Translations under genes and position numbers: made by a program | The notes under the pieces: generated by a model | Database searches by the model: none | Seen by the model: only the letters and a program-made list of their open reading frames with translations | What the model was told of the DNA's origin: nothing | In this document: piece after piece, positions 1 through 64,000 of the stretch | Numbering within the stretch: the stretch's first letter is position 1 | Layout of the letters: each line of letters begins with the position of its first letter | Assembly (NCBI GenBank): GCA_036803685.1 | Contig: DAIRTX010000011.1 | Location: 303-64,302 of the forward strand | DNA length: 64,000 nucleotides | From: Verrucomicrobiota bacterium | GTDB taxonomy: Bacteria; Verrucomicrobiota; Verrucomicrobiia; Limisphaerales; UBA11358 | Direction of reading: 5' to 3'

Positions 1-366
1 GGCGAGGAGGACGGGCGCGGGCTTGTCCACATACATCGTGTGCAAGCTGTGATGAGGGCGCATCTCAAATTGAGATGCGCCCGCCAGGCTGGGGCGCAGC
101 TTGACACCACCACCACCAAGGTAGGGCGGCGCTGCCGCGCCGCCCAAACTTCCACCAGAACGAGCGGAGCGATGTTCTTGCGTGCGCATTCCCATGGTTC
201 CGCCGGCATCGCTGCGCTGGCTGGCGGTGAGATTGGGGCAAACCGGCAGGTTTGCCCTGCCATTTGCGTGGGAGTGTCAAGCTGCGCCCGCCAGCCTGTT
301 TTGTTTATAATTAATATTTGTGTTCCAGGGAAATGGGCATAAATTTATTTTTCATACCAGGACCAG

Positions 367-750
367 ATGCCAACACCGGGAAATCAAGTGCGGCAGATTT
401 TGGTGGTGGACGACGAACCCGCCGTCTGCGATGCCATCAAGATGATGCTCAAGTTCGACGGACACGCAGTCCAGACTGCCAATGGCAGCAAAGCAGTCCT
501 GTCCTTGCTTGAGCAGGGCAAGTTTGACTTGATCATCACGGATTATTCCATGCCTGGAATGAAAGGCGACGAACTGGCCGCCGTCATCAAGCAGCGCCTG
601 CCCCATCAGCCAATCATAATGATTACGGGCTATGCCGAAATGTTGAAGTCTTCCGGTGATCCGCTTCCGGGCGTGGATTTCATAATCAGCAAACCATTTT
701 CGCTGGCAGACCTGCGCGAAGCCATTGCCGGGGTATTACCGGGAAGCTGA
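367..750 (+). CDS. Single-domain response regulator (CheY-like receiver)
   Basis: 127-aa ORF with receiver signature ILVVDDEP...DLIITDYSMPGMKGDEL...ISKPF. No output domain. Confidence 0.85.
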   Translation: MPTPGNQVRQILVVDDEPAVCDAIKMMLKFDGHAVQTANGSKAVLSLLEQGKFDLIITDYSMPGMKGDELAAVIKQRLPHQPIIMITGYAEMLKSSGDPLPGVDFIISKPFSLADLREAIAGVLPGS

Positions 751-810
751 AGGTTAGAGCCCAGGCATTCAGCTTGTTCCAGAATGCAGTTCCGCCATGC
801 GGGACTGATA

Positions 811-904
811 CCATTTCCCGATAATAATCGGCACCTATTCCAGACGGTAGGGCCGCGCTGCTGCGCGGCCATCATACCCGGCGGCGCAGCAGCACCGCCC
901 TACC
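811..904. repeat. 94-bp palindromic dispersed repeat, copy 1 (GGTAGGG...CCCTACC family)
   Basis: AT-rich arm (CCGATAATAATCGG), then closing stem GGTAGGG/CCCTACC around two GC hairpins. 91/94 identical to the reverse complement of 41925..42018. Lies between convergent genes. Confidence 0.85.
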
Positions 905-909
905 AAACG

Positions 910-1494
910 TCAGAGCGCAGTTAGAATCCGTTCGATTTGTTTCGCGTGATTGTCCAGATTGCCATCGGTCCACACAACGAAATCGGCGCGGGAAATTTTT
1001 TGTTCAACCGGCCATTGCGCGGCCAGGCGCTGCTTGATTTGCTCCGGCGTCCACCCCCGACTCAGCAGCCTTTGGCGCTGTGTCGGGGCGGAACAGGCGA
1101 CGCAAATGATTTTGTTGAAATGGGATTCGGCCCGGGTCTCGAAAAGCAGTGGAATCACAACGACGGCGAGCGCGCGGTTTTCCCCGCGCCAGGTTTCCAC
1201 TTGGGCGAGCCAGCGTTCGCGGATGCGCGGGTGGAGAATGGTTTCGAGTTTTTGGCGCGCGGCGGCATCGGTAAAAACGATTCGCGCCAGTTCATCGCGA
1301 CGAAGCCGTCCGTCCGAAGCCACGATGCTTTTTCCGAATTCAGCCTGGATTTTCGCGAGCGCGGGCTGGCCGGGTTGAACGAGTTGCCGCGCGAGTTCGT
1401 CGGTGTCCACCACCTGTGCGCCGCGGGCGCGGAGGAAATCGGCCGCGGTGGATTTGCCCATGCCCACGCCGCCAGTCAGACCGCAGACTTTCAT
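910..1494 (-). CDS. coaE: Dephospho-CoA kinase
   Basis: 194-aa ORF with P-loop GLTGGVGMGKST. Length and overall pattern are typical of CoaE. Confidence 0.9.
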   Translation of the reverse strand: MKVCGLTGGVGMGKSTAADFLRARGAQVVDTDELARQLVQPGQPALAKIQAEFGKSIVASDGRLRRDELARIVFTDAAARQKLETILHPRIRERWLAQVETWRGENRALAVVVIPLLFETRAESHFNKIICVACSAPTQRQRLLSRGWTPEQIKQRLAAQWPVEQKISRADFVVWTDGNLDNHAKQIERILTAL

Positions 1495-1511
1495 CGGTCC
1501 AAAATTGCCCG

Positions 1512-4500
1512 CTACGGCCCCAAGACGGCGCGGTAGAAGCGAGAGGGATAATTCGTCGAGCTCGGATCGGTGAACGTAAACGGCGGAGTGCTGGTAAAGA
1601 TGTTCACCCAGTTAAAGAGGTTGGTGGATGCCTGGATAATGATCGAAGCCGGCGGATTAGTCGGGTTGGTAATCGTGAGCCGGAATGTGCCGTTGGAGAT
1701 CACAAGACTTCCAAATTGCGGCGGACTGGAAACCCCGACGGTAACAGTTACGGACGCGGCATTGTCATCCGAATTGGGATCCGAAGTGACAGAACTCACA
1801 ATGGCGGAATTCGTGACAGAACCGGCGGCGGTCGGACGCAGAACCAGCGTGAGGGTTGCGCCGGCGTTGGCGGCAAGCGGGCCGACATTCCAAGCCAACA
1901 ATGAGCCGTTCGTGCTCACCGTGCCTTGCGAATTGGTGGCGGAAACAAACTGCGCACCGGATGGCAGAGGATTGGTCACGGTGACACCTGTGGAAGCCGA
2001 AGGCCCGTAATTTGTCACCGCGATGACGAAAGTCAGATTATTGGAAACCCCGACGGGATTCGGCGAAGCAGTCATGGAAATGGCGCTGTCCGCCGCTGAG
2101 CCGACGGGGCTGGAGGTGATCAAAGTGAGCGACCAGCCGTTGGAAATAGCGCCGGCGTTGATCGCCGCGTCGTCAATCACGAACAGCGACCAGGCGCCAT
2201 TCGGATTGCCAGCGTAGAGACCGGACAAATTCGTGGCATACGGGGCGGCCGGCGCGGGCGGGGAGAACGCGGGGCTCAGGATGAATGCCGTGGGTCTGTA
2301 GGTGCCGGAAACAATCTGGGCGGCGTTCGTCAAGAAGGGGTAGTTGGTGGCGTCATCAAAGGTGAGCGTAACGCCATTAACAGCGTAGCCGCCGCCCGCA
2401 TGGGCCATGAGCAATGCGCTTTGCTGGGACGGCGATTCCAGCAGCGCGTCAATGTCCGCAGGCCAGGAGTGAGTCAGATTGGCGAAGGTAACGGTGGCTT
2501 TGATCAACAAACCACCAACACCGCTGACGTTGATGGTGGACGGATACGGCGAGGCGCTCGCATGGTCGTTGATGATAATGAGGTTGGTGTTGGCAAACGT
2601 GTTTATCGAAGTTCCCAGCGTGTAGGTGAAGCTGTTGGTGCCGATGTTGTTGGTGCCGTCCTGCAGTTTGAAGGTGGCAACAATTTGCTGGCCGTTGGTG
2701 CCAACGGCCTTGAAGGAGAATGACTGGGAAGCCGAAGGACCGCCGACGATCAGGTAGCCATAGCGCTGCGGCGTGGATGCATTGGTGACGCCATTGATGT
2801 TGAGCAACGTGGCATACAGGTTGGTCACGTCGTTGCCACCGGCGTCGCGGAAGGCGAACAACAACGCAACCGTTTCACCCGGATCAATGATGCCGTTGGT
2901 CGGACCGGATTCAGAAATCAGGGTGGAACCCGCCGGAACCACGGAGCTGCCGCTGGTGTCATGGATGGTCAGTGTGGCGGCGTAGGGCGCAATGAGGATG
3001 CCATTGACCGGATTGGACAATTGCACCAGCACGGTTTTATCCGGTTGCACAACTGTGTTGTTAATCACGGTCACGGAAAAGGTCTGGCTGGTTTCGCCAT
3101 TGGTGAAAACGCACGTGCCGTTGGTCGCAATGTAATCCAAGCCGGCGACAGCAGTGCCGTTGGCGGTGGCAAAGTTGACGGAAGACACCGTGTTGGTGTT
3201 TTCAATGCGCAAAACTGTAATCGTCGCCGCCACGCCCGTTTTGAGCACGGTGTAGGTTGGGCTTGAAAAGCTCAAGCCGGAGTTGCTGTCAATGATGGTC
3301 ACGACCTGGTTGCTGGGCGACACGAGTTGTCCGGGCGGCGTGGGATTGGACAGGCTGACGGTGAAGGTGTGGTTGCCATTCACCAACGAGTTGGTGAGAA
3401 TCGGCACGCTGAAGGTGTTCGTTCCAACGCCGCCGGTGAAGACCAGCGTGCCGCTGGTGGCCGTGTAATCCACGCCGGCGACCGCGGTGCCGTTGGTCGT
3501 GGAATAATGCACAGACAGTGGTTCGACCCCGGGGTTGGAGCAAACAACGGTGATGATCGCGCTGCCCGCGTTTTTGTAAACGCTGGAGGCCGGGTTGAGG
3601 AAGCTCAAGCCGGCGTCGGCGTCCTGCAGCACAACCACCGTGTTGCTCGGGCTTGCCAGTTGAACGCCCGCGCTGGGGCTGGAAAGGCTCATGGTGAGCG
3701 CCAAATTGCCGGTGACTTGCGGATCATAAAGGAGCGGAAGTGAAATCGCCTTCAAGGTTTCGCCGGCGTTAAAAGTCAAGCTGCCGCTGACAGCGGTGTA
3801 ATTGACTCCGGCCACCGCCGTGCCGTTGGCGGTGGCATAGTTGACTTGAACGCTGCTGCTGGCGCCGCCGAACCGCTGGACAAATATCGGAACCAACCCG
3901 TTTGTCTCCCTCACATAATTGGTGGCATTGACGAAGGCCACGCCAATGTTCGTATGCAAAAGGGTCAAGGTCGCGTTGGTGGGGGCGATGAGCACCGCGC
4001 CGCTGCTTGGATTTGACAGCACCACTGACAGGCTTACAGGTCCCTGCGCGATGTTGTTGTTAACGAGCGGCACGGCGAACGTCTTGCTGGCATCTCCATC
4101 ATTGAAGGACAAGGTGCCGCTGGTGGTGACGTAATTCAACCCCGGCAAGGCCGTGCCCGCAACGGTGTTGTAAGCCACCGTGACAGTGCCGGATGTTCCG
4201 TTGGTGCGAACCACCGTGAGGTAGGCGTTGCCATCGCTTTCGTAGGCCGTGTAATTGGTCGTCGAAAAGCTCAACTGACCCGGGGCATAGACGGTGTCAA
4301 TGATGGTGAGCGTGGCGTTCGAGGGGCTGACCAAGGCGGTGTTGACCGCATTGTTCAACGTGAATGTCACCGTCCGGTAGCCTTCCGGCAGACTATTGTT
4401 GATGATGGGAACTTGAATCTGCTTGTCCGTGTCTCCCGGATTGAACGTGATGGTGGTGTTGGTCGGATAGAAATCCACACCCGGCACCGCCGAACCATCG

Positions 4501-7500
4501 GTGGTGGTGACGAAGTCCACCGAGGAGGTGCCGTTGGTGGTTCCCAAACGAATGACATCAATCGGCGCAAAACCAGTCAAAATATTTTTGCTGACCGAAT
4601 AATTTGCGGCTGAAAAACTCACGGCGCTGTCATCATTAATGATGGTCAGCACGGCTGTGGGTTGAAGTCCCATCCCCGCCGGCGGCGTTGGATTTGAAAT
4701 CGCCAGATTCACCGTCAAGTCGGGGGTAACAACTCCATCGTCCATCACCGGAACGGCCACCGTTTCCAGAACCTCGCCCGGCGGGAAATTGACTGTGGTG
4801 GCAACCGCAGTGTAATTCGTGCCCGCCACCGCCGAGCCACCGCTCGTCGTGGCAAAGTTGACGGAAATATTACCCGAGCCATCGGAATTGGGACCGCTGG
4901 TGCCGCCCGTGCGCCGGATTGTGACAAGGGCTTGTCCGCCCTTTTCGTCAACTTGATACCCGGCCGAGGTGAATTGCAGCAAGCCGGAACCTATCACCGA
5001 ACCGCCGTAAATCCGGGCAATATGCGCATGGGGTTGATCATCGTATTGGGTAAAGCCGCCGCCAATGACCAACATTTGATACGCGGGCTGAATGAGGAGC
5101 GCGTCAATGGCACCGTTCGCGCCGTCGCCGAAATTGATCGTCGCATCCACTGCGCCGTTCGGCAGCAACCGGGTGATGCGATTACGGGTGACACCATTGG
5201 CCCGGGTAAACTGGCCGACCAGCACGATCCGATTATCGGCCTGCACCGCAATGGCTTGCACGGAGCCATTGGCGCCGACGCCCACGTTGGTCGTGAAATT
5301 GGCATCCAACGAACCGTCGCTGTTCAAACGGGCAATACGGTTCAGGGCGGTCCCATTGACATTGGTGAAGTCGCCGCCAATGAGGATGCGGCCGTCACTT
5401 TGAATGGCAATGGCGCGAACGGTGTCATTGGCCCCCAAATTCAAGTCGAAGTTGGTGTCCACGGAACCGTCGCCATTCAATCGCGCGACATGGCCCAGGG
5501 CAAAACCATTGATGTTGGTGAACGCGCCGCCGACCAGCAATTTGCCCGCGAACGGCGAGTTGGCGGGATAAACGGCAATGGCATAGACCGCGCCGTTGGG
5601 GCCGGAACCGGTGGCAAAAGACGAGTCCAGCGAGCCGCCGGCAGAATTCGTACTGCCACCATTGAGGCGGGCAAGGTTGGGGCTGGCGCCGCCGCTGATG
5701 GTGTTGAACGCGCCGCCAACGTAAATTTCCCTCGCGCCATTAACGAAGGTTTCGGCCAGCGCGTAAACCGGAGCACTCGCTCCACCCGGGGGACTAAAGC
5801 TGGTGTCCAAGGAACCGTCGGTCATCAGGCGGGCGATGCGATTACGGGCAGTGCCATCAACGTTGTTGAACGCGCCGCCGATAATCACGCGCCCATCCGT
5901 TTGACAGACCACGGCCTGCACGGCGCCGCCGGTGGCGCCGGAATAAAGACCGTTGTTGAGGAAGCCGGCACTGTCCAGCGAGCCATCGGCGTTCAGCCGG
6001 GCGATGCCACTATCGGGGGCGCCATTGACATTGGTGAAGTTGCCACCGGCGAGGATTTGTCCGTTGGGTTGCAACGCGAGCGCCAGCACGTCGCCGTTCA
6101 TGACCGGAGTAAAGGAGCCGTCCAGCGAACCGGGCGGCCAGGTGTAAGTTTCGGCATCCAAAATGTTGACGACGGCATTGCTCGGCGAACCCAACATCGC
6201 GTTGACCGCATTGGTCAAACTCACATTGAAATTGAACGCATTGGTGCCTTCCGGCGCACCGATGTTGGTAATCGTCACGTTGAAGCTGGCAGCAGTTTGG
6301 TTGGCGGCAAAGTTAAGCACGTTGTTGGTGCCAACATAATTAATGCCGTTCGTAGCTTTGGGCCCGTTGCTGGTGTAATATCTGACAGAGACCGGGGCGG
6401 CGATGCCGCCCGTGCGAAGGACGGTGATGGTGACATAGCCGCCGTCTTCGCGGACGACATAACTGGGCGCGCTGAACTGGAACACACCGTAGCTGTTGTC
6501 GTTGGTGATCGTCAGCGTGGCATTGGTGATGGAATTGTTGGGCGGCGTGCCGACATAGAACAGCGCCGGCTGGTACGTGCCATTCTGCGTGGGATTGAAC
6601 AAGTAAACCCGAAATTGTTTAATGGGACCAACGACGCCGGTGTTTGTGAGCGCGATAGAGACGGTGCGCGACGAAGCGTCACCGCTGTTCCAATTCAGGA
6701 TGTTCGTCGCGCCGAAGTAATCCAGTCTGTTGGTTGCCGATGGGCCATCGGTGGTGGCGTATTGGACAGTAAGGGTGCCGGCGCAGCCGGCGACGCGATT
6801 GATGACGAAGGTGATGAAGCCGGCGCTTTCACTGCCGATGTAATTGTTGGCGCTGAGGGTCAAATAACCCCGGAAATTGGGGTTGATGAGGCGGAGCACC
6901 GCGTTGGATATTCCAATCGTCGCATTGCCATCAACGGGTGCGCTGAGGGGGGGGTTCAAGTGGAGAAAGACGGTCTTTTCCACAAACTCCGTGGAACTCA
7001 AGCCGTTGAGTATATTTGTAACCGTGAAGAAATTGCTGACATTGTTCGCTGAGATTGAGACAAGCTTGTTGGTGAGGCCTATGTAGTCTATGCCCACAAT
7101 GGCCGTTCCGTTGGTGGCGAAAGCACGCATGGACACCGGGCCGTAAACGCCATTGCTCCGAACCACTTCGATGGAAGTGATGATATTGGTTGCCACATAA
7201 AGGGAAGAGAAAAATCCGAACGTGCCGGAATTTTTCGAGTCATCAATCAGCGCGAACGGCGTCGCGGACACCCCCAGTGCGGCGCCGAGCGGAATGTTCT
7301 GGCCGCCGAGATAAAATTCATCGGCCCCGCTCGGGTTGGCCAGTTGGAACTGGGCATTGAGGTCGCCCAACATCGAGGGGTTTTTGCTGATGCTGAGCGT
7401 GACGAACGAATTGCTGCTAATTAACGAGTCCGTCTGAGACAAAGGGGCGAAGACATCCCGTAGCGAGCCATTGCCTCCAAACAGGCCATCACTGCGCAAG

Positions 7501-10500
7501 CGGGTTTGGGTCGAGGTGGTGAAACGCCAGGCGATCCAGAACAGGGGCGGCGGGCCGTCATACAAGTAATCCGCGCCGCTTTGGGCCGTGCCCGGCTGGA
7601 CGGAAAAGTTGGCTGAAACCGGCCCCAACACGCCGTTGGTCCGCACAAAGTACACGGATTTGGAGGGCTGGCTCCGGTTGGCCGAATAGGGCGGCGACAG
7701 ACTGATGTTGCCCGGTCCCGGCGTCGAGCCGCCAATCAAACGGGCGATGCTCTGGCGGTTGCGAACGCCATCGCGCGCCTTGGGTTCAACCCACAAGTTC
7801 GGGTCGCCGAAACCTTCCGGTATCCCCAGATGATTGTCCAAATAATTGCGGACGCTGGGGCTCGCCTGGCCGCCGCCCACCTGATAGAATGTTCCACCAA
7901 TGATCACGTTGCCATCGCTTTGGACGCCGGAGGCATAGACCGCCGGGGTATCGTCGGAATAAATCTTCTTCAGGCCGGCAAACTGGTTGTAAGCGGTGTC
8001 GAGGAACGTGGTGTCCACCGTGCCGTTGGCATACAACCGGGTGAAACCGAGGCGGTGCGTGCCGTTGAACGACGAGAATTGCCCGCCGACATACATCGTG
8101 CCGTCCAACTGGAGCGTGATGTTCTTAACCGTGTCGTCGGCGCCCAGTCCGGGGAAGAAACTGGTGGTGTCCAGGCTGCCATCCGGGTTCAGCCGCGCCA
8201 GGCGGTTGTAAGCAATGCCGTTGAAATGAGTAAACGCTCCGCCCACCACCACCTTGCCATCAAGCTGCCAGCCCAAGGCGTAAACCAGGTCATCGGCGCC
8301 GGAAAGGGGGCTGAAGGTGGTGTCCAGCGAACCATTGGCGGTGAAGCGGGCAATATCGGCATAACTTTGGCCGCTCACGTCGAAGTCGCCGCCAACCATT
8401 ATCCCGCCGCCCCCACCGAAAGTAACCGTCGCACTGTACGACCACAGGGTGCCAAACTGTCCACCGCCCTGATTCATGACAATGGTAATAAGGTTGGTGG
8501 TCAGGCCGTTGGTCGGACCAAAGGGGAGCACGAAAGTGTTGGAGAAGCTGACCGGGCCGGTATCGTAAATCAAAATGCCGGTGCCAGCAGCAACATTTGT
8601 ATCCCCGTAAAAAACCCGCATATCGTCGGGTTGTCCGAGCATGTCATAATTAACCGTCAGCGTACCGGCGGTGGCCAGGCCGAAGTTGACGGCTTGATCA
8701 ACCTCATTACTGCCGCCGCTGGAAGTGTTGTTGATTGCAAGACTGAAGACCGGCAATGCAATGGCATAAACCGGGCCATTGAGGGTGGTGCCCGGATCGA
8801 AGGTGGTGTCCAGGGTGCCATCGGCGTTCAACCGGGCAAGGTAATCGCGCGCCACGCCGTTGACGTTCTGAAATTCACCGCCAATCAACACCTTGCCGTC
8901 CGGTTGGACGGCGACGGCCCGAACGTAGTCATCCGCCGACGCGTTAAACCCCATGTCGAACGAACCATCGGCCTTCACCCGGGCAACGTAGCCGCACGGC
9001 GTGCCATTGAACGACGAGAAGTTGCCGCCGACGACAAACTTATTGTCTGGAGTCAAGGCCACCGAATTGATGGGGCCGTCATCAGGCCCGGAGCCGGGGT
9101 CGAACGATGAATCCAGAACGCCGTTGGTGTCAACGAGCGCGATGCTGTTGATTGAATTGCCGTTGTAAGTGGGAAAGTCACCGGCGATGAGCGTTTCATT
9201 GTTGGGCAAGACCAGCAGACTGTTCACCAAACCGGACACGCCAGGCATGCCATTGCCGCTCGGCAAGCCAAACACGATTTCGGGCGGCAAGGCCAGACTG
9301 TCGCCGAAATCCGGGTTGTATAATTCATCCACCGAACCGGCCGGCGGATGCTGGTCGTTAAACAGGATGGTCACGGTGGTTTCGGCGACCATGCCGGCAA
9401 GGGCGGGCACAGTTTGACCGCCAACAGTTATCATCTGATAAAGCTGGATTTTAAAATCCCGGTTGAATTTCGTGAGCGTGGAATTGGTGACCGTGAAGGT
9501 GATGGGCTGGTAAATTGCGTCAACGCCATTGGCGGGAAAGGTGATGGTGCCCCCCTGCCCCGTGTCTGCAGGAACCATGTCAAAGTCGGAATTGGTCGCT
9601 AGAATTGTCGCGAAATTCGGCGGCGTGGGGACGGCATAATCGGAGCCTGGCTGGAGGGGGAACCAATTATTCCACTCCTCGCTGGGATCTGCATCACTGT
9701 TAACGAAATTATTGACGCGGTAATGCATAGTAATCGCCGAGGTGTTGGTGGCAGTCGGGGAACGCGCCACATAAATGGTGACCGGCGTCGTATAGCCTTT
9801 GGAATTGGCCGGGTCGTTGACGTCTTCCGGAACGCGGAAATTGCACTTTTGAAAGCTGACGATGGGGTTGGTCGGCATCCCTATGACGTAATTGGTCGTC
9901 GCCGGCGTCGTATTGGTGTCCACCACCGGAATCAGGTCCGGCCCATAAGGATCGGCGCTCACATTCAAAATTTTCACCAGCGCGAGGCTGAAGCTGGGGT
10001 CCACGCGAGGCGGAGCGACAGCGCCGGATTCATATTCATGCAGATCAAGCCCGGGACTAGACAATTCCACTCCGAAAACCGTGTTATTCGTGTAGCCCCC
10101 CGAACCGTTGATGCCGGGATAAAGAATTGGAATGAGAATGGTCTTGCTCATCTCGTAATCATCGAAGAGCAGCGTGCCGCTGACCGGTGTGTAATCAACG
10201 CCGGCGACTGCCGGCACATCGTTATTTGGCAAAGCAGGCAGAGCCGTTCCATCTTCAGTCGTGTAATCCACCATGCAGCGCCCGGAAGAGCCGGCGACGC
10301 GGGTGACGGTGACCAGCACGCCCGGCACGTTGTAATTATAGTAGGTGAAAAGCACCGCATTGCCGACAGGAACATAATGTACCAGGTAAGCACTTTCCGT
10401 CTGGGCAGCCTGGTAAAGCGGCAACCCTGTCCAATAGTCCACGTCTTCGGTGGCAAAACGGAAGACGCCCGAAGATTTGTAGGCCCAATTAAGCAAAATG

Positions 10501-11096
10501 GATCCCTTCGAGCTTTTTGTATCCACCGCAAAGTAGTAAGTCGTCCCGGCCTTGGCGTTAAAACGAAGATGGCTGGGCCCGTAGTAAGGCTGTATGTAGC
10601 TAAATACCGGCGAGCCGCCGGGACCGACAACCCAAGCGTAATCGCCGCTGCCGGTTCTATTCATAGGGCCATCTTGACCCAATTCCTGTGGAATTGAGCT
10701 GTTGATGGGGAAAAGGTCGTCATTGGCCGCCACCTGATTGAGCGTGGTCAGATTGGTCCCCGTAAAAACCCCAAGCACGGTATCGAGCATCCCGTTGGTA
10801 CCCATGCTGCCGATGGTGTCGAGTTCCACTTCCCCGTCAACCGGGGCCGTCCACTGATACCAAAGGGGCGCATTGTTAGTGAAACCGGCGATTTGGGGGG
10901 CACTAGCCTCGGAACCGCCGCTGGTATTATCATTCGTAACGGAGCCCCAGTACCCGGACAGATTTGCAGCCGTGGCGAAGGTAAACTGTGCTCTGCCAAC
11001 ATCCGCCGCGAAACAGGCCAAAATCACCAGACCCAGCTTCATCAAGACGGCACGGCTCACGAGGTTTGGCAACCTCAAGCTTGTGAATTTTCGCAT
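1512..11096 (-). CDS. Giant secreted surface protein (~3194 aa): PPC-like N-domain, Calx-beta arrays, two beta-propeller repeat blocks, P-domain-like, DUF11-like, C-terminal FYR module
   Basis: ORF track gives 1512..11318. Start moved to ATG 11096 (MRKFTSLRLPNLVSRAVLMKLGLVILACFAADVGRA, signal-peptide-like), which removes the overlap with the upstream gene ending at 11117. Six tandem Calx-beta units at ~2960..4985. DGSLDxxF propeller-type repeats at ~4990..6130 and ~7916..9251. Proprotein-convertase P-domain-like segment at ~2125..2580. Confidence 0.85.
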   Translation of the reverse strand: MRKFTSLRLPNLVSRAVLMKLGLVILACFAADVGRAQFTFATAANLSGYWGSVTNDNTSGGSEASAPQIAGFTNNAPLWYQWTAPVDGEVELDTIGSMGTNGMLDTVLGVFTGTNLTTLNQVAANDDLFPINSSIPQELGQDGPMNRTGSGDYAWVVGPGGSPVFSYIQPYYGPSHLRFNAKAGTTYYFAVDTKSSKGSILLNWAYKSSGVFRFATEDVDYWTGLPLYQAAQTESAYLVHYVPVGNAVLFTYYNYNVPGVLVTVTRVAGSSGRCMVDYTTEDGTALPALPNNDVPAVAGVDYTPVSGTLLFDDYEMSKTILIPILYPGINGSGGYTNNTVFGVELSSPGLDLHEYESGAVAPPRVDPSFSLALVKILNVSADPYGPDLIPVVDTNTTPATTNYVIGMPTNPIVSFQKCNFRVPEDVNDPANSKGYTTPVTIYVARSPTATNTSAITMHYRVNNFVNSDADPSEEWNNWFPLQPGSDYAVPTPPNFATILATNSDFDMVPADTGQGGTITFPANGVDAIYQPITFTVTNSTLTKFNRDFKIQLYQMITVGGQTVPALAGMVAETTVTILFNDQHPPAGSVDELYNPDFGDSLALPPEIVFGLPSGNGMPGVSGLVNSLLVLPNNETLIAGDFPTYNGNSINSIALVDTNGVLDSSFDPGSGPDDGPINSVALTPDNKFVVGGNFSSFNGTPCGYVARVKADGSFDMGFNASADDYVRAVAVQPDGKVLIGGEFQNVNGVARDYLARLNADGTLDTTFDPGTTLNGPVYAIALPVFSLAINNTSSGGSNEVDQAVNFGLATAGTLTVNYDMLGQPDDMRVFYGDTNVAAGTGILIYDTGPVSFSNTFVLPFGPTNGLTTNLITIVMNQGGGQFGTLWSYSATVTFGGGGGIMVGGDFDVSGQSYADIARFTANGSLDTTFSPLSGADDLVYALGWQLDGKVVVGGAFTHFNGIAYNRLARLNPDGSLDTTSFFPGLGADDTVKNITLQLDGTMYVGGQFSSFNGTHRLGFTRLYANGTVDTTFLDTAYNQFAGLKKIYSDDTPAVYASGVQSDGNVIIGGTFYQVGGGQASPSVRNYLDNHLGIPEGFGDPNLWVEPKARDGVRNRQSIARLIGGSTPGPGNISLSPPYSANRSQPSKSVYFVRTNGVLGPVSANFSVQPGTAQSGADYLYDGPPPLFWIAWRFTTSTQTRLRSDGLFGGNGSLRDVFAPLSQTDSLISSNSFVTLSISKNPSMLGDLNAQFQLANPSGADEFYLGGQNIPLGAALGVSATPFALIDDSKNSGTFGFFSSLYVATNIITSIEVVRSNGVYGPVSMRAFATNGTAIVGIDYIGLTNKLVSISANNVSNFFTVTNILNGLSSTEFVEKTVFLHLNPPLSAPVDGNATIGISNAVLRLINPNFRGYLTLSANNYIGSESAGFITFVINRVAGCAGTLTVQYATTDGPSATNRLDYFGATNILNWNSGDASSRTVSIALTNTGVVGPIKQFRVYLFNPTQNGTYQPALFYVGTPPNNSITNATLTITNDNSYGVFQFSAPSYVVREDGGYVTITVLRTGGIAAPVSVRYYTSNGPKATNGINYVGTNNVLNFAANQTAASFNVTITNIGAPEGTNAFNFNVSLTNAVNAMLGSPSNAVVNILDAETYTWPPGSLDGSFTPVMNGDVLALALQPNGQILAGGNFTNVNGAPDSGIARLNADGSLDSAGFLNNGLYSGATGGAVQAVVCQTDGRVIIGGAFNNVDGTARNRIARLMTDGSLDTSFSPPGGASAPVYALAETFVNGAREIYVGGAFNTISGGASPNLARLNGGSTNSAGGSLDSSFATGSGPNGAVYAIAVYPANSPFAGKLLVGGAFTNINGFALGHVARLNGDGSVDTNFDLNLGANDTVRAIAIQSDGRILIGGDFTNVNGTALNRIARLNSDGSLDANFTTNVGVGANGSVQAIAVQADNRIVLVGQFTRANGVTRNRITRLLPNGAVDATINFGDGANGAIDALLIQPAYQMLVIGGGFTQYDDQPHAHIARIYGGSVIGSGLLQFTSAGYQVDEKGGQALVTIRRTGGTSGPNSDGSGNISVNFATTSGGSAVAGTNYTAVATTVNFPPGEVLETVAVPVMDDGVVTPDLTVNLAISNPTPPAGMGLQPTAVLTIINDDSAVSFSAANYSVSKNILTGFAPIDVIRLGTTNGTSSVDFVTTTDGSAVPGVDFYPTNTTITFNPGDTDKQIQVPIINNSLPEGYRTVTFTLNNAVNTALVSPSNATLTIIDTVYAPGQLSFSTTNYTAYESDGNAYLTVVRTNGTSGTVTVAYNTVAGTALPGLNYVTTSGTLSFNDGDASKTFAVPLVNNNIAQGPVSLSVVLSNPSSGAVLIAPTNATLTLLHTNIGVAFVNATNYVRETNGLVPIFVQRFGGASSSVQVNYATANGTAVAGVNYTAVSGSLTFNAGETLKAISLPLLYDPQVTGNLALTMSLSSPSAGVQLASPSNTVVVLQDADAGLSFLNPASSVYKNAGSAIITVVCSNPGVEPLSVHYSTTNGTAVAGVDYTATSGTLVFTGGVGTNTFSVPILTNSLVNGNHTFTVSLSNPTPPGQLVSPSNQVVTIIDSNSGLSFSSPTYTVLKTGVAATITVLRIENTNTVSSVNFATANGTAVAGLDYIATNGTCVFTNGETSQTFSVTVINNTVVQPDKTVLVQLSNPVNGILIAPYAATLTIHDTSGSSVVPAGSTLISESGPTNGIIDPGETVALLFAFRDAGGNDVTNLYATLLNINGVTNASTPQRYGYLIVGGPSASQSFSFKAVGTNGQQIVATFKLQDGTNNIGTNSFTYTLGTSINTFANTNLIIINDHASASPYPSTINVSGVGGLLIKATVTFANLTHSWPADIDALLESPSQQSALLMAHAGGGYAVNGVTLTFDDATNYPFLTNAAQIVSGTYRPTAFILSPAFSPPAPAAPYATNLSGLYAGNPNGAWSLFVIDDAAINAGAISNGWSLTLITSSPVGSAADSAISMTASPNPVGVSNNLTFVIAVTNYGPSASTGVTVTNPLPSGAQFVSATNSQGTVSTNGSLLAWNVGPLAANAGATLTLVLRPTAAGSVTNSAIVSSVTSDPNSDDNAASVTVTVGVSSPPQFGSLVISNGTFRLTITNPTNPPASIIIQASTNLFNWVNIFTSTPPFTFTDPSSTNYPSRFYRAVLGP

Positions 11097-11116
11097 AATC
11101 TTTTTTGCCACGCTGC

Positions 11117-14095
11117 TTACTGTTTTGTATCCACCCGAACCCGATAAAACCGCATAGGGTCGGCGACTGGATTGGTCATCATCACTGGCACCGGCGGCCA
11201 AGCCGACGAAGCCGGCGTGATGAAATTCGTAAGGGTCAGCCAGTTTGGCATCATTAAATTGGTCTTGTAAAAGACGTAGTTGGTGACGTAACCGGTCGCG
11301 AGCGTGGCCTTCTGCCACTTGAGCACCGCCGCCGGCACGGGCGTGTTGGCCAACGATATTGTGAAAATCAGATTGGTGGGGTTGATGGTGCCGAACGGCG
11401 TCAGGTCATAAAGATTGGGAATCCCGTCCCCGTCGGAATCAATATTTATGCTTTGGCGCAGCGCGGCATTGAAGGGATAAGTCGTGCCATCGGGATAAAC
11501 TATATTGGTAGAACTGAAATAACCCGCGTAAGCAGGCACCCAGCGCAGCCGGTTGCCGTTCAGATGGTTCAACTTCTCAGCCACGGACACGCCGTTGGCC
11601 ATTGCCTGGGCGTAATAAATCACCATGTTGGGACCAATGCCGAGTGCATTGACCAGGGTGCCATCGAAATTGGTGGCGGAATCGAGGAGTTCGAGTTCAT
11701 CCACATACAACGCGTTGCTGGTAGTGGCGCCGTCGAATCGGAACAAGCCTGCCCCCGGCGCGTCCAAAATGAGCCGGCCAACCGCTGCATTGTCCGTATA
11801 ACCGGTCGCCGTAGCACCAAAGTCGTGGCCGGCCCAAACATGGTCAACCTCGGCCTGACCCAAAGCCGTGTCATAAATCGTAGTGCCCAACAATTCTCCC
11901 GTCGCCGGCTTGATCCACAAATTGAACCCGTTTGAACAAGAGAAAGTGTTGCCAGCGCCAAAGCCACCATCGGACAAATTGGCAACCACCGTGAAATCCA
12001 GCGCGTCATTGGCGGAAAGTGTGGATTGACTGATTTGCAGGGTGTTGGCCTGGAACTGAATGTCAGCCCCGGACACAATTGTGGCACCCGTTAACCGGCC
12101 GGTCTGGGTGGTTAAACTGAAATTCCCATATTGCGTGAAGTCGGTTCCATTATTAATTTGGAAGTCAACGCTGTTGATCGTCTGGTCGCCGGCACTAATT
12201 GTCCCGTTATTGACGAACTCCAGGTAGTTCGTTGGTCCATCATCTCCAAAATGCGCGGAGTTGGGAATGGAGAGGAAACCATTATTGGTGAAATATCGCA
12301 GGGTGGGCGCATTGGCATAGGTCCAATTCTGCAGCACCCCGGAAAGGCTGACATTCCCTTGCAGGGTGGCGATCCGGCCATCGAGGAGAAATGAGTGGAC
12401 AATATTCATAGAATCGCTGACGAGGATGTTGGTGCTGTGCAAGATTAAATCCTGAACCAGCACCGGCACCCGCGAAGAAAGCTGGCCGGCATCCACCAGC
12501 AGGACATAAAGGTTGTATTGAACGACATTGGTCAACGGTGACTGGAAGGAACTTGTCCACCCGTTGGTGGTCGCGTAATTGTTGAGGGTTACCACCACCT
12601 CAGAATTGCTCCAAACACCACTCCAGGCGGAAACCGTCCCCTGCAACCGGTTAACATACGGGACCGCAAGATTGGTAATGTTCAAAAAGCCGTTGGTTGA
12701 GCCGAGGTTGTAACTGAGATTCTGACTATCCATGACCGCGTTGGTGCTGGAAATGAGATTGGTGGCCTGAATCACAATCTCGACTTCAGCGCGTATGCGT
12801 GTCTGGAAGAGATTCAGATTGCCCGCATAAATGCTAACTTTGCCCGGGCGATTTGTGAGTGAGCCAACGGACGTCGCAGCAATATTGTCCACCCGCGCGG
12901 AATAGCCGGCATACCTGGCGGTTACAACAACATTGGTAAAGTCGGCAAGGAATAAAAAGTCGGCGGCGGGAACCCCCACCCCGGCAAAACCGTTGGCAAA
13001 TGCGGGCGGTTCCGTCCGGGACAGGCTATAATTACCCGGTCGAAATGTTGCACCCGAACATTGGGCATAAGGGTTCAAGATGAGGCTGGTATCAAACCCT
13101 CCATTGGTGGTGGAGGCCAAAGTATCCACGAGGTAAATGTCACTCGTCTCCGGCAAAAGCGTGATCGTATTTGTGGAGATTGTCTCCAGGCGCACGGCAA
13201 CGGTTTGGAAAAGATTTGTAGGGTTTGAATTGGGCAGGAACCTGACCTGACCGGTAATGTTGGGGTCGTTAGTGTTAATGTTAATGAAAACAGCCTGTCG
13301 GAATATATTTGTGGTGAAAGTTATGGGCGCGTTGGGCAAACCACTTGAGTTGGTAGTGAACAACATCAAACCACCTCCCAAAGTCTCGACCGAATCAGAC
13401 ACGACGGGTTTATTTGTCGTGAATGTAACAAAAACATTTGACACCCCACAGGGCTCGCTTACCAGGAAGACTGGCGGGAAATTTGTTACCCCATCCCATA
13501 TCTTCGCGCTGTTTAAATCCATGTTGGTCTGCCCCCAATACAGGTCATAGATGGCCGTATCGGGCGTGAAATTTGTGCCACTATTGCCATTGTTAATCCC
13601 CACAATCGGCATAATCCCCACCGAGCTGCGATGAAGGTCCACGGATGTGCCGGTCAATTTGATCTCACCGTTGGCGCTGGCAAGGAGTGTTCCCTTGTTG
13701 ACGATGTTGGTGGCTGACACCCACAAATAATTTGTCCCGTTGACCAATGCGCTCGCGCTGTTATTGACGAAATTTGCCGACCAACTGCGCATTCCGGCAA
13801 ACGTAGGGCCCCAATCAAACTCCCAGCCGACCGATCCATTCATGGTTCCAATGTTGGTATAGTTGAGGGTATGCGCCGTTGTGAATCGCAGTGTGGTAAA
13901 AATGTTCCAGATCCCCGCGTTGTAAAAGTTGGTGGCGTCAACCTGGGGCGGAGTTCCTGTAACCGTGGCGGGGCTGGTATATAAGGCGTCTGTCGCTTGC
14001 ACCGCAACCGGGAATCCGGCCAGAACCAATAAAAGCAAAATTGATAATAATCCTTTATCAAGCTGCCTGGTTAATTTGGAAAAAATTGGTCTCAT
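11117..14095 (-). CDS. Large secreted protein (~992 aa), family not recognised, C-terminal FYR module
   Basis: ORF track gives 11117..14236. Start moved to ATG 14095 (MRPIFSKLTRQ...LLLLVLAGFPVAVQA signal peptide). N/T/S-rich beta-rich composition, DSDGDGIPNLYD calcium-binding-type motif, ends ...PMRFYRVRVDTKQ. Confidence 0.7.
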   Translation of the reverse strand: MRPIFSKLTRQLDKGLLSILLLLVLAGFPVAVQATDALYTSPATVTGTPPQVDATNFYNAGIWNIFTTLRFTTAHTLNYTNIGTMNGSVGWEFDWGPTFAGMRSWSANFVNNSASALVNGTNYLWVSATNIVNKGTLLASANGEIKLTGTSVDLHRSSVGIMPIVGINNGNSGTNFTPDTAIYDLYWGQTNMDLNSAKIWDGVTNFPPVFLVSEPCGVSNVFVTFTTNKPVVSDSVETLGGGLMLFTTNSSGLPNAPITFTTNIFRQAVFININTNDPNITGQVRFLPNSNPTNLFQTVAVRLETISTNTITLLPETSDIYLVDTLASTTNGGFDTSLILNPYAQCSGATFRPGNYSLSRTEPPAFANGFAGVGVPAADFLFLADFTNVVVTARYAGYSARVDNIAATSVGSLTNRPGKVSIYAGNLNLFQTRIRAEVEIVIQATNLISSTNAVMDSQNLSYNLGSTNGFLNITNLAVPYVNRLQGTVSAWSGVWSNSEVVVTLNNYATTNGWTSSFQSPLTNVVQYNLYVLLVDAGQLSSRVPVLVQDLILHSTNILVSDSMNIVHSFLLDGRIATLQGNVSLSGVLQNWTYANAPTLRYFTNNGFLSIPNSAHFGDDGPTNYLEFVNNGTISAGDQTINSVDFQINNGTDFTQYGNFSLTTQTGRLTGATIVSGADIQFQANTLQISQSTLSANDALDFTVVANLSDGGFGAGNTFSCSNGFNLWIKPATGELLGTTIYDTALGQAEVDHVWAGHDFGATATGYTDNAAVGRLILDAPGAGLFRFDGATTSNALYVDELELLDSATNFDGTLVNALGIGPNMVIYYAQAMANGVSVAEKLNHLNGNRLRWVPAYAGYFSSTNIVYPDGTTYPFNAALRQSINIDSDGDGIPNLYDLTPFGTINPTNLIFTISLANTPVPAAVLKWQKATLATGYVTNYVFYKTNLMMPNWLTLTNFITPASSAWPPVPVMMTNPVADPMRFYRVRVDTKQ

Positions 14096-14218
14096 TTTAC
14101 AGGCACTGATTAGTTGATGGTAATCGAAAAACTCCACCGCACATCCGGAAACGTCAACGACGGATAAGCCGCCCCGGTGGTGCCGTCCGGCAGACTGCTC
14201 AGCGTGGTCCCGGTGAGC

Positions 14219-14260
14219 GCATTGGTCAGGGTGCATTGGTCAGGGTGCATTAGTCAGGGT
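14219..14260. repeat. 3 x 14-bp tandem repeat (GCATTGGTCAGGGT, third copy GCATTAGTCAGGGT)
   Basis: Read directly from the sequence. Overlaps the stop codon (14254..14256) of the upstream gene. Confidence 0.95.
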
Positions 14261-16281
14261 GTGTGACCCAGAACCTGATTCTCCAGATTCTGAATGCTGG
14301 TGCCGTTGGGATATACAACCGGATCATTGGTCGTGCCATCGAACGATCCCCAGATGAAGTATCGGCCGTAATTAGGCCCGTTCAGAAAACTGGTGCCGAC
14401 ATTTATATATACGGGGCCAACTTTGTCGAAGGAAATTTTGGTGAAAGGGTTGATGGTGCCGGGACCTGCCAAACCCGGATAAGCGTTGGCCTGATTAAAA
14501 GTGATGTTGCGAGCGTAAATAGAAACCCCAGGGATGGCGGCAGGCCCGGCGGCTAAATCCGCCGCGGCGAAAGTAAAGTCCGGGGTGGTCACCACCCGCA
14601 GGAAGGTCTGACTCTGCGCCTTGCTGCCGGAGATAACGACCATCGTGTAGATGTTGGTGATGGGCTGGAAGAACTGGCCGAGGAGCGAATCAAAGGGGGC
14701 GCTGACAAACTGGATTTTCTCGATGCCCGGATGCAAACCCGGGCCGTTGGTCGCACCGCCCGTAACCGTGCTTGAGCAGATGGGCGACTGCACGACATAG
14801 ACATGGCTGGTGGAATAGGTCACAAGGCTTTGGGAAGTGAAAAAGCCCGCCGAGTTGCTGGCGGCGAAAAGAAAGTTGGTCGTCGCCGTCACATTGGTCG
14901 CCAGCGTGCTCAGAAAGTGCGGCGGGCCGCAGAGATAATTGGTGTTAATGTAATATTCCCCCGACGGCACATTGTTGAGGATGACGGTCTTGGTCGTGGT
15001 ATTGGTGCCCAGCGTGCCATACGGCGCGCCAATAACCGGTTCGCCCACCGTGACCGTCACCAGCGAGACACTGGTATTGGGGTGGAAGCCGTTGGGGATG
15101 ATGACGAGGTTGGCAAAAGTGTCCGAGTAAATTGCCGGGAATGAGTAGGTATAGCCATTGGTCTTGACCACCAGCGTCGGCGTGCCATACGGCGCGCCAA
15201 TCAGGTTGGTGTAATAGGCAACCACAATCGGCGTGGCAATGTTCGTGAAATAATATGAAGAATTAACAATGACCAGCCCCGGAAACAAATTGGACAGGGT
15301 GACCGGATTATTGGTTCGAGCGGACCACCAAAACGCATTATAGTTGGAAGTGTAAAGCAGGGATGGCGGGCCTAAGTTGGTCACGCCAATAGTGGTGGAG
15401 CCGGTCAAGATGCTGCCCAATGCCGGGGATTCAAAATTGATATTGTTCGAGCTTAAAAGATACCTCAATCCACCCGCATCATCACGGGTCAGATCCGTAT
15501 AAAAACCGCCATAGTGTCGATACAGGCCCATACCGGCCACGGCCGTAAAAATATCGTCCAAAGGTTGCTTGGGAATGGGAACTGTAACCGCCAGAGGGTC
15601 GGGGCCGGTGCAAATTTCGCTAATGACATAAGTGTAAAGCGTGTTATTAACGTAAGCCGAATATTGAATTACATTCAATGGAGTGGGTGTCGGATCAAAA
15701 TTTCTCATCACCACCAGGTAATCCATGACTGGACAAGTGGTGTTGGGGGGTGGCCAACGATCGTGCAGCGTCCAAATATAGCGCTCCGGATCCGCCAAAC
15801 CCAATTGTTCGCACATCGCTTGCATCGTCACGGATTTCAAATCCAACAACCCCAAAGCTTGTGCCTGGTAATTGATCGCCTGTGAGTTCAATGGAAATTC
15901 CGAAAGTGAAGGGGAGTAACCGTCCAAACCTTTGGTCATGCCGGTTGGGTTATTAGTAAAGACGTTGTTCAGGATGGCGAAGGCACCATCCACGGCCGCC
16001 ACGCCGTTCGACCCAAAATAATCGAGAAAAGTCGCATCGCAGGCGTAATACATCACCGGCGTGTTGCGGCGGTATTCCTCGCCCAGATTTTTAGGCGCCA
16101 CGAGGTCACCGCCCAGACCATAACCAATCACCGGCACCTGCCAGGCATCACCTTGACCAGTTAGACCTCCGGACGGATTAGGGTTATTTCCAATCGGTCC
16201 TCCGAGGGAATACGCCCACGCTGCCTGCTGGCCGGACGCCAGCAACGCAATCCACAGAAATTTTTTAATCATTTGCCGCAT
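14254..16281 (-). CDS. Secreted protein (~675 aa), family not recognised
   Basis: ORF track gives 14254..16353. Start moved to ATG 16281 (alternative 16272), giving MRQMIKKFLWIALLASGQQAAWA, a signal peptide. The upstream gene stops at 16289. Confidence 0.65.
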   Translation of the reverse strand: MRQMIKKFLWIALLASGQQAAWAYSLGGPIGNNPNPSGGLTGQGDAWQVPVIGYGLGGDLVAPKNLGEEYRRNTPVMYYACDATFLDYFGSNGVAAVDGAFAILNNVFTNNPTGMTKGLDGYSPSLSEFPLNSQAINYQAQALGLLDLKSVTMQAMCEQLGLADPERYIWTLHDRWPPPNTTCPVMDYLVVMRNFDPTPTPLNVIQYSAYVNNTLYTYVISEICTGPDPLAVTVPIPKQPLDDIFTAVAGMGLYRHYGGFYTDLTRDDAGGLRYLLSSNNINFESPALGSILTGSTTIGVTNLGPPSLLYTSNYNAFWWSARTNNPVTLSNLFPGLVIVNSSYYFTNIATPIVVAYYTNLIGAPYGTPTLVVKTNGYTYSFPAIYSDTFANLVIIPNGFHPNTSVSLVTVTVGEPVIGAPYGTLGTNTTTKTVILNNVPSGEYYINTNYLCGPPHFLSTLATNVTATTNFLFAASNSAGFFTSQSLVTYSTSHVYVVQSPICSSTVTGGATNGPGLHPGIEKIQFVSAPFDSLLGQFFQPITNIYTMVVISGSKAQSQTFLRVVTTPDFTFAAADLAAGPAAIPGVSIYARNITFNQANAYPGLAGPGTINPFTKISFDKVGPVYINVGTSFLNGPNYGRYFIWGSFDGTTNDPVVYPNGTSIQNLENQVLGHTP

Positions 16282-16288
16282 ACACATT

Positions 16289-18439
16289 TCATTGGCGCAG
16301 GAGCAGGATGCGATAATAACCCGCCGCACCGCCCCCAACAAAAATCGAATCACCAGTGCCCGCCGCGAAACGCGGCGATCCCAGATTGCTCCACGAGGTG
16401 AAATTCGTCGTCATCTGCACCTGATAGGTCAGTCCCGGCTGGGTGTTCCAACTGAGGAACAGTCCTTGCGGCGTTTGGCTGAATTGCCGCCCTTGTGGCA
16501 TTTGTGCCGTTTTACTGATTTGCACGCGCAACACGCTGGCCGAATTCGTCGGATTCGTGCCCGCCAGAAATTCCTGGTAATTGTTCATGCCGTCACCGTC
16601 ACTGTCGGCGGTGGTTGAAGGCCACGATGATTGAGGGCCAAAATACATCGTCATCCATTCAACGGGAATGGCATTCGCCGGGGTTCCCCAATAGTAACCG
16701 AGCCAGGTTGGCCCGCTGGCCGAAGGCGAAATCGGCGAGCGCCGTCCGTCCGTCGTCACATAATCCAATTGGAACGAATGGGTGCTGTTGGCTGTCAGGC
16801 CATTCGCTGCCGTCATCGTCCAAGTGGTGTTCGTCGTCAAGGCCATCGGCGTTCCCGCGCCATCCACATAAACTTCGTAAGTGGAAACGGAAATTCCGAG
16901 CAGCGACGGCCACGAAATCTGCAACTGCGGCTGATAAACGCCATTGCTCACCATAAACGGCGCATATATAAACGGAGCGCTCATCGGCTGCAAAATCGCC
17001 GCTACGTTGGCATAACGTTGCGCGAACAAATCGAAGCTGTAGGGACTGCCGGTGTAGCTGGTCCAAATCACAACGAATTGACCGACGCCATCCGACGCCA
17101 CGGCCGGCTGCATTTGCTGGCTGATGGTCGTGGTGTTCACGAGAAATTCGCCGCCCACCCGTGAGCCTCCCTCATGGAGGAACTGTCCAAACACGCCTTC
17201 CCGCGAACCGTCCTGCGCCAAGCTCGTCCAGACGATTAAATAATCCACGCCAATCGCGCTGATCCGCGGCACGTATTCGTCACCATAAAGACGTGAATTC
17301 ACCAGCACGGTCGTGCCACCGATGCCCGCGCTGGAAAATGTCCGGGCATAAACATCCCAACTGTTGGTTGGGTTGGCCATGTCGTACGCTCCCCAAACCA
17401 CCATAAAACTGCCATCCGATGCAACGGCCACACCTGGGTTTGCGCACGGATTGAAATCCGTGTTCACAAGAAATTCATTGTTTTGGGCAACGCCGTTGCT
17501 CGCGTAAAGCCGCGCGTAAATGTCCACGCTCGGAGCGAGCGCGGCCAACTGGCTGGAGCTTTGCAGGGTTGCCGGTGCGCTGCCAACCACTCGTTGCTGT
17601 TCCGACACCCAGGCCACGACAAACCCGCCGTTTTTCAAAGCCGCGATGGCCGGCGTGCGCTGGTTGTAGGAAATAAATTGATTGATCAGAAAGTTGGCGC
17701 CGACTTTCACGCCGGTCGGCGAAAGAATCTGGCCATAAACATCCTGCAAACTGTTTGAGCCGGCTTGATTGAAACTCGCCCAAACGACCACGACGTTGCT
17801 GTTGTTGAGCACGGCAACGGCGGGGTTGATCTGAAAATGCAGGGTGTTTACAGCCGTGTTCGTTGTGACAATCTTGGTTGTCTTTGTGGTGTAACCGGTT
17901 ATTCTCGTGTGGCTGCTATTCCAATTCGTTATGACAGTTGAGGTTACGTTGGTGGTATAACCCAACACGTTTGTGATTAGCTGTGAATTGACGGGCATGT
18001 CGTTAGTCGTAAGCCAGGTATTGGTGGGGGTAAGAAACCGCGCGTAGATCTGCTCTTGACTCGGCTTGCCGCCCTGCCACACGAAAACCGCGCCGCCGTT
18101 TTTCAGCAATGCCACGCGAGGATTCTCCTGATCATTTGTCCCCTGGACATTCACCCGGAAGGAACTGCCCGAACCGGAAAGCGTGCCGTTCAACTGCATC
18201 GCGCTCACGCCCCAGCCGCTGCCATCGGTGATGTTATCCTGCCAGACGGCGAAGCCGCCGCTGGAGTTCAGCGCCGCATCGGGGAAAACCTGATCACCCG
18301 GCAACGAACCAACCATCGCGTAATTCGTTCCGAACGTCGTGTAATAATTGGTCTGGGCAAAAACGGCGGCGGGAATTCCAAGGAACAATCCCCAGCAAAA
18401 ACAAATGGCGGCCCGGCGGACGAACAACGAGAACGACAT
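16289..18439 (-). CDS. Secreted repeat protein (~716 aa): propeller-like repeats, FN3-like, TSP3-like Ca motif, C-terminal FYR-type module
   Basis: ORF track gives 16289..18574. Start moved to ATG 18439 (MSFSLFVRRAAICFCWGLFLGIPAAVFA). About 7 repeats of the pattern F.VN....Q..P.VA...GGFVVVW......D(I/V)YA(R/Q). Also DSDGDGMNNYQEF. Ends ...AAGYYRILLLRQ. Confidence 0.7.
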   Translation of the reverse strand: MSFSLFVRRAAICFCWGLFLGIPAAVFAQTNYYTTFGTNYAMVGSLPGDQVFPDAALNSSGGFAVWQDNITDGSGWGVSAMQLNGTLSGSGSSFRVNVQGTNDQENPRVALLKNGGAVFVWQGGKPSQEQIYARFLTPTNTWLTTNDMPVNSQLITNVLGYTTNVTSTVITNWNSSHTRITGYTTKTTKIVTTNTAVNTLHFQINPAVAVLNNSNVVVVWASFNQAGSNSLQDVYGQILSPTGVKVGANFLINQFISYNQRTPAIAALKNGGFVVAWVSEQQRVVGSAPATLQSSSQLAALAPSVDIYARLYASNGVAQNNEFLVNTDFNPCANPGVAVASDGSFMVVWGAYDMANPTNSWDVYARTFSSAGIGGTTVLVNSRLYGDEYVPRISAIGVDYLIVWTSLAQDGSREGVFGQFLHEGGSRVGGEFLVNTTTISQQMQPAVASDGVGQFVVIWTSYTGSPYSFDLFAQRYANVAAILQPMSAPFIYAPFMVSNGVYQPQLQISWPSLLGISVSTYEVYVDGAGTPMALTTNTTWTMTAANGLTANSTHSFQLDYVTTDGRRSPISPSASGPTWLGYYWGTPANAIPVEWMTMYFGPQSSWPSTTADSDGDGMNNYQEFLAGTNPTNSASVLRVQISKTAQMPQGRQFSQTPQGLFLSWNTQPGLTYQVQMTTNFTSWSNLGSPRFAAGTGDSIFVGGGAAGYYRILLLRQ

Positions 18440-18577
18440 AAAAGATTTACAACAGTGTAAACGCAACCGGGCGTTTTGTCCAAAAATTCTTTTGCCAAAA
18501 CGCGCGCGCCGCCGCTGAAAAAACAGCCGCGCTCCGCGTATGACCGCCAACAAACTTTTGCGTTCCAAATTCATTTT

Positions 18578-19462
18578 CTAAATCAAAACCGCCTGCTGTT
18601 CATGCGCCGATGACTCCAGCGCCGCGAGCATTCCCTTGAAACCCCAGCCCTGATACAACTCGCGCAGCCGGCCGGCATCCGCCGGTTTCTCCACCAGCGC
18701 GCCCGGCAAGAATTCGCACGGCAAATCGTCCCGCAACCGCACCAATTCGCAATTGCGCCGCACCGCGTCCGCCGCGTCGCGCACCGCCGCGCGCAACTTT
18801 TCCGATTTCACTTCACCCAGCCGCCCATACAGCGCGGCGACCGAGCCGAATTGATTCAGCCATTTAGCGGCGGTTTTCGGCCCGACGCCGGCCACCCCCG
18901 GAATATTGTCCACGGCGTCGCCCGTCAAACTCAACCAATCCACAATTTGCGACGGTGCCACGCCGGTTTTGGCGCGCACCTGCCCATCCGTCCAAACCGT
19001 CCCGTTCTTGTCGTTCGGGTTCAACAATCCGACCCGCGCCGACACCAACTGCATAAAATCCTTGTCGGCACTGGCGATGACCACGGTCATGCCCGCATTC
19101 GACGCGCGCCGCGCCAGGCACGCGATGTAATCGTCCGCTTCCACGCCTTCGCGGCAAAACGAGGCGACCCCCGCCGCTTTCAGATAACTGACGATTCCGT
19201 CCAGCTGCGGCTTCAAATCCTCCGGCATTCCCGGACGCTGCGCCTTGTATTCCGGCAACCGGGCGGTGCGTTCGGCGCTCAGGCCGCCGTCCCACACCAC
19301 CATCAAATGCGACGGCCCAATGGCCGCCCGCATTTTTGCCAGCATTTTGACGAAGCCATAAATGGCGTTCGTTGGCTGGCCGTCGGGCGAACGCAAATCG
19401 CGAATCGCGTGAAACGCGCGATAAGCGTAAGCGTGTCCATCAATAATCAGCAACCGATCCAC
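18578..19462 (-). CDS. 5'-3' exonuclease (FEN / Pol I N-terminal domain-like)
   Basis: 294 aa. Motifs LLIIDGHAYAYRAFHA, VVWDGG, EADDYIA, SADKDFMQLV and the H3TH motif GDAVDNIPGVAGVGPKTAAKWL. Confidence 0.85.
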   Translation of the reverse strand: MDRLLIIDGHAYAYRAFHAIRDLRSPDGQPTNAIYGFVKMLAKMRAAIGPSHLMVVWDGGLSAERTARLPEYKAQRPGMPEDLKPQLDGIVSYLKAAGVASFCREGVEADDYIACLARRASNAGMTVVIASADKDFMQLVSARVGLLNPNDKNGTVWTDGQVRAKTGVAPSQIVDWLSLTGDAVDNIPGVAGVGPKTAAKWLNQFGSVAALYGRLGEVKSEKLRAAVRDAADAVRRNCELVRLRDDLPCEFLPGALVEKPADAGRLRELYQGWGFKGMLAALESSAHEQQAVLI

Positions 19463-19578
19463 AAATTCACCGGGTGCGAGCGCCTGGGTTCCAGTATTTC
19501 AAACGGGTTCGTGGTTTTCACAATTTTGTTTCAACCGGAAATTCCACGAACGACGTGGTTCCGCGTTTGACCGCTTTT

Positions 19579-20232
19579 TCACCGCGCCGGCGCGGGTGCC
19601 GTTCCGGCGTTCCCCAGCCGCACCTCCACTCCCGGTGGTTGCGGTGGAATGGTGCTTTGTAAAAACGGCAGTTCATCGTCCGAATGCACCCGGTTGCCAG
19701 CCGGATCAACAATGGTGGCGGTCACAAAAATCATCAGGTTTTTTTTCACGGAAGTTTTTGTCTGGCTTTGAAAGAGCCGCCCCACCAGCGGCAGGTCACC
19801 GAGCATCGGGATCTTGTCCTTTGTGCTCTGGACTGAAGAAGAAATCAGTCCGCCGAGGACAACGGTCTGGTTATCCCAGATGTTGACGGTGCTGACGACC
19901 TGGCGCACGGTAAAGCGCGGCAGAATGGTGGGAATCATCACGACGTTGGCGACGTTGACGCCGGGAATCGTCGGGGACGGGTCATAGCCGGAGAATTGGG
20001 TCAGCGACGGGATCAAGGTGAGGTTGATGGTATAACCGTCGGACAAAACGACCGGTATCACGTCCAGCACCGGGCCGATTTCCACCTGTTGCTGATTGGG
20101 GGTGATGGCGGATGTTTGCACGGCTTGTTGAACCACTTGGGCCTGCCCTGGAGGGATAACGCCCAACAGCGCAATGGCCACGCACAAAACAAAACCTTTC
20201 ACAACTATTTTTGATTTTCGACTGGTCTTCAT
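19579..20232 (-). CDS. Secretin, C-terminal part of the secretin beta-barrel domain, with its own signal peptide
   Basis: 217 aa. N-terminus MKTSRKSKIVVKGFVLCVAIALLGVIPPGQAQ, then GPVLDVIPVVLSDGYTINLTLIPSL...NIWDNQTVVLGGLISSS...KIPMLGDLPLVGRLF...LMIFVTATIV, the classic GspD/PilQ C-terminal motifs. Confidence 0.8.
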   Translation of the reverse strand: MKTSRKSKIVVKGFVLCVAIALLGVIPPGQAQVVQQAVQTSAITPNQQQVEIGPVLDVIPVVLSDGYTINLTLIPSLTQFSGYDPSPTIPGVNVANVVMIPTILPRFTVRQVVSTVNIWDNQTVVLGGLISSSVQSTKDKIPMLGDLPLVGRLFQSQTKTSVKKNLMIFVTATIVDPAGNRVHSDDELPFLQSTIPPQPPGVEVRLGNAGTAPAPAR

Positions 20233-20256
20233 GGTGCTGGTTGGTATCTGAAGTTA

Positions 20257-22449
20257 TTACTGAGTGGTCGTACCGCCCGTGGTGATCGTTCCACCTGCGT
20301 TGCCTTGCTGGAAGTTAAAGCTCGAGATGATGGTTATGATTTCCGTCGCGCGCATCTGGGTTTGACGACCGCTGATCGTGGTCACTTCCGGTTCGGCAAG
20401 AGTCTCAGTCCCGGTGCGCTGCTCCAAGGCGTGAATCACGACCCGGAAATTGGGATCGGTCAAAATACCCGTAACGGTGCCAAGGGTCGGAATGGCCGAG
20501 TTGGCATTTACCAGATTGCCGATCACCTGATCCGACGCTTGACCCGGAAGGAGGCTGGCCGCCGTGTTGCCGGGAAACGCGCCCAAGGGATTGGCCGCCG
20601 AAACCGGCACATTGAGCGATGGCGAACTGCCGCCACTCCCAACAATGGATTTTCCCATATTGAATTGTCCCAAATACCAGTCAAAGCCCAATGCCTTGTT
20701 GTCATTCTGCCCGACTTCGATGAATCGGGCTTTGATATGCACCTGCGGCGGCGTCATGTTCAACACCTGAATGGCTTTTTCGACGGTGTCCAAATCCTGC
20801 GATGTCGCGTGGACGAACAACACACCCAACCGGTCATTAAAGAAAACGCTCTTCGGTGGATCCAGATTCAGACCCAGCGTCGTGAAGAAACCTTTGGCTG
20901 CAAGGCTGACGTTCACTGTTGCATTAGTTGTTGTCACATACGACAATCCACCGCCACCCTGACCGCCACCCTGACCGCCACCGCCACCGCCACCGCCGCC
21001 GCCGCCGCCCTGGCCGCTGCTGCCCGAGGAACGAGCTGATGAGGCTCCCGGGAATGCATTGACGATTGCTACCGCGGCGCTGCTGGAGTTTCCGCTTTGA
21101 CCGCCACCGCCGCCGCCGCTGCTGCCGCCGCTGCTGCCGCCGCCGCCGCTGCTGCTGGAACTGGAAGAACCAAAACTTTGCGCACCCACGCTTTCCAGGC
21201 CTTGATAGAAGGTGTTGGGATCCACTTTGAATGTGCGCGTTTCCAATGACATCGCCTCCGGACCCCTGGCTGAGAAAACGATGGCGTAATCCTCAACGGA
21301 GTATTTGATGGGATGATCAGCCACCAATACAATGGCATCCAGCACATCCGCCAACCGCACATCGCTTAATGTCAATTTGACATTGATGGAACTGGCATCC
21401 ACGGATTCACCACCAACGGTTGGAGCCGTCACGGGCAATCCTGTGGCTGGGTCAATGGTCATTGTGCCGCCAGCGGGCGTGATGGCCGCGGAGGCTGCCG
21501 CGGCATTTGGATTAAAAAGAAAGTTAATTCCCTTTTTGTCCGGGTCGCGCAACTTGGCTTGTTCGCTCAGATTGCGAAGAACTTCACTCAACGGCAGACC
21601 TTCGGGCCAGGAAACCTTGTCGATCGGGATGTGAATAAGTTTGCTGTAAATGACCTCGCGACCGTCACCGGTGCGGACGAGATTGGTCAAGGCATACGGA
21701 TTGGGCACGGGCAGCAACCCGCGGTTTACCGGCTTCACCCAGGCATTCTCCACCTGTACCATGCGGTCCTGCGTGTCAATCGTGTGCGTGCGCGTTTCAC
21801 GGTCGTAACGGGCCTGCTTGACCAAATTCATGTAGTAGAAGACACCCGCGTTGTCCGGATCGAGCCTGTTGGCCTCTTTCAATTTGACTTCGGCCTCATC
21901 GAACTTGCCCATTTCGTAAAGCAATTTGCCGTCCCGCACCAACGTGCCCGCTTCCGTCTTTTCATTGGCGATATAAGGAATTTGTTGCAGCGTCGCATCG
22001 TCGGGCATTTTGCCGCGCATGGCAGCAAGCGATCGGTCGTTGTTCTTCTTGAAGGCAAGCGCGGCGGCATTTTGCGGGTCCACTTTCAACACGCGGCTGA
22101 CCTGGGTGTCGGCTTCGTGCAAATCGCCCTGACTTTGTGCCTGACGGGCGAGGGTAAGCCGGGTTGAAACAAGGCCGGAAATGGTTTGCGCCTTTTCTTC
22201 GGGGATGCCGGAACCGATTTGCTCGACCAGCGTATGGGCGTCTTCGTAAAGTTTGGCGGCACCGGGCAAATCTCCGCGCGCGGCGGTGTTTTTGGCATCC
22301 AGGAGTTTTTGGCGCAGGATGATGGTATTGGCCTGACGAAGCACGGCTTCATTGACAGCCGCGTCCGTGGGACTGGTTTGCGCCGGTAACATGGCGGCGG
22401 CGGCCAGCAACAAAATAAAACCGAGTGAGAGAGGTGCTGCTTTTGTCAT
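20257..22449 (-). CDS. Secretin, N-terminal part (signal peptide, TPR-like region, Gly/Ser tract, secretin-N-like domains, first strands of the secretin domain)
   Basis: 730 aa. Start MTKAAPLSLGFILLLAAAAMLPAQT. Motifs IKARFIEVGQNDNKALGFDWYLG and VIHALEQRTGTETLAEPEVTTISGRQTQMRATE. Ends in tandem TAA TAA. Confidence 0.8.
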   Translation of the reverse strand: MTKAAPLSLGFILLLAAAAMLPAQTSPTDAAVNEAVLRQANTIILRQKLLDAKNTAARGDLPGAAKLYEDAHTLVEQIGSGIPEEKAQTISGLVSTRLTLARQAQSQGDLHEADTQVSRVLKVDPQNAAALAFKKNNDRSLAAMRGKMPDDATLQQIPYIANEKTEAGTLVRDGKLLYEMGKFDEAEVKLKEANRLDPDNAGVFYYMNLVKQARYDRETRTHTIDTQDRMVQVENAWVKPVNRGLLPVPNPYALTNLVRTGDGREVIYSKLIHIPIDKVSWPEGLPLSEVLRNLSEQAKLRDPDKKGINFLFNPNAAAASAAITPAGGTMTIDPATGLPVTAPTVGGESVDASSINVKLTLSDVRLADVLDAIVLVADHPIKYSVEDYAIVFSARGPEAMSLETRTFKVDPNTFYQGLESVGAQSFGSSSSSSSGGGGSSGGSSGGGGGGQSGNSSSAAVAIVNAFPGASSARSSGSSGQGGGGGGGGGGGGQGGGQGGGGLSYVTTTNATVNVSLAAKGFFTTLGLNLDPPKSVFFNDRLGVLFVHATSQDLDTVEKAIQVLNMTPPQVHIKARFIEVGQNDNKALGFDWYLGQFNMGKSIVGSGGSSPSLNVPVSAANPLGAFPGNTAASLLPGQASDQVIGNLVNANSAIPTLGTVTGILTDPNFRVVIHALEQRTGTETLAEPEVTTISGRQTQMRATEIITIISSFNFQQGNAGGTITTGGTTTQ

Positions 22450-22528
22450 GGTTCGTTCCAGGTTCGTCGTAAATCAAATCAGCGCCATCGGACGCCGGTG
22501 TTATCGCAACCAGGTATCATTCAGAATT

Positions 22529-23335
22529 TCAAGGACTCGGGCTGTATGGCAATGTCGTTTTTTTCTGATTTGATCTGGCCAACAATATCATTGTGTCTGG
22601 GTTGATGGCAACGATTATATTGTCATCGCCGGCAAACTTTAAAATCGCGCCGATGCGCTGCCCCTGCCATTTTTTCCCTTCGAGATCATATTTCAAGTCC
22701 ACAGAGTAACCGTCTGTGCGGCGAAAAGGTTTGTCTTTGGACAGCGTCGCCCTCTCGCCGGTGTCCGTCAGTTGCAAAATCAATTTCACCGGCGCCGGAT
22801 TGTCCGGCACACTGTTGTCCGGCACACTGTTCGTGATAATGGTGAAGGTTTCATTCTTTTCCCCGACCGAAGCATAATGCTGCCGTTTGCCGCGCTGCGC
22901 AGGCAAAACCGCCGCCTGGCGCTCCATGCTGATTACATAGCGCGCGCCAAATTCATTGGTCTCTATCGAATCCAGCGTGAGGATCAAACAAAGCGGCGTG
23001 ATTTTTGTGACGACCGCCGCCGTGGGGCCGGCCTGACTGCCTTTGATCAGCATCCCATCGGCTTTTCTTTGCCATGGCACTGGATTGAACAGTTTGTTCG
23101 TCGTCGAAAAATCCAGTTTGTAAGGCGATTGCAGCCGCGCCGATACATTCGTTTCCCGCGTCAAATCCAGCGCCGGCAGCGGCGCGACCTTCACGTGAAT
23201 GATTCCTTCTTTCATTCGCCGCTGCGTGTCCTGATCACTGATGATCAAGAACGGCAGGAACACCAGCGCGCCCACCAAACCCAGCAACACAACGCTGAGC
23301 AGGATTTTCTCGTAATGTTTTTTGACGAAATCCAT
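22529..23335 (-). CDS. Membrane-anchored hypothetical protein in the PilP / Amuc_1099 position
   Basis: 268 aa with N-terminal TM helix ILLSVVLLGLVGALVFLPFLII. Start is 4 nt after the upstream stop. Contains an in-frame NSVPD NSVPD duplication. No family recognised. Confidence 0.55.
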   Translation of the reverse strand: MDFVKKHYEKILLSVVLLGLVGALVFLPFLIISDQDTQRRMKEGIIHVKVAPLPALDLTRETNVSARLQSPYKLDFSTTNKLFNPVPWQRKADGMLIKGSQAGPTAAVVTKITPLCLILTLDSIETNEFGARYVISMERQAAVLPAQRGKRQHYASVGEKNETFTIITNSVPDNSVPDNPAPVKLILQLTDTGERATLSKDKPFRRTDGYSVDLKYDLEGKKWQGQRIGAILKFAGDDNIIVAINPDTMILLARSNQKKTTLPYSPSP

Positions 23336-23339
23336 GGGC

Positions 23340-24356
23340 TTACTTTTTTGGCAACAATTTCACGACCTCGACCACCAAGGTGACGCGCAACAGTTGCTCG
23401 TTCAACACCGTCTGCAATCCGCCCCTGCCCGGCACTCTCGTCGGCAGGGTTGGCGGCGGGGCTGCCGGCGGGGCTGTCGGCGGGATTGCCGGCCGGGCTC
23501 GCAGCCCGGGTGGCAGATACGGCTGCGCCAGCATCGGCTCCGCCGGCATCGGCTCCGCCAGCATCGGCACCGCCGGCATCAGCGCCGCTGTCTCCGGCGC
23601 CGTCGCCGCAGCGGCGCCGGCCGGTTGAACGTTGATGCTCTTGACGATGAAACCATGAGGCGACGACGCCAAGCCGGCGAGCACTTCACCCACCTCCGGA
23701 CTGAACGAACGGAACGTAATTTGGTAAGGCGTCAGAACGGCCAGATTGTTGGTCACGGAATGATCGTCGAAATAATCGGCCTGCGGGCCGTTTGCGTCGT
23801 CATCCGAAACGCGGACGCGCTGAATCCCGTCCAGCGAATTGACCCGCGCGGCAAAAAGAATTTCTGAAATGGTTTTCACTTCACCAAACTGCGCGGCCAG
23901 TGCTCCCAGACTGCCGGAAAATTTGACCAACGAGCGTTGCGCTTCAAAGGAGAAGTTATACTTGGGCGGCAGGGTCACACTGGCGGCATCGGCTTCATGT
24001 TGCAGCTGGTCAATGGTCCGGCGGAGCGCCGCGGCGAACGCTTCGCTCGAAACGGCATTGTTGCCCGTGTTGGGAATCGGTGCAATCGGCTGAAAATAAC
24101 CCGCCGCCTGTCGAATCCAGTCTCGAATCTGGCGTTCCTGTTCGCGCGCGGCGGCGATGTTGTCCACCTTCTCGTTGCCCGGCGAGGGCTTTTGACCGGT
24201 CAAATTCCGCAACGTGCCATAAATCTCGTTCAACTTGTCAAACGCCGCCGAGTTATGACTCCACCCTTTGTAATTATAAAACCCAGCCGCCCCCAGCAGT
24301 CCCAAGGCCAGTATGCCGCCAATCACAAAAAACAAGTTTCGCTTGATCCAGGCCAT
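23340..24356 (-). CDS. Amuc_1100-family-like pilus-associated protein
   Basis: 338 aa. N-terminal TM (LFFVIGGILALGLLGAAGF), globular middle, Pro/Ala-rich tract, terminal beta segment (LRVTLVVEVVKL). Architecture and gene neighbourhood resemble Amuc_1100 of Akkermansia as I recall it. Confidence 0.55.
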   Translation of the reverse strand: MAWIKRNLFFVIGGILALGLLGAAGFYNYKGWSHNSAAFDKLNEIYGTLRNLTGQKPSPGNEKVDNIAAAREQERQIRDWIRQAAGYFQPIAPIPNTGNNAVSSEAFAAALRRTIDQLQHEADAASVTLPPKYNFSFEAQRSLVKFSGSLGALAAQFGEVKTISEILFAARVNSLDGIQRVRVSDDDANGPQADYFDDHSVTNNLAVLTPYQITFRSFSPEVGEVLAGLASSPHGFIVKSINVQPAGAAAATAPETAALMPAVPMLAEPMPAEPMLAQPYLPPGLRARPAIPPTAPPAAPPPTLPTRVPGRGGLQTVLNEQLLRVTLVVEVVKLLPKK

Positions 24357-24357
24357 A

Positions 24358-26154
24358 TTACAAGTTGAGTGGATGTTGCAGCCCCACGGTTATGCCAAAC
24401 GTAAACGTGCCGGTGGCGTCATCGGGGGTGATATCTCCCCTGAGCTGTGTCGCTTTGGGATCAAAAAGCGGGTTCGCCTGAAGCTCGTTGAGTACGGTAT
24501 AAGCGATGTCCGTGTTTGCCGAAGGATCAATATTGGACAAATTCACCGCCCGGCAAACCAAGGTGAGAGTGCTGGAGGGATTGGGTGTGGCGCCCGGGGC
24601 AGCTTCGTTTTCACCCGGACTCGCAACGGGCATGGGAATGGGAACGGCACCCGGGCCGGTTGCCGGACCTGGCGTATTGCCCAAGGTCAACTGTTCAATC
24701 CAGACCCCGGCTTCGACTCCGGGTCTGATCGCGGACAGTTTTTTCTTGATGTCGTCCTCGGAGCGAATGAGCACGCGTCGCAATTCCGCCAGCACGTTAC
24801 CCCAGTAATATCGCTCCTCCATCCAGTTCGTGATTTGACCCGCTTCTTTCTGCGTCGTCTGCAGTTTTTTATAGGCCTGATCAAACTGGTCGGCCTTGGT
24901 TTTGAGTTTTTGGACCTGCGGCTCCAAATCCTTGATTTCTTTTTCCTTCGATTCCGCCAGTTTTTGAAAGAGGAACCCAACCGCGCCCGCCACCGCCACC
25001 AAGCTCAACAGTGTGAAGATGAAATACGGTTTCTTTTCGTTGAAAGTCCGCCAGCGCAACGTGCTGCTCGGCATCAAATTCATTTCCACCGGGCAATTCG
25101 CCAGATTCCGCAATCCCAGGCCGACCACTTCGCCCAGCGAGTGTGCCACGCGCGCCAGCTCCTCCAGATTCACCGCCGGATCAATTTGCACGTTGCGGAA
25201 CGGATTGAAGTATTCGACCGGCACATTCAGCTTTTCCGCGAAAAATTGCGCCGTGTAAGGCATGATGGACGCGCCGCCGGACAAAAACAAACGCAGCGGC
25301 TCCGAACCGCCCTGTTGCCCGCGATAAAACTGCTTCGTCTGGTTGACCTGGATGTGCAGCTTGGTCATGAACTGCCGCGCGATTTTGGCGATGGCCGCCT
25401 GGTACTCACTTTCCGGCTCCGCGTAAGCCCCGCCGAGACTGACGAAACCTTCGGCAACTTTTTTCTGTTCGGCAATTTCAAATTTTAATTTCGCCTCGTT
25501 CGCAAAATCCTGCGTGATGGAATTCGCGCCCAAACTGATGCTGCGGGAGAAAACCTTGCCATTCTCGAAGAAGAGCAGGTTGCTCGTCTTGGCGCCGATG
25601 TCCAGCAGCATCGTGCAACCCTCCAGTTCACCATAATTGTAGCGAAAGGCGTTGCACAACGCCGCGGGCGACACGTCGCACAGTTGCAACCGCAGCTTCG
25701 CCTCCTCTGCCATGCGAAACAGACCTTCGACCACGTCGGATTTGATCGCCACCAGCAGGACTTCCAGTTCGCCACCGGTGCTGGAACCCAAAATTTGATA
25801 ATCCCACACCACCTCCGCGAGCGGGAACGGCACGTTCTGCTGCGCTTCGTATTGGATGATCTGCGTCACCTTGCCCGCGTCCACCGGCGGGAGCTTGACG
25901 AATTTGGAAAATACCTGAAAACCCGGCGCGCAGACGTTAATGTCCCGCGCCTTGGTGCCGGTTTCCACCAGCACCTCGCGCAATGCCTTGAGCGTGGTCG
26001 CTTCGCGGGAAGATTCCTGGGCACCCTCGAGGCCGAGCGGTTTGATGGAAAAATTTTTGAGACACAAACCGCCGGCTTCGTTGATTTCAAACTCCGCCAG
26101 CTTGAGGCTGCCCGCCCCGAAATCCACTGCCAGGAATGATTTTGTGTTCAGCAT
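24358..26154 (-). CDS. pilM: PilM-like actin-fold ATPase fused to a PilN/PilO-like transmembrane coiled-coil region
   Basis: 598 aa. FLAVDFGAGSLKLAEF and the following ~350 aa are typical of PilM. Then TM PYFIFTLLSLVAVAGAVGFLF and a coiled coil. Confidence 0.8.
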   Translation of the reverse strand: MLNTKSFLAVDFGAGSLKLAEFEINEAGGLCLKNFSIKPLGLEGAQESSREATTLKALREVLVETGTKARDINVCAPGFQVFSKFVKLPPVDAGKVTQIIQYEAQQNVPFPLAEVVWDYQILGSSTGGELEVLLVAIKSDVVEGLFRMAEEAKLRLQLCDVSPAALCNAFRYNYGELEGCTMLLDIGAKTSNLLFFENGKVFSRSISLGANSITQDFANEAKLKFEIAEQKKVAEGFVSLGGAYAEPESEYQAAIAKIARQFMTKLHIQVNQTKQFYRGQQGGSEPLRLFLSGGASIMPYTAQFFAEKLNVPVEYFNPFRNVQIDPAVNLEELARVAHSLGEVVGLGLRNLANCPVEMNLMPSSTLRWRTFNEKKPYFIFTLLSLVAVAGAVGFLFQKLAESKEKEIKDLEPQVQKLKTKADQFDQAYKKLQTTQKEAGQITNWMEERYYWGNVLAELRRVLIRSEDDIKKKLSAIRPGVEAGVWIEQLTLGNTPGPATGPGAVPIPMPVASPGENEAAPGATPNPSSTLTLVCRAVNLSNIDPSANTDIAYTVLNELQANPLFDPKATQLRGDITPDDATGTFTFGITVGLQHPLNL

Positions 26155-26370
26155 TTCTGTTCGCGCCGCTCGCCGCCGTCAACGCCGCCAGACTGTTCGG
26201 TTTTGGGTTTGAGCCAGCCCATGCTGATTACGGGAAATTCCCCGAACGGTCAAACAGAAACCTTAAAAAAAAGAGAAAGCTTTTCCACCTGCTAATAAAA
26301 CATTGCGTCCGGCGTCCGGCTTTGGCTTCATCCTGCCGTGCCGGGACAGCCGCCAGCCGTCACGTCCGTC

Positions 26371-26649
26371 ATGAATCGCTGTCGTATGCAAATTTTTTAT
26401 TCAGGCTGTGTGCAGGGTGTCGGATTTCGCTACACCGCGAAAACCGTCGCCACCGGCTTTGAAGTCACCGGCATCGTCCGCAATTTGCCGGACGGACGCG
26501 TTGAATTGATTGCCGAGGGCGCCCGCGAGGAACTGGAGTCGTTTCGTGACGCGATTCGTGGCGCAGGACTTGCTGGATTTGTCCGCGACGAAAGTGTAAA
26601 TTGGAGTGACGCACAAAATGAATTTCACGGTTTTGAAATTGTCCGCTAA
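26371..26649 (+). CDS. acyP: Acylphosphatase
   Basis: Motif GCVQGVGFRYTAK...GIVRNLPDGRVELIAEG. ORF track starts at GTG 26338; ATG 26371 or 26386 is more likely. Confidence 0.85.
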   Translation: MNRCRMQIFYSGCVQGVGFRYTAKTVATGFEVTGIVRNLPDGRVELIAEGAREELESFRDAIRGAGLAGFVRDESVNWSDAQNEFHGFEIVR

Positions 26650-26654
26650 ACGCA

Positions 26655-27377
26655 ATGAGATACGCCATCATCGCTGACATCCACGGCAACCTGGAAGCGT
26701 TCCAAACTGTTTTGGCTGACATTAAAACCCAAAACGCGACGCATATCGTCTGTCTCGGCGATGTCGTCGGTTACAACGCCAATCCCAATGAATGCCTCGC
26801 CATCGTCCGCGAAATGAACATCCCCTGTGTAAAGGGAAATCATGACGAATACTGTTCCACCGACGACCCGCTGGAAGGTTTCAATCCCCATGCCGCCGAC
26901 GCCGTTCACTGGACGCGCGAACAACTTTCCGAGAAAGAATGCCAATGGCTGCGCGATCTCAAGTACACCCGCATGGCCGCCAACTTCACGATGGTTCACG
27001 CCACGCTCGATGCGCCGCAACGCTGGGGTTACGTCTTTGACAAACTCGCCGCCGCCGCCAGTTTTCCGTATCAAAACACGCAACTCTGTTTCTTCGGCCA
27101 CACCCATGTGCCCGTCGCTTTCATGCGCGACACCGCCGTCCGCGGCGGCACCTATTCAAAATTCAAAATTGATCCTTCCAAAAAATATTTCATCAACGTC
27201 GGCGCCGTCGGCCAGCCGCGCGACAACAACCCCAAGACCGGCTACGTCATTTACGACATGGACGCCGGAACCATTGAACTTCGCCGGCTCGATTACGACA
27301 TCGCCACCGCCCAGAAAAAAATCCGCGCCGCCGGCCTGCCGGAACGCCTCGCCGAACGGCTGGAATTTGGAAGGTAG
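26655..27377 (+). CDS. Metallophosphoesterase (YfcE/MJ0936-like)
   Basis: 240 aa. Motifs IADIHGN, CLGDVVGY, GNHD, GHTH. Confidence 0.85.
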   Translation: MRYAIIADIHGNLEAFQTVLADIKTQNATHIVCLGDVVGYNANPNECLAIVREMNIPCVKGNHDEYCSTDDPLEGFNPHAADAVHWTREQLSEKECQWLRDLKYTRMAANFTMVHATLDAPQRWGYVFDKLAAAASFPYQNTQLCFFGHTHVPVAFMRDTAVRGGTYSKFKIDPSKKYFINVGAVGQPRDNNPKTGYVIYDMDAGTIELRRLDYDIATAQKKIRAAGLPERLAERLEFGR

Positions 27378-27468
27378 AATGAAGAATGAAAAATGCAGAA
27401 TGAAGAATTTCAATTTGCGCGGAACGCGCCATTTTCGTTTCTTCATTCCTCATTCTAAATTCTTCATT
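27378..27468. repeat. AT-rich GAATGAAGAAT repeat cluster with a 12-bp inverted repeat
   Basis: GAATGAAGAAT occurs at 27380 and 27398. AATGAAGAATTT (27399..27410) pairs with AAATTCTTCATT (27457..27468). The 18-mer AAATGCAGAATGAAGAAT (27391..27408) recurs exactly at 29539..29556. Confidence 0.8.
27417..27443 (+). terminator. Possible intrinsic terminator
   Basis: GCGCG-GAA-CGCGC hairpin followed by CATTTTCGTTTCTT. The stem is short (5 bp). Confidence 0.3.
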
Positions 27469-28493
27469 TGAAAATCCTCCTCCTCAAGCCCAGCTCGCTC
27501 GGCGATGTCATCCAGGCCCTGCCCGTGCTGCGGCTGCTCAAACGTCATCTGCCCGCAAGTGAAATTTTCTGGTGGATTGATTCCAACCTCGCTCCGCTGC
27601 TCGAAGGCGATCCCGATTTGACCGGCATCGTCCGCTTCGAACGCCGGCGCTGGGCGTCGCCGCGCCACTGGCCGGAAATGCTCCGCAGCATCCGCTGGAT
27701 GCGCGAAAAAAATTTCGACTGGGTCATTGACCTCCAATGCCTCGCGCGCAGCGGCGCGTTCGCATGGCTCGCCAATGGAAAATTTCTCATCGGCCTCGAC
27801 GAAGTCCGCGAGGGCGCGCGGGGATTTTATGATGTCGCCGTCCGCCGCGCGTCGTTCCACACGCACGCCGCGGACTGGTATCTCGCCGTGCTGCCGCGAC
27901 TCGGCGTGCCGGTTCACAAAAATTTTCAATGGCTGCCCGAACGTCCCGCCATCGCCGCCGCCGTCAAATCCAAATGGCAAACGGACGGCGCGCGCTGGAT
28001 TGCCATCCAACCCGGCGCCCGCTGGGAAAACAAACGCTGGCCGGTGGAGTATTTTGCCGGGCTCGTTCGCTTGCTCGCAAAACATCTTCCCGACACGCGT
28101 TTTGCCATCCTCGGCGCCGCCGAGGACAAACCGCTCGGTGAAATGATTTTGCGCGCCGAGCCACAACGCTCTTTGAATTTGTGCGGCGAAACTTCGCTGA
28201 CCGAAATGATCGAATGGCTGCGGCTGTGCGAGTTGATGGTCACCAACGACACCGGCCCGATGCATGCCGCCGCCGCGTTAAACAAACCGCTCGTCGCACT
28301 CTTCGGCCCCACCGAACCCCGTCGCACCGGCCCGTATGGTCATCTCGAAAACGTGCTGCGCATTGATCTCCCCTGCTCTCCCTGCCTGAAATCGCATTGC
28401 ACCTACAAAAAGCCGGACGAATGCCTGAAGGCGATTTCGCCCGCGACGGTTTTCGAGCGCGTCCAAAAGCAACTGCAATCACCGGCGGTGTAG
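27468..28493 (+). CDS. Glycosyltransferase family 9 (LPS heptosyltransferase-like)
   Basis: 341 aa. Begins ILLLKPSSLGDVIQALPVLRLLK and has the ...VTNDTGPMHAAAALNKPLVALFGPT motif typical of GT9. TTG start. Confidence 0.85.
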   Translation: MKILLLKPSSLGDVIQALPVLRLLKRHLPASEIFWWIDSNLAPLLEGDPDLTGIVRFERRRWASPRHWPEMLRSIRWMREKNFDWVIDLQCLARSGAFAWLANGKFLIGLDEVREGARGFYDVAVRRASFHTHAADWYLAVLPRLGVPVHKNFQWLPERPAIAAAVKSKWQTDGARWIAIQPGARWENKRWPVEYFAGLVRLLAKHLPDTRFAILGAAEDKPLGEMILRAEPQRSLNLCGETSLTEMIEWLRLCELMVTNDTGPMHAAAALNKPLVALFGPTEPRRTGPYGHLENVLRIDLPCSPCLKSHCTYKKPDECLKAISPATVFERVQKQLQSPAV

Positions 28494-28533
28494 GCAGCGT
28501 CCCATTGAGAATCGTAAAATAGAGCAACCTCCA

Positions 28534-28660
28534 TTTGGTGAGAGTGGAGCGCGGCGTTCACGCCGCTTCAACGCACAAATCGAAGGCGAGCCGGGCATTT
28601 TTCCCGCACCGCTCCACGATAGACGTTGAAGCGGGCTGAAGCCCGCGCGCCGCCACCAAA
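28534..28660. repeat. GC-rich structured intergenic repeat element
   Basis: Hairpins GCGGCG-TTCA-CGCCGC and GCGGGC-TGAA-GCCCGC. Long-range pairing GCTTCAACG / CGTTGAAGC. Confidence 0.4.
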
Positions 28661-28697
28661 TCAGGACCCAACCACGGTGTAAGCGCACTTGCGTTTT

Positions 28698-28725
28698 CAA
28701 CGCGAACGGCGTTACGTTCGCGTTG
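28698..28725. promoter_or_regulatory. Perfect 11-bp inverted repeat overlapping the ECF sigma start codon
   Basis: CAACGCGAACG-gcgtta-CGTTCGCGTTG. The right arm contains the TTG at 28723. Confidence 0.5.
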
Positions 28726-29496
28726 GTGAGCACTTCCAGCCAGACCGAACCAAACTCAACTCCAGCCTGCGCCGAACCGCCACCGCGCCCGGCGTTTGTC
28801 ACCACCCATTGGTCGCTTGTGATATCCGCCGGGGGCAACGACACCCCGCACGCGCGCAACGCCCTGGAAAAACTTTGCCGCAGCTACTGGTTTCCAATTT
28901 ACGCCTTTGTGCGACGGCAGGGGCACGGTCCACACGACGCGCAGGATTTGACCCAGGAATTTTTCGCGCGGGTGTTGGGGAAAAATTACTTCGCTGACGC
29001 GGACCGCTCGAAGGGCCGGTTCCGCTCGTTTCTGCTGGCGTCGCTGAAACATTTTCTCGCCAACGAATGGGACAAGGCCAAAGCCCAAAAACGCGGCGGC
29101 GGCCGGGTTCTGATTCCCATTGACGTTGCCACCGCCGAAACGTCCGGCGGCTTTGAACCGGCCGACCACCTCACCGCCGAGAAGATTTTTGAGCGGCGCT
29201 GGGCGCTCACGCTGCTGGAACAGGTGCTGCGCCGGCTGCGCGCGGAATATGTCCGCGACGGCAAAGAAAATCTATTCGAGCAATTGAAACCCACGCTGAC
29301 CGAGGCAAGCCGGTCGGTTCGTTACGCGGAAATCGCCACCCGGCTCGGCACGAGCGAAGGCGCGGTGAAAGTGGCGGTGCATCGCCTGCGGCAGCGTTAC
29401 CGCGAAGTGCTCCGCGCGGAAATTGCGGACACCGTCGCCAGTCCCGGCGAGGTGGAGGACGAAATCCGGAATCTGTTTGCGGCGCTGGCGGGGTGA
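28723..29496 (+). CDS. ECF-type RNA polymerase sigma factor (kinase-associated, ECF43-like)
   Basis: 257 aa. N-terminus FVTTHWSLVISAG, sigma region 2 (DAQDLTQEFFARVL) and region 4 (YAEIATRLGTSEGAVKVAVHRLRQRYRE). Start is TTG 28723 or GTG 28726. Confidence 0.85.
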   Translation: MVSTSSQTEPNSTPACAEPPPRPAFVTTHWSLVISAGGNDTPHARNALEKLCRSYWFPIYAFVRRQGHGPHDAQDLTQEFFARVLGKNYFADADRSKGRFRSFLLASLKHFLANEWDKAKAQKRGGGRVLIPIDVATAETSGGFEPADHLTAEKIFERRWALTLLEQVLRRLRAEYVRDGKENLFEQLKPTLTEASRSVRYAEIATRLGTSEGAVKVAVHRLRQRYREVLRAEIADTVASPGEVEDEIRNLFAALAG

Positions 29497-29675
29497 ATTC
29501 CGCCCTATTTTCGTAGCCGCCGAGGCAACGGCTCATTTCAAATGCAGAATGAAGAATGGAAAAATATTTCAGAGCCTCCTCACGTCGGCTGCCACTGGAA
29601 TTGAAATTTTTTTCAGTAACCTTTGGCTGGTTTTTCTTCAGTAACGGGTGGAATGAAGAATTTGCAACTTAGCTT

Positions 29676-31937
29676 ATGAAAAACGTGATGTTGGCAGAAC
29701 CCGGCACAATTGTGCTGTTTGGAGGATTTGTATTTTTTTTGGTGTTCTTGCTGACGCTCATCAGCGCGGCGATTTTCCTGATCGTGCATTTTTCGCGCCG
29801 GAAAAAAAGTCAAGGCCCGCCCTCACGGACCACTCCTTTCACCCAAATCATTCCCCGCCAATGCCCGCAATGCGGCGCAGAACTGAAACCGGACGTGTCG
29901 GAAGGACTTTGCCCGGCCTGCCTGCTGCAACGTGGCATCGCGACCGAAGGCGGTGCGCCGCTCGGCACGCCGCCGTTCGTGCCGCCCACGATTGCCGACC
30001 TCGCCAAACTTTTTCCGCAACTCGAAATTCTTGAACTCATCGGCAAGGGCGGCATGGGCGCGGTCTATAAAGCACGCCAACCGGCGCTGGATCGTTTCGT
30101 CGCGCTGAAAATTCTCGCGCCGCGTTCTGGCGGCGACCTGGATTTTGCCGAACGGTTCACCCGCGAAGCGCGCGCACTAGCAAAGCTGAGTCATCCGAAC
30201 ATCGTGGCCGTTTACGATTTTGGTAGGGCCGAGCTGCCGCTCGGCCAGGACGCGCAGCAGCGCGTCCCTACCACGCCCGTTCATTATTTCATCATGGAAT
30301 ACGTGGACGGGCCGAACCTGCGGCAGGTCGAGCAGGCCGGCAAACTCTCGCCGCGCGAGGCGCTCGAAATCATCCCGCAAATCTGCGCCGCGCTCCAGTT
30401 CGCCCACGACGAAGGCATCGTCCACCGCGACATCAAGCCGGAAAACATCCTGCTGGATAAAAGGGGTCGCGTGAAAATCGCCGACTTCGGCCTCGCGAAA
30501 ATTCTGGGTCAGGAGCCGAAAGATTTCCGGCTGACCGGCGTGCGCGACGTGGTGGGCACACCGCATTACATGGCGCCGGAACAGATTGAAAAGCCACAGG
30601 AAGTGGATCACCGCGCGGACATTTATTCGCTGGGCGTCGTGTTCTACGAGATGCTCACCGGCGAACTGCCGCTCGGAAAATTTCAACCGCCGTCGCAAAG
30701 GGTGCAGGTGGATGTGCGCCTGGACGAAGTCGTGATGCGCTCGTTGGAAAAGGAGCCCCAACGCCGTTACCAGCACGTCAGCGAAGTCAAAACGCAGGTG
30801 GAGACGATTGCAACTACGCCCGAATCCAGCAGAAGCCGAAGTGAGAAGGCTCAGACTGATAAGGCTGAAGATGGTCAGAGACTTCACCACACGCCGCTTC
30901 CCAGTCCATTTAGCAATATCCTGGTTCAGTGGGTGGCGATTGGCGCGGTAATGGTCATCGTTTGCCTGGTGCTTCTTCTCGGCATGAGCTCGGAAGCAAT
31001 TGGCGTCAAGACGTGGAGCTATTTCCGTCTGTGCTTTGAACTCCTCGCGGCGTTCGGTGCTGCGGGATTTCTTTTTGTGGTTTATCGGGCCATGAAGACG
31101 AAAACGCCCGAAGCGCGACGAGCGGTGAAATCCGCAGCGCCATGGATAATTGTCATGGTGCTTGGGATTCTTTTTGGTTTCTGGTCGCCTCATCTGCTTT
31201 CAATCAAATCCGATTACACCGGCCAAACCTGGTTTCCCAAAGGCGATTCCATTGAAATTACTTCCGTCGAGCGAACCGAAAATCAGATGACGGTCAAAGG
31301 CCATTACAATTTGGTCAGCCATGACAACGCGCTGCTGGCGCTTTACGTCACCACTTCAACAAACATCCGTGTTCCCGTGGACTCGCAACAACGGTTGCAG
31401 ATTTCCAAAGGCCGCGACGATTTTGAATTAACCACTTCCCACCTCGTTCCCGGCCTGCCGCACATCTCGATGTATGCCGACGACAAATCTTTCGCCGCGC
31501 TTTATTTTGGAACCAAGGCTGAAGCGATGGAAGAAAGCAAAGCAGGATGGATCACAAATGTCACGCCAGCCTCCGCTGAAACAAAAGAAGATTTGGGCCA
31601 AACCGTGGCGGGATTGCCGCCGGTCGTGGTCGAAACATGGCCAGTTTCGGGCGCACGCGACGTGGAGCCGGGCATGGCTGAGATTCGCGTGCGGTTCAGC
31701 AAGGAAATGGCTGATGGATCGTGGAGCTGGTCCACCGCGTGGGAAAACTCCACACCGGAAATGGTGGGCCAGATCCATTACGAAACCGACCAACGAACTT
31801 GTGTGCTGAAGGCGAAACTGGAACCGGGGCGGACCTATGCCTGGTGGCTGAACAGCGACAAATTCAAAAATTTCACCGACCTGGCCGGTCGCCCGGCGGT
31901 TCCCTATTTGCTGATTTTCCAGACCAAACAAAACTGA
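29676..31937 (+). CDS. Membrane Ser/Thr protein kinase with Zn-ribbon-like CxxC...CxxC motif and an extracytoplasmic C-terminal Ig-like domain
   Basis: 753 aa. Motifs CPQCGAEL...GLCPACLL, GKGGMGAVYKA, HRDIKPENILL, DFGLAK, GTPHYMAPE. One TM before and three after the kinase. C-terminal SbsA-Ig-like domain. Confidence 0.85.
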   Translation: MKNVMLAEPGTIVLFGGFVFFLVFLLTLISAAIFLIVHFSRRKKSQGPPSRTTPFTQIIPRQCPQCGAELKPDVSEGLCPACLLQRGIATEGGAPLGTPPFVPPTIADLAKLFPQLEILELIGKGGMGAVYKARQPALDRFVALKILAPRSGGDLDFAERFTREARALAKLSHPNIVAVYDFGRAELPLGQDAQQRVPTTPVHYFIMEYVDGPNLRQVEQAGKLSPREALEIIPQICAALQFAHDEGIVHRDIKPENILLDKRGRVKIADFGLAKILGQEPKDFRLTGVRDVVGTPHYMAPEQIEKPQEVDHRADIYSLGVVFYEMLTGELPLGKFQPPSQRVQVDVRLDEVVMRSLEKEPQRRYQHVSEVKTQVETIATTPESSRSRSEKAQTDKAEDGQRLHHTPLPSPFSNILVQWVAIGAVMVIVCLVLLLGMSSEAIGVKTWSYFRLCFELLAAFGAAGFLFVVYRAMKTKTPEARRAVKSAAPWIIVMVLGILFGFWSPHLLSIKSDYTGQTWFPKGDSIEITSVERTENQMTVKGHYNLVSHDNALLALYVTTSTNIRVPVDSQQRLQISKGRDDFELTTSHLVPGLPHISMYADDKSFAALYFGTKAEAMEESKAGWITNVTPASAETKEDLGQTVAGLPPVVVETWPVSGARDVEPGMAEIRVRFSKEMADGSWSWSTAWENSTPEMVGQIHYETDQRTCVLKAKLEPGRTYAWWLNSDKFKNFTDLAGRPAVPYLLIFQTKQN
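30222..30272. repeat. 51-bp GGTAGGG...CCCTACC palindromic element embedded in frame in the kinase gene
   Basis: GGTAGGG-CCGAGC-tgcc-GCTCGG-CCAG-GACGCGC-agca-GCGCGTC-CCTACC. Encodes GRAELPLGQDAQQRVPT. Confidence 0.8.
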
Positions 31938-31955
31938 AACAGAGAGAAAATCACC

Positions 31956-33539
31956 GTGAAAACTAAAACAAAATTCACCGTCGCTTACTTAATGGCCGCG
32001 ATGTTGCCAGCCGAGTTAAGCCACGCGCAAGGAGTTGGCGATGGGGAAAGTGCCAATGCCAATCGTCCCAAAGTGGTTTCTGTGTCGCCAGCGGCCGGAG
32101 CGACGAATGTGGATACGAAACAAGAGTTGCGCATCCGCTTCGACCAGCCGATGAATCCGAATGATCTGGAAATTCAATGGATGACCGGAGGTTTTTTGCC
32201 CGACGGCCAGCCGCGCTACAATCCGGCCCGGAATGAGTTTGTCATTCCGGTACGGTTGATTCCGGGTCAGACGAGCGAAGTGGAGATCAATTGGAATGAT
32301 GGCAGCTCGGGAGGATTTCGAGGCACGAACTTTACCTCCGTCAAGGAATACCACTGGCAATTCACCACCAAACCTTCGGTGACAAACTCCGGCGCGGTCA
32401 AACCCAAGGTCATCCAAATTACGCCGGCGGCCGGCGAAACCTTGCCGGTGCTGACACTGCTGGAGATTACTTTTGACCAACCGATGATGCCATCCGGCCA
32501 AGGTTTTCCCTATTTGCGGAAGACCGGTACGTCTTTCGATCTGCCCGCGCAGATTCCCTCCGTTGATTATGACCCGTCGGTTCACCGATTCACGATTCCG
32601 GTAGTCTTGCCGCCGGACAACGACACGAAGCTGACGTTGGAAGGTTTTTACAACACGGATGGCGTAGCCAGCGATCCCGTCGTAATTCGATGTCAGATCG
32701 GCACGAACAGTTACTCCAGCGAACAACTGAACCTCATCGCCACCGCTGCAAAAGATACCCGGCTCGATCAATTGCTATCCTCCATGAAAGCCGCCCGCGC
32801 GCGGATGAACTCCGGCATTGAAACAGTTCAATACATGAGTTTTTCCGGCGGAAAAGGATCTTTCAACTGGATTATGGCCAGCTCGGCCACCTTCAAGTGG
32901 CAGGGCACCAATCAAATCTATGGCGACATTTCAGACATTATGAATTCGAAGGCATTCATCCTCGGAAGCGACGGCAAAACCTGCTGGCTGTATGCGGATC
33001 ATCAACATAACGGACGCCGACTTGACAGCAGTCCGGTGGCGCTGGTGCCGGATATTTACACGTCAGTCGCCGATCCCTTCACCTTGACGAAGTTGACGGT
33101 GGCGGAAGCGATTGCGCAAGGACGGCTGGTTTATCAAGGCCAGACGCAATTGGATGGGCGCGTTTGCCATCGCATCCAAAGCTGGATGGTTCAGCAACCG
33201 CAAAATGAATACGACCGCGTCTTTGCCGCCAAATTGGAATGGTGGATAGATGCTGAGACGTTTTTGCCCGCACAGGTTGTTGAAACCAGCCAATACAGTT
33301 CCCAGACCTTTCGATTCCACTATGAAAAACTCAACCAGCCTTTGCCCGATGCCGCTTTTCAGCCGCCAGCCGCGACCGGAATCAACGCCAAGAAAGACGC
33401 ATTCAAATTATTCAAACAGGACACTCCCACGCCGGGTGAAAAACGTTTCCTCACCATCAAAGACGGAGGCGATGGACGGATGAGTGGAAGGCTCGGCTGG
33501 CACAGTCCAGGCAGTACCACAAGTTCTGGATTGAACTGA
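31956..33539 (+). CDS. Secreted protein: two SbsA-Ig-like domains plus a LolA/RseB-like C-terminal domain
   Basis: 527 aa with signal peptide MKTKTKFTVAYLMAAMLPAELSHA. Motifs VVSVSPAAGATNVD...IRFDQPM and VIQITPAAGETLP...ITFDQPM. The C-terminal ~270 aa resembles lipoprotein-carrier-fold proteins (weak call). Confidence 0.65.
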   Translation: MKTKTKFTVAYLMAAMLPAELSHAQGVGDGESANANRPKVVSVSPAAGATNVDTKQELRIRFDQPMNPNDLEIQWMTGGFLPDGQPRYNPARNEFVIPVRLIPGQTSEVEINWNDGSSGGFRGTNFTSVKEYHWQFTTKPSVTNSGAVKPKVIQITPAAGETLPVLTLLEITFDQPMMPSGQGFPYLRKTGTSFDLPAQIPSVDYDPSVHRFTIPVVLPPDNDTKLTLEGFYNTDGVASDPVVIRCQIGTNSYSSEQLNLIATAAKDTRLDQLLSSMKAARARMNSGIETVQYMSFSGGKGSFNWIMASSATFKWQGTNQIYGDISDIMNSKAFILGSDGKTCWLYADHQHNGRRLDSSPVALVPDIYTSVADPFTLTKLTVAEAIAQGRLVYQGQTQLDGRVCHRIQSWMVQQPQNEYDRVFAAKLEWWIDAETFLPAQVVETSQYSSQTFRFHYEKLNQPLPDAAFQPPAATGINAKKDAFKLFKQDTPTPGEKRFLTIKDGGDGRMSGRLGWHSPGSTTSSGLN

Positions 33540-33594
33540 GAATCGTCGCCAGGCAGCAGACTCTCCAAACCAAACAAAACTGAAAATCAAAAAT

Positions 33595-34008
33595 ATGAAA
33601 ACGAAAACATTGCTCACCACACTCGCCATCGGCGCGATTTGTCAATTCGCGCCGCAGATCTGCCAGGGACAGGACATTGATTCCATGGCACCCGCCGTCG
33701 TGAAAACGGTTCCTGAAGCCGGTACCAAGGACGTTGCGCCCGGCGAAATGGAGATTCGCGTCACGTTCAGCAAGGACATGATGGATCAATCCTGGAGCTG
33801 GAGCACCGTGTGGAAGGATTCCGACGCGACAAGTATCGGGAAGCCTCACTACGACACCAATCATCGCACGTGTATCCTGAAGGTGAAACTGGAACCGAAC
33901 AAGACGTATGGTTACTGGCTCAACAGCCCGAATTTTCACGGCTTCAAAGACGCGCAAGGTCATTCCGCCGTACCCTATCTGCTGGTGTTTCAAACGAAGG
34001 CACAATGA
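33595..34008 (+). CDS. Small secreted Ig-like protein, paralogue of the kinase C-terminal domain
   Basis: 137 aa with a signal peptide. About 55-60% identical by eye to the last ~106 aa of 29676..31937 (shared IRVxFSKxMxDxSWSWST...RTCxLKxKLEP..TY..WLNS...AVPYLLxFQTK). Confidence 0.75.
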   Translation: MKTKTLLTTLAIGAICQFAPQICQGQDIDSMAPAVVKTVPEAGTKDVAPGEMEIRVTFSKDMMDQSWSWSTVWKDSDATSIGKPHYDTNHRTCILKVKLEPNKTYGYWLNSPNFHGFKDAQGHSAVPYLLVFQTKAQ

Positions 34009-34081
34009 TGGGTTCTCAAAGATTCTGATCGGAACGAGCCGCGCTTGACTTGCCACGTCAGCACGCCAACTCTTTCCGATC

Positions 34082-34762
34082 ATGAAAAACAAACTTTCAA
34101 TCTGCCTGGCCGCGACGTTTTTTTTGGCTCTGGCAAACTGTGAGAAATGTGCGGCGGCGGAGATTTCGCCCGGCACCGCCCCGGCCAGTGGCATCGAGCT
34201 TTTCAACGCCAAAGATTTTTCCGGCTGGACGTTTTGTATGAGGTCAAACGCCAACCCCGCACTGGCCTGGACCGTCACCAACGGCGTGATTCATTGCACC
34301 GGCAAACCAACCGGTTATCTCCGCACGAAACAAAATTACCGCGATTACAAACTCACGGTTGAATGGCGCTTCGTGAAAGTCGCGCCCAAGGCCGACAACA
34401 CCGGCGTGCTCCTGCACATGCAATTGCCGGATGAAGTCTGGCCCCCCTGTATCCAGGCCCAGGGGAAATACAGCAATCAAGGCGATTGGATTTTGATGGC
34501 GGGTGCGGAATGCAAGGAACACAAAGGCATGGACGCCAACGCGCCGGCCCCGAAGCAGGGACCCTCAAATGAAAAACCCGTCGGTGAGTGGAACAATTAC
34601 GAAATGGTCTGCTCCGGCAGCGACGTCAAAGCCTACGTCAACGGCAAATTCATGAACGAAGCGACCGAATGCACCGTGACGGCCGGTACGATTGGCTTTC
34701 AAAGCGAAGGCGGCGAATTTGAAATCCGCAAAGTATTTTTGGAGCCGCTGAAATCGCGGTGA
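34082..34762 (+). CDS. DUF1080 (3-keto-disaccharide hydrolase-like) secreted protein
   Basis: 226 aa with a signal peptide. Motifs LFNAKDFSGW...VTNGVIHCTGKPTGYLRTKQNYRDYKLTVEWR...GFQSEGGEFEIRKVFLEPL. Confidence 0.8.
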   Translation: MKNKLSICLAATFFLALANCEKCAAAEISPGTAPASGIELFNAKDFSGWTFCMRSNANPALAWTVTNGVIHCTGKPTGYLRTKQNYRDYKLTVEWRFVKVAPKADNTGVLLHMQLPDEVWPPCIQAQGKYSNQGDWILMAGAECKEHKGMDANAPAPKQGPSNEKPVGEWNNYEMVCSGSDVKAYVNGKFMNEATECTVTAGTIGFQSEGGEFEIRKVFLEPLKSR

Positions 34763-34866
34763 TTTTTGCATTGCCGGCTACCCGGGCGCCGGCGCAAATT
34801 GTTCGAGGCATTTCTGCCGGTTTGGGCTAATGCAGAGTGGACAGAAAAACAAAAAACAATTCCACC

Positions 34867-36060
34867 ATGAATTCCAAACTGCATCTGCAAAGTCTGGCGG
34901 CCATCTTTTTCCTCATCGTCTCCCTGAGCGTGGCCCTCACCCTGACGTTCGCGGCAGTGTCGGGTTTCGCTGCGGATGTTGCCAATCCCCCGGCCAACGA
35001 CTGGGTGACGCTCTGGCAGCGGAGCGATGTTGCGATGCCCGTCCCTGTCACGGTGCGCGTCGGTGCCGGTGAGCTGGGTGGGTTGGGTGAGGACCTGGAA
35101 AACCGCGATTGGCAGATGGTGTCGACTGGGCATCATCAACTGTATTTCCAGCCTTCCGCGGACAGGGCGAAGGTGGCGGAGTTGTACCGGTTGCTGGATC
35201 GCGTGTATGTCTTCCTCAGTGGCCGCAACCCCGCCAAGCCCTCGACACCGATCAAGGCCTTCCTGGTGCCTAACGAGCGTGGCCATTCGCGTTGCAGCCA
35301 ATCCGTGAGCGCCATGCGCACCGGCGAGCAAGGCGAACTGCCGTTCCTGTTGACCAGCCTGTTGCACGAAGAGACGCACCTCTTCAACTTCGCGTTCCTA
35401 GGTCGGAAGCCGCAGAACTGGTGGTGTGGCGAATTCTCCTGCATCTATTTCCAGGAACGCGCACGGCTGGACGCCGAACACCGCGACCTCAGGAAGGAAC
35501 TCAGCAGCCGGCTGCCGAAGGGTCCCATCGGCCCGCTCGCGGAGTTGGATCGCCACGGCAAGGACGCTTTTGATGAAGCCGTGGCGGCGATGTTCTTCCT
35601 CGAAGAAACCTATGGCTGCGCCAGGTTCAATGACTTTCGTCGTCAATGCCTGGCCTCGGCCAAAGCCAGCAATGGAGGGAAGTTGCCGGAGTCAATCTTC
35701 AAGCAAGTTTTCGGCAAGGACAGCACGACGTTGGACAAGGAGTGGCGGGCGTTTTTTGGCTGGCCGGAGATCAGAGTGGCGGCGAAACCGGCTTCCACCG
35801 ACCCGCGTTTGGAGACCAAGGTCAGCTACGCCACCGAGAAGGCCAGCGTGCAAGACATCGTCAGGAGCCTCGCCGAGCAGGCAGGCCTTCAATACGACTT
35901 CCAGAAATCCTTCGCCCAAACCGATCCCGTCTGCCGCCGCTGGGTGGAAGGCGTGGCGATCCGGGATAAATCCTGCCGCGACGCATTGGAGGAGATTCTC
36001 GGGCCGGTGGGGCTTCGGTATCAGGTGGAGAACGGAACGATTGTCTTGTACCGCAAATAG
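34867..36060 (+). CDS. Secreted putative HEXXH metallopeptidase with a C-terminal STN-like domain
   Basis: ORF track starts at GTG 34837; ATG 34867 gives MNSKLHLQSLAAIFFLIVSLSVALTLTFA. LLHEETHLF contains HEXXH. The C-terminal ~70 aa (VQDIVRSLAEQAGLQYDF...GLRYQVENGTIVLYRK) looks like a secretin/TonB short N-terminal domain. Confidence 0.55.
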   Translation: MNSKLHLQSLAAIFFLIVSLSVALTLTFAAVSGFAADVANPPANDWVTLWQRSDVAMPVPVTVRVGAGELGGLGEDLENRDWQMVSTGHHQLYFQPSADRAKVAELYRLLDRVYVFLSGRNPAKPSTPIKAFLVPNERGHSRCSQSVSAMRTGEQGELPFLLTSLLHEETHLFNFAFLGRKPQNWWCGEFSCIYFQERARLDAEHRDLRKELSSRLPKGPIGPLAELDRHGKDAFDEAVAAMFFLEETYGCARFNDFRRQCLASAKASNGGKLPESIFKQVFGKDSTTLDKEWRAFFGWPEIRVAAKPASTDPRLETKVSYATEKASVQDIVRSLAEQAGLQYDFQKSFAQTDPVCRRWVEGVAIRDKSCRDALEEILGPVGLRYQVENGTIVLYRK

Positions 36061-36094
36061 GCAGGAAACGCACCGGCCATCCGTCCAGGCATCG

Positions 36095-36265
36095 TTGCCC
36101 CCGACAAAACCCGTTGCCTCCATTCAACCGCGCTCTCTGACCGACGACGAACTCCTGGCGCTTTTCCCGAACACACCGGTCGGGCTGGCCACGTTGCCCG
36201 ACGGCAAAAAGCTCCTGATCTTTCCGCGGCCCGGAGACGAAAAACGGTTTGTCATCCGCCTGTAA
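36095..36265 (+). CDS. Possible small ORF (56 aa, TTG start)
   Basis: The tail of the listed 35426..36265 frame reads protein-like (LTDDELLALFPNTPVGLATLPDGKKLLIFPRPGDEKRFVIRL) with G/C-rich third positions. No homology recognised. Confidence 0.25.
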   Translation: MPPTKPVASIQPRSLTDDELLALFPNTPVGLATLPDGKKLLIFPRPGDEKRFVIRL

Positions 36266-36272
36266 ACCGGTT

Positions 36273-36554
36273 TCACGCCGGCGACTTCCGCAATTGGACG
36301 AGGGTGGCGCCCCAGCCGCCGAATTGCGGGTGGTCCAGCGCGAACGACACAACGTCCGGATGTTTCGCCAGGATGGCGTGGACGGTGCGCCGCAGGTTGC
36401 CGATGCCTTTGCCGTGGATGATGCGCACCTGGAGGATGCCGCGCGCCTGACACGCAATCAGATAGTCCGGCACCAGATCCTTCACCTCGCGCGGCTGGAA
36501 CGTGTGCAAATCCAGCACCCCGTCAATCGGCAGTTGAACCGGTTCGTCAGCCAT
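36273..36554 (-). CDS. Smr-domain protein
   Basis: 93 aa. [11 protein letters not shown]...[24 protein letters not shown]. Overlaps the cca stop by 8 nt. Confidence 0.8.
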
Positions 36555-38016
36555 GCGCCAGCCGTTTCCTTGCCCACGCCCTGGCCTGGCGCGGCGTTTT
36601 TAGTTCATCCTGCAACTGTTTTTCGCGGATTTCCGCGAGCAATGCACCCATCGCCGGACCAGGTTTCACGCCCAGTGCAATCAAATCGTCGCCGGTGAGC
36701 AACGGCGGTCGAATCGCCGGCTGTTTCTCCAATTCCGCCGCCTGCTCGATCAAAAAATCGTAGAGATCCAAATCGCCGTGCGAGCCGAGGCAGTCCAGCC
36801 GGTGCAATTCGAGTTCGAGCGGAAATGTCTCGCGCAACAGCAGCCGCCGCAGCGTGGCCTTCCGCATTTGCTTCACGTCCTTGAACTGCATGTGCTGCCG
36901 CACGCACGCGACGATTTCGTCCGTTTGCTTTTTCGGAAAGCGCAACCGCTGCAAAATCCTTTCCGCCAGCGCCGCGCCGACTTTTTCGTGGCCATAGAAA
37001 TGGATTTTGCCCGTGGCTGGATCGCGCTCGGCCGTGGCCGGCTTGGCGATGTCATGCAAAATCACCATCCACGGCAGCGATGGATGCGCGTTCGGCGGCA
37101 GTTTCTCCAGCATCAGCCGGATGTGCTCAAACACCGTGCCTTCGGGATGAAAATCCGGCGATTGCTCGCACACTATGGTGGCAACGAGTTCGGGCAAAAC
37201 ACCGGGCAGCAATCCGCTGTCGCGCAACAAAACCAGACCGCGCGCGGCAGGCGACATCATTTTCCCCCTCACCCCGCCCAAGCGGGGAGAGGGCCGGGGT
37301 GAGGGGGGTTGAGTTTTGAAATTATCGGCCTCCTCACCCCTGCCCTCTCCTCCTTTTGGGGAGGAGAGGGAGACGTTTTCGTGCGGTGGAGAAAACAATT
37401 TGATGAGTTCGTCGCGAATCCGCTCGGCGCTGATGAGTTCGATTTTCGGCGCGAGTGTCCTGACCGCGGCAAAGGTTTGCGGCTCGATTTCAAAACCCAA
37501 TTGCGCGGCAAACCGCACCGCGCGCAGCAAACGCAAATGGTCTTCGGCGAACCGTTCGCCCGGCGAGCCGATGGTGCGGATGATTTTCGCGCGCAAATCT
37601 TTTTCACCGCCGACCCAATCGTGGAGCTTTTCCGCGACCGGATCGTAGAAAAGTCCGTTCACGGTGAAATCGCGCCGCTGCGCATCGGCTTCGGCGTCGC
37701 CGAACGTGACCTGCTCCGGATGCCGGCCGTCGCGATAATCCGCCTCGGCGCGAAACGTGGCGACCTGGAATGGCCGGCCGTTTTCAACGACGACCATCAC
37801 ACCGAATTTGCGGCCGACAGCGACGATGCGTTTGAACAGTTTTTCGATCTGCTCCGGCAGCGCAGACGTGGCGATGTCGTAATCGCCCGGCTCGCGTCCC
37901 AGCAAAAAATCGCGCACGCAGCCGCCGACCCAGAACGCGCTGAAACCCGCACCGTGCAAACGACGCACGATGTCGGCAGCGATTCCCTTGGGTGAACTTG
38001 ATTTAGAGTCAGGCAT
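36547..38016 (-). CDS. cca: CCA-adding enzyme / poly(A) polymerase-family tRNA nucleotidyltransferase with HD domain
   Basis: 489 aa. Motifs [40 protein letters not shown]. Carries an inserted repeat-encoded segment. Confidence 0.85.
37264..37370. repeat. Double-hairpin GC-rich repeat embedded in frame in cca
   Basis: CCCCCTCACCCCG...CCGGGGTGAGGGGGG and CCCTCTCCTCC-ttttgg-GGAGGAGAGGG. Related to the intergenic copy at 57937..57988. Confidence 0.8.
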
Positions 38017-38070
38017 TTTCCCGGACTTCAGCCTACCACAAAGCTGAAAGGATGGCTTGATTTTACCGAA

Positions 38071-39819
38071 TCAGGAACCGCGCAGAAAGATTTTGAACAC
38101 AATCGCGATGTCCCCCGGTTGGTTCTTCGGTTGCCGGATGACGAGCGCGTCGTCGGTTTGCGTCCACTTGAGTTTTTCACTGCAATCATGCTGCATCAGC
38201 AGCGTGGCGAGATGTTCGACTGGCTGCCGCGATTTTTTTTGCCCGCCGTCGAGCAATTCAATTTTGCGGATGGGATTGTCGAGCAGCCCGGCGGATTTGC
38301 CGAGCGACTTGATGCTCACGCCGTTCGTCGGCCAGCCCAGCACAATGGCGTAAAGCGTATTGCCTTTGCTCGTGAAACGGACATCTTGGGCGGTGAACGG
38401 CTTGCCTTTCCCTTCGTTGAATCCCTGCGCGCTCAACGCCGCACCGCCGGAAGCCGGACCTTCGCCAAACACTTTCCACGGACGTGTGCCGAAGATGCTC
38501 TCCCGGTTCATGTCCATCCACGCCGCGATGCCTTCCACCACCTTGATTTCCTTGTCATCAATCGTGCCGTCGCCGCGCACGGGAACGTTAAGCAACAAAT
38601 TGCCGTTTTTGCTGACAATGTCGGCCAGCGTTTGAATGACCGTTTTCGCACTCTTGTAGCCGTTGCGGTTGTAGAGGCCGCGGTCGTAATGCCAGTTGCC
38701 CAGACAGGTGTCGGTCTGCCACGGCTGCGGTTCGATTTTATTGGCCTGGCCGCGTTCGATGTCCCACACCATGCACTGGCGTTGCTGCTCGTTTAGGATT
38801 TTGCCGAACAGCACGCCGTCGTCCTGTTCGCCGTGCCACTTGATGTTACTGTTGTAAAAATGCGCGGCAATCTTCAACCCCGCGTCGCTGATGGGCCACA
38901 ACGGCAGCGCCGTGTCGTCAAAATAAATCAAATCCGGGTGGTATTTATTGATGAGGTCAACCGTGCGGTTGTAAAACTTGTCGCAGTAGGCCTGGTCGGG
39001 AAGGCTCGCACCGTTGCCCCAATTCCACTGGGAATGAATGGCCCGCGGGTTGGTGCTGTCCCGGCTCCGCGCATGGTTTTGTGCGTAGAGGTCCTGGGGA
39101 TCGAGACCGTCCCACCATTGGCCTTGGCCGTCGGCCTTGGTGAGCTTGCCGTCATAATCCTGCGCCGGCTCATACCAAGTCCAGGCATGCGCGGCATGCA
39201 CACTGACGCCGAAGCGCAATCCATTTTTCCGCGCCGCCCTGGCCCAGCCGCCAATCAAATCCTTTTTCGGCCCGACGTTGACCGAGTTCCACGGCTGATA
39301 CCGGCTGTTCCAGTTGTCAAAGTTGTCATGATGGTTGGCCAGCGCGAAGAAGTATTGCGCCCCGGCGCGTTTGTAGAGCGCCATGAGCTTTTCCGGGTCC
39401 CAGTTCTCCGCCTTCCATTTATGAATCACATCCTTGAAACCGAACTGTGCGGGTGAACCATAGTGGTTCGTGTGAAATTTATACTGCCCGGCGCCAGTCT
39501 GATACATGCCGCGCGCATACCAGTCGCCGTCCTCCGGCTCGCACTGCGGCCCCCAGTGCGCCCAGATGCCGAACTTCGCGTCCCGAAACCATTCCGGGCA
39601 TTGATATTGTTTTAATGACTCCCAGGTCGGTTGAAAGATGCCGGTCTGCACCGGCTCGGCAGCGGTGTTGACCATAACCGGCGCGGGGTTGGTTTCTTCG
39701 GCAACGACGGCGGCCGTCAGGGTCAAAACCGCAACCCCGACCAGGCTGGCCTTCCGGAATGGGGCGGACGGAATGAGGATTCTTATGAAAGAATAGGGTC
39801 GTTTATTTTTGTAGCACAT
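38071..39819 (-). CDS. Alpha-L-fucosidase (GH29)
   Basis: Motif PTWESLKQYQCPEWFRDAKFGIWAHWGPQ plus GH29-like length. ORF track starts at TTG 39825; ATG 39819 is preferred. Confidence 0.85.
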   Translation of the reverse strand: MCYKNKRPYSFIRILIPSAPFRKASLVGVAVLTLTAAVVAEETNPAPVMVNTAAEPVQTGIFQPTWESLKQYQCPEWFRDAKFGIWAHWGPQCEPEDGDWYARGMYQTGAGQYKFHTNHYGSPAQFGFKDVIHKWKAENWDPEKLMALYKRAGAQYFFALANHHDNFDNWNSRYQPWNSVNVGPKKDLIGGWARAARKNGLRFGVSVHAAHAWTWYEPAQDYDGKLTKADGQGQWWDGLDPQDLYAQNHARSRDSTNPRAIHSQWNWGNGASLPDQAYCDKFYNRTVDLINKYHPDLIYFDDTALPLWPISDAGLKIAAHFYNSNIKWHGEQDDGVLFGKILNEQQRQCMVWDIERGQANKIEPQPWQTDTCLGNWHYDRGLYNRNGYKSAKTVIQTLADIVSKNGNLLLNVPVRGDGTIDDKEIKVVEGIAAWMDMNRESIFGTRPWKVFGEGPASGGAALSAQGFNEGKGKPFTAQDVRFTSKGNTLYAIVLGWPTNGVSIKSLGKSAGLLDNPIRKIELLDGGQKKSRQPVEHLATLLMQHDCSEKLKWTQTDDALVIRQPKNQPGDIAIVFKIFLRGS

Positions 39820-39935
39820 GGGCAATCCAATTCAATCTTTCACATTCCTTTGCCGGATTCAGGCTTGCGCGTCAAGGGCGGTCACCTGAAGCCGCAGGAA
39901 CTGTGCGCGGCCATTTCGCAGGTCAACGTGTCAGA

Positions 39936-41312
39936 CTACACCGCGCAGGGCGCGAGAATCGCGTCGGCCATGCCGTGAACAATTTTTTTGTCGGCGGGAA
40001 CGATGGTTGCCAGCACACCGCCGAGTTGCGGGCGCGCCGCGTCGCCCTCGCCGGACACAAAATAATACGGACACAGCCGCGCCCGGCCTTTCATCGGCAC
40101 AACTTCATTCTTCGCGAAGTCAAACCACTGCGTCTCGACCAGCGCGGGTTTGTGATAACGCTGGAGAACGCGCGGCGACTGCTCGAAATGTTGAATGGCA
40201 TCATCCACCGCCTTTGCCCAATCTTCGTGCGACAAATCACTGCCGAGAAAAACCCCGCGCGCGCCCCAGGCATGAGCCGAGAAGCCCGACACTTTCAAAA
40301 TCAGATCGCGCTCTTTCTGCGACAGGGTTTTGAGTTGCTGCCAGTCCGTGAGATTCAATTCGGGAATCGCCGCCTGTGGCGGCAATGGCGTCGGGTCAAC
40401 GATCCACGTGTAAGGAACCAGCTTTTTCAGCCGCGCAAAAAAGTTCTCGCCGAGTTCCTGCCGCCAGAAGTTTTGCAAATTGCGATTCCACAAAAGCGCG
40501 AAGAGCATTTTTTCCTCGAACACCGGCTTCGGCGGCGGCGTGAGGCGAATCCGCTTCCCGGCAGCGAGATCGAAAATTTTCTTTGAATTCGCCACATTCG
40601 GCAAATCGAACAATTCAAAAAACCGGTAAATCGCGTTGCCATCGGCGAAATCGTTGAAACGTGAATCGTGAACCGTGAATCGTGGGCCGAGCTGTTCGCA
40701 CAACCAACTCATCTCCGGCCGATACGTCGCCGCTTCCTCGGACACGATAATGTGAACCGTTTTGGCGTCGCCGAAGATGGATTCAAACCCGCGCAACATG
40801 CCGTCCGCACCGCCGATCAACGTGCTGCCAGCATCTTGCTGGCAGTTCCGTTCTGCATTCGAGATTTGCCGGCAAGATGCCGGCAACACGCTGCTGTACG
40901 TCTGGTTGAGCCAGCCTGTCAGCCCGATGCCGCCGGGGACGGAATCCAATTCTGTGATACTGATCCCCTGCTCTGTGAGCAGCAAATCGGGGCGAATAAC
41001 GCGCGGCACGTCGTTTTTGAGCGCAGGCGAACGCTGGAGCGCAATGAGTTCCGCCGGTTTGCCGAGGTCGAGCCAGCGGGCAATCCATTCCGGCTGTTTG
41101 CCCTCGGCGCTTTTGCGGTAAAGCAAATTGACCGCCCGGTAAAACTGCAGCAGCACGCGGCCGAGCGATTCGATTTCCTTTGCCAGGTTTTCACCGATCG
41201 GAAACGGCGTTGGGGAAATGCGCCAGTCGAGTCCGGCAAAGAGTCCGCCAGCTGGAATTTGATCGCGGATAAAACGGGCGCGCTCGACTAAAGAAATGTT
41301 TTGGGCAAGCAC
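39936..41312 (-). CDS. ATP-grasp-like protein (glutathionylspermidine-synthase / circularly permuted ATP-grasp-like), function unknown
   Basis: 458 aa with GTG start. VIRPDLLLTEQGISITELDSVPGGIGLTGWL resembles the pre-ATP-grasp segment of that superfamily. Weak family call. Confidence 0.55.
   Translation of the reverse strand: MLAQNISLVERARFIRDQIPAGGLFAGLDWRISPTPFPIGENLAKEIESLGRVLLQFYRAVNLLYRKSAEGKQPEWIARWLDLGKPAELIALQRSPALKNDVPRVIRPDLLLTEQGISITELDSVPGGIGLTGWLNQTYSSVLPASCRQISNAERNCQQDAGSTLIGGADGMLRGFESIFGDAKTVHIIVSEEAATYRPEMSWLCEQLGPRFTVHDSRFNDFADGNAIYRFFELFDLPNVANSKKIFDLAAGKRIRLTPPPKPVFEEKMLFALLWNRNLQNFWRQELGENFFARLKKLVPYTWIVDPTPLPPQAAIPELNLTDWQQLKTLSQKERDLILKVSGFSAHAWGARGVFLGSDLSHEDWAKAVDDAIQHFEQSPRVLQRYHKPALVETQWFDFAKNEVVPMKGRARLCPYYFVSGEGDAARPQLGGVLATIVPADKKIVHGMADAILAPCAV
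40825..40886. repeat. Twin-hairpin repeat embedded in frame in the ATP-grasp-like gene
   Basis: CTGCCAGCA-tct-TGCTGGCAG and TTGCCGGCA-aga-TGCCGGCAA. Encodes ...LPASCRQISNAERNCQQDAGST... Confidence 0.8.
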
Positions 41313-41328
41313 AACGACAGTATTAAAA

Positions 41329-41847
41329 TCAGTGAGTCTTGGCAGTTTCCTTTTCGATCATGGCAATGAGCTTCTTGAATTCAGGCTCGCTGTAACCTAT
41401 TGATTGAAAAACAATGCTGCCATCAGCATTGATCAGAAAATTGCGTGGAATGTATTTTGTCGCGAATTCAGAATACACACTACGCTTTGGGTCGCAGGCA
41501 ATCGGAAATCCAAGCTGGTATTTCTTCTGGCAATCTTTGACAACCTGCTCGGTTTCTTCACGGTCAATCGCGACCATTAGAAAATTTTTATCCTTAAACC
41601 TATTCCATATTTCGCCCTGTAAATGTGGCATTTCAGCCATGCACGGCCCGCACCATGCCGCGAAAAAATTAACCAACACAACTTTGCCTTTGGCGTCCTT
41701 CAAATCAAAGTTTTTCCCATCAAGAGTCGTAATGTGGATTGGCGGTGCGGCTTGTCCGACTTTGGTCAAAGTCGTTCCTTCCATGTCCGGCTGTGCGAGC
41801 ATTGAAAGTGAGGCAAACCAGCAGGATAAACATAATAGTTTTTTCAT
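41329..41847 (-). CDS. TlpA/ResA-like thiol:disulfide oxidoreductase (thioredoxin fold)
   Basis: VVLVNFFAAWCGPCMAEMPHL. Start moved to ATG 41847 (MKKLLCLSCWFASLSMLA signal peptide). Confidence 0.8.
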   Translation of the reverse strand: MKKLLCLSCWFASLSMLAQPDMEGTTLTKVGQAAPPIHITTLDGKNFDLKDAKGKVVLVNFFAAWCGPCMAEMPHLQGEIWNRFKDKNFLMVAIDREETEQVVKDCQKKYQLGFPIACDPKRSVYSEFATKYIPRNFLINADGSIVFQSIGYSEPEFKKLIAMIEKETAKTH

Positions 41848-41924
41848 ATTTTTAGATTCCAACCTGTCCGTTCCCGATGCCAATCCACTTGTAATACCAA
41901 TTCCCAGAGACAATCGGTGCAATG

Positions 41925-42018
41925 GGTAGGGCGGCGCTGCTGCGCCGCCGGGTATGATGGCCGCGCAGCAGCACGGCCCTACCGTCTGGAATAGGTGCCG
42001 ATTATTATCGGAAAATGG
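41925..42018. repeat. 94-bp palindromic dispersed repeat, copy 2 (inverted relative to 811..904)
   Basis: Reverse complement matches 811..904 at 91/94 positions. Confidence 0.85.
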
Positions 42019-42058
42019 TATAACTGGTCAATTCGTTTAGCCCCATTAGGCGGCGCGT

Positions 42059-42550
42059 TCATTTCTTGATTCGCTTTTTGTTCAGCGTCTGTTTGCTTTG
42101 CAGCGTGCGGAGCGTGTTTTGCAAAACAGGAATGACGAGCCGGTCTTTGGGACGGTTCGCGGCTTGCTTGCTGGCCAGGATGCGTTCCAACGACAGCACC
42201 TTGAGTTGTAGTTTGCCGACTTTGATTTCCAGGGAGTGTTTCCATTCGTCGGCAAACTTCCCCAACCCGTCCATGCGAATGACCACGTCAAAAGGGTCGC
42301 TGCCCGGACCGCCGAGCATGGGCGGGTTGATGCCGAACGGTGGAATGTAGGCTGCGCCCACTTTGACCAGGGCTTGCGACAATTTCGGGTTGCTCAAATC
42401 GTCAAACCAGAGGTCAATGTCCTCGGTGACGACGGGCGCGCCTTGCAGCGCGGCGGCGGAAAGTCCCACCACCATAAAACGGATTTTATGGCGGAGTAGC
42501 GACTCCAACAGCCGGAGTTCAGCTTCTGAAAGCGGTAAAACCTCGGCCAC
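42059..42550 (-). CDS. Nucleotidyltransferase-fold protein (MNT/AbiEii-like)
   Basis: 163 aa. FMVVGLSAAALQGAPVVTEDIDLWFDD is a GS...D.D-type motif. Family call is tentative. Confidence 0.5.
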   Translation of the reverse strand: MAEVLPLSEAELRLLESLLRHKIRFMVVGLSAAALQGAPVVTEDIDLWFDDLSNPKLSQALVKVGAAYIPPFGINPPMLGGPGSDPFDVVIRMDGLGKFADEWKHSLEIKVGKLQLKVLSLERILASKQAANRPKDRLVIPVLQNTLRTLQSKQTLNKKRIKK

Positions 42551-42734
42551 GGCGCAAACTCCGGTTCAGCCGCACCAACGGCGGCGATTGCAGTGAGATC
42601 AACGTGAGACGCACATCCTCCGGGTCGGCCTCGGGATGGCGCGACATCACGACGGCGACATCGCCGGCCAGTTTTTTAGCCCAGCGATGCGACGCGGCGG
42701 CGGATAAACGCGTTGAAGATGCCCTTCGTCTCAT
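42519..42734 (-). CDS. Possible small partner ORF upstream of the nucleotidyltransferase
   Basis: Listed 71-aa ORF overlapping the downstream start by 32 nt. No motif recognised. True start may be ATG 42644 (MSRHPEADPEDV...). Confidence 0.2.
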   Translation of the reverse strand: MRRRASSTRLSAAASHRWAKKLAGDVAVVMSRHPEADPEDVRLTLISLQSPPLVRLNRSLRRGRGFTAFRS

Positions 42735-42823
42735 GGGACAAGTTTATCCAACCAAGCCGTGCTCGTCGAGAGTTGAATCGGGCACCCGCTGCCCATCGTC
42801 AAAAAACAGGATGGCCCGAAACG

Positions 42824-45172
42824 TTATGGCGAATTTAAGCGGCCGCGGTAAAACATTTTTGCCGTGTTGGTCGTGGCGACAAGAAAACTGAATGAATTGC
42901 TGGAGAGCGCGTTGGTGCTGACGGCCACCCAGTGAACCAGGTCGGTGCCGGATTGGAGCACGTAGCTCTGTCCGGCCTGGCCGTTGAGCCAGAGTTCCAA
43001 CTGACCGGGCGGACGGTTGGTTCCGATTCGCAGATGGAAGGCGGTTGCGCCGGGGAGAACAAAAAGCGTGATGCTTTGTGCCGGCAACACCTGGCTCAAA
43101 ACTCCATTCGTCAACCCGGTGTTGGACAAATGGCTGATGGTGTTGGCGGAAGTGAGTTGCCACACCTGCGCCGGCCCGGTGGCGGTGAAGTTGGTGATGT
43201 TCAGCGTTATCGGCGTCGCATTGTTGAGGTCTTTGTTGATGGCCATGATGGTCATCGCGCCGTCGCCGGTCCGTACCGCGGCAAAAGCGGCGACGTTGTC
43301 CGGATTGGGCACGGCCGCCTGGATGCTGGTGTCGCCGAACGTGGATTTGTTGCCGTCGTAATTACGATACAGCTTCATGGCCTTGTAAGTGGGCGTGTTG
43401 GTGGCGGGCGTCGTCCAGCGCGTAGCCAGATCCAGTCCTTCCCGGCCAAAAATGCCAAGAATATCGGCCTGAGCCGTCGCACCATTGATGGACGGTTCGG
43501 CTCCCCAGTTATATTCGGTAATACCGATCTTTGTGCCGGGATAATTGGTCGTCACCCAACTCCGCATCCGGGGAATAAGCGCGATAACGCTGTTGATCCA
43601 GCTCGGATCCACGTAATTGGTGTCCCAGAACTGGCGGGTTGATTGGTTCCGCAACAGCGCAGTCGTGGAGTCAGCCGCATCGGTGCCCACGTTATTTTCC
43701 TGCGGGTAGCAATGAAGGGTAAAAACATCCAGCAACCGCTTGCCGGCCGCCTGACTGCGCAGGTTAACCTGGCTCAAAAACCACGGCCCAAAATCCTGTC
43801 CGCCATGTGCCATGCGGTCGGGATAATGCGCCGGGTTGTAATCGTTGTGCGCGCCAGACCATTGTTGATCGTAGCCGCTGTAAAAATAGCCCGGCCAGCT
43901 CCATTCTTCCGGGCCGGCGACCAGCGCATTCGGGTCAATGCCTTTCACCATCGTCGCGTATTTGCAATAATTGGTAAACACCTCATCCATGGTCGGGCCC
44001 ACGGGATGCACGTCGCGATGCGTCGACTGCCAGAGACTCCACTCGTTGTCCATGATGTAATAAAGCAATCCGCCATTGGTCGCGGAGTGCCACGTGTTCG
44101 TCAGATGTTGCACCCAACCGGCCTGAAAGTTTGTGTCTGCGGGCAGGTTCGCATCAGTTGGATCGTTGGTGGTGATGTTCAAGCCGGTGGCCAGTGAAAC
44201 GCCGTTGCCCGCCGCCGGGAACCACGGATCAGTGCCCGTTTGCGGACCATATTTGTTGGTATTGTAACTCGCCAGAATGGCGCGACCCGGCCCCAATTTG
44301 GCCACCCAGCCGATGATGGGAATGGTCAGCATCGCCTGCGCCCCGCCATTTTTGGAGGTGGTAATGAAATCATCGCCGTCGCCGCCGGCGGCGCTGCTGC
44401 TTTCGGCGATGCTTTCAAAATACCAGTCGGCTGCATGGTTCCAGGCGTTATTCTGCCAGTTGTAAGTGGTTGTCCCGTTGCCGCCGGAACGATGGAGCGG
44501 CGCGTTCAAATCCAGAAGCTGGCTGCTGCTGGCGAAGGCCACGCCGTATATCAACGGGTTGATCGCGTGACGGTTGGCCTGCGCATCAACCGAGATGGAA
44601 ACCGGCGCGTTGGTGCCGCTAGTGACAACATTGGCGACCAGCGAAATGTCGTCCACGTAAAAGGTCGGCTCCGCGGTGCCCTGCGAGTCCTGGATGACGA
44701 AGCCGGTGAAGTTGGCCACGCTGGCCACGTTCAGCGCGGAGAGTGGAACAGTAAACTGTTGCCAGGTGCCGGCTACCAGGGGGCCAATGTAGTAACGCGG
44801 GCTGGTGGCAAAGTTGTTGGTGCCCCCGACATCAATCAAACCATAGACCTGTAGTTTTTGTCCACCGCTGGAACCGCCATGGAGCCAGAAGCTGAGGCTG
44901 GCGTAAGGCGTGGAATCCAAGTCGGGATGCCAGATTTGAATTCCCTGCCACGCGCCGGAAATCGTGACGCTGATGGAATCGCTGCCGGCATGGACGGGGG
45001 AAGTGTTGAGGTAGTTGATGGTTGCCCACCCCCAATCCGCCCAGCCGTTTTGCCGCGCGTCGTCGTAAATGATCTGGTCGGCACGCGCCGTCAATTGAAA
45101 CATGAATGCCAATGCCAACAGCCGGCATGACCATTTGCCTCCGGCACGGCACTTCAAAGCAGGATTTCGCAT
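42824..45172 (-). CDS. GH44-like glycoside hydrolase with N-terminal CBM-like domain and C-terminal FYR module
   Basis: INPLIYGV...RSGGNGTTTYNWQNNAWNHAADWYFES resembles the GH44 GGN..T.YNW.NN motif. ATG 45172 is preferred over TTG 45184. Ends ...AKMFYRGRLNSP. Confidence 0.65.
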   Translation of the reverse strand: MRNPALKCRAGGKWSCRLLALAFMFQLTARADQIIYDDARQNGWADWGWATINYLNTSPVHAGSDSISVTISGAWQGIQIWHPDLDSTPYASLSFWLHGGSSGGQKLQVYGLIDVGGTNNFATSPRYYIGPLVAGTWQQFTVPLSALNVASVANFTGFVIQDSQGTAEPTFYVDDISLVANVVTSGTNAPVSISVDAQANRHAINPLIYGVAFASSSQLLDLNAPLHRSGGNGTTTYNWQNNAWNHAADWYFESIAESSSAAGGDGDDFITTSKNGGAQAMLTIPIIGWVAKLGPGRAILASYNTNKYGPQTGTDPWFPAAGNGVSLATGLNITTNDPTDANLPADTNFQAGWVQHLTNTWHSATNGGLLYYIMDNEWSLWQSTHRDVHPVGPTMDEVFTNYCKYATMVKGIDPNALVAGPEEWSWPGYFYSGYDQQWSGAHNDYNPAHYPDRMAHGGQDFGPWFLSQVNLRSQAAGKRLLDVFTLHCYPQENNVGTDAADSTTALLRNQSTRQFWDTNYVDPSWINSVIALIPRMRSWVTTNYPGTKIGITEYNWGAEPSINGATAQADILGIFGREGLDLATRWTTPATNTPTYKAMKLYRNYDGNKSTFGDTSIQAAVPNPDNVAAFAAVRTGDGAMTIMAINKDLNNATPITLNITNFTATGPAQVWQLTSANTISHLSNTGLTNGVLSQVLPAQSITLFVLPGATAFHLRIGTNRPPGQLELWLNGQAGQSYVLQSGTDLVHWVAVSTNALSSNSFSFLVATTNTAKMFYRGRLNSP

Positions 45173-45231
45173 AGGCAGCTTCAAAAAAATACATCAGAAA
45201 TCGTGCCGGCGCATTCTTTTGCGTGTCATCA

Positions 45232-45357
45232 TTAAAGGGGACGCCCGTTCGTTCGTGCAGCTGGAGCCAACCCGGAGTGAAAATCATCAAGCCCGGCGAA
45301 CAATCCACCGGGCGGGAGCGTATCGCGGATGAATGTTGCTGCTTGTTGAGGTGACAT
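45232..45357 (-). pseudogene. 5'-end fragment F1 homologous to the start of gene 39936..41312
   Basis: Reads MSPQQAATFIRDTLPPGGLFAGLDDFHSGLAPAARTNGRPL* versus the intact MLAQNISLVERARFIRDQIPAGGLFAGLDWRISP. Confidence 0.7.
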
Positions 45358-45364
45358 GAAGAAA

Positions 45365-45451
45365 TTACAAGCCCAAGCGTTCCGCCAGCCAGTCGAGAAC
45401 CAAATCCATTTCCGCGCTCGTGAGTTCGCCGAGTTTGCGCTCCAGTTTCAC
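45365..45451 (-). pseudogene. C-terminal remnant of a MazF/PemK-like toxin
   Basis: 28 codons, VKLERKLGELTSAEMDLVLDWLAERLGL*. Looks like the last helix of MazF-family toxins. Begins at a GTG overlapping the antitoxin stop. Confidence 0.35.
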
Positions 45452-45624
45452 GCTGGCAACCGTTCCACTTCCTGTTTGTCCATGTCGCGGAACATCGCGT
45501 CGGCGGACTCGTGGAGGAACTGCGCCTCGTCCCGCTCGTCCAGTTCGCGCAGGCGGCGGCGGACGGCGGAACGCTCTTCGTCCGTCAGCTTGGGCAGTTC
45601 GGCAAGGATTTCAACCGCACTCAT
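45448..45624 (-). CDS. Addiction-module antitoxin-like small protein (58 aa)
   Basis: MSAVEILAELPKLTDEERSAVRRRLRELDERDEAQFLHESADAMFRDMDKQEVERLPA. Below the ORF-track length cut-off; translated by hand. Confidence 0.55.
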   Translation of the reverse strand: MSAVEILAELPKLTDEERSAVRRRLRELDERDEAQFLHESADAMFRDMDKQEVERLPA

Positions 45625-45633
45625 GGAATAAAA

Positions 45634-45744
45634 CTAACGCTGACGCACTGGACTGGCAAGCGGGGTTTTGATGCTCCACTCCTGACCGGCGAACAAGCCG
45701 CCCGGCGGCAGCGCATCGCGGATGAATTTTGCCGTTTCGGTCAA
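45634..45744 (-). pseudogene. 5'-end fragment F2 homologous to the start of gene 39936..41312
   Basis: Reads (TTG)TETAKFIRDALPPGGLFAGQEWSIKTPLASPVRQR*. Starts inside the relE stop region. Confidence 0.7.
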
Positions 45745-46025
45745 TACACTTCTTCGTGTGAGCCAATGTTGACGAGCAGCAGGATTTCCGCCCCGGTTTT
45801 CGAATTTTTCTGTTTGGAAAAAACAATCCGGCAATCGTAGGCTGCCGAACACGCGTGCAACCCGGCAAGCTGGCCGCTCAAATGATGGGTTTTCAAACGC
45901 GGATCAGCCAGGTCTTCAGACATCCGCCGCAAGATTTGTTCGATTCGCGGCTGCAACCCCGGCGTTTTGCGAACGAGACGGCGGAAAGCGCGCTCAAACT
46001 TGGGCGTGAGAACCAGTTCGCGCAT
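45741..46025 (-). CDS. relE: RelE/YafQ-family mRNA interferase toxin
   Basis: 94 aa. LKTHHLSGQLAGLHACSAAYDCRIVF...LLLVNIGSHEEVY is typical of the family. Confidence 0.8.
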   Translation of the reverse strand: MRELVLTPKFERAFRRLVRKTPGLQPRIEQILRRMSEDLADPRLKTHHLSGQLAGLHACSAAYDCRIVFSKQKNSKTGAEILLLVNIGSHEEVY

Positions 46026-46028
46026 GGC

Positions 46029-46247
46029 TCACTTGGCGGCGCGAAGATGGGCGATGACGTTCTCGGCGGACTGCGGCTTGAGTTTCCCGGCGCGGAGCGC
46101 CTTGGCCGACTGCGCGGCATCCGCCGCCGTTTCCGCGCGCCAGCTTTCGATGCGGCGGCGGCGCAATAATTCCTCCAGCATTGCCTGTTCCTCGGCAGGC
46201 AGGGCTTCAGCGCTGGTCAGCACGCGATCCAAGGTCAATGCACTCAT
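46029..46247 (-). CDS. Antitoxin partner of the RelE-like toxin
   Basis: 72-aa ORF ending 3 nt before the toxin start. Helical, charged composition. Confidence 0.6.
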   Translation of the reverse strand: MSALTLDRVLTSAEALPAEEQAMLEELLRRRRIESWRAETAADAAQSAKALRAGKLKPQSAENVIAHLRAAK

Positions 46248-46268
46248 GTGGCAAAGTTAACGCCACAA

Positions 46269-46382
46269 TCACACGCTGGCAAGCGGGGTTTTGATGCGCC
46301 ATTATTGTCCGGCGAAAAGTCCACCGGCGGGAATCTGATCGCGGACAAAACGGGCAACGGTTTCAGGATTTGTTGGAGCCAC
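46269..46382 (-). pseudogene. 5'-end fragment F3 homologous to the start of gene 39936..41312 (internal TAA)
   Basis: Reads (GTG)APTNPETVARFVRDQIPAGGLFAGQ*WRIKTPLASV*. Confidence 0.7.
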
Positions 46383-46391
46383 AAGTGAAAA

Positions 46392-47636
46392 TCAATTTTT
46401 CGTCTTTGTAATTTCAAGAACTTCAAGCGTCCGGTTGGTTGAAGTCAGTTCCAAACCTAATTGTTCCCGAACTGCTTTGATAACTTTGTCGGAGTCTGGA
46501 TTTGAATCGGAGTTTAATTCCGATTTTGACATCTGCCATCTGACATCCACCGACCAACGACCGGCCAGGCCCGTTTCGTTGACGATTGGTTTATCAAGGG
46601 AAAGTTCCATGAAAGAAGCGATGTCATCCATTTTAGTCCCGTTGAGATAAAATCCGCCGGGTCTTTGGCCGCCACCGCCCCTGCGCTGAACTTGTTTGAT
46701 CCCGGGAGCATTGGTCGAACAAACAGTCATGACATAAACTTTCACGTTTTGTTTTTTCGTTTGAACTTCAATGCCGAAATTCGTTTCGAGTTTTTTGGCG
46801 AATTGTTGTTTCAATTCCAGCGTTTCCCCTTGGGGCGCAATGGCGGAAATATCATAAAATCCCTCGGGCAATTTGGTTTTTGCGAAAACCAGTTTCGGGC
46901 TGATGTCGAAAAATGCCGGAATGACATCTTCCAAAGATGCTTTCCCGGCTTCAAAATCAGGAAAAGATTCCGACCTGCCCCAGCTGCGAGAATCAAATGG
47001 GCCTCTCTCAGGCTTTGGAAATGGACCTTTGATCGAAATTTCAACCTTCGTTGGAGCCGGATTGGTAACGGCAACGACATCTCTGTCGTCCGGCGAATAC
47101 AATTGTGGTGCCGGCAAGCTGCATGGTTTTCCCGCCAATATTTCTTCCAAGTTTTTTGCTTCAAGTACAGCTGGATGAGTTATGGCGGCGATTTTTCCCG
47201 ACGCATCCACGATTACAGTGTGAGGAATGCCATGCACATCAAAAGCCGTTCTGGTTGGATTCAAAAGTCCGTCCAAAACCACCCAGCTCTTGATCGGTTT
47301 CCGTTTCAGATATTTTTTAAGATAATCCCCGTTGTCGTCTGAAATCGAAATGAAAACCACCCGGTTGCTAAATTGCCCGACCAAATCATTCAGATGCGGA
47401 ATGGCTTCAATGCACGGCGCGCAAGCCGTGTTCCAAAATTCCAGCACCACCACTTTGCCCTTGAGCTTGTCCCAGCTGATTTCATTTGGCGACGGCCCTT
47501 GAACTGTTTCGCTCAAAATTAGCGGCGGCGGAACATCTCCGATTTTGGAACCATTTTCCCCCGCCAGCGCAAAAGAATCATTTTGGAAACATCCGAAAAC
47601 AAATGACACAATGATAATTTTTTGAAGAAATTTCAT
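46392..47636 (-). CDS. TlpA-like thioredoxin domain fused to a TIGR03435-like (soil-associated) C-terminal domain
   Basis: 414 aa with a signal peptide. VVVLEFWNTACAPCIEAIPHL. C-terminus NETGLAGRWSVDVRW...AVREQLGLELTSTNRTLEVLEI. Confidence 0.7.
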   Translation of the reverse strand: MKFLQKIIIVSFVFGCFQNDSFALAGENGSKIGDVPPPLILSETVQGPSPNEISWDKLKGKVVVLEFWNTACAPCIEAIPHLNDLVGQFSNRVVFISISDDNGDYLKKYLKRKPIKSWVVLDGLLNPTRTAFDVHGIPHTVIVDASGKIAAITHPAVLEAKNLEEILAGKPCSLPAPQLYSPDDRDVVAVTNPAPTKVEISIKGPFPKPERGPFDSRSWGRSESFPDFEAGKASLEDVIPAFFDISPKLVFAKTKLPEGFYDISAIAPQGETLELKQQFAKKLETNFGIEVQTKKQNVKVYVMTVCSTNAPGIKQVQRRGGGGQRPGGFYLNGTKMDDIASFMELSLDKPIVNETGLAGRWSVDVRWQMSKSELNSDSNPDSDKVIKAVREQLGLELTSTNRTLEVLEITKTKN

Positions 47637-47639
47637 GCG

Positions 47640-48935
47640 TCAGGTCCGCACCTGGCCGGTGCCGATGCCAAGCCACTTGTAGCTCGTCAATTCCTCCAGG
47701 CCCATCGGGCCGCGGGCGCCGATTTTGTCGGTGCTGATGCCGATTTCCGCGCCCATCCCGAATTCGCCGCCGTCGGTAAAGCGCGTCGAGGCGTTCCAAT
47801 AAACCGCCGCGGAATCCACTTCGGCCAGGAATTGCTTCGCGTGCGCCTCGTTCTTCGTGACAATGCTGTCCGAATGCGCCGAGCCATATTGATTGATGTG
47901 GTCAATCGCCGCTTTCACGCCATCCACAACGCGGACGTTCAGGATGTAATCGTTGTATTCGGTGTAAAAATCCTGTTCGGTCGCCCGCCGGATTTCGGAT
48001 TTCGTCCCGCCCTGCGGGAGGATTTCGGATTTCAAAATTGCCTCGGCAGCCGGGTCAACGCGCAGTTGCACATGCTTTTCGCCAAGTTGCTGGCCGATGA
48101 TCGGCAGAAAGGTTTTGGCGATTTTGCCGTCCACCAGCAGCGTTTCCATGGCGTTGCACACGGCGGGACGCTGGACTTTCGCATTCATCGCGATTTCCCC
48201 GGCCATTTTCAAGTCCGCGTCGGCGTCCACATAGACGTGGCAGACGCCCTTGTAATGTTTGATGACCGGCACCTTGGAGCATTCGGCCACGGCGCGAATG
48301 AGGCCTTCGCCGCCGCGGGGCATGCACAGGTCAATGTATTGCGTGAGCGACAGCAAAATGGGAATCGCCTCACGATCGGCCACGGGTACGACCTGAATCG
48401 CGTGCCCGGGAAATTTCGCGAGCGCCTGTTTCCCCGCCTCAATCATGATTCGTGCGATGGCCTGGTTCGAATCCAGTGCCTCCCGGCCGCCGCGCAAAAT
48501 CACCGCGTTGCCGGATTTGAAGCACAGACTCGCCGCATCCGCCGTCACGTTGGGACGCGATTCGTAAATGATGACCACCACGCCAATGGGCGTGGAAATT
48601 TTTTGGAGCTTCAAGCCGTTGGGCCGGACGCGTTCGTCCAGGATTCTTCCAACCGGATCCGCCAGCGCCGCCACTTCGCGCAAACCTTTCGCCATCGCAG
48701 CGATGCGTTGGTCGTCGAGCTTGAGGCGGTCGAGCATGGCCGATGAGAGGCCGGACTTCGCGGCGGCGTCCATGTCGGGCGCGTTGGCCTGTTTGATAGC
48801 GTCGGCGTTTTTTTCGAGCGCAGCCGCCATCGCGAGCAAACACGAATTTTTCTCCGCCGTCGTGAGTTGGGCGAGTTCGCGCGACGCCAGCCTGGCCTGT
48901 CTGGCCAGTCGCGTCATCTGCTCATTCAAAGTCAT
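47640..48935 (-). CDS. proA: Gamma-glutamyl phosphate reductase
   Basis: IGVVVIIYESRPNVTADAASLCFKSGNAVILRGG and full-length ProA pattern. Start moved to ATG 48935 (MTLNEQMTRLA). Confidence 0.9.
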   Translation of the reverse strand: MTLNEQMTRLARQARLASRELAQLTTAEKNSCLLAMAAALEKNADAIKQANAPDMDAAAKSGLSSAMLDRLKLDDQRIAAMAKGLREVAALADPVGRILDERVRPNGLKLQKISTPIGVVVIIYESRPNVTADAASLCFKSGNAVILRGGREALDSNQAIARIMIEAGKQALAKFPGHAIQVVPVADREAIPILLSLTQYIDLCMPRGGEGLIRAVAECSKVPVIKHYKGVCHVYVDADADLKMAGEIAMNAKVQRPAVCNAMETLLVDGKIAKTFLPIIGQQLGEKHVQLRVDPAAEAILKSEILPQGGTKSEIRRATEQDFYTEYNDYILNVRVVDGVKAAIDHINQYGSAHSDSIVTKNEAHAKQFLAEVDSAAVYWNASTRFTDGGEFGMGAEIGISTDKIGARGPMGLEELTSYKWLGIGTGQVRT

Positions 48936-49165
48936 GTGGCAAGAAGGTAAGCCAAAAAGCCAAAGTGAAAAGTGCGAAGTTTCCAGCGTTCTTCGCAACC
49001 CATGGTCGTTCTTCCTTCACAAATGGTCCGACAGACAAGTCGGATTGATTCTGCAATTATTGCTAAGTTGTTCCCAAAAAATGGGGAGCACATTTCGGCC
49101 TGGGCGTGGATTGTCATAACATGATTGCTGGCAGTCAATTAGCGGAACGCCACGTTGAACAAACG

Positions 49166-49342
49166 ATGTCTTCGTCATCTGTCGGCAACCCCCTGCGGAT
49201 TGCATGGCATGAGGTCAGGTTTCCGATTCGATTCATCGCGAAATTGCGTGCCGTAATCGAAGCCCGGGTGCCGGTTGGTTATGAGGATGAAACCGGCTTC
49301 CATTACAGCATGAAAGTGTCCGATTGGTTCTTTTCAATTTAA
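49166..49342 (+). CDS. Possible small hypothetical protein (58 aa)
   Basis: Internal ATG of listed ORF 49106..49342. No motif recognised. Confidence 0.25.
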   Translation: MSSSSVGNPLRIAWHEVRFPIRFIAKLRAVIEARVPVGYEDETGFHYSMKVSDWFFSI

Positions 49343-49608
49343 GGTTTGCTGCGCAAATGGCTTTTTGATGCGCGGCGGAGACAACGCGGGTTTTAGATTT
49401 TGGTTCGGGCGGACAGTCGTTTTTTCAGCGGGGTTCTTCACCCCCACCTCCTTGGCGACTGTCACCCGAATCGGTTTTCGCACGCGCGGACAGCAGCCCG
49501 GCTCTGGTTTTTATTCGGGTGGTGGTTGTTTTTCAATGGGCATCCCCTGCCCGGCCTCCCTGGCAACCGTGGCCTGAAACGCTTCCGGCCTTAAAAAAAG
49601 CAACGCTC

Positions 49609-49932
49609 TTACTTTGAGCCGGATTTCCGTCCGGCAACCCCGGCTTTTTTTGAATCCGCCTTCTCGTTCAACGCATATTCGGACGGGCGGTGAATCGGAT
49701 AACGGCTCTTGGCGGAAGCCCCCCGGCTCTTTCCAATTCGATGCGGCGGCAAAGCCAGTTCCTTGGAAAGGAAGATGTCCGCGCGCAATAATTTTTCGAT
49801 GATGGCGTCCCGGATAAATTGCGAACGGTTCCGGTAGCCGGCCGGCCCCAGTCCGGCGTCCAATTCCCGGAGAAATTTCTCGTCCACGGCAATGGGCAGC
49901 AATTTTTGACCTGGTGCGCGCTGATTGGGCAT
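49609..49932 (-). CDS. Ribbon-helix-helix (CopG/Arc-like) protein
   Basis: 107 aa. LLPIAVDEKFLRELD...RSQFIRDAIIEKL, then a basic tail. Confidence 0.6.
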   Translation of the reverse strand: MPNQRAPGQKLLPIAVDEKFLRELDAGLGPAGYRNRSQFIRDAIIEKLLRADIFLSKELALPPHRIGKSRGASAKSRYPIHRPSEYALNEKADSKKAGVAGRKSGSK

Positions 49933-49978
49933 GGCGATTCATATATACTGCTTTGCCACCGAAAATACCAAAAAAATG

Positions 49979-50007
49979 TTGACATGAATATAGATTGAAT
50001 ATATACA
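49979..50007 (+). promoter_or_regulatory. Candidate sigma70-type promoter, with TGAATATA direct repeats
   Basis: TTGACA (49979..49984), 17 nt, then TATACA (50002..50007), 7 nt upstream of ATG 50015. TGAATATA at 49985 and 49996. Confidence 0.35.
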
Positions 50008-50014
50008 CCAGGCC

Positions 50015-50188
50015 ATGAAGCGTGGCTCAGGGAAAAAGCCAAAGGGCAAGTTGCTGGCGGTCTGGGTGCCGGGAAAGCTTCTGCCACGGCTGGATCAAGG
50101 TGCCAGAAAAGAAGATTCGGACCGTTCCAAATTCGTCCGCAACGCCATCCGCGAAAAATTGGCCCGCCACGGCACCCCGGTGAAATGA
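50015..50188 (+). CDS. Ribbon-helix-helix (CopG/Arc-like) protein, paralogue of 49609..49932
   Basis: 57 aa, translated by hand: MKRGSGKKPKGKLLAVWVPGKLLPRLDQGARKEDSDRSKFVRNAIREKLARHGTPVK. Confidence 0.55.
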   Translation: MKRGSGKKPKGKLLAVWVPGKLLPRLDQGARKEDSDRSKFVRNAIREKLARHGTPVK

Positions 50189-50198
50189 GAGCCGGACC

Positions 50199-50588
50199 AT
50201 GACCGCAACTCCCGTCAAACCAAAAATCCTGGTCGTTGAAGACCAGCCAGCGGTTTCGGAGACGATGATTTACCTGTTGAAACGGGTGGGGTGTAAGGCC
50301 GTGGGCGCCAAAACGGGAACGGAGGGGATGCGGCTGGCACAGGCAGGAGAATTTGATTTAATCACGCTGGACATTGATTTGCCGGACATCAGCGGTTTGG
50401 AAGTCTGCCGCCGTTTGAAACGAGACCCGCGCTTATGCCACACACCGGTCATTTTTGTTTCCGGACGTTTGTGCGAGGGAAACCGGCAGCATTGCTTTGA
50501 ACTTGGCGCTGCCGATTATATCGTCAAACCATTTGATGCCTTTGTGTTCGTCTCCCGCATCTTTTCCCACCTCAAAACCGTCACGTGA
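50199..50588 (+). CDS. Single-domain response regulator (receiver)
   Basis: 129 aa. ILVVEDQPAV...DLITLDIDLPDISGLEV...VKPF. Confidence 0.85.
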   Translation: MTATPVKPKILVVEDQPAVSETMIYLLKRVGCKAVGAKTGTEGMRLAQAGEFDLITLDIDLPDISGLEVCRRLKRDPRLCHTPVIFVSGRLCEGNRQHCFELGAADYIVKPFDAFVFVSRIFSHLKTVT

Positions 50589-50642
50589 CCGCCGCATGGA
50601 TGCGGTAATCCGGCATGAGTTGGTTGCCGGTGCTGGCAATAC

Positions 50643-51182
50643 TCACCGGCAAATCCACACCAGTGTGCCGCCCGGCAATTTGTCGAAGAGCGGAATCAAA
50701 TCATCGGCGGCAAGGTGGATGCAGCCGCACGACATGGGCCGGCCAATCGTCGTCTCGTCACCGGTGCCATGAATGTAAATATAGCGCGCGTGCGAATCCA
50801 CGTTGCCGCCGCGGTTGAAGCCGGGCTCGAGTCCTTCCAGCCAGAGAATGCGCGTGGTGATTTTTGCGTCCGGCATCCCCTGCCAGGTGTAACCCACCGG
50901 CTGGCGTCCCTTGAAAACGGTCCCCACCGGCCAGCCGCCACCAATTTTTTCCACGACGCGATGCAATCCGAGCGGGGTGCCGTTCGAGCCGGCGACCTGG
51001 CTGATGCCAAAACGCGAAGTGGAACAGCGAAAATTTTTAACGCAAAGACCCAAAGGCGCGAAGGTTTTTTCGAAAAGCGAAACGGTTTGGTTTGCGACGC
51101 TGACAACGAGAACAAAGCGCGTTGGAACGATGCCGTGTTTTTTGCAGGAGCCGGAAAAAACTTGTAATTCTTGGTATGGCAC
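50643..51182 (-). CDS. L,D-transpeptidase (YkuD domain)
   Basis: IYIHGTGDETTIGRPMSCGCIHL active-site motif. Confidence 0.8.
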   Translation of the reverse strand: MPYQELQVFSGSCKKHGIVPTRFVLVVSVANQTVSLFEKTFAPLGLCVKNFRCSTSRFGISQVAGSNGTPLGLHRVVEKIGGGWPVGTVFKGRQPVGYTWQGMPDAKITTRILWLEGLEPGFNRGGNVDSHARYIYIHGTGDETTIGRPMSCGCIHLAADDLIPLFDKLPGGTLVWICR

Positions 51183-51187
51183 TGTTT

Positions 51188-51610
51188 TCAGGCGTGAAGA
51201 ATGATTACGTCTGCCCCACGCATTCCGCTGTCGAACGAAACAATTTTCAAACTGCGGATCGAGGCGAAAGCCGCGAGATAAGCGTCAGTCCAGGTATTTG
51301 TCGAACTCGACCCGCTTTGCGTGAGCCGCCGCCATTCGTCTTCGATGCCTGATGGCTCATGTAAAAAAGTGACGCGCTGGTCTTTGGAAAGATTTTGATA
51401 AACCTGCCACGCTTCTTTTTGCGTCACCACATCCGCGCCCATGACGTGACGATTGGTGATGAGCCGGAGAAAACCCATTTGCGTGACGCGGCAAAATCCC
51501 GCGCTGCCCGATTCAATGTCCGCAAACCAATTTTTCGCCGTCTTGTGATGAACGTGACGGTCGGAAGCCAGCGCAATCCAGACGTTGATGTCAGGCAAGC
51601 AGGTTTTCAA
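51188..51610 (-). CDS. vapC: PIN-domain toxin VapC
   Basis: LPDINVWIAL...FCRVTQMGFLRLITN...WTDAYLAAFA. Start may be TTG 51598 (TTGCCTGA overlap with the vapB stop). Confidence 0.8.
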   Translation of the reverse strand: MKTCLPDINVWIALASDRHVHHKTAKNWFADIESGSAGFCRVTQMGFLRLITNRHVMGADVVTQKEAWQVYQNLSKDQRVTFLHEPSGIEDEWRRLTQSGSSSTNTWTDAYLAAFASIRSLKIVSFDSGMRGADVIILHA

Positions 51611-51815
51611 TTTCGGCGTTGGTCAGCGAAAGTGATTTCGGTTTCTTGGATTTGATGAGCGGAAGTTTCACGCGGAAAGAACTGGCCGGAGCTTCAACAG
51701 AAATTTCCTTTTCAATCGCCGACTGGACAAATTCCTTCAACGTCTCGCCGCGCAAAGCCGCCTTCGACTTCACCTGGCGGAACAAATCATTGGGCAAATC
51801 AATCGTCGTTCGCAT
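51591..51815 (-). CDS. vapB: Antitoxin VapB-like
   Basis: 74 aa. MRTTIDLPNDLFRQVKSKAALRGETLKEFV. Overlaps vapC. Confidence 0.7.
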   Translation of the reverse strand: MRTTIDLPNDLFRQVKSKAALRGETLKEFVQSAIEKEISVEAPASSFRVKLPLIKSKKPKSLSLTNAEIENLLA

Positions 51816-51939
51816 AAAAGCATATTTGCATAAAAGCGGACAAAGTGCAACCAGATTTTGAAGGCGGATTTTCAGACTGAAAGCGCTGCTTAATAGTTTT
51901 CAACGCAGAGACACGGAGCGACGCAAGAAACCGGCGCTC

Positions 51940-52509
51940 TTATTCCAAATAAGTTAAACCGGATACTTTGTCTTTGTGAGGTTTACCAGTTTTCGTCACT
52001 GTATCCACTATTTCTGAAATCTCATCCCAAGTTAATTCAACAAGAAAATCCGGCTGGTTAACTCCGCGAGTCGCAAATTCAAATTGAACAATGTCATCCT
52101 TTGCTCGCAACTCATATTCTACATATCGTTTGAAATACTCTTCCGGCTGCGCTCCACTCTTTGAAGCAGCGCGTGTAAGAACAGCCTTTGCAATAGCGAC
52201 TACAGAACCATTTATTTTCACTGCGAGATAAGTGTTCCCCGAGCGTTCCTTGGACTCTTCCAACCAGCCAATGAATACGGCTGTTCCGTTGTGAATCAAT
52301 ACTGGATCGTCCACATATTTCCAGACCACCTTTTGCCTGCCTTCTGCCGACCGATAACGCAACTCACGTCCTCCACCGGAGTTTTCAAGCAAAGGCGTTG
52401 TGCTTTTGATAAAAAATCCATCAGCTAAATTGTGTTTCGTCACTGTGGAAAAGCAACTGGTCATTCCAAAACAGCCAACAACCAGAAGAAATTTTACCAA
52501 CGTTTTCAT
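51940..52509 (-). CDS. Putative lipoprotein, family not recognised
   Basis: MKTLVKFLLVVGCFGMTSC signal/lipobox-like N-terminus from ATG 52509. The ORF track starts at GTG 52530, overlapping the argA stop. Confidence 0.5.
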   Translation of the reverse strand: MKTLVKFLLVVGCFGMTSCFSTVTKHNLADGFFIKSTTPLLENSGGGRELRYRSAEGRQKVVWKYVDDPVLIHNGTAVFIGWLEESKERSGNTYLAVKINGSVVAIAKAVLTRAASKSGAQPEEYFKRYVEYELRAKDDIVQFEFATRGVNQPDFLVELTWDEISEIVDTVTKTGKPHKDKVSGLTYLE

Positions 52510-52526
52510 AAGCCAGTTTCGATTGG

Positions 52527-53807
52527 TCACTTCAATTTCTTCACGAGCACCTTCGAGTTCCGGCCGCTCTGCTCATATTTTTCGCGGCGCCCGGGCGGCA
52601 AATCGTCGGGCGTGCCTTCGGCGAAGCCGCCTTTGGATTGAAAATACGTGAACGCCTGGGTCGAGAGCGTGAGGAGTTCGCCCAGGCCCATTTCGCGCGC
52701 CTTGTTTTCGATGAACTGAATCAGCTTCCGCCCGATGCCCTGGTTTTCGTGCGACGGATTGACGTAAAGGCACGCCAGCTCGCCCTTTTTCTGTTCGGGA
52801 TAAACGTGCAGCGCCACACAAGCGACCGGATTCTTGTCAATTTCAAAAATAAAATAGTCGCCGAGACTTTTCTCAATCACCGTCTTGCTGCGCCTGACCA
52901 TTTCTTCCGCCTCGACCGACGCCTTCGTCAGCAATTGGATGGCCCGGATGTCCTTTTTCTTCGCGGGCCGGATTTGCTGATATTCGTTGGCATAAATAAG
53001 CGTGCCAATGCCGTCATTGGAAAAAACTTCCGCGAGCAGGCCCTCGTCCACCTTGCCATTGATGATGTGGACGCGCGGAATTCCGGCAAGGCAGGCGAGC
53101 GCGGCGTGCTGCGCCTTCGAGAGCGTTTCAGGCGAAAACCCGGCGACATTTTGCTGCAACAGCTTTTGCAGTTCCGCCACGAGCATCTGGCGGATGAGCT
53201 GGCCGTTGTAACGCAAGCCGTCCTGCGAGGTGATGAAAATTAGTTTGATGGCCTTGAGCGCGTCGGCCACGGCCACCGCCACACCGTCGGAATTCACCCG
53301 ATAGGTCTTGCCATCGCCGTCAAACCCGAGCGGCGGAATCACCGGCACCACGCCTTGCGAAAGGAGCGACTGGAGCATTTCCACGTCCACGCGCTCGACT
53401 TTGCCGGTGAACAAATGGTCCACGCCATGAATAATGCCCATCGGATGGGCGATGATGACATTCGTGCTGGCGGCGCGAAGATCGTTGGCCGAAAGCCCTT
53501 CGAGAATTTCGTGCGTGAGCCGGTTCGCGGCGGTGAGCGCAAGATTGAGCGTGGCCGCGTCCGTAACCCCGCCGCCGTCGAGATCGGAAGCTTTGACGTT
53601 TTGCTCCCCGGCGAGCACCTTGATTTGCGCGGATGCGCCGTGAACGAGCACGACCCGGATGTTCAATGACCACAACACTGCCACGTCCAGCAGCAGCGTC
53701 GCGAAGTTCTCGTCCGTGACGATCGCCCCGTCAATGCTCAGGATGAACGTCTTTTCGCGGAATTGCGGAATGTATTGCAGGATGCCCCGCAGATCAGTCA
53801 GTTTCAC
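52527..53807 (-). CDS. argA: Amino-acid N-acetyltransferase (N-acetylglutamate synthase; AAK + GNAT domains)
   Basis: 426 aa. N-terminal amino-acid-kinase fold (FILSIDGAIV...VVLVHGA) and C-terminal GNAT (LYVNPSHENQGIGRKLI). Confidence 0.85.
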   Translation of the reverse strand: MKLTDLRGILQYIPQFREKTFILSIDGAIVTDENFATLLLDVAVLWSLNIRVVLVHGASAQIKVLAGEQNVKASDLDGGGVTDAATLNLALTAANRLTHEILEGLSANDLRAASTNVIIAHPMGIIHGVDHLFTGKVERVDVEMLQSLLSQGVVPVIPPLGFDGDGKTYRVNSDGVAVAVADALKAIKLIFITSQDGLRYNGQLIRQMLVAELQKLLQQNVAGFSPETLSKAQHAALACLAGIPRVHIINGKVDEGLLAEVFSNDGIGTLIYANEYQQIRPAKKKDIRAIQLLTKASVEAEEMVRRSKTVIEKSLGDYFIFEIDKNPVACVALHVYPEQKKGELACLYVNPSHENQGIGRKLIQFIENKAREMGLGELLTLSTQAFTYFQSKGGFAEGTPDDLPPGRREKYEQSGRNSKVLVKKLK

Positions 53808-53994
53808 TTTGGCTCGTTATGGTGTTTCAACGCAAAGATAAGTATTCGGTTTTCGCCGCGATTCAAACAATTTTTTTGCGGGTGAAGAAGAAAAGACGAG
53901 CCTTTATCAAGGCGAAATATATTTGCAGATTCAGTTCAAGCTTGTTTTGCGAAGAACTCTGCGTCAGGTTTTCGCAAAGTTTGAATTTGAGGAT

Positions 53995-54123
53995 ATGAAA
54001 ATCACTTGGGTCGTTTTATGGAGCTTGCTTGTGGTTTTGCTGGCTTCATGTGCACATCTTGTTCCACCGGTTTCCGCAACATTCACGCCGGACGAAAATA
54101 CAGCGGTTCTTTATGCCGTTTGA
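53995..54123 (+). CDS. Short ORF encoding only a lipoprotein signal peptide plus ~20 aa (possible 5' part of a frameshifted gene)
   Basis: MKITWVVLWSLLVVLLASCAHL... has lipobox LLASC. Stops at TGA 54121. Confidence 0.3.
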   Translation: MKITWVVLWSLLVVLLASCAHLVPPVSATFTPDENTAVLYAV

Positions 54124-54143
54124 ATTTGGAAGACAGAATTTCG

Positions 54144-54545
54144 ATGGGGAATCGAATTGCGCTTTGGCTTGAGAATGTAGATTTGAACAAGCCAGTCTAT
54201 ATTTACTTTGATAAGAATCGGCCAGTTTATGCAATTACCGTTGAGCCCGGCCATTATCGCCTTATTGGATTCGCCGGAATTGATATGACGCACAGAATTC
54301 TCGGGCGACGCGCCTTTCACGGAAAAAACTCCAAGGAAACATTCGTCGTGCCGTTTGAAGCACGAACCAATTCAGCCGTCTATATCGGAGACTTTATTGG
54401 TTATGCGAAGGTGAACCTTGTTGCAGAGGAGTGGGCACTAAAGACCGGCACCAATAATTTTGCTGGGACAACCATCGAATTTCACAAAGAATATCCTAAT
54501 CTCGCCAATTTGCCTGTGTTTTCCGTATTTGAATCGCAGCCTTAA
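54144..54545 (+). CDS. Hypothetical protein (possibly the body of a frameshifted lipoprotein gene)
   Basis: Internal ATG of listed ORF 54006..54545. The frame is open from 54006 and overlaps the preceding signal-peptide ORF in another frame. Confidence 0.5.
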   Translation: MGNRIALWLENVDLNKPVYIYFDKNRPVYAITVEPGHYRLIGFAGIDMTHRILGRRAFHGKNSKETFVVPFEARTNSAVYIGDFIGYAKVNLVAEEWALKTGTNNFAGTTIEFHKEYPNLANLPVFSVFESQP

Positions 54546-54555
54546 ACGCGCTGAT

Positions 54556-55650
54556 TTAGACCGATTTTTTCAGCGCCTCAAGGCACCGCTTGTTCTCCTT
54601 CGGCGTGCCGATGGAAATGCGGATCCATTCGGGCAGTTGGTAGCCGCCCATCGGCCGCACGATCACGCCCAGCTTCTGCAATTCCCCGAATACGCGCTGG
54701 CCGTCGCCGACGCGCACCAGGATGAAATTCGCCTGTGACGGAATGAATTCCAGTCCGAGCTTGCGAAACGTGCGCGCGTAAAGTTTGAGTCCGCGCGAGT
54801 TGACCTTGCGCGTCTTTTCGACGTGTTTGGTGTCGTCCAGCGCCGCCAGTGCGCCCGCCTGCGCCACCGAGTTGATGTTGAACGGCTGGCGGATTTTTTC
54901 GAGCGCGGCAATGAAATCGGGATGCCCGATGCCGTAACCAATCCGCAAACCAGCGAGCCCGTAAATCTTCGAGAATGTCCGCATCAACAGCAGGTTCGGT
55001 TTGCTGCCGCTCCGGATTTCCGGCAGCAGGTCGAGCGGTTCATCCAGGAACTCGATGTAGGCCTCGTCCAGGGCCAGCAGGACGTCGGCCGGCACGGCGT
55101 TGACGAAGCGCGCCAGTTCCTCGCGGCCGGCGGTGGTGCCGGTCGGGTTGTTCGGATTGGCGACGAAGACAATCCGCGTGTTGGGCGTGATGGCGGTCAG
55201 CATCGCGTCGAGGTCGTGGGCATGATTTTTCGCCGGCACGACGACGAGTTTCGCGCCGAACAGGGCGGTCACGATGGGATAGACGGCAAAGCAAAATTGC
55301 GACACGACGACTTCCGCGCCGGGCGCGAGCAGCGCGTGCCCGACCATTTCGATGACTTCATTGGAGCCGTTGCCAAGGACAAGATTGGCCTGCGTCACGC
55401 CGAGTTTGGCGGCCAGCTTTTGTTTCAGGTAAAACGCGTTGCCGTCGGGGTAAAAGTTGACCTGCTTGAGCGCCTGGCGCATGGCGGCAAGGCCCAGGCG
55501 CGACGGACCGAGCGGGTTTTCGTTCGACGCGAGCTTGATGATGCCGCCGGGGTCCAGACCGAGTTCGCGCGCGACCTCCTCGATGGGCCGTCCGGGTTGA
55601 TACGTCGGCAGATTTTTCAGCACGGTATTGGTGGGTAGCGGGGTTGTCAT
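54556..55650 (-). CDS. hisC: Histidinol-phosphate aminotransferase
   Basis: 364 aa. KLASNENPLGPS, class-II aminotransferase pattern, SKIYGLAGLRIGY. Confidence 0.9.
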   Translation of the reverse strand: MTTPLPTNTVLKNLPTYQPGRPIEEVARELGLDPGGIIKLASNENPLGPSRLGLAAMRQALKQVNFYPDGNAFYLKQKLAAKLGVTQANLVLGNGSNEVIEMVGHALLAPGAEVVVSQFCFAVYPIVTALFGAKLVVVPAKNHAHDLDAMLTAITPNTRIVFVANPNNPTGTTAGREELARFVNAVPADVLLALDEAYIEFLDEPLDLLPEIRSGSKPNLLLMRTFSKIYGLAGLRIGYGIGHPDFIAALEKIRQPFNINSVAQAGALAALDDTKHVEKTRKVNSRGLKLYARTFRKLGLEFIPSQANFILVRVGDGQRVFGELQKLGVIVRPMGGYQLPEWIRISIGTPKENKRCLEALKKSV

Positions 55651-55651
55651 T

Positions 55652-56746
55652 TTACAAGGATTGGATGATTTTTTTGACGTTCACGTTTTTGGCGACGATG
55701 TCGCGGATGAGGGATATTTTTCTGGCGTCGGTCGGCCGGGTTTTGACGGTGAGGTTGTGGACTTTGGACGCAACCTGATAACTGTCCGCCTGCGCGAGCA
55801 GCACCGGAATGGGCAGGGCTTGCAGCGCCTTGAGAACATTGTCGCCGGGGCGGATGCCGCCGGTCAACACGATGCCCGCCATTTTTTCTTCGCCGGTCGG
55901 ACTCATCGTCGCCCCGGCGGCCAGCAAAATGTCTTCGCGGTCACCGGGCGTGATGAGCAGCACGCCGCGTTTGAAAAATTCCATGGCGTTGTGTGCGCCC
56001 ATCGCGCCCACGACCACGTCGTCCACGAGCGTGTCCAATGTGGGCGGCTGATTCAGCAATTCGGCGTGCAGTTCCTCACGAATCAGGTCCACCGTCGGGT
56101 TGCACAGCATTTGTTGATGCGGAATGACGCCGAGCAGTTCCAACCCTTTGCGCTTGAGACCGCGGCCAACGAACCGGGCGATTTCGGGAATTTTTTTCTC
56201 GAGCACCTTGTTGATGATGACGCCGATGATTTCGACGCCCTCCTTTTCAAACAGCGCCTGGTTGAGGCAGACTTCGTCAATCGGTTTGCCGATGCCGCCC
56301 TGGGTGACGATGATGACCTTGCAACCGAGCGTTTTCGCGACCTGGGCGTTGGACAAATCGAAAACCGAGCCGACGCCCGCGTGCCCGGAACCTTCGCAGA
56401 GCACAAAATCCTTTTCCCACGCCACGCGGTCGAAGGCGTTCTGGATGCGTTGGACCAGCGCTTCGTTGTTCGCCGATTCAAGGTATTTGCGGGTAAAGGC
56501 CGGCTCGACGGCAATGGGGCTCATGTCCACCAGCGGGCAGTTCAGGCGATACACCGCGTCCATGAGCACGATGTCCTCGTCAATTTTTTGCTCCTCGATT
56601 TCAACAAAGCGCTGGCCGACGGGCTTGATGTAGCCGATGAGCGGAAAATGTTGTTGCAACGCGGCAATCAGGCCAAGCGACACGGTGGTCTTGCCTTCGT
56701 TTTGGCGCGTGGCGGCAATAAAAACGCGCGGCGTGGTGGTGTTCAT
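55652..56746 (-). CDS. BioD-like P-loop + DRTGG domain protein (equivalent to the N-terminal half of long Pta enzymes)
   Basis: 364 aa. FIAATRQNEGKTTVSLGL, LCEGSGHAGVGS, LLITPGDREDILLAA...GIVLTGG. Confidence 0.8.
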   Translation of the reverse strand: MNTTTPRVFIAATRQNEGKTTVSLGLIAALQQHFPLIGYIKPVGQRFVEIEEQKIDEDIVLMDAVYRLNCPLVDMSPIAVEPAFTRKYLESANNEALVQRIQNAFDRVAWEKDFVLCEGSGHAGVGSVFDLSNAQVAKTLGCKVIIVTQGGIGKPIDEVCLNQALFEKEGVEIIGVIINKVLEKKIPEIARFVGRGLKRKGLELLGVIPHQQMLCNPTVDLIREELHAELLNQPPTLDTLVDDVVVGAMGAHNAMEFFKRGVLLITPGDREDILLAAGATMSPTGEEKMAGIVLTGGIRPGDNVLKALQALPIPVLLAQADSYQVASKVHNLTVKTRPTDARKISLIRDIVAKNVNVKKIIQSL

Positions 56747-57799
56747 TTACTCGCCGGGCAAATGTGCGTCAGCGCCCGGATAAAGTTTCTGATAATCGAT
56801 CGCCTGCACACCAATGATGGAAGCGACGCCGAGAATGTCGTGCGCGTTCGAACCGCGCGAAACGTCCGCGGCCGGCCGGTTCAAGCCCAATAAAATCTGT
56901 CCGTAAGCATTCGCGTGGCCAACGATCCGGACGAGCTTGCTGGCAATGTTGCCGGAATTGAGTTCGGGAAAAATCAGCACGTTCGCGCGTCCGGCAACCT
57001 GGCTGTCGTGCAATTTGCGTTCGGCGATTTCCGGCACGAGTGCGGCGTCCACCTGCAATTCACCGTCGAAGTCGGCTTCCAAAAACAACTGTTCCGCCTT
57101 GCGTTTGGCCATCGCGGTGGCGGCCTGCACCTTGCCGACGGACGGATGCGACGCGCTGCCCTTGGTCGAAAACGACAGCAACGCCACGCGTGGCCGGACG
57201 CCCAGCATGTGGCGCGCCAGCCGCGCGGTCGTCACCGCAATATCGGCGAGTTGATCCACGTTCGGATCGGGAACGACGCCGCAGTCGGCCATGAACAACA
57301 CGCCGTTTTCGCCGACGCGCGTGTCCTCAACTTCCATGATCATGCAACTCGACACGGTGGCGATGTCCGGCACGGCTTTCACGATTTGAAACAGCGGACG
57401 CAACACGCTGCCGGTGATGTGCGACGCGCCGGAAACCAGGCCGTCCGCCTGGTGCATCGCCACCATCATCGTGCCGAAATAATTCGGTTGCAGCACCGCC
57501 TCGCGCGCTTCAGTGGCGCGAATTCCCTTGTCGCGGCGAAGCGAATGGAATCGCTTGGCGAAATTCTCCAGATCTTCGCTTTCGACGGGGTCGATGATGC
57601 GGATGCCCTCGATTGAAGTGTTCAAGCCCTCGGCGACTTCCCTCACTTTTGCCTGATTGCCAAGCACGATGGGCACACCCAGCCGCAACGCGTAAAACTG
57701 CCGGGCCGCCTGCAAGATGCGCGGCTCCGTGCCTTCGGGAAACACAACCCGTTTCGGATGCCGCTGTAATTTTTCGATGATGTTGCCAATGAAACGCAT
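56747..57799 (-). CDS. pta: Phosphate acetyltransferase catalytic (PTA_PTB) domain protein
   Basis: 350 aa. VVFPEGTEPRILQAA, DGLVSGASHITG, ANVLIFPELNSGNIASKL. The stop TAA abuts the ATG of the next gene. Confidence 0.85.
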   Translation of the reverse strand: MRFIGNIIEKLQRHPKRVVFPEGTEPRILQAARQFYALRLGVPIVLGNQAKVREVAEGLNTSIEGIRIIDPVESEDLENFAKRFHSLRRDKGIRATEAREAVLQPNYFGTMMVAMHQADGLVSGASHITGSVLRPLFQIVKAVPDIATVSSCMIMEVEDTRVGENGVLFMADCGVVPDPNVDQLADIAVTTARLARHMLGVRPRVALLSFSTKGSASHPSVGKVQAATAMAKRKAEQLFLEADFDGELQVDAALVPEIAERKLHDSQVAGRANVLIFPELNSGNIASKLVRIVGHANAYGQILLGLNRPAADVSRGSNAHDILGVASIIGVQAIDYQKLYPGADAHLPGE

Positions 57800-57936
57800 G
57801 GCGACAAAATAACTGGCAAATGAGGAACTGCAAAATCAATTCGCCGTGGAAAATTTTTGCGCGAAGTGCGCGATGGTTGCAAAGTAAAAATTATTTAGAA
57901 TGGTTGCCAAACAAACTTCCAATCAAGTTAAACGCA

Positions 57937-57988
57937 CCCCTCATCCCGCCAAACGGGGAGAGGGTGTCGCGCAGCGACGGATGAGGGG
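57937..57988. repeat. GC-rich palindromic repeat (same family as the element inside cca)
   Basis: CCCCTCATCC...CGGGGAGAGGG...GGATGAGGGG. Shares the CCGCC.AA.CGGGGAGAGGG core with 37270..37295. Confidence 0.7.
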
Positions 57989-58081
57989 AATTTGTTTCAG
58001 CCTTCATTTTTCTTCGCTTCCTTCGCGACCTTTTCCGGCGCATTGACTTGGGCGCCATCAATCGTTAGTCTCTTTGATTCA

Positions 58082-58810
58082 ATGCTGGAGACGATTGAGA
58101 AACTTTTGGTTTTGCAGGACCGCGACCGCAAAATTCATCGCGGGCAACAGGAACTCGCCCTCATCGGTCCGGAACGCGAAACCCTCCGCGCCAAAACCAC
58201 GACCACCCAGGCGCAACACGAAGCCGTCAAAATGCGCGTCAAACAAACCGAGTCCGACCGCAAACAGCTCGAACTCGACGTTGAAACGAAGAAGCAGCAG
58301 ATTGAAAAATACGCCAACCAACAGCTTCAGACGCGCAAGAACGAGGAATACCGCGCGCTGGCCCACGAAATCGAAACGTGCAAGGCCGACATCACGAAGA
58401 TCGAGGACCAGGAAATCGTTTTGATGGAACAGGCCGAGCTGGCGCAAAAAGAGGCGGGCCGCCTTTCGCGCGAGGCCGACGAAATAAAAAAATTGGCGGA
58501 AGGCCAGATCGCGCAGCTCAACCAGCGCGAGGAGAATTTGAAGAAGGAACTCGCCGAATTGCAACGAGGCCGGGTCGAGCTGGCCGCCGCGGTGGACGAA
58601 ACCGTGTGTCAGCGCTATGAGCGGCTGTTCAAGAGCAAGGGCGAAAACGTTGTCGTGGGCGTGCAGCACGGCGTTTGCGGCGGCTGCCACATGAAATTGC
58701 CCGCGCAAATCCTGGTCATGTGCCAGGCGCATCAGGAACTCGTCAGTTGCACGAACTGCGGCCGGATTTTGTATTACACCCGCGACATGGTGCTGGCCGG
58801 GGCGGAATGA
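58082..58810 (+). CDS. Coiled-coil C4 zinc-ribbon protein (COG1579 / CT398-like)
   Basis: Start moved to ATG 58082 (MLETIEKLLVLQDRDRKI). Long coiled coil, then CGGCHMKL...CTNCGRILYY. Confidence 0.75.
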   Translation: MLETIEKLLVLQDRDRKIHRGQQELALIGPERETLRAKTTTTQAQHEAVKMRVKQTESDRKQLELDVETKKQQIEKYANQQLQTRKNEEYRALAHEIETCKADITKIEDQEIVLMEQAELAQKEAGRLSREADEIKKLAEGQIAQLNQREENLKKELAELQRGRVELAAAVDETVCQRYERLFKSKGENVVVGVQHGVCGGCHMKLPAQILVMCQAHQELVSCTNCGRILYYTRDMVLAGAE

Positions 58811-58846
58811 CGCACGCCGGCCGGTTTATTCATTCGCGGTTGTTGT

Positions 58847-59833
58847 TCAAGGCAGAGGTTCGCCGTTTCGGAAGTAGAAAATATATCTACCCGGCACGGA
58901 ACTGTTAAGGCTCTGATATATCAAACCGGTCACCACGTTTGTATCCAGAAATGAGCCCGGAACTCCCGAGCCGTCCAGTTCAAACGTTGAACCGCTGACG
59001 CTGGCATAACACGCTCGCGCGGAAGAACCTCCCAGACCATTAACGCCGTTGCTGGCATCGCCTGCTTCCCATTGCACCTTGAAATAATTGAATTCCATGT
59101 CGAAATCGCCCGGAGCATTGCCGGAAGAACGGTCAATGATCACCAATTGACAGCTTAACAGCTTGTCCGCGTGATACGCATAGTAACCCACATTGACCCA
59201 GTCCACCCCGAAGGCATTGTGGCCATTCACCGTGTTGGTTCCATATTTCACGACATCGGAAGCGGTATTGCGGGTATCCACATCGGCCCAGTAGGGAGCG
59301 ATAATGCTGATGCCCAGCTTATTCAAGGGAGTGGGTGTATAGGCCGATTGAGCATTGTCAAAAGTCACGTTGCCATTGTTGTTTACATAAAGCGTGGCGT
59401 TGGAACTGCCAAAGAAATTAATGAGGAAGCCAATTGGCACTTTAGCCGTCGAGCCGTCATCATTTCGATCCAAAATCTGCTGATCAAACCCGGGCCGGAT
59501 GGCATTGGTAACTCCCAACCGGAAGAAGCCCTGCCCCGGCGGCAGGTTGGTCACGACCAGATTCGTTTGCCCCGGGCCATTCCGCAACAACCACGTCCAA
59601 TCCTGATTATCGGTGAGATTCGTCTTGAAATACAAATCATATACCCCATTCGCATTGGTTGCCGGGGCATGAATGGTGAAGGCGGCGACATTATTGGTCA
59701 GCGCAATTTTCAGCCATAAATCGTTCGTATCAAAAATTTGGGCGCGCAAAGCCGGGAAGGAGGGGGCAAAGACAGCAAAGGCCAAGACGAAGCCGGAAAC
59801 CAAAACTTCTCGTGACCACTTCATACTTTGCAT
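58847..59833 (-). CDS. Secreted NIDO-domain protein with an N-terminal FYR-type module
   Basis: 328 aa with a signal peptide. PIGFLINFFGSSNATLYVNNNGNVTFD...IIAPYWADVDTR matches the nidogen-like (NIDO) pattern. Confidence 0.7.
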   Translation of the reverse strand: MQSMKWSREVLVSGFVLAFAVFAPSFPALRAQIFDTNDLWLKIALTNNVAAFTIHAPATNANGVYDLYFKTNLTDNQDWTWLLRNGPGQTNLVVTNLPPGQGFFRLGVTNAIRPGFDQQILDRNDDGSTAKVPIGFLINFFGSSNATLYVNNNGNVTFDNAQSAYTPTPLNKLGISIIAPYWADVDTRNTASDVVKYGTNTVNGHNAFGVDWVNVGYYAYHADKLLSCQLVIIDRSSGNAPGDFDMEFNYFKVQWEAGDASNGVNGLGGSSARACYASVSGSTFELDGSGVPGSFLDTNVVTGLIYQSLNSSVPGRYIFYFRNGEPLP

Positions 59834-60077
59834 ACTTTGCCTGTTTTTGCCTGTTTAGAAGAACGTGGCTCCATTTCTAGCGCCACCTCAAAGGAAAGGC
59901 GAGAGATTTGCGCAAATGATTGAACGGTCAATTTGTGAATGCACCATTGTGCTTGATTCCCAGCCTAATCCAGATCGTAACCTATTCTAAATTCATTAAA
60001 GAGCGAGCGCAAGCTGGGAACGACTTTCAAACCCCGCCTTGTCAGCCATCCGTTTTGCAGGTAGATTGCCCATGGTT

Positions 60078-60477
60078 TTGGAAGGGCGGAGAATCGCTTC
60101 CGGCGCGAGTCGGGGGAGGAAAGTCCGAACACCAAAGGGCGCGATGCCGCGTAACTCAGGCTCGTTTGGCTGGGATACACGCGGGCGGAAAGTTGAAAGA
60201 CTTTTCGACGGATAGTGCCACAGAAAATCAAACCGCCGGTCCCGCATTGCGGGACTGGTAAGGGTGAAAAGGTGCGGTAAGAGCGCACCGCGCGAAGCGC
60301 AAGCGACGCGGCACGGAAAACCCCATCGGGTGCAAGGCCAAATAGGGGATCCCGGAGCGGCCCGCTCCAGGTTTCGCGAAAGCGAAACGGATTCCGGGTA
60401 TCGGCTGCCCAGACAAATGGTTCTCTCCCCCGGAGCAATTCGGGGCAGACAGAATTCGGCTTACAGCCCTTCCAAGA
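60078..60477 (+). ncRNA. rnpB: RNase P RNA, bacterial type A
   Basis: P1 pairing TTGGAAGGGC / GCCCTTCCAA. Universal blocks GGAGGAAAGTCCGAACAC, ACAGAAA, GGTAAGGGTGAAAAGGTGCGGTAAGAGCGCACC, ACAGAATTCGGCTTACAG. Confidence 0.9.
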
Positions 60478-60569
60478 CCAATTCAAATTCCCAAATCCGG
60501 AGGGGCGAGTTACACGAGCCCCACTCCAACCAACAGAAAGTCAGGGACTCGTATAACTCGTCCCTCCGA

Positions 60570-62096
60570 TTAATTCAAAATTATCATCCCTTTCCCGCTG
60601 CGAACCGGCTGGGTCTTTTTGATCGCTGCGGACGAACTCACATTGCCAACCCGATCCACCGCGCTGACTGCAATGACGTCCGGCTTGGAATTTTCAAACG
60701 TCCGCGTCGTTTGATGGGCCGGCAGAATTTCCGTCGCCCAGACTTCGTTGGTGCGATATTGCAAAATCCACAGCCACGCGGGTTCGCCCGCCGTTTCCCA
60801 ATTCACGCTCAAACTGGACCGGCCGTTTTCGGCAACGGTGAGCTTCGGCTTGTCCGGCGGCACGGAATCCAGCCACGGTGATGCCGGCACCAGCGCGGTT
60901 TGCGTGTATTCGGCGCGAACGGCGTCCGTCAAGGCGCGGTTGTCCGTGAGATTTCGCAGGTGATAAAAAATTTCGCCGCGCGCGCCGGATTGACTGCGCG
61001 TGACTTTGATTTGCCGGGCGATTTCGTCCGGCCCCCACTTTTCACCGACATTGGCGGCGTTGAGTCCCGGCCAAAGATGCCGGCCCTTGGGATTCTGTTG
61101 CACCCACCAGTTGAGCAATGCGGGAAAACTTTGCTCCTTCGGCTCAACCGCCCAGTAAAGTTGCGGCGCGAAATAATCGAGCCAGCCGTTGGCCAGCCAC
61201 AGGCGCGAGTCGGCGTAAAGTTTCGCATAGGCGTCCAGGCCCCGGATTTGCGGCGGATTCATCGGCCGCCAGATGCCGAACGGACTGATGCCGAACTTCA
61301 CCCGCGGTTTCAGCGCCTTGATGGACTGGTAAACGTTCTGGATGAATTGATTGACGTTGGCGCGCCGCCAGTCGTCACGGTTTAAAAAACCATTGGCCAA
61401 ACCAAATTTTTGCCAGGTCGCACCGTCGGGAAATTCCCGTTCGCGGCCCGCCGTGTCCTTTTCCGGGTAGGGATAAAAATAATCGTCGAACTGCACGCCA
61501 TCCACGTCGTAGCGCCGCACCACGTCCATGACCACGCGCAAAACGTATTGGCGCACGACCGGTTCGCCGGGGTCGAGCCAGATCTTGTCGCCATATTTGC
61601 GGACCAGTTCCGGGTGGGTCCGTGAAATGTGGTTCAACGCCACGGGCGATTTGTTCTGCGGATGCAACGCGCGGAACGGATTGAACCACGCGTGCAGTTC
61701 GAGTCCGCGTTGGTGCGCCTCCTGGATGGCAAAGGCCAGCGGGTCATAAAACGGCTGCGGCGCCTTGGCCATCGTGCCGGTGAGATATTCCGACCACGGC
61801 TCAATGGCTGAGGCATACAGGGCGTCGGACGAGGGTCGCACCTGGAAAACAATCGCGTTCAGCTTCAATTGCACCGCGCGGTCCAGCAACGAAATCAGCT
61901 CGGCCTTTTGCTCCGCAACGCTGAGGCCGGGTTTGGACGGCCAGTCCTTGTTGGCCACGGTCACGAGCCACGCGCCGCGAAATTCGCGCGCCGGTGGCGG
62001 CGGCGTCACGGAAACGGGGCGATAAACCTCGCCCGCCGCGAAAAGCATCGCGGGCAGCAACCCGATGAAAACGGCCAAAAATCGAATCCGAGCCAT
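60570..62096 (-). CDS. GHL10-family (DUF187/YngK-like) glycoside hydrolase-like lipoprotein
   Basis: REFRGAWLVTVANKDWPS...LNAIVFQVRPSSDALYAS. Start moved to ATG 62096 (MARIRFLAVFIGLLPAMLFA). Confidence 0.8.
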   Translation of the reverse strand: MARIRFLAVFIGLLPAMLFAAGEVYRPVSVTPPPPAREFRGAWLVTVANKDWPSKPGLSVAEQKAELISLLDRAVQLKLNAIVFQVRPSSDALYASAIEPWSEYLTGTMAKAPQPFYDPLAFAIQEAHQRGLELHAWFNPFRALHPQNKSPVALNHISRTHPELVRKYGDKIWLDPGEPVVRQYVLRVVMDVVRRYDVDGVQFDDYFYPYPEKDTAGREREFPDGATWQKFGLANGFLNRDDWRRANVNQFIQNVYQSIKALKPRVKFGISPFGIWRPMNPPQIRGLDAYAKLYADSRLWLANGWLDYFAPQLYWAVEPKEQSFPALLNWWVQQNPKGRHLWPGLNAANVGEKWGPDEIARQIKVTRSQSGARGEIFYHLRNLTDNRALTDAVRAEYTQTALVPASPWLDSVPPDKPKLTVAENGRSSLSVNWETAGEPAWLWILQYRTNEVWATEILPAHQTTRTFENSKPDVIAVSAVDRVGNVSSSAAIKKTQPVRSGKGMIILN

Positions 62097-62400
62097 AAGC
62101 TGTTGAGAAATAAGACGCTTTGGCGCGCCCCTTGGCAAAGTTTTTTTGGGCAAATCATTCCTTAATACTTTCTTAACGCCAACCGCCCATCTCTTGATTA
62201 GCCGTTTCGCCGGAGTTGCGTCATGGTGCGGACATGAACGAGTACGATTTGATTCAACGGGCAAATGGAACGGAGCGCGGGTGTCCGCAGCAGCCCGGAT
62301 TGCCGAATGAGCGCACGAAATACCGAAGTGTTTTGGGGTTTTCAATCTGCTGCGGCTGGGACAGCCGCGCTCCCAGGGCTCGCAATTTGAAACAAAACCC

Positions 62401-62484
62401 ATGACTGACTTCATCTACCTCGCCGTCATCGCGCTCTTTTTTGTCGCGAGCGGGCTTTACGCCCGCTGGTGCGAAAAATTGTAA
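62401..62484 (+). CDS. Possible 27-aa hydrophobic peptide upstream of kdpF
   Basis: MTDFIYLAVIALFFVASGLYARWCEKL, a single TM-like stretch. Translated by hand. Confidence 0.35.
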   Translation: MTDFIYLAVIALFFVASGLYARWCEKL

Positions 62485-62492
62485 GGACATTT

Positions 62493-62576
62493 ATGGAAAA
62501 CCTCGTCGTCGGCCTGATTGCCCTCGCGCTGTTCGCGTATTTGTTCATCGCGATGGTTCGTCCTGAAAAATTTTAA
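62493..62576 (+). CDS. kdpF: K+-transporting ATPase subunit F
   Basis: MENLVVGLIALALFAYLFIAMVRPEKF. Canonical KdpF length and ...YL..A..RPE.F ending, immediately before kdpA. Confidence 0.75.
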   Translation: MENLVVGLIALALFAYLFIAMVRPEKF

Positions 62577-62586
62577 CCAAACGCCT

Positions 62587-64000
62587 ATGCAAACTTCCGG
62601 CTGGCTGCAACTTGCCCTCTTCGTCGTCGCCCTCGCGGCGATTACGAAACCCATGGGCCTTTACCTCATGCAGGTGCTCGACACCAATGGTCGCACCTGG
62701 TTCGACCCCGTGCTGCGTCCGCTGGAGCGGCTCACCTACCGGCTCATGGGTGTGCGCGCCGGTCAAGAGCAAGACTGGCGGCAATACACCTGGGTCATGC
62801 TGTTGTTCAGCCTGGTGGGTTGCGTGTTCACCTACGCCATCCTGCGCCTGCAAAATCACCTGCCGCTCAATCCGCAAGGGCTGGGCGCGCTCACCCCGCA
62901 TCTCGCGTTCAACACCGCCGTCAGTTTCACCACCAACACCAACTGGCAGAGCTACGGCGGTGAATCCACTATGTCCTACCTCTCGCAGATGGTGGGCCTG
63001 GCCTTCCAAAATTTCGTTTCCGCCGCCACCGGCATTGCGATTGCCGCGGCGCTCGTGCGCGGCATTGCGCGGCATTCCACGAAACTGCTCGGCAACTTCT
63101 GGGTGGACCTCGTGCGTGTCACTTACTACCTGTTGCTGCCCATCTGCCTCGTGCTGGCAGTTTTCTATGTCTCGCAAGGCATGATTCAAAATTTCAAGCC
63201 CTACACCACGGCGAAGCTCGTGGAATCCTACACCATCCAAGTGCAGAAAACCGACGACAAAGGCCAGCCCGTGACCACCAATGTGGCGGTCATGGTGCAA
63301 GCGCCAAAACTGGATCAAAAAGGACAACCGATGCTGACCAACGGCGTGGCGGTGATGATGGATGTGCCGCAGCTCGACGCAAAAGGCCAGCCGGTCATGA
63401 CCAACGTGGCCGTCATGGTGGATCAAAAAGTGGAGGAACAATCCATCGTGCAAGGCCCGATGGCTTCACAGGTCGCGATCAAATTGCTCGGCACGAACGG
63501 CGGCGGCTACACCAACGCCAATGCCGCGCATCCGTTCGAGAACCCCACGCCGCTCTCTAACTTTCTGCAAATGCTGTCCATCTTCGCGATTGGCAGCGGC
63601 CTCACTTATTACCTCGGCCGCATGACCAAAAACCAGGCGCACGGCTGGTCGGTCTGGGGCGCGATGATGACGTTGTTCCTCGCCGGCGTGTTGCTTTGCT
63701 GGTGGGCCGAGGCGAAGGGCAATCCCATTCATCAGCAACTTGGCATCGCCGCCGCGGATGGCAACTTGGAAGGCAAGGAAGTCCGCTTCGGCATTTTCAA
63801 TTCCGCCTTGTTCGCCACGGTCACCACCGACGCTTCCTGCGGCGCGGTTAATTCCATGCACGATTCCTTCACGCCGCTCGGCGGGCTGGTGCCGATGTTC
63901 AACATGCAGACCGGCGAGGTGATCATCGGCGGCGTGGGCGCGGGACTTTATGGAATGTTGGTGTTCGTCATTCTCGCCGTGTTCATCGCCGGGCTGATGG
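62587..64000 (+). CDS. kdpA: K+-transporting ATPase subunit A (partial, runs off the window)
   Basis: Not in the ORF track because no stop falls within the window. Hand translation gives MQTSGWLQLALFVV...NTNWQSYGGESTMSYLSQM...LGTNGGGYTNANAAHPFENPTP... Confidence 0.9.
   Translation, partial: MQTSGWLQLALFVVALAAITKPMGLYLMQVLDTNGRTWFDPVLRPLERLTYRLMGVRAGQEQDWRQYTWVMLLFSLVGCVFTYAILRLQNHLPLNPQGLGALTPHLAFNTAVSFTTNTNWQSYGGESTMSYLSQMVGLAFQNFVSAATGIAIAAALVRGIARHSTKLLGNFWVDLVRVTYYLLLPICLVLAVFYVSQGMIQNFKPYTTAKLVESYTIQVQKTDDKGQPVTTNVAVMVQAPKLDQKGQPMLTNGVAVMMDVPQLDAKGQPVMTNVAVMVDQKVEEQSIVQGPMASQVAIKLLGTNGGGYTNANAAHPFENPTPLSNFLQMLSIFAIGSGLTYYLGRMTKNQAHGWSVWGAMMTLFLAGVLLCWWAEAKGNPIHQQLGIAAADGNLEGKEVRFGIFNSALFATVTTDASCGAVNSMHDSFTPLGGLVPMFNMQTGEVIIGGVGAGLYGMLVFVILAVFIAGLM

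Follow-up and report, generated by a model that had tools for sequence, protein, structure and literature searches.

Within the 64,000-nt window (the whole stretch of DNA analysed here, from a soil/peat Verrucomicrobial genome), a secretin is encoded by two adjoining open reading frames (ORFs), each with its own export signal. Secretins are giant outer-membrane pores that serve type II and type III secretion, type IV pili, and the export of filamentous phage. The product of the first gene, ORF1, opens with a signal peptide and a TPR module, continues through a linker rich in Gly and Ser to an N3-like domain, and closes with the initial portion of the barrel and the first Gate 1 hairpin arm; that of the second, ORF2, has a signal peptide of its own, then the second Gate 1 arm and the rest of the barrel strands, and finishes in a C-terminal tail (Table 1). 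On a heuristic reading of the sequence, the leaders of both products combine a positive n-region and a hydrophobic core with a small-x-Ala site, and the mature N-terminus of ORF2 is predicted to be Gln32, in a chain that would start with QVVQQAVQTSAITPNQQQVEIGPVLDV.

Table 1. Features of the split secretin locus and its upstream genes (positions in the window).
Feature	Position	Strand	Remarks
ORF2, C-terminal chain	19579..20232	-	217 aa
ORF2 Gly53-Pro54	20074..20079	-	Gly53 on pIV Gate 1 hinge Gly297; family-invariant
ORF2 Sec-type signal peptide, residues 1-31, MKTSRKSKIVVKGFVLCVAIALLGVIPPGQA, followed by Q	20140..20232	-	n-region, hydrophobic core, small-x-Ala before Gln
Intercistronic spacer	20233..20256	-	24 nt (second TAA + 21 nt); 14-63 nt in relatives
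Tandem TAA TAA	20254..20259	-	first TAA is the ORF1 stop
ORF1, N-terminal chain of split secretin	20257..22449	-	730 aa
Thr/Gly-rich C-terminal tail of ORF1, QQGNAGGTITTGGTTTQ	20260..20310	-	free end in Gate 1 tip
ORF1 residues 517-730: N3-like domain and first half-protomer, to first Gate 1 hairpin arm	20260..20901	-	
ORF1 T702, aligned with pIV hinge Gly267	20344..20346	-	hhalign
TPR repeats of ORF1, residues ~94-206	21832..22170	-	TPR_11 at 174-206, TPR_14 at 97-132; TPR_2 also matched
Probable Sec signal peptide of ORF1, MTKAAPLSLGFILLLAAAAMLPA, followed by Q	22381..22449	-	translation read by eye
268-aa gene upstream of secretin	22529..23335	-	conserved; syntenic at split and intact loci
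Amuc_1100-family pilus-like protein gene	23340..24356	-	NF038287, E 8e-20, under family cut-off
Amuc_1101-family PilM-like gene	24358..26154	-	598 aa; NF045709 E 3e-145; TIGR01175 pilM 133.2 bits

On the minus strand the junction reads ...ACC ACT CAG TAA TAA cttcagataccaaccagcacc ATG AAG ACC..., with the in-frame ATG at 20232; the two successive stops and the 21 nt that follow are thus as the original prediction described them. The second TAA is not conserved and is TCA in two relatives (L001 and L003). A shared reading frame, also predicted, holds for this genome and not for its relatives as a group, in which the offset between ATG and stop is 0, 1, or 2 in 20, 6, and 18 of 44 split loci, respectively. 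The length of 730 residues given for ORF1 was right but its end was misplaced: the chain runs past ...EIITI with ISSFNFQQGNAGGTITTGGTTTQ and terminates in ...GGTTTQ. Scanning of the junction spacer found no promoter-like or terminator-like sites, no significant RNA structure was found at the junction, and blastn and tblastn searches of the rest of the 64-kb window for a donor of the stop/spacer/signal-peptide module returned nothing above chance.

Genes of the Amuc_1101 and Amuc_1100 families lie directly upstream of the secretin, in an order that is repeated in relatives; the 268-aa gene of this neighborhood gave no family match. The succession of Amuc_1100-like gene, 268-aa gene, secretin, and 5'-3' exonuclease is common to split and intact loci. 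In Akkermansia muciniphila, the secretin Amuc_1098 has 907 residues and was found to be abundant in the outer membrane (PMC4960237). Like Amuc_1098/PilQ, the locus described here combines an N-terminal TPR module and a C-terminal secretin domain with PilM-like (Amuc_1101) and Amuc_1100-like neighbors, whereas Amuc_1098 is a single chain of 907 residues in place of chains of 730 and 217.

The division of the secretin domain between the two ORFs, as originally proposed, is borne out by profile searches. ORF2 alone matches positions 33-169 of the 169 in PF00263 (95.1 bits, against a Pfam cut-off of 27.5), and its translation contains all of the secretin motifs quoted in support of the proposal. 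The whole of ORF1 gives no reportable match to the Pfam PF00263 model, and its last 78 residues match positions 1-44 weakly (E 0.018). Neither polypeptide therefore carries the domain whole, and full coverage (1-169, 100 bits) is reached only by the joined sequence. The NCBIfam model Amuc_1098_fam (NF042912; 805 positions) is the best model for both ORFs and is likewise divided, with ORF1 covering positions 19-383 and onward and ORF2 positions 642-804. Its scores (205.6 bits for ORF1, 124.9 for ORF2, and 326.5 for the joined sequence) fall far under the curated cut-off of 750, which marks the pair as a distant relative of this family, not an equivalog. In common with the Amuc_1098 family, a TPR module is N-terminal on ORF1 (TPR_11, TPR_2, and TPR_14). 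Farther along ORF1, the match to Secretin_N (PF03958) is weak (E 0.06-0.08; 14 bits against a cut-off of 28.2), the predicted secondary structure of that region is compatible with an N3-type domain, and the C-terminal 214 residues align with residues 295-461 of GspD (5zdh).

Secretins are sealed by Gate 1, and mutations at its hinges produce leaky cells. HMMER searches against the PDB with ORF2 or an ORF2 profile gave alignments limited to the C-terminal 70-90 residues, too short to place the break, and hhalign against the phage M13 protein pIV was therefore used (probability 98%). This alignment sets ORF1 T702 on Gly267 and ORF2 Gly53 on Gly297, with the break falling between them, within pIV residues 275-289. 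Gly267 and Gly297 are the Gate 1 hinge residues of pIV and 275-289 the unresolved part of Gate 1 at the pore center, a site that is disordered in solved secretins (PMC8563730). As located by this alignment, the break lies between the Gate 1 hinges, in the tip of the loop whose normal role is to close the pore. The earlier placement of the cut inside the secretin C-domain is accordingly upheld, but "first strands" was too loose a description, as ORF1 reaches the first Gate 1 arm. By structural criteria, ORF1 contributes the N3-like domain and the first long barrel strand, then the lip, a return strand, and the first Gate 1 arm; missing from ORF2 are the lip, one inner strand, and the first long outer strand, all of which ORF1 keeps under selection. 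The glycine of the second Gate 1 hinge is conserved, as are the C-terminal motifs. At the first hinge, in contrast, the glycine of canonical secretins is absent throughout this family (Thr or Val in its place), and the mechanics of the gate may therefore already differ from those of model secretins.

The fold was modeled with AlphaFold2 on ORF1 (residues 517-730) artificially joined to ORF2 (residues 33-217), using an alignment of 118 intact-type homologues gathered by a homologue search with the joined sequence. One complete secretin protomer is predicted (pLDDT 82.3, pTM 0.68), in which a low-confidence loop with its minimum at 211-214, the junction, is enclosed by strands 187-198 and 224-244. 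Because the chain was joined and the alignment came from intact homologues, this model speaks to compatibility of fold and not to assembly from two chains; the single-sequence prediction of the joined halves was uninformative (pLDDT 31). The top 40 Foldseek matches of the joined model in the PDB are all secretins, over 331-387 columns (350-375 for the closest), with probability 1.00 and E down to 5e-19. The joined halves are thus predicted to share the protomer fold of GspD, PilQ, InvG, RcpA, and phage pIV. In those proteins, however, Gate 1 is a continuous hairpin, whereas here the chain stops and restarts at the tip.

The two-gene layout was found in about 50 of 80 species-level genomes from the Limisphaerales and other Verrucomicrobiota, all of the compared genomes being metagenome-assembled genomes (MAGs) and none from a cultured organism. 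Loci detected overall number roughly 590. Proteins of the size of ORF2 (202-222 aa) fall into more than 120 clusters (84-100% identity) that come from many metagenomes, sourced from JGI, ENA, NCBI, and Logan and from independent samples and platforms. Both ORFs remain open down to ~50% identity, and ORF1 and ORF2 are always adjacent among split loci, with gaps of 14-63 nt and an ORF1 stop that is mostly TAA; in close relatives the stop is kept and no sense codons replace it. Further in-frame stops occur inside the spacers of relatives. The recurrence of this arrangement is far beyond chance. Estimates of dN/dS for ORF1, ORF2, and the signal peptide are 0.2-0.6, a moderate constraint only, and the value for the C-terminal part of ORF1 includes low-complexity Gly/Ser stretches in which the alignment is unreliable; for that reason the apparent difference in dS between ORF1 and ORF2 is left uninterpreted. 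By consensus, the C-terminal part of ORF1 is as well conserved as ORF2 across the split clade. Both cistrons are conserved, are under purifying selection, and jointly encode exactly one complete secretin protomer.

The new chain ends also show regularities. The signal-peptide-like start that had been read in the single ORF2 recurs with a positive n-region and hydrophobic core in all 44 ORF2s analyzed, and a regular expression called the small-x-Ala site followed by Gln in 40 of them, the remainder being assigned by eye. Of the 40 called sites, 33 have this Gln 21 residues ahead of the invariant Gly-Pro hinge. More distant ORF2 representatives, clustered at 50% identity, likewise begin with a signal peptide. 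The ORF1 tails of the 44 relatives end in Pro (27), Gln (16), or Asn (1), with the pattern ...T/G-P or Q. At ~30 orthologous loci with identical gene neighbors, the secretin is intact (roughly 900-1000 aa) and has a Gly/Thr/Asn-rich loop at exactly the break point. The length of the whole loop is about equal in split and intact forms, and the hydrophobic signal-peptide segment is wholly missing from intact relatives.

In two gene trees the split loci do not form a single clade: some intact forms branch within the split ones, and a second group of split forms sits among the intact. The topology implies that the split was gained or lost several times; these trees were built by neighbor joining and have weak internal support. 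It may represent gene fission and fusion at one precise site, either as one ancient split with later re-fusions or as several independent splits.

Secretin genes in two pieces are known as rhcC1/rhcC2 from the Rhc type III systems of rhizobia and Pseudomonas syringae (PMC3574062, PMC3973906). As in the present family, the secretin is spread over two (sometimes three) genes in a clade-conserved manner, with RhcC1 also termed NolW (PMC3574062, PMC3973906). The cut differs: the Rhc break separates the N-domains from an intact barrel domain, whereas the break described here falls inside PF00263 and the gate. In strain NGR234, NolW consists of a T3S N0 domain and one Secretin_N, and RhcC2 (475 aa) has its own N-terminal domains together with PF00263 1-169. 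The context differs as well, being type III secretion for Rhc and pilus-type (PilM/Amuc_1100) here, and the Rhc genes are differently regulated and kilobases apart (on pNGR234a, ~12 kb separate nolW and rhcC2, vs. a 24-nt gap here). A literature search for a secretin split within its domain returned the Rhc case alone. The suggestion that the arrangement had not been described therefore needs narrowing: split secretin genes are known, but a split inside the barrel was not found in the literature searched, since RhcC2 of NGR234 keeps the whole of PF00263.

We interpret the locus as a Verrucomicrobial pilus secretin of the Amuc_1098/PilQ type that is genuinely encoded by two genes and whose halves rebuild one protomer, and assign this reading a probability of roughly 0.75. 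The two-chain secretin is real and conserved and is probably heteromeric, the co-assembly of its chains being inferred. In such a scheme, an ancestral gene of ~900 aa would have been broken in the low-complexity Gate 1 tip by a module of stop, short spacer, ATG, and Sec signal peptide. ORF1 and ORF2 would be co-transcribed and both products exported via Sec. Cleavage of ORF2 by signal peptidase I behind small-x-Ala would give a mature chain that begins with Gln, ~21 residues ahead of the second gate hinge. In the periplasm or the outer membrane, the C-terminal half-protomer of ORF1 would interdigitate with mature ORF2, the latter supplying the second Gate 1 arm and the other inner and outer strands, to make a normal protomer. 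Some 12-15 heterodimers would then make up the double-walled barrel, with a central gate made of free chain ends in place of closed loops. The break may be tolerated because the site is a disordered, variable tip at the pore center, accessible from the periplasm, to which both termini can be delivered.

A sequencing or assembly artefact, or a recent pseudogene with a coincidental downstream ATG and hydrophobic stretch, would account for the in-frame double stop in the window, which looks like a nonsense lesion, and the nanopore-derived MAGs L017 and L072 do carry frameshifts in the secretin gene. This explanation is nevertheless exceedingly unlikely and is effectively refuted by the independent conservation of the layout: it recurs across ~50 genomes at species level and over 120 protein clusters, whose assemblies do not derive from one erroneous reference, with dN/dS below 1, both frames open to ~50% identity, relative frames that vary by species, and the canonical signal-peptide design of ORF2 throughout. 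The original preference for a genuine two-gene secretin over a nonsense error is sustained on these grounds, and neither of the outcomes that it named as refuting was observed: PF00263 is not complete in either ORF, and close relatives have the stop, not sense codons. Equally unlikely is recoding, in which stop readthrough or ribosomal frameshifting would yield one conventional chain with the hydrophobic segment as part of the loop. The ORFs are in frame here, 24 nt apart, but two successive TAA codons intervene, 24 of the 44 relatives have the ORFs offset by +1 or +2, and the spacers of relatives contain the additional in-frame stops noted above. Nor is there conserved RNA structure (z = -0.05), and a hydrophobic segment of ~20 residues with an AxA-Q site, absent from intact relatives, would be incompatible with a gate loop at the pore center.

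It is improbable, if less so, that both products are real without rebuilding one protomer, for example with ORF1 as a periplasmic/TPR scaffold or pilotin-like factor and ORF2 either forming a reduced outer-membrane assembly by itself or lacking function. The rhizobial precedent lends this idea some substance: RhcC1, which has N-domains alone, and RhcC2, which has the barrel domain entire, are separable modules under different regulation. In the present family, however, the cut is inside the barrel, the strands and lip that ORF2 lacks are retained in ORF1, the C-terminal part of ORF1 is conserved like ORF2, and the genes are invariably neighbors. A considerably stronger contender, to which we give somewhat less than an even chance, is that the split is functional yet neutral, a break in a permissive loop that was fixed by drift and repeatedly gained or lost with gating unchanged. 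It fits the patchy distribution in two independent gene trees, the near-equal loop lengths, and the disorder of the site in solved secretins. Against it, all groups conserve both the place at which the mature chain of ORF2 begins (a Gln, 21 residues ahead of the hinge) and the Pro/Gln ending of ORF1, which suggests constraint on the new ends. Neutrality concerns the significance of the split and not its reality, and overlaps with the two-gene reading that we prefer. The boldest version of that reading, an obligate heteromeric secretin with ~12-15 copies of each chain and a free-tail gate, gained or lost several times because it changes gating or assembly, is tentative and on balance doubtful. 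If the free-tail gate were real, the consequence could be, for example, a gate that opens more easily, or assembly regulated by how much small chain is supplied.

With every protomer cut at the tip of Gate 1 in a widespread lineage, covalent continuity of the gate would not be required, and the protomer of a double-walled barrel could be completed by two separately exported chains. The family would thus serve as a natural experiment in how secretins fold, assemble, and gate, and would supply the engineering of split secretins with a design that already exists. Repeated changes between the split and the intact state at one precise site would also make it a tractable case of gene fission and fusion in a membrane beta-barrel. 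As for current annotation, the 217-aa genes are now labeled "GspD" or "hypothetical", and the 730-aa partner is without a precomputed Pfam secretin match in contig gene tables; surveys of genomes will therefore count this secretin wrongly or overlook it.

The secretin gene of the window is divided over two adjacent cistrons, encoding an N-terminal chain (ORF1) and a C-terminal chain (ORF2), each with a signal-peptide-like leader, which jointly encode one complete protomer. At the junction, the minus strand reads ...ACT CAG TAA TAA, then 21 nt, then ATG AAG ACC AGT CGA AAA..., bearing out the tandem stops, spacing, and in-frame restart of the original prediction, which had proposed a secretin domain split between two signal-peptided ORFs. 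The N-terminus of ORF2 translates as MKTSRKSKIVVKGFVLCVAIALLGVIPPGQAQ, and all of the secretin motifs quoted in that prediction are found in its translation; the stretch '...EIITI', quoted as the end of ORF1, is present, although it is not the terminus, and 23 more residues follow as a Thr/Gly-rich tail (ISSFNFQQGNAGGTITTGGTTTQ). Separately, ORF1 residues ~425-500 form a very long low-complexity linker of Ser and Gly (SSSSSSSGGGGSSGGSSGGGGGGQ...GGGGGGGGGGGGQGGGQGGGG) that connects the N-terminal module to the N3-like domain.

Features at and around the split secretin locus, with positions in the window
Feature	Position	Strand	Length	Remark
Amuc_1101-family PilM-like gene	24358..26154	minus		immediately upstream group
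Amuc_1100-family gene	23340..24356	minus		immediately upstream group
Conserved gene	22529..23335	minus	268 aa	immediately upstream group
ORF1	20257..22449	minus	730 aa	N-terminal chain
Ser/Gly linker	20950..21180			within ORF1
Thr702	20344..20346			within ORF1
Spacer and first ~40 nt of ORF2	20190..20256	minus
ORF2	19579..20232	minus	217 aa	C-terminal chain
761-aa ORF	16289..18574	minus	761 aa
699-aa ORF	14254..16353	minus	699 aa
1039-aa ORF	11117..14236	minus	1039 aa
3268-aa ORF	1512..11318	minus	3268 aa

The Pfam Secretin model (PF00263, 169 positions) is partitioned between the two chains, as had been anticipated. ORF2 matches positions 33-169 (95.1 bits); whole ORF1 gives no reportable match to PF00263, its Pfam hits being TPR repeats and a weak Secretin_N match, and its last 78 residues alone match positions 1-44 (E 0.018). 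When ORF1(517-730) is joined to mature ORF2, positions 1-169 are matched as a single stretch (100 bits). Among NCBIfam models, both ORFs match Amuc_1098_fam best (805 positions; the type IV pilus outer-membrane protein of the Akkermansia type): positions 19-383 and onward fall in ORF1 and 642-804 in ORF2. The joined chain scores 326.5 bits, below the 750-bit equivalog cut-off. Given these matches and the Amuc_1101- and Amuc_1100-family genes upstream, the locus corresponds to the Amuc_1098-1101 pilus-like cluster of Akkermansia, where Amuc_1098/PilQ is one 907-residue chain present in high abundance in the outer membrane (PMC4960237).

With ORF2 as query, more than 120 protein clusters of 202-222 aa (84-100% identity) were retrieved from JGI, ENA, NCBI, and Logan assemblies. 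Some of the contigs involved span several hundred kb. The neighborhoods of two such clusters comprise a PilM-like gene, Amuc_1100, a 267-aa gene, a 717-729-aa gene, a 24-nt gap, and a 217-218-aa Secretin. Representatives at 50% identity include further, far more distant short forms (55-60% identity), whose N-termini likewise run from Met through basic residues and a hydrophobic core to AxA↓Q; the majority of other relatives are single chains of 800-1000 aa, aligning only from ORF2 residue ~35-50 on. Three of the nearest representatives (P0121, P0130, and P0132) are 1300-1900-aa proteins with an unusual architecture: a BlaR1-type M56 peptidase/sensor domain at the N-terminus and a complete secretin domain at the C-terminus share one chain, and one of the three also has CarboxypepD_reg repeats between them.

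Scanning one genome per species gave 80 loci, nearly all from Verrucomicrobiota MAGs (Limisphaerales, 'subdivision 3', Pedosphaera, and others), with ~50 in the two-gene (split) layout and ~30 with a single ORF (intact). The first TAA and the spacer are kept at the DNA level in close relatives, while the second TAA varies. Sequencing or assembly error is ruled out as the source of the split by the independent assemblies behind the ORF2-like clusters together with the ~50 split loci. Because identical genes flank both layouts (Amuc_1100-like and 268-aa genes, with a 5'-3' exonuclease downstream), split and intact loci are orthologues, not paralogues. ORF1, ORF2, and the signal-peptide codons all give pairwise dN/dS values of 0.2-0.6. 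The split secretin is widespread among uncultured Verrucomicrobiota of soil, peat, and freshwater. Two loci from long-read-derived MAGs (L017 and L072) have frameshifts inside the secretin genes, and in L017 ORF1 continues across the spacer into ORF2; since the signal-peptide module persists, homopolymer indel errors are the most likely cause. Other loci (L029, L039, L052, L059, L067-L069, L071, L084, L085, and others) lie in records titled Akkermansia muciniphila, Klebsiella, Bifidobacteriaceae, Sulfopaludibacter, Limnocylindrales, and similar, which look like mislabelled or mis-binned MAGs unfit for taxonomy.

The junction was analyzed in detail in 44 split loci. ORF1 ends, after its Thr/Gly-rich tail, in Pro (27), Gln (16), or Asn (1), with TAA (37), TGA (4), or TAG (3) as the stop codon, and the intercistronic gap is 14-63 nt, mostly 18-26 nt. 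All 44 ORF2 proteins have a net positive n-region and a hydrophobic core whose best 10-residue window averages at least 1.9 on the Kyte-Doolittle scale, and a predicted small-x-Ala↓Gln cleavage motif (Gly↓Gln in one) was called by regular expression in 40 and by eye in the remainder. The predicted mature N-terminal Gln lies 21 residues ahead of an invariant Gly-Pro in 33 of the 40 regex-called sites, and most of the others look like mis-picks. Readthrough or frameshifting, which would join ORF1 and ORF2 into a single chain, is excluded because the ATG falls in varying frames relative to the stop (offset 0 in 20 loci, 1 in 6, and 2 in 18), spacers contain additional in-frame stops, and no RNA structure was detected at the junction (z = -0.05). 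At the gene level, conservation, dN/dS, and varying frames support the genuine two-chain secretin of the original prediction. The spacer and ORF2 start (ATACCAACCAGCACC ATG AAG ACC AGT CGA AAA TCA AAA ATA G) are near-invariant in nucleotide sequence in the close relatives L001, L003, and L004, beside an ORF1 tail that varies among them; since RNA structure was not detected, a translation initiation or coupling constraint is possible. ORF2 also seems to have diverged less at synonymous sites than the C-terminal part of ORF1.

Where split forms break, intact proteins have a Gly/Thr/Asn-rich loop of ~25-35 residues, flanked by '...T-I-V-T-G-F-x-F' and '...I-T-P-x-x-Q-x-x-E-x-G-P-V-L-D-V'; split forms share both flanks and a similar total loop length, and add a stop, spacer, ATG, and signal peptide. 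An artificial single chain, ORF1(517-730) joined to ORF2(33-217), was modeled uselessly without an alignment (pLDDT 31) and at pLDDT 82.3 (pTM 0.68) with 118 intact-type homologues. The model comprises, in order, an N3-like alpha/beta unit, a long strand (53-77), the lip region, and a long return strand (151-169), and it has a hairpin with arms from ORF1 (187-198) and ORF2 (224-244). Confidence is lowest in the loop 199-223, with its minimum (211-214) exactly at the ORF1/ORF2 junction. The best 40 Foldseek matches in the PDB are all secretins, led by GspD (5zdh; E 5e-19) and followed by PilQ, XcpQ, InvG, BfpB, RcpA, and pIV, with 331-387 of 399 columns aligned (350-375 for the closest).

Profile alignment to phage M13 pIV (probability 98%) pairs ORF1 Thr702 with precursor Gly288 (mature Gly267) and ORF2 Gly53 with precursor Gly318 (mature Gly297), the conserved hinge residues bounding Gate 1, the hairpin loop closing the pore, in the pIV cryo-EM structure (PMC8563730). 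[quoted passage not shown] Together, the hinge alignment and the modeled loop place the cut at the Gate 1 tip, so that the inner and outer sheets of each protomer would draw strands from both chains. The first hinge glycine, conserved in pIV, GspD, and other secretins, is Thr/Val across the Amuc_1098-like family (alignments A3/A4), in split and intact forms alike; because of this replacement, gate mechanics in this family may differ from those of model secretins, split or not.

The original prediction knew of no earlier description of a two-chain secretin, a view that needs correcting: Rhc type III systems of rhizobia and some Pseudomonas syringae encode rhcC1 and rhcC2, sometimes with a third piece, a division of unknown significance (PMC3574062, PMC3973906). 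In pNGR234a, NolW/RhcC1 (234 aa) contains only N0 and one Secretin_N domain, and RhcC2 (475 aa) has N-terminal domains of its own plus PF00263 in full (positions 1-169). The Rhc fission therefore falls between modules, in genes ~12 kb apart and in a type III system, whereas the window secretin is cut inside the barrel, at the gate, in adjacent cistrons of an Amuc_1098/PilQ-type pilus cluster. Full-text literature searches, whose partial coverage leaves absence unproven, returned no description of an adjacent-cistron secretin cut inside the barrel.

A neighbor-joining tree was computed from the conserved portions of the two halves (72 loci, 320 columns, 200 bootstraps). In it, a large group (100% support) unites 35 split loci, the window among them, and has 7 intact loci nested within it; six further split loci are monophyletic (99%) on the opposite side, among intact forms, and L082 is a lone split locus elsewhere. 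Monophyly of all split forms receives 0% support, internal branches are weakly supported, and the neighboring exonuclease gene tree has a likewise patchy distribution. Because of this patchiness in both trees, the split state has changed several times, either by independent splits at one site or by one old split with precise re-fusions; a mature N-terminus at the same position in every group is compatible with a common origin or with strong structural constraint.

We infer that the two chains co-assemble into one secretin. No promoter-like or terminator-like site was found between the cistrons, and both would be co-transcribed. Sec would export both chains, signal peptidase I would cut ORF2 to leave N-terminal Gln32, and the half-protomers would complement each other in the periplasm or outer membrane, oligomerizing into the usual 12-15-fold double-walled barrel, with a central gate made of free Thr/Gly-rich C-termini and Gln-started N-termini. 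A break at the Gate 1 tip could plausibly be tolerated, given how variable, disordered, and accessible from the periplasm this site is; a neutral, tolerated fission is a serious possibility. The split secretin has clear, testable consequences for secretin assembly and gating.

Beyond the exonuclease gene, in the window and its relatives, are two large, conserved ORFs (699 and 761 aa) with no family found except a TSP3 repeat and a faint Amuc_1099-like stretch, both in the 761-aa protein; they may be part of the surface or pilus system that includes the secretin. Downstream of the pilus-like cluster, a 1039-aa ORF with no family match adjoins a 3268-aa ORF with nine Calx-beta repeats, ten DUF5122 beta-propeller repeats, and a DUF11 domain.

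Follow-up and report, generated by a model that had tools for sequence, protein, structure and literature searches.

In the window, i.e. the whole 64,000-nt stretch of Limisphaerales DNA that was analysed, three partial copies of the 5' end of a conserved gene, here designated gene X, are located on the same strand as X, between X and the upstream gene proA. The three fragments (F1, F2, and F3) represent earlier X starts that have been displaced, and the start that the gene has now is a replacement. A comparison of about 100 related loci (designated by L and a number) suggests that the array was probably formed by additive recombination anchored in the flanking genes of a proA–X hotspot, resembling homology-facilitated illegitimate recombination (HFIR). 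The features are listed in Table 1.

Table 1. Features of the proA–X region in the window, in the order of transcription.
Feature	Position	Strand	Remarks
proA (gamma-glutamyl phosphate reductase)	47640..48998	minus	left anchor gene of the hotspot
TlpA-like thioredoxin fused to TIGR03435/DUF3738 domain (TlpA_TIGR)	46392..47636	minus	Pfam and NCBIfam matches
F3	46293-46377	minus	displaced native X 5' end; nhmmer profile positions 15-99, E 4.7e-11
Conserved toxin-antitoxin (TA) leader, copy 1	46248..46293	minus	CAAAACCCCGCTTGCCAG-N12-GCGTTAAC...; also in the F2 cassette and 15 metagenome loci
AT3, antitoxin-position gene	46029..46247	minus	72 aa, without family match
RelE/YafQ-like toxin	45741..46025	minus	94 aa, intact
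F2	45670-45743	minus	displaced X 5' end, once directly after RelE; nhmmer positions 26-99, E 2.6e-12
Conserved TA leader, copy 2	45625..45670	minus	shared with copy 1
AT2, antitoxin-position gene	45448..45624	minus	58 aa
MazF/PemK toxin remnant	45362..45460	minus	C-terminal ~33 codons; tblastn match to L072 MazF residues 73-105
F1	45286-45363	minus	displaced X 5' end, once directly after MazF; nhmmer positions 13-90, E 3.3e-9
GH44 glycoside hydrolase cargo gene	42824..45184	minus	Pfam PF12891, E 7e-66
Small ORF (42519-42734) and DUF2204-like nucleotidyltransferase (42059-42550)	42059..42734	minus	weak match
proA 3'-end remnant (pieces 42020-42055 and 41861-41893)	41861..42055	minus	ProA C-terminal profile matches both pieces; repeats D8, D9
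REP-like palindrome	41925-41983		splits the proA 3' remnant; recurs at 120-144 and 846-904; folds with z = -9
TlpA_s, small TlpA-like thioredoxin	41329..41922	minus	Pfam AhpC-TSA/Redoxin
Gene X	39936..41312	minus	conserved 458-aa protein; right anchor gene

Gene X and the state of its three fragments

Gene X is intact in the window and has at least 8000 homologs, the best 120 of which share 81–94% identity with it (94% for the closest of those listed). An earlier designation of X as ATP-grasp-like could not be confirmed: the protein has no Pfam, NCBIfam, or PDB match, even at E ≤ 10, and its AlphaFold model, based on a shallow 12-sequence alignment, is of low confidence (pLDDT 42.8).

The stretch of X that is homologous to the fragments is located at 41184-41285. 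Four copies of the degenerate motif TTYRTCCGCGAT-N4-T-N-CC-N-GC-N-GG-N-GG-N2-T-N-TTYGCCGG are present in the window, each on the minus strand (41233-41273 in intact X, 45293-45333, 45686-45726, and 46309-46349), and 100 shuffled versions of the sequence contained none. A DNA profile (nhmmer) of 71 orthologous X 5' ends detected all three fragments with E values of the order of 1e-9 to 1e-12, and none of them is expected to arise by chance. The initial annotation, which described three truncated same-strand copies of the X start and gave the gene order of the locus, was right on both points. Because the same array recurs in the independent metagenome assemblies L098, L094, and L102, it is not an assembly artefact; arrays of the L098 and L094 types come from peat and bog samples.

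F3 contains an in-frame stop and ends just past the 'WRI' codons, and the end point of F1 is about three codons earlier than those of F2 and F3. F1 also matches the 'MSPQQAATFIRD' start of L060. Since F1 retains an ATG with a 41-codon ORF and the core peptide FIRD..P.GGLFAG is kept in all three copies, the fragments might be functional small ORFs, leader peptides, silent cassettes for the X N-terminus, or regulatory sequences of the TA operons. However, in every ortholog this peptide is just the best-conserved stretch of X, F3 is interrupted by its stop, and the copies in L084 (TVVHFIRVQIPVCALFAGQ), L016 (FIRNLLPPDGLFPG), and L094 (AIAIRDPLPPGGLFAG) are degraded or frameshifted. In addition, F1 is wholly lost in L005, and 78 of the first 80 related genomes lack any further copy of the X 5' end. 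A function of this kind is highly improbable, and we conclude that the fragments are decaying and are not independent small genes. The conservation at the protein level combined with synonymous divergence, which had been noted from the window alone, is explained by the origin of the fragments from different orthologous X alleles, and it provides no evidence of selection on them.

Fragment junctions and cargo in related genomes

Each fragment and its upstream flank are collinear with a live junction in another genome. F3 corresponds to the intact TlpA-TIGR03435→X junction of L001/L002 (79-80/92 nt), F2 to the intact RelE→X junction of L084 (75/90 nt; 85% over 218 nt for the F2 region), and F1 to the intact MazF→X junctions of L094/L097/L099/L100 (~80/91 nt). 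Therefore, the fragments are former X starts, as proposed in the initial annotation, where each insertion was thought to have brought a replacement 5' end and displaced the old one. The 'empty' site expected from that proposal is found in L001. In L001, L002, L005, and L017, intact X comes immediately after the TlpA-TIGR03435 gene, which is the native gene upstream of the ancestral X start. The loci form a graded series from L001 (no fragment) through L084 (F3-AT3-RelE-X, one cassette) to the window, L098, L094, and L102 (three fragments). A hybrid fragment with F2 on its left and F1 on its right is present in L016 and L101; it may have arisen either by insertion or by F×F deletion.

The locus is a mosaic. 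The window and L098 are ~100% identical from 50821 to ~44800, 90% identical at 44821-44622, and 66-86% identical further inside GH44, giving a sharp breakpoint near 44650-44820. L016 is ~97% identical to the window over F3-AT3-RelE, yet its X is only 80% identical. The step in GH44 is a homologous-recombination breakpoint, and the two cases are independent evidence that diverged lineages have exchanged DNA at this locus by homologous recombination. Immediately to the left of the junction, the F2 copy of L094 differs from that of the window (GLDWRI and GQEWSI, respectively), in DNA that is otherwise 97.6% identical.

Such mosaicism would also be expected from a tandem duplication followed by allele replacement, in which X codon ~30 was joined illegitimately just downstream of proA, the intergenic unit was doubled, the copies were refilled with cargo by allelic homologous recombination with relatives, and the array was resized by unequal crossing-over. 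The L016 and L101 hybrids look as if F2 and F1 had undergone unequal crossing-over or a deletion between them, the TA leader lies ~30-45 nt past the proA stop in L070 and L072, and there is a short similarity (TAATGGC...CAAAAC) near the F3 junction. This route largely overlaps with additive recombination because it uses the same enzymes. However, the three fragments represent three X alleles, each with a different native upstream neighbour; therefore, import together with cargo fits better than local duplication. The differing end points would further demand several independent duplications, and we regard this origin as quite unlikely.

The proA–X gap has various occupants in the relatives, including GH44, TlpA variants, TA pairs, and defence genes (TIR, GmrSD, Uma2). 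In the simplest genomes, proA and X abut, and proA is 10–110 nt upstream of X in many relatives; the proA ortholog of L086 has a precomputed Aldedh Pfam match. The ~90-nt region upstream of GH44 (about 45185-45260) is conserved in eight contexts. The small ORF and the nucleotidyltransferase, whose match to DUF2204 is weak (E 0.0013, below cutoff), also follow GH44 in L001, L004, L017, L083, and L084; this pair travels with GH44.

Remnants of the other anchor gene are found in the same gap. A repeat had been noted upstream of the small TlpA gene; it is present, but it is a REP-like palindrome inside a proA 3' remnant that the initial annotation had missed. Remnants of the proA 3' end occur in L001, L002, L004, L007, L083, L084, L094, L096, L099, and the window, and their start points vary (positions 4-22 of 39). 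A proA-TlpA_s-X arrangement is seen in L039 (68% identical), and in the window TlpA_s was acquired along with the proA remnant and the current start of X.

Toxin-antitoxin cassettes and their leader

The gene order and 4-nt spacing of AT3 and RelE are compatible with a TA pair, and AT3 is paired with RelE in L084, L094, L098, and L102 as well. The toxin scores just under the cutoffs of YafQ_toxin (29.9 bits; cutoff 30) and TIGR02385 (25.6; cutoff 27.9), and its ortholog in L084 has a precomputed PF15738 match. In L072, L096, L097, and L100, AT2 has a complete PemK/MazF toxin as its partner; the L072 toxin (105 aa) matches PF02452 at 24.3 bits, above the cutoff of 23.1. An intact PemK-fold toxin is not present in the second cassette of the window, where only the last ~33 codons are left, as recognized in the initial annotation of a MazF remnant. 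The toxin is therefore inactivated. AT2 and AT3 were also considered as related proteins, but no alignment between them was possible. The sequence common to the two cassettes consists of the leader and the first three codons, and nothing else.

Conservation of the leader begins sharply at CAAAAC in 12 unrelated upstream contexts. The leader is possibly a promoter or operator, and it was absent from the list produced by a consensus promoter scan. Three other interpretations were rejected. The leader is not a continuation of the X coding sequence, as the profile alignment ends at position 99, and it is not the native X promoter, as simple proA–X spacers lack it. An IS200/IS605-type insertion was rejected as the source of the sharp left end because the bases before CAAAAC show no common target. 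Among the loci retrieved by the leader alone, all of those with enough flank have X, or a fragment of it, immediately after the TA pair.

Break points and the route of insertion

The X fragments end at three different profile positions: about 86-90 (F1 type), 99, and 209 (L096). Only the position-99 class is constant, with the F2, F3, L005, and L089 fragments ending at the identical nucleotide beside the same TA leader. With the start points of the proA remnants varying as well, a single fixed crossover core common to all repeats was not found. The stretches invariant across the four X copies, in which such a core had been suspected, are only coding-constrained ones (TCCGCGAT and GCCGG). In the examined proA–X gaps and arrays, no ORF or called gene was identified as a recombinase (Pfam scans; precomputed annotations for L083-L087). 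L007 contains one IS1595 transposase, which is unrelated to the junctions. Integron gene cassettes are not supported; no integrase was detected in the same scans, and the repeats are X coding fragments, unlike attC-type imperfect palindromes.

These data bear on the model of the initial annotation, site-specific integration, in which the TA cassettes, or perhaps a larger block, are decayed integrative or integron-like elements at a fixed site in X. Their recombinase would be encoded elsewhere in the genome or lost, and the attP of each element would include a replacement X start. Direct repeats of the target-gene end do flank every insert, with X restored each time, and the shared end of the position-99 class is joined to a leader with a constant, sharp left edge. 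The L094 and window F2 copies could represent independent insertions at one point, and the TA family, as retrieved by the leader, is located beside X only. However, the recombinase is missing from every array and gap examined, the other X fragments stop elsewhere, and the invariant stretches reflect coding constraint. The proA remnants with their variable boundaries would require a separate explanation anyway, and the 'element-borne' ends occur as normal chromosomal junctions in other genomes, including one made up of a proA 3' piece with TlpA_s. Together with the GH44 breakpoint, these observations make integrase-borne insertion at X unlikely.

We infer from the sequence comparisons that the Limisphaerales proA–X gap is a recombination hotspot, in which the incoming cargo would be chromosomal DNA of relatives with a different gap occupant. 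One crossover would be homologous and located in one of the two conserved anchors, either right-hand X or left-hand proA, whereas the other join would be illegitimate or would find its homology arm in a short fragment already at the site. If this second join lies within the anchor gene of the recipient, the end of that gene would be severed and remain as a dead fragment, and the donor copy would restore the gene. Repeated rounds could produce the order TlpA_TIGR - F3 - AT3/RelE - F2 - AT2/MazF' - F1 - GH44/NTase - proA' - TlpA_s - X. A cassette with an F fragment on its left and X on its right could then be spread, duplicated, or deleted by ordinary homologous recombination. Replacement of a resident cassette would presumably be penalised by TA addiction, which may favour the retention of old cassettes and enrich additive outcomes.

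The constant nucleotide end of the position-99 fragments and the sharp CAAAAC edge count against additive recombination of this kind. Random illegitimate joins predict no shared end; therefore, a single ancestral junction spread by homologous recombination, or selection at a promoter edge, is needed. The left homology arms are ~60-85 nt long with 65-85% identity and, being short and diverged, are poor substrates for classical homologous recombination. Alternatively, the TA cassettes may belong to a separate class of selfish cassette that has homology arms and needs no integrase, or an unrecognised trans-acting recombinase may target the site. Such a cassette would be bounded by a discrete left end (CAAAACCCCGCTTGCCAG...) and by a right arm consisting of the first ~33 codons of X, and may home into the X start of any genome while restoring the gene; addiction may block its own replacement and thereby make the arrays grow. 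We consider these two possibilities together unlikely.

Additive recombination at the flanks, as favoured here, has its closest counterparts in the displacement arrays of polymorphic-toxin loci, namely type VI secretion system (T6SS) effector-immunity arrays of Vibrio cholerae, CdiA-CT/CdiI orphans, and 'C-terminal displacement' in Rhs (Kirchberger et al. 2017, PMC5361080; Jackson et al. 2009, as cited in PMC5361080). For T6SS immunity arrays and Rhs orphans, the same model was put forward (PMC5361080). The proA–X locus contains same-orientation gene-end fragments beside a conserved anchor, and each of them corresponds to an allele still intact in another genome, with variable junctions and no dedicated mobility gene found in the gaps and arrays examined. 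As in Rhs, CdiA-CT/CdiI orphans, and T6SS arrays, modules of relatives would restore the anchor gene, while old gene tips and partner genes are pushed into an integrase-free same-strand array. A protective partner would be selected in both (immunity there, antitoxin here), and HFIR with later spread by ordinary homologous recombination is the mechanism proposed there as well. The displaced piece is, however, the 5' (N-terminal) end here and the 3' end in those systems, and the anchor is the conserved gene X beside proA instead of a toxin. The cargo here is self-contained (TA pairs, glycosidase, thioredoxins), whereas alternative tips of the anchor protein are exchanged there, and only here does a second anchor, the proA 3' end, leave mirror-image remnants in the gap.

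HFIR has been described in natural transformation (de Vries & Wackernagel 2002; Prudhomme et al. 2002; Meier & Wackernagel 2003, as cited in PMC5361080) and in conjugation (PMC3240628). It combines one homologous anchor with one illegitimate join, so that foreign DNA is added beside the anchor with variable junctions, as appears to be the case here. That work used laboratory strains and selectable markers, whereas the present process is deduced from comparative genomics of uncultured Verrucomicrobiota, and several junctions here are re-used and not newly made. In the minimal mobile elements and core-gene-flanked integration hotspots of Neisseria (PMC3787668, PMC1797815), alternative cassettes between two conserved genes are likewise exchanged by homologous recombination in the flanks without mobility genes. 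Cassettes are described as replacing one another in Neisseria, whereas here they are added, and parts of both flanking genes are left behind in duplicate. Tandem ssrA islands of Dehalococcoides (PMC3146451) and the accretion of ICEs/IMEs and integrase-less cis-mobilizable elements (PMC5704250) share with the locus the successive inserts delimited by target-end fragments, some without a recombinase of their own. The repeats of those systems are short att cores that always lie at the same position, and at least some of the units include a cognate recombinase; in contrast, no recombinase was found here, the fragments differ in their break points, and the 'replacement ends' correspond to normal chromosomal junctions.

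Short ORFs that resemble the start of a neighbouring gene can be recombination scars and should be annotated with caution. The array extends sequential displacement beyond polymorphic-toxin loci to an uncultured phylum, in which the 5' end of an ordinary conserved gene is affected. A single gap holds remnants of both flanking genes, and the intermediate states record the steps. The locus thus provides a testable case of how core-gene hotspots gain cargo without mobility genes, and of whether TA addiction biases recombination toward adding DNA over replacing it.

Truncated copies of the X 5′ end

Gene X, the conserved right anchor of the locus, encodes a protein starting with MLAQNISLVERARFIRDQIPAGGLFAGLDWRISP. 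It has at least 8000 homologs; the best 120 listed are 81–94% identical, and their named sources are Limisphaerales/Verrucomicrobiota metagenome-assembled genomes. The label "ATP-grasp-like" in the initial annotation lacks confirmation, because X matches nothing in Pfam, NCBIfam or PDB at a cutoff as loose as E ≤ 10 and its structure model (pLDDT 42.8, shallow alignment) is unusable. Directly downstream of X lies an alpha-L-fucosidase gene, assigned from Pfam hits of the orthologs in L083 and L084; among the loci checked, it was detected beside X in these two, in L045 and, distantly, in L075, and in no others. In L001–L007, a CCA-adding/PolyA_pol gene directly follows X, so gene content downstream of X varies too.

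A degenerate motif from the X start (FIRD..P.GGLFAG region) occurs four times in the 64-kb window, always on the minus strand, and never in 100 shuffles. A DNA profile of 71 orthologous X 5′ ends locates three truncated same-strand copies, F1–F3; both these copies and the gene order first reported for the locus are borne out. The order is TlpA-TIGR03435 gene (TlpA_TIGR), F3, a 72-aa gene (AT3) with a RelE/YafQ-like toxin, F2, a 58-aa gene (AT2) with a PemK/MazF C-terminal remnant (MazF′), F1, GH44, a small ORF with a weakly DUF2204-like nucleotidyltransferase (NTase), a palindromic repeat, a small TlpA (TlpA_s) and X. The fragments are decaying: F3 carries an in-frame stop, degradation or frameshifts affect the corresponding copies of L084, L016 and L094, and F1 is gone from L005. 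Their similarity at the protein level, noted initially as conservation, is present but stems from their descent from different orthologous X alleles and does not indicate that the fragments are under selection.

The small ORF (71 aa) and the nucleotidyltransferase-like gene (163 aa; family assignment weak, DUF2204, E 0.0013) overlap at the start of the latter, and the two form a joint unit behind GH44 in several genomes. Because they move as a unit, they may constitute a further two-gene module for addiction or defence.

Features of the proA–X locus and its surroundings
Feature	Position	Strand	Remark
proA	47640..48998		intact gene
F3	46293-46377	-	DNA profile match, E about 5e-11
F2	45670-45743	-	DNA profile match, E about 3e-12
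F1	45286-45363	-	DNA profile match, E about 3e-9
TA leader copies	46248-46293; 45625-45670		
71-aa ORF and nucleotidyltransferase-like gene	42059-42734		
proA 3′ remnant, two pieces	42020-42055; 41861-41893		between nucleotidyltransferase and small TlpA
REP-like palindrome	41925-41983		splits proA 3′ remnant; recurs at 120-144 and 846-904
Gene X	39936..41312	-	458 aa
Alpha-L-fucosidase gene	38071-39825		

The proA–X gap and the origin of the fragments

We compared 80 genome loci retrieved via X, 5 contigs of close homologs and 15 metagenome loci retrieved via the TA leader, a conserved stretch ahead of the antitoxin-position genes AT2 and AT3. In many genomes X follows proA, the gamma-glutamyl phosphate reductase gene, within 10–110 nt. 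Elsewhere the gap holds GH44, GH44 with the nucleotidyltransferase and TlpA_TIGR, TlpA_TIGR alone, the small TlpA alone or AT2–MazF, as well as unrelated cargo (TIR protein, GmrSD, HSDR_N protein, polyvalent-protein kinase, Uma2, IS1595 transposase, RCC1-repeat and membrane proteins). Given this varied cargo, the gap is a gene-content hotspot.

Each fragment, together with its upstream flank, is collinear with a live junction at an intact X elsewhere: F3 with TlpA_TIGR→X of L002 (80/92 nt) and L001 (79/92 nt), F2 with RelE→X of L084 (75/90 nt; 85% over 218 nt), and F1 with MazF→X of L094, L097, L099 and L100 (about 80/91 nt). The MSPQQAATFIRD start of L060 is found exactly in F1. These matches, which agree with the initial proposal of displaced and replacement 5′ ends, indicate that the fragments are displaced X starts and the present start a newcomer. 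F3 is the native X start in this lineage, and F2 and F1 are starts brought in by the RelE and MazF cassettes and displaced one after another; the present start came with proA′ (a proA 3′ remnant) and TlpA_s.

This proA 3′ remnant was overlooked initially. Mirror-image remnants lie downstream of cargo in L001, L002, L004, L007, L083, L084, L094, L096 and L099 as well as in the window, and their start points vary between positions 4 and 22 of a 39-residue profile. The window's remnant contains an insert of ~125 nt with a GC-rich REP-like palindrome, GGTAGGGCGGCGCTGCTGCGCCGCC plus complement, of which the window has three copies; folding of this segment gives z = −9. In the "empty" genomes L003, L010, L023, L029, L037, L043, L059 and L063, the short spacer between proA and X contains long hairpin-forming repeats of two types, CAGCCACAGAT...GTGTTTCATCTGTG and GTAGCAGCCGACGT...CGGCTGCTAC, which hint at small palindromic elements in this position.

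Intermediate states and homologous exchange

Simpler states exist in relatives: L001 reads GH44–NTase–proA′–TlpA_TIGR–X with no fragment, and L084 has this arrangement plus F3–AT3–RelE–X. The window's order F3–TA1–F2–TA2–F1–GH44 (TA, toxin-antitoxin) recurs in L098, L094 and L102. L016 and L101 have a single hybrid fragment (F2-left, F1-right), lack cassette 2 and carry a frameshifted RelE, most simply read as a putative deletion between F2 and F1. The array of L094 (Ga0209540_10001365) is longer than the window's and includes three proA remnants and two AT2 cassettes: proA′–TlpA_TIGR–F3–AT3–RelE–F2–AT2–MazF′–F1–GH44–proA′–72-aa and 110-aa ORFs–proA′–190-aa ORF (no family match)–leader–AT2–MazF′–X, MazF being truncated in both copies. 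In L096, a longer frameshifted X 5′ fragment (7017-7215, about 70 codons) lies behind a full AT2–MazF pair and is followed by an antisense 192-aa ORF and intact X; it represents an independent displacement with another break point.

The window matches L098 (metagenome contig Ga0097691_1004102) at about 100% identity between 50821 and about 44800, ~6 kb on the proA side, up to an abrupt breakpoint at about 44650-44820 inside GH44; the X side is 66–86% identical and X about 74%. Likewise, F3–AT3–RelE of L016 is about 97% identical to that of the window, and X 80%. Homologous exchange between diverged lineages is directly visible at this locus.

The initial annotation had attributed the replacement ends to integrase-borne elements entering the X start, and this part of it is not supported, whereas the displaced X 5′ ends are. 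Scanning the ORFs of the gaps and arrays, and the precomputed annotation of the neighbourhoods, revealed no tyrosine or serine recombinase. The fragments stop at three places of the profile: position 99, meeting the TA leader; 86–90, meeting the GH44 upstream region; and 209 (L096), meeting other cargo. The proA mirror remnants cannot be the work of an enzyme that recognises the X start. The "replacement ends" occur in other genomes as ordinary chromosomal junctions, one including a proA piece, and the comparisons with L098 and L016 show homologous exchange.

The TA leader and a proposed recombination model

F2, F3 and the fragments of L005 and L089 share an identical end nucleotide, each abutting the leader CAAAACCCCGCTTGCCAG-N12-GCGTTA, which is also present in L070, L072, L081 and L088–L102. 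Its conservation begins sharply at CAAAAC, behind 12 unrelated upstream contexts, and X or an X fragment lies immediately behind the TA pair in every leader-retrieved locus with enough flank. AT2 and AT3 share the leader and the first three codons (both genes start with ATGAGTGC); the rest cannot be aligned. The single end nucleotide and sharp-edged leader favor a dedicated mechanism for the TA cassettes, which we nevertheless consider improbable: one ancestral junction spread by homologous recombination, with selection on a promoter edge, can account for the regularity.

In the recombination model, relatives would donate cargo through recombination with X or proA as the anchor. The second join would be illegitimate or would use an existing fragment as a short arm. 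A join inside the recipient's anchor gene would strand the old gene end, and the donor copy would restore the gene. A cassette between a fragment and X could then spread or be deleted by ordinary homologous recombination. Active TA pairs would presumably penalise recombinants that replace them, enriching additive products, and toxin decay (MazF′ in the window; frameshifted RelE in L016 and L101) would make deletion possible. The scheme follows the logic of homology-facilitated illegitimate recombination, a model already put forward to explain T6SS effector-immunity arrays as well as Rhs and CDI orphans (PMC5361080). The locus represents sequential displacement, an already known process, at a recombination hotspot; what is new is that the displaced part is the 5′ end of a conserved gene that is not a toxin gene, and that the gene on the other flank has left mirror remnants.
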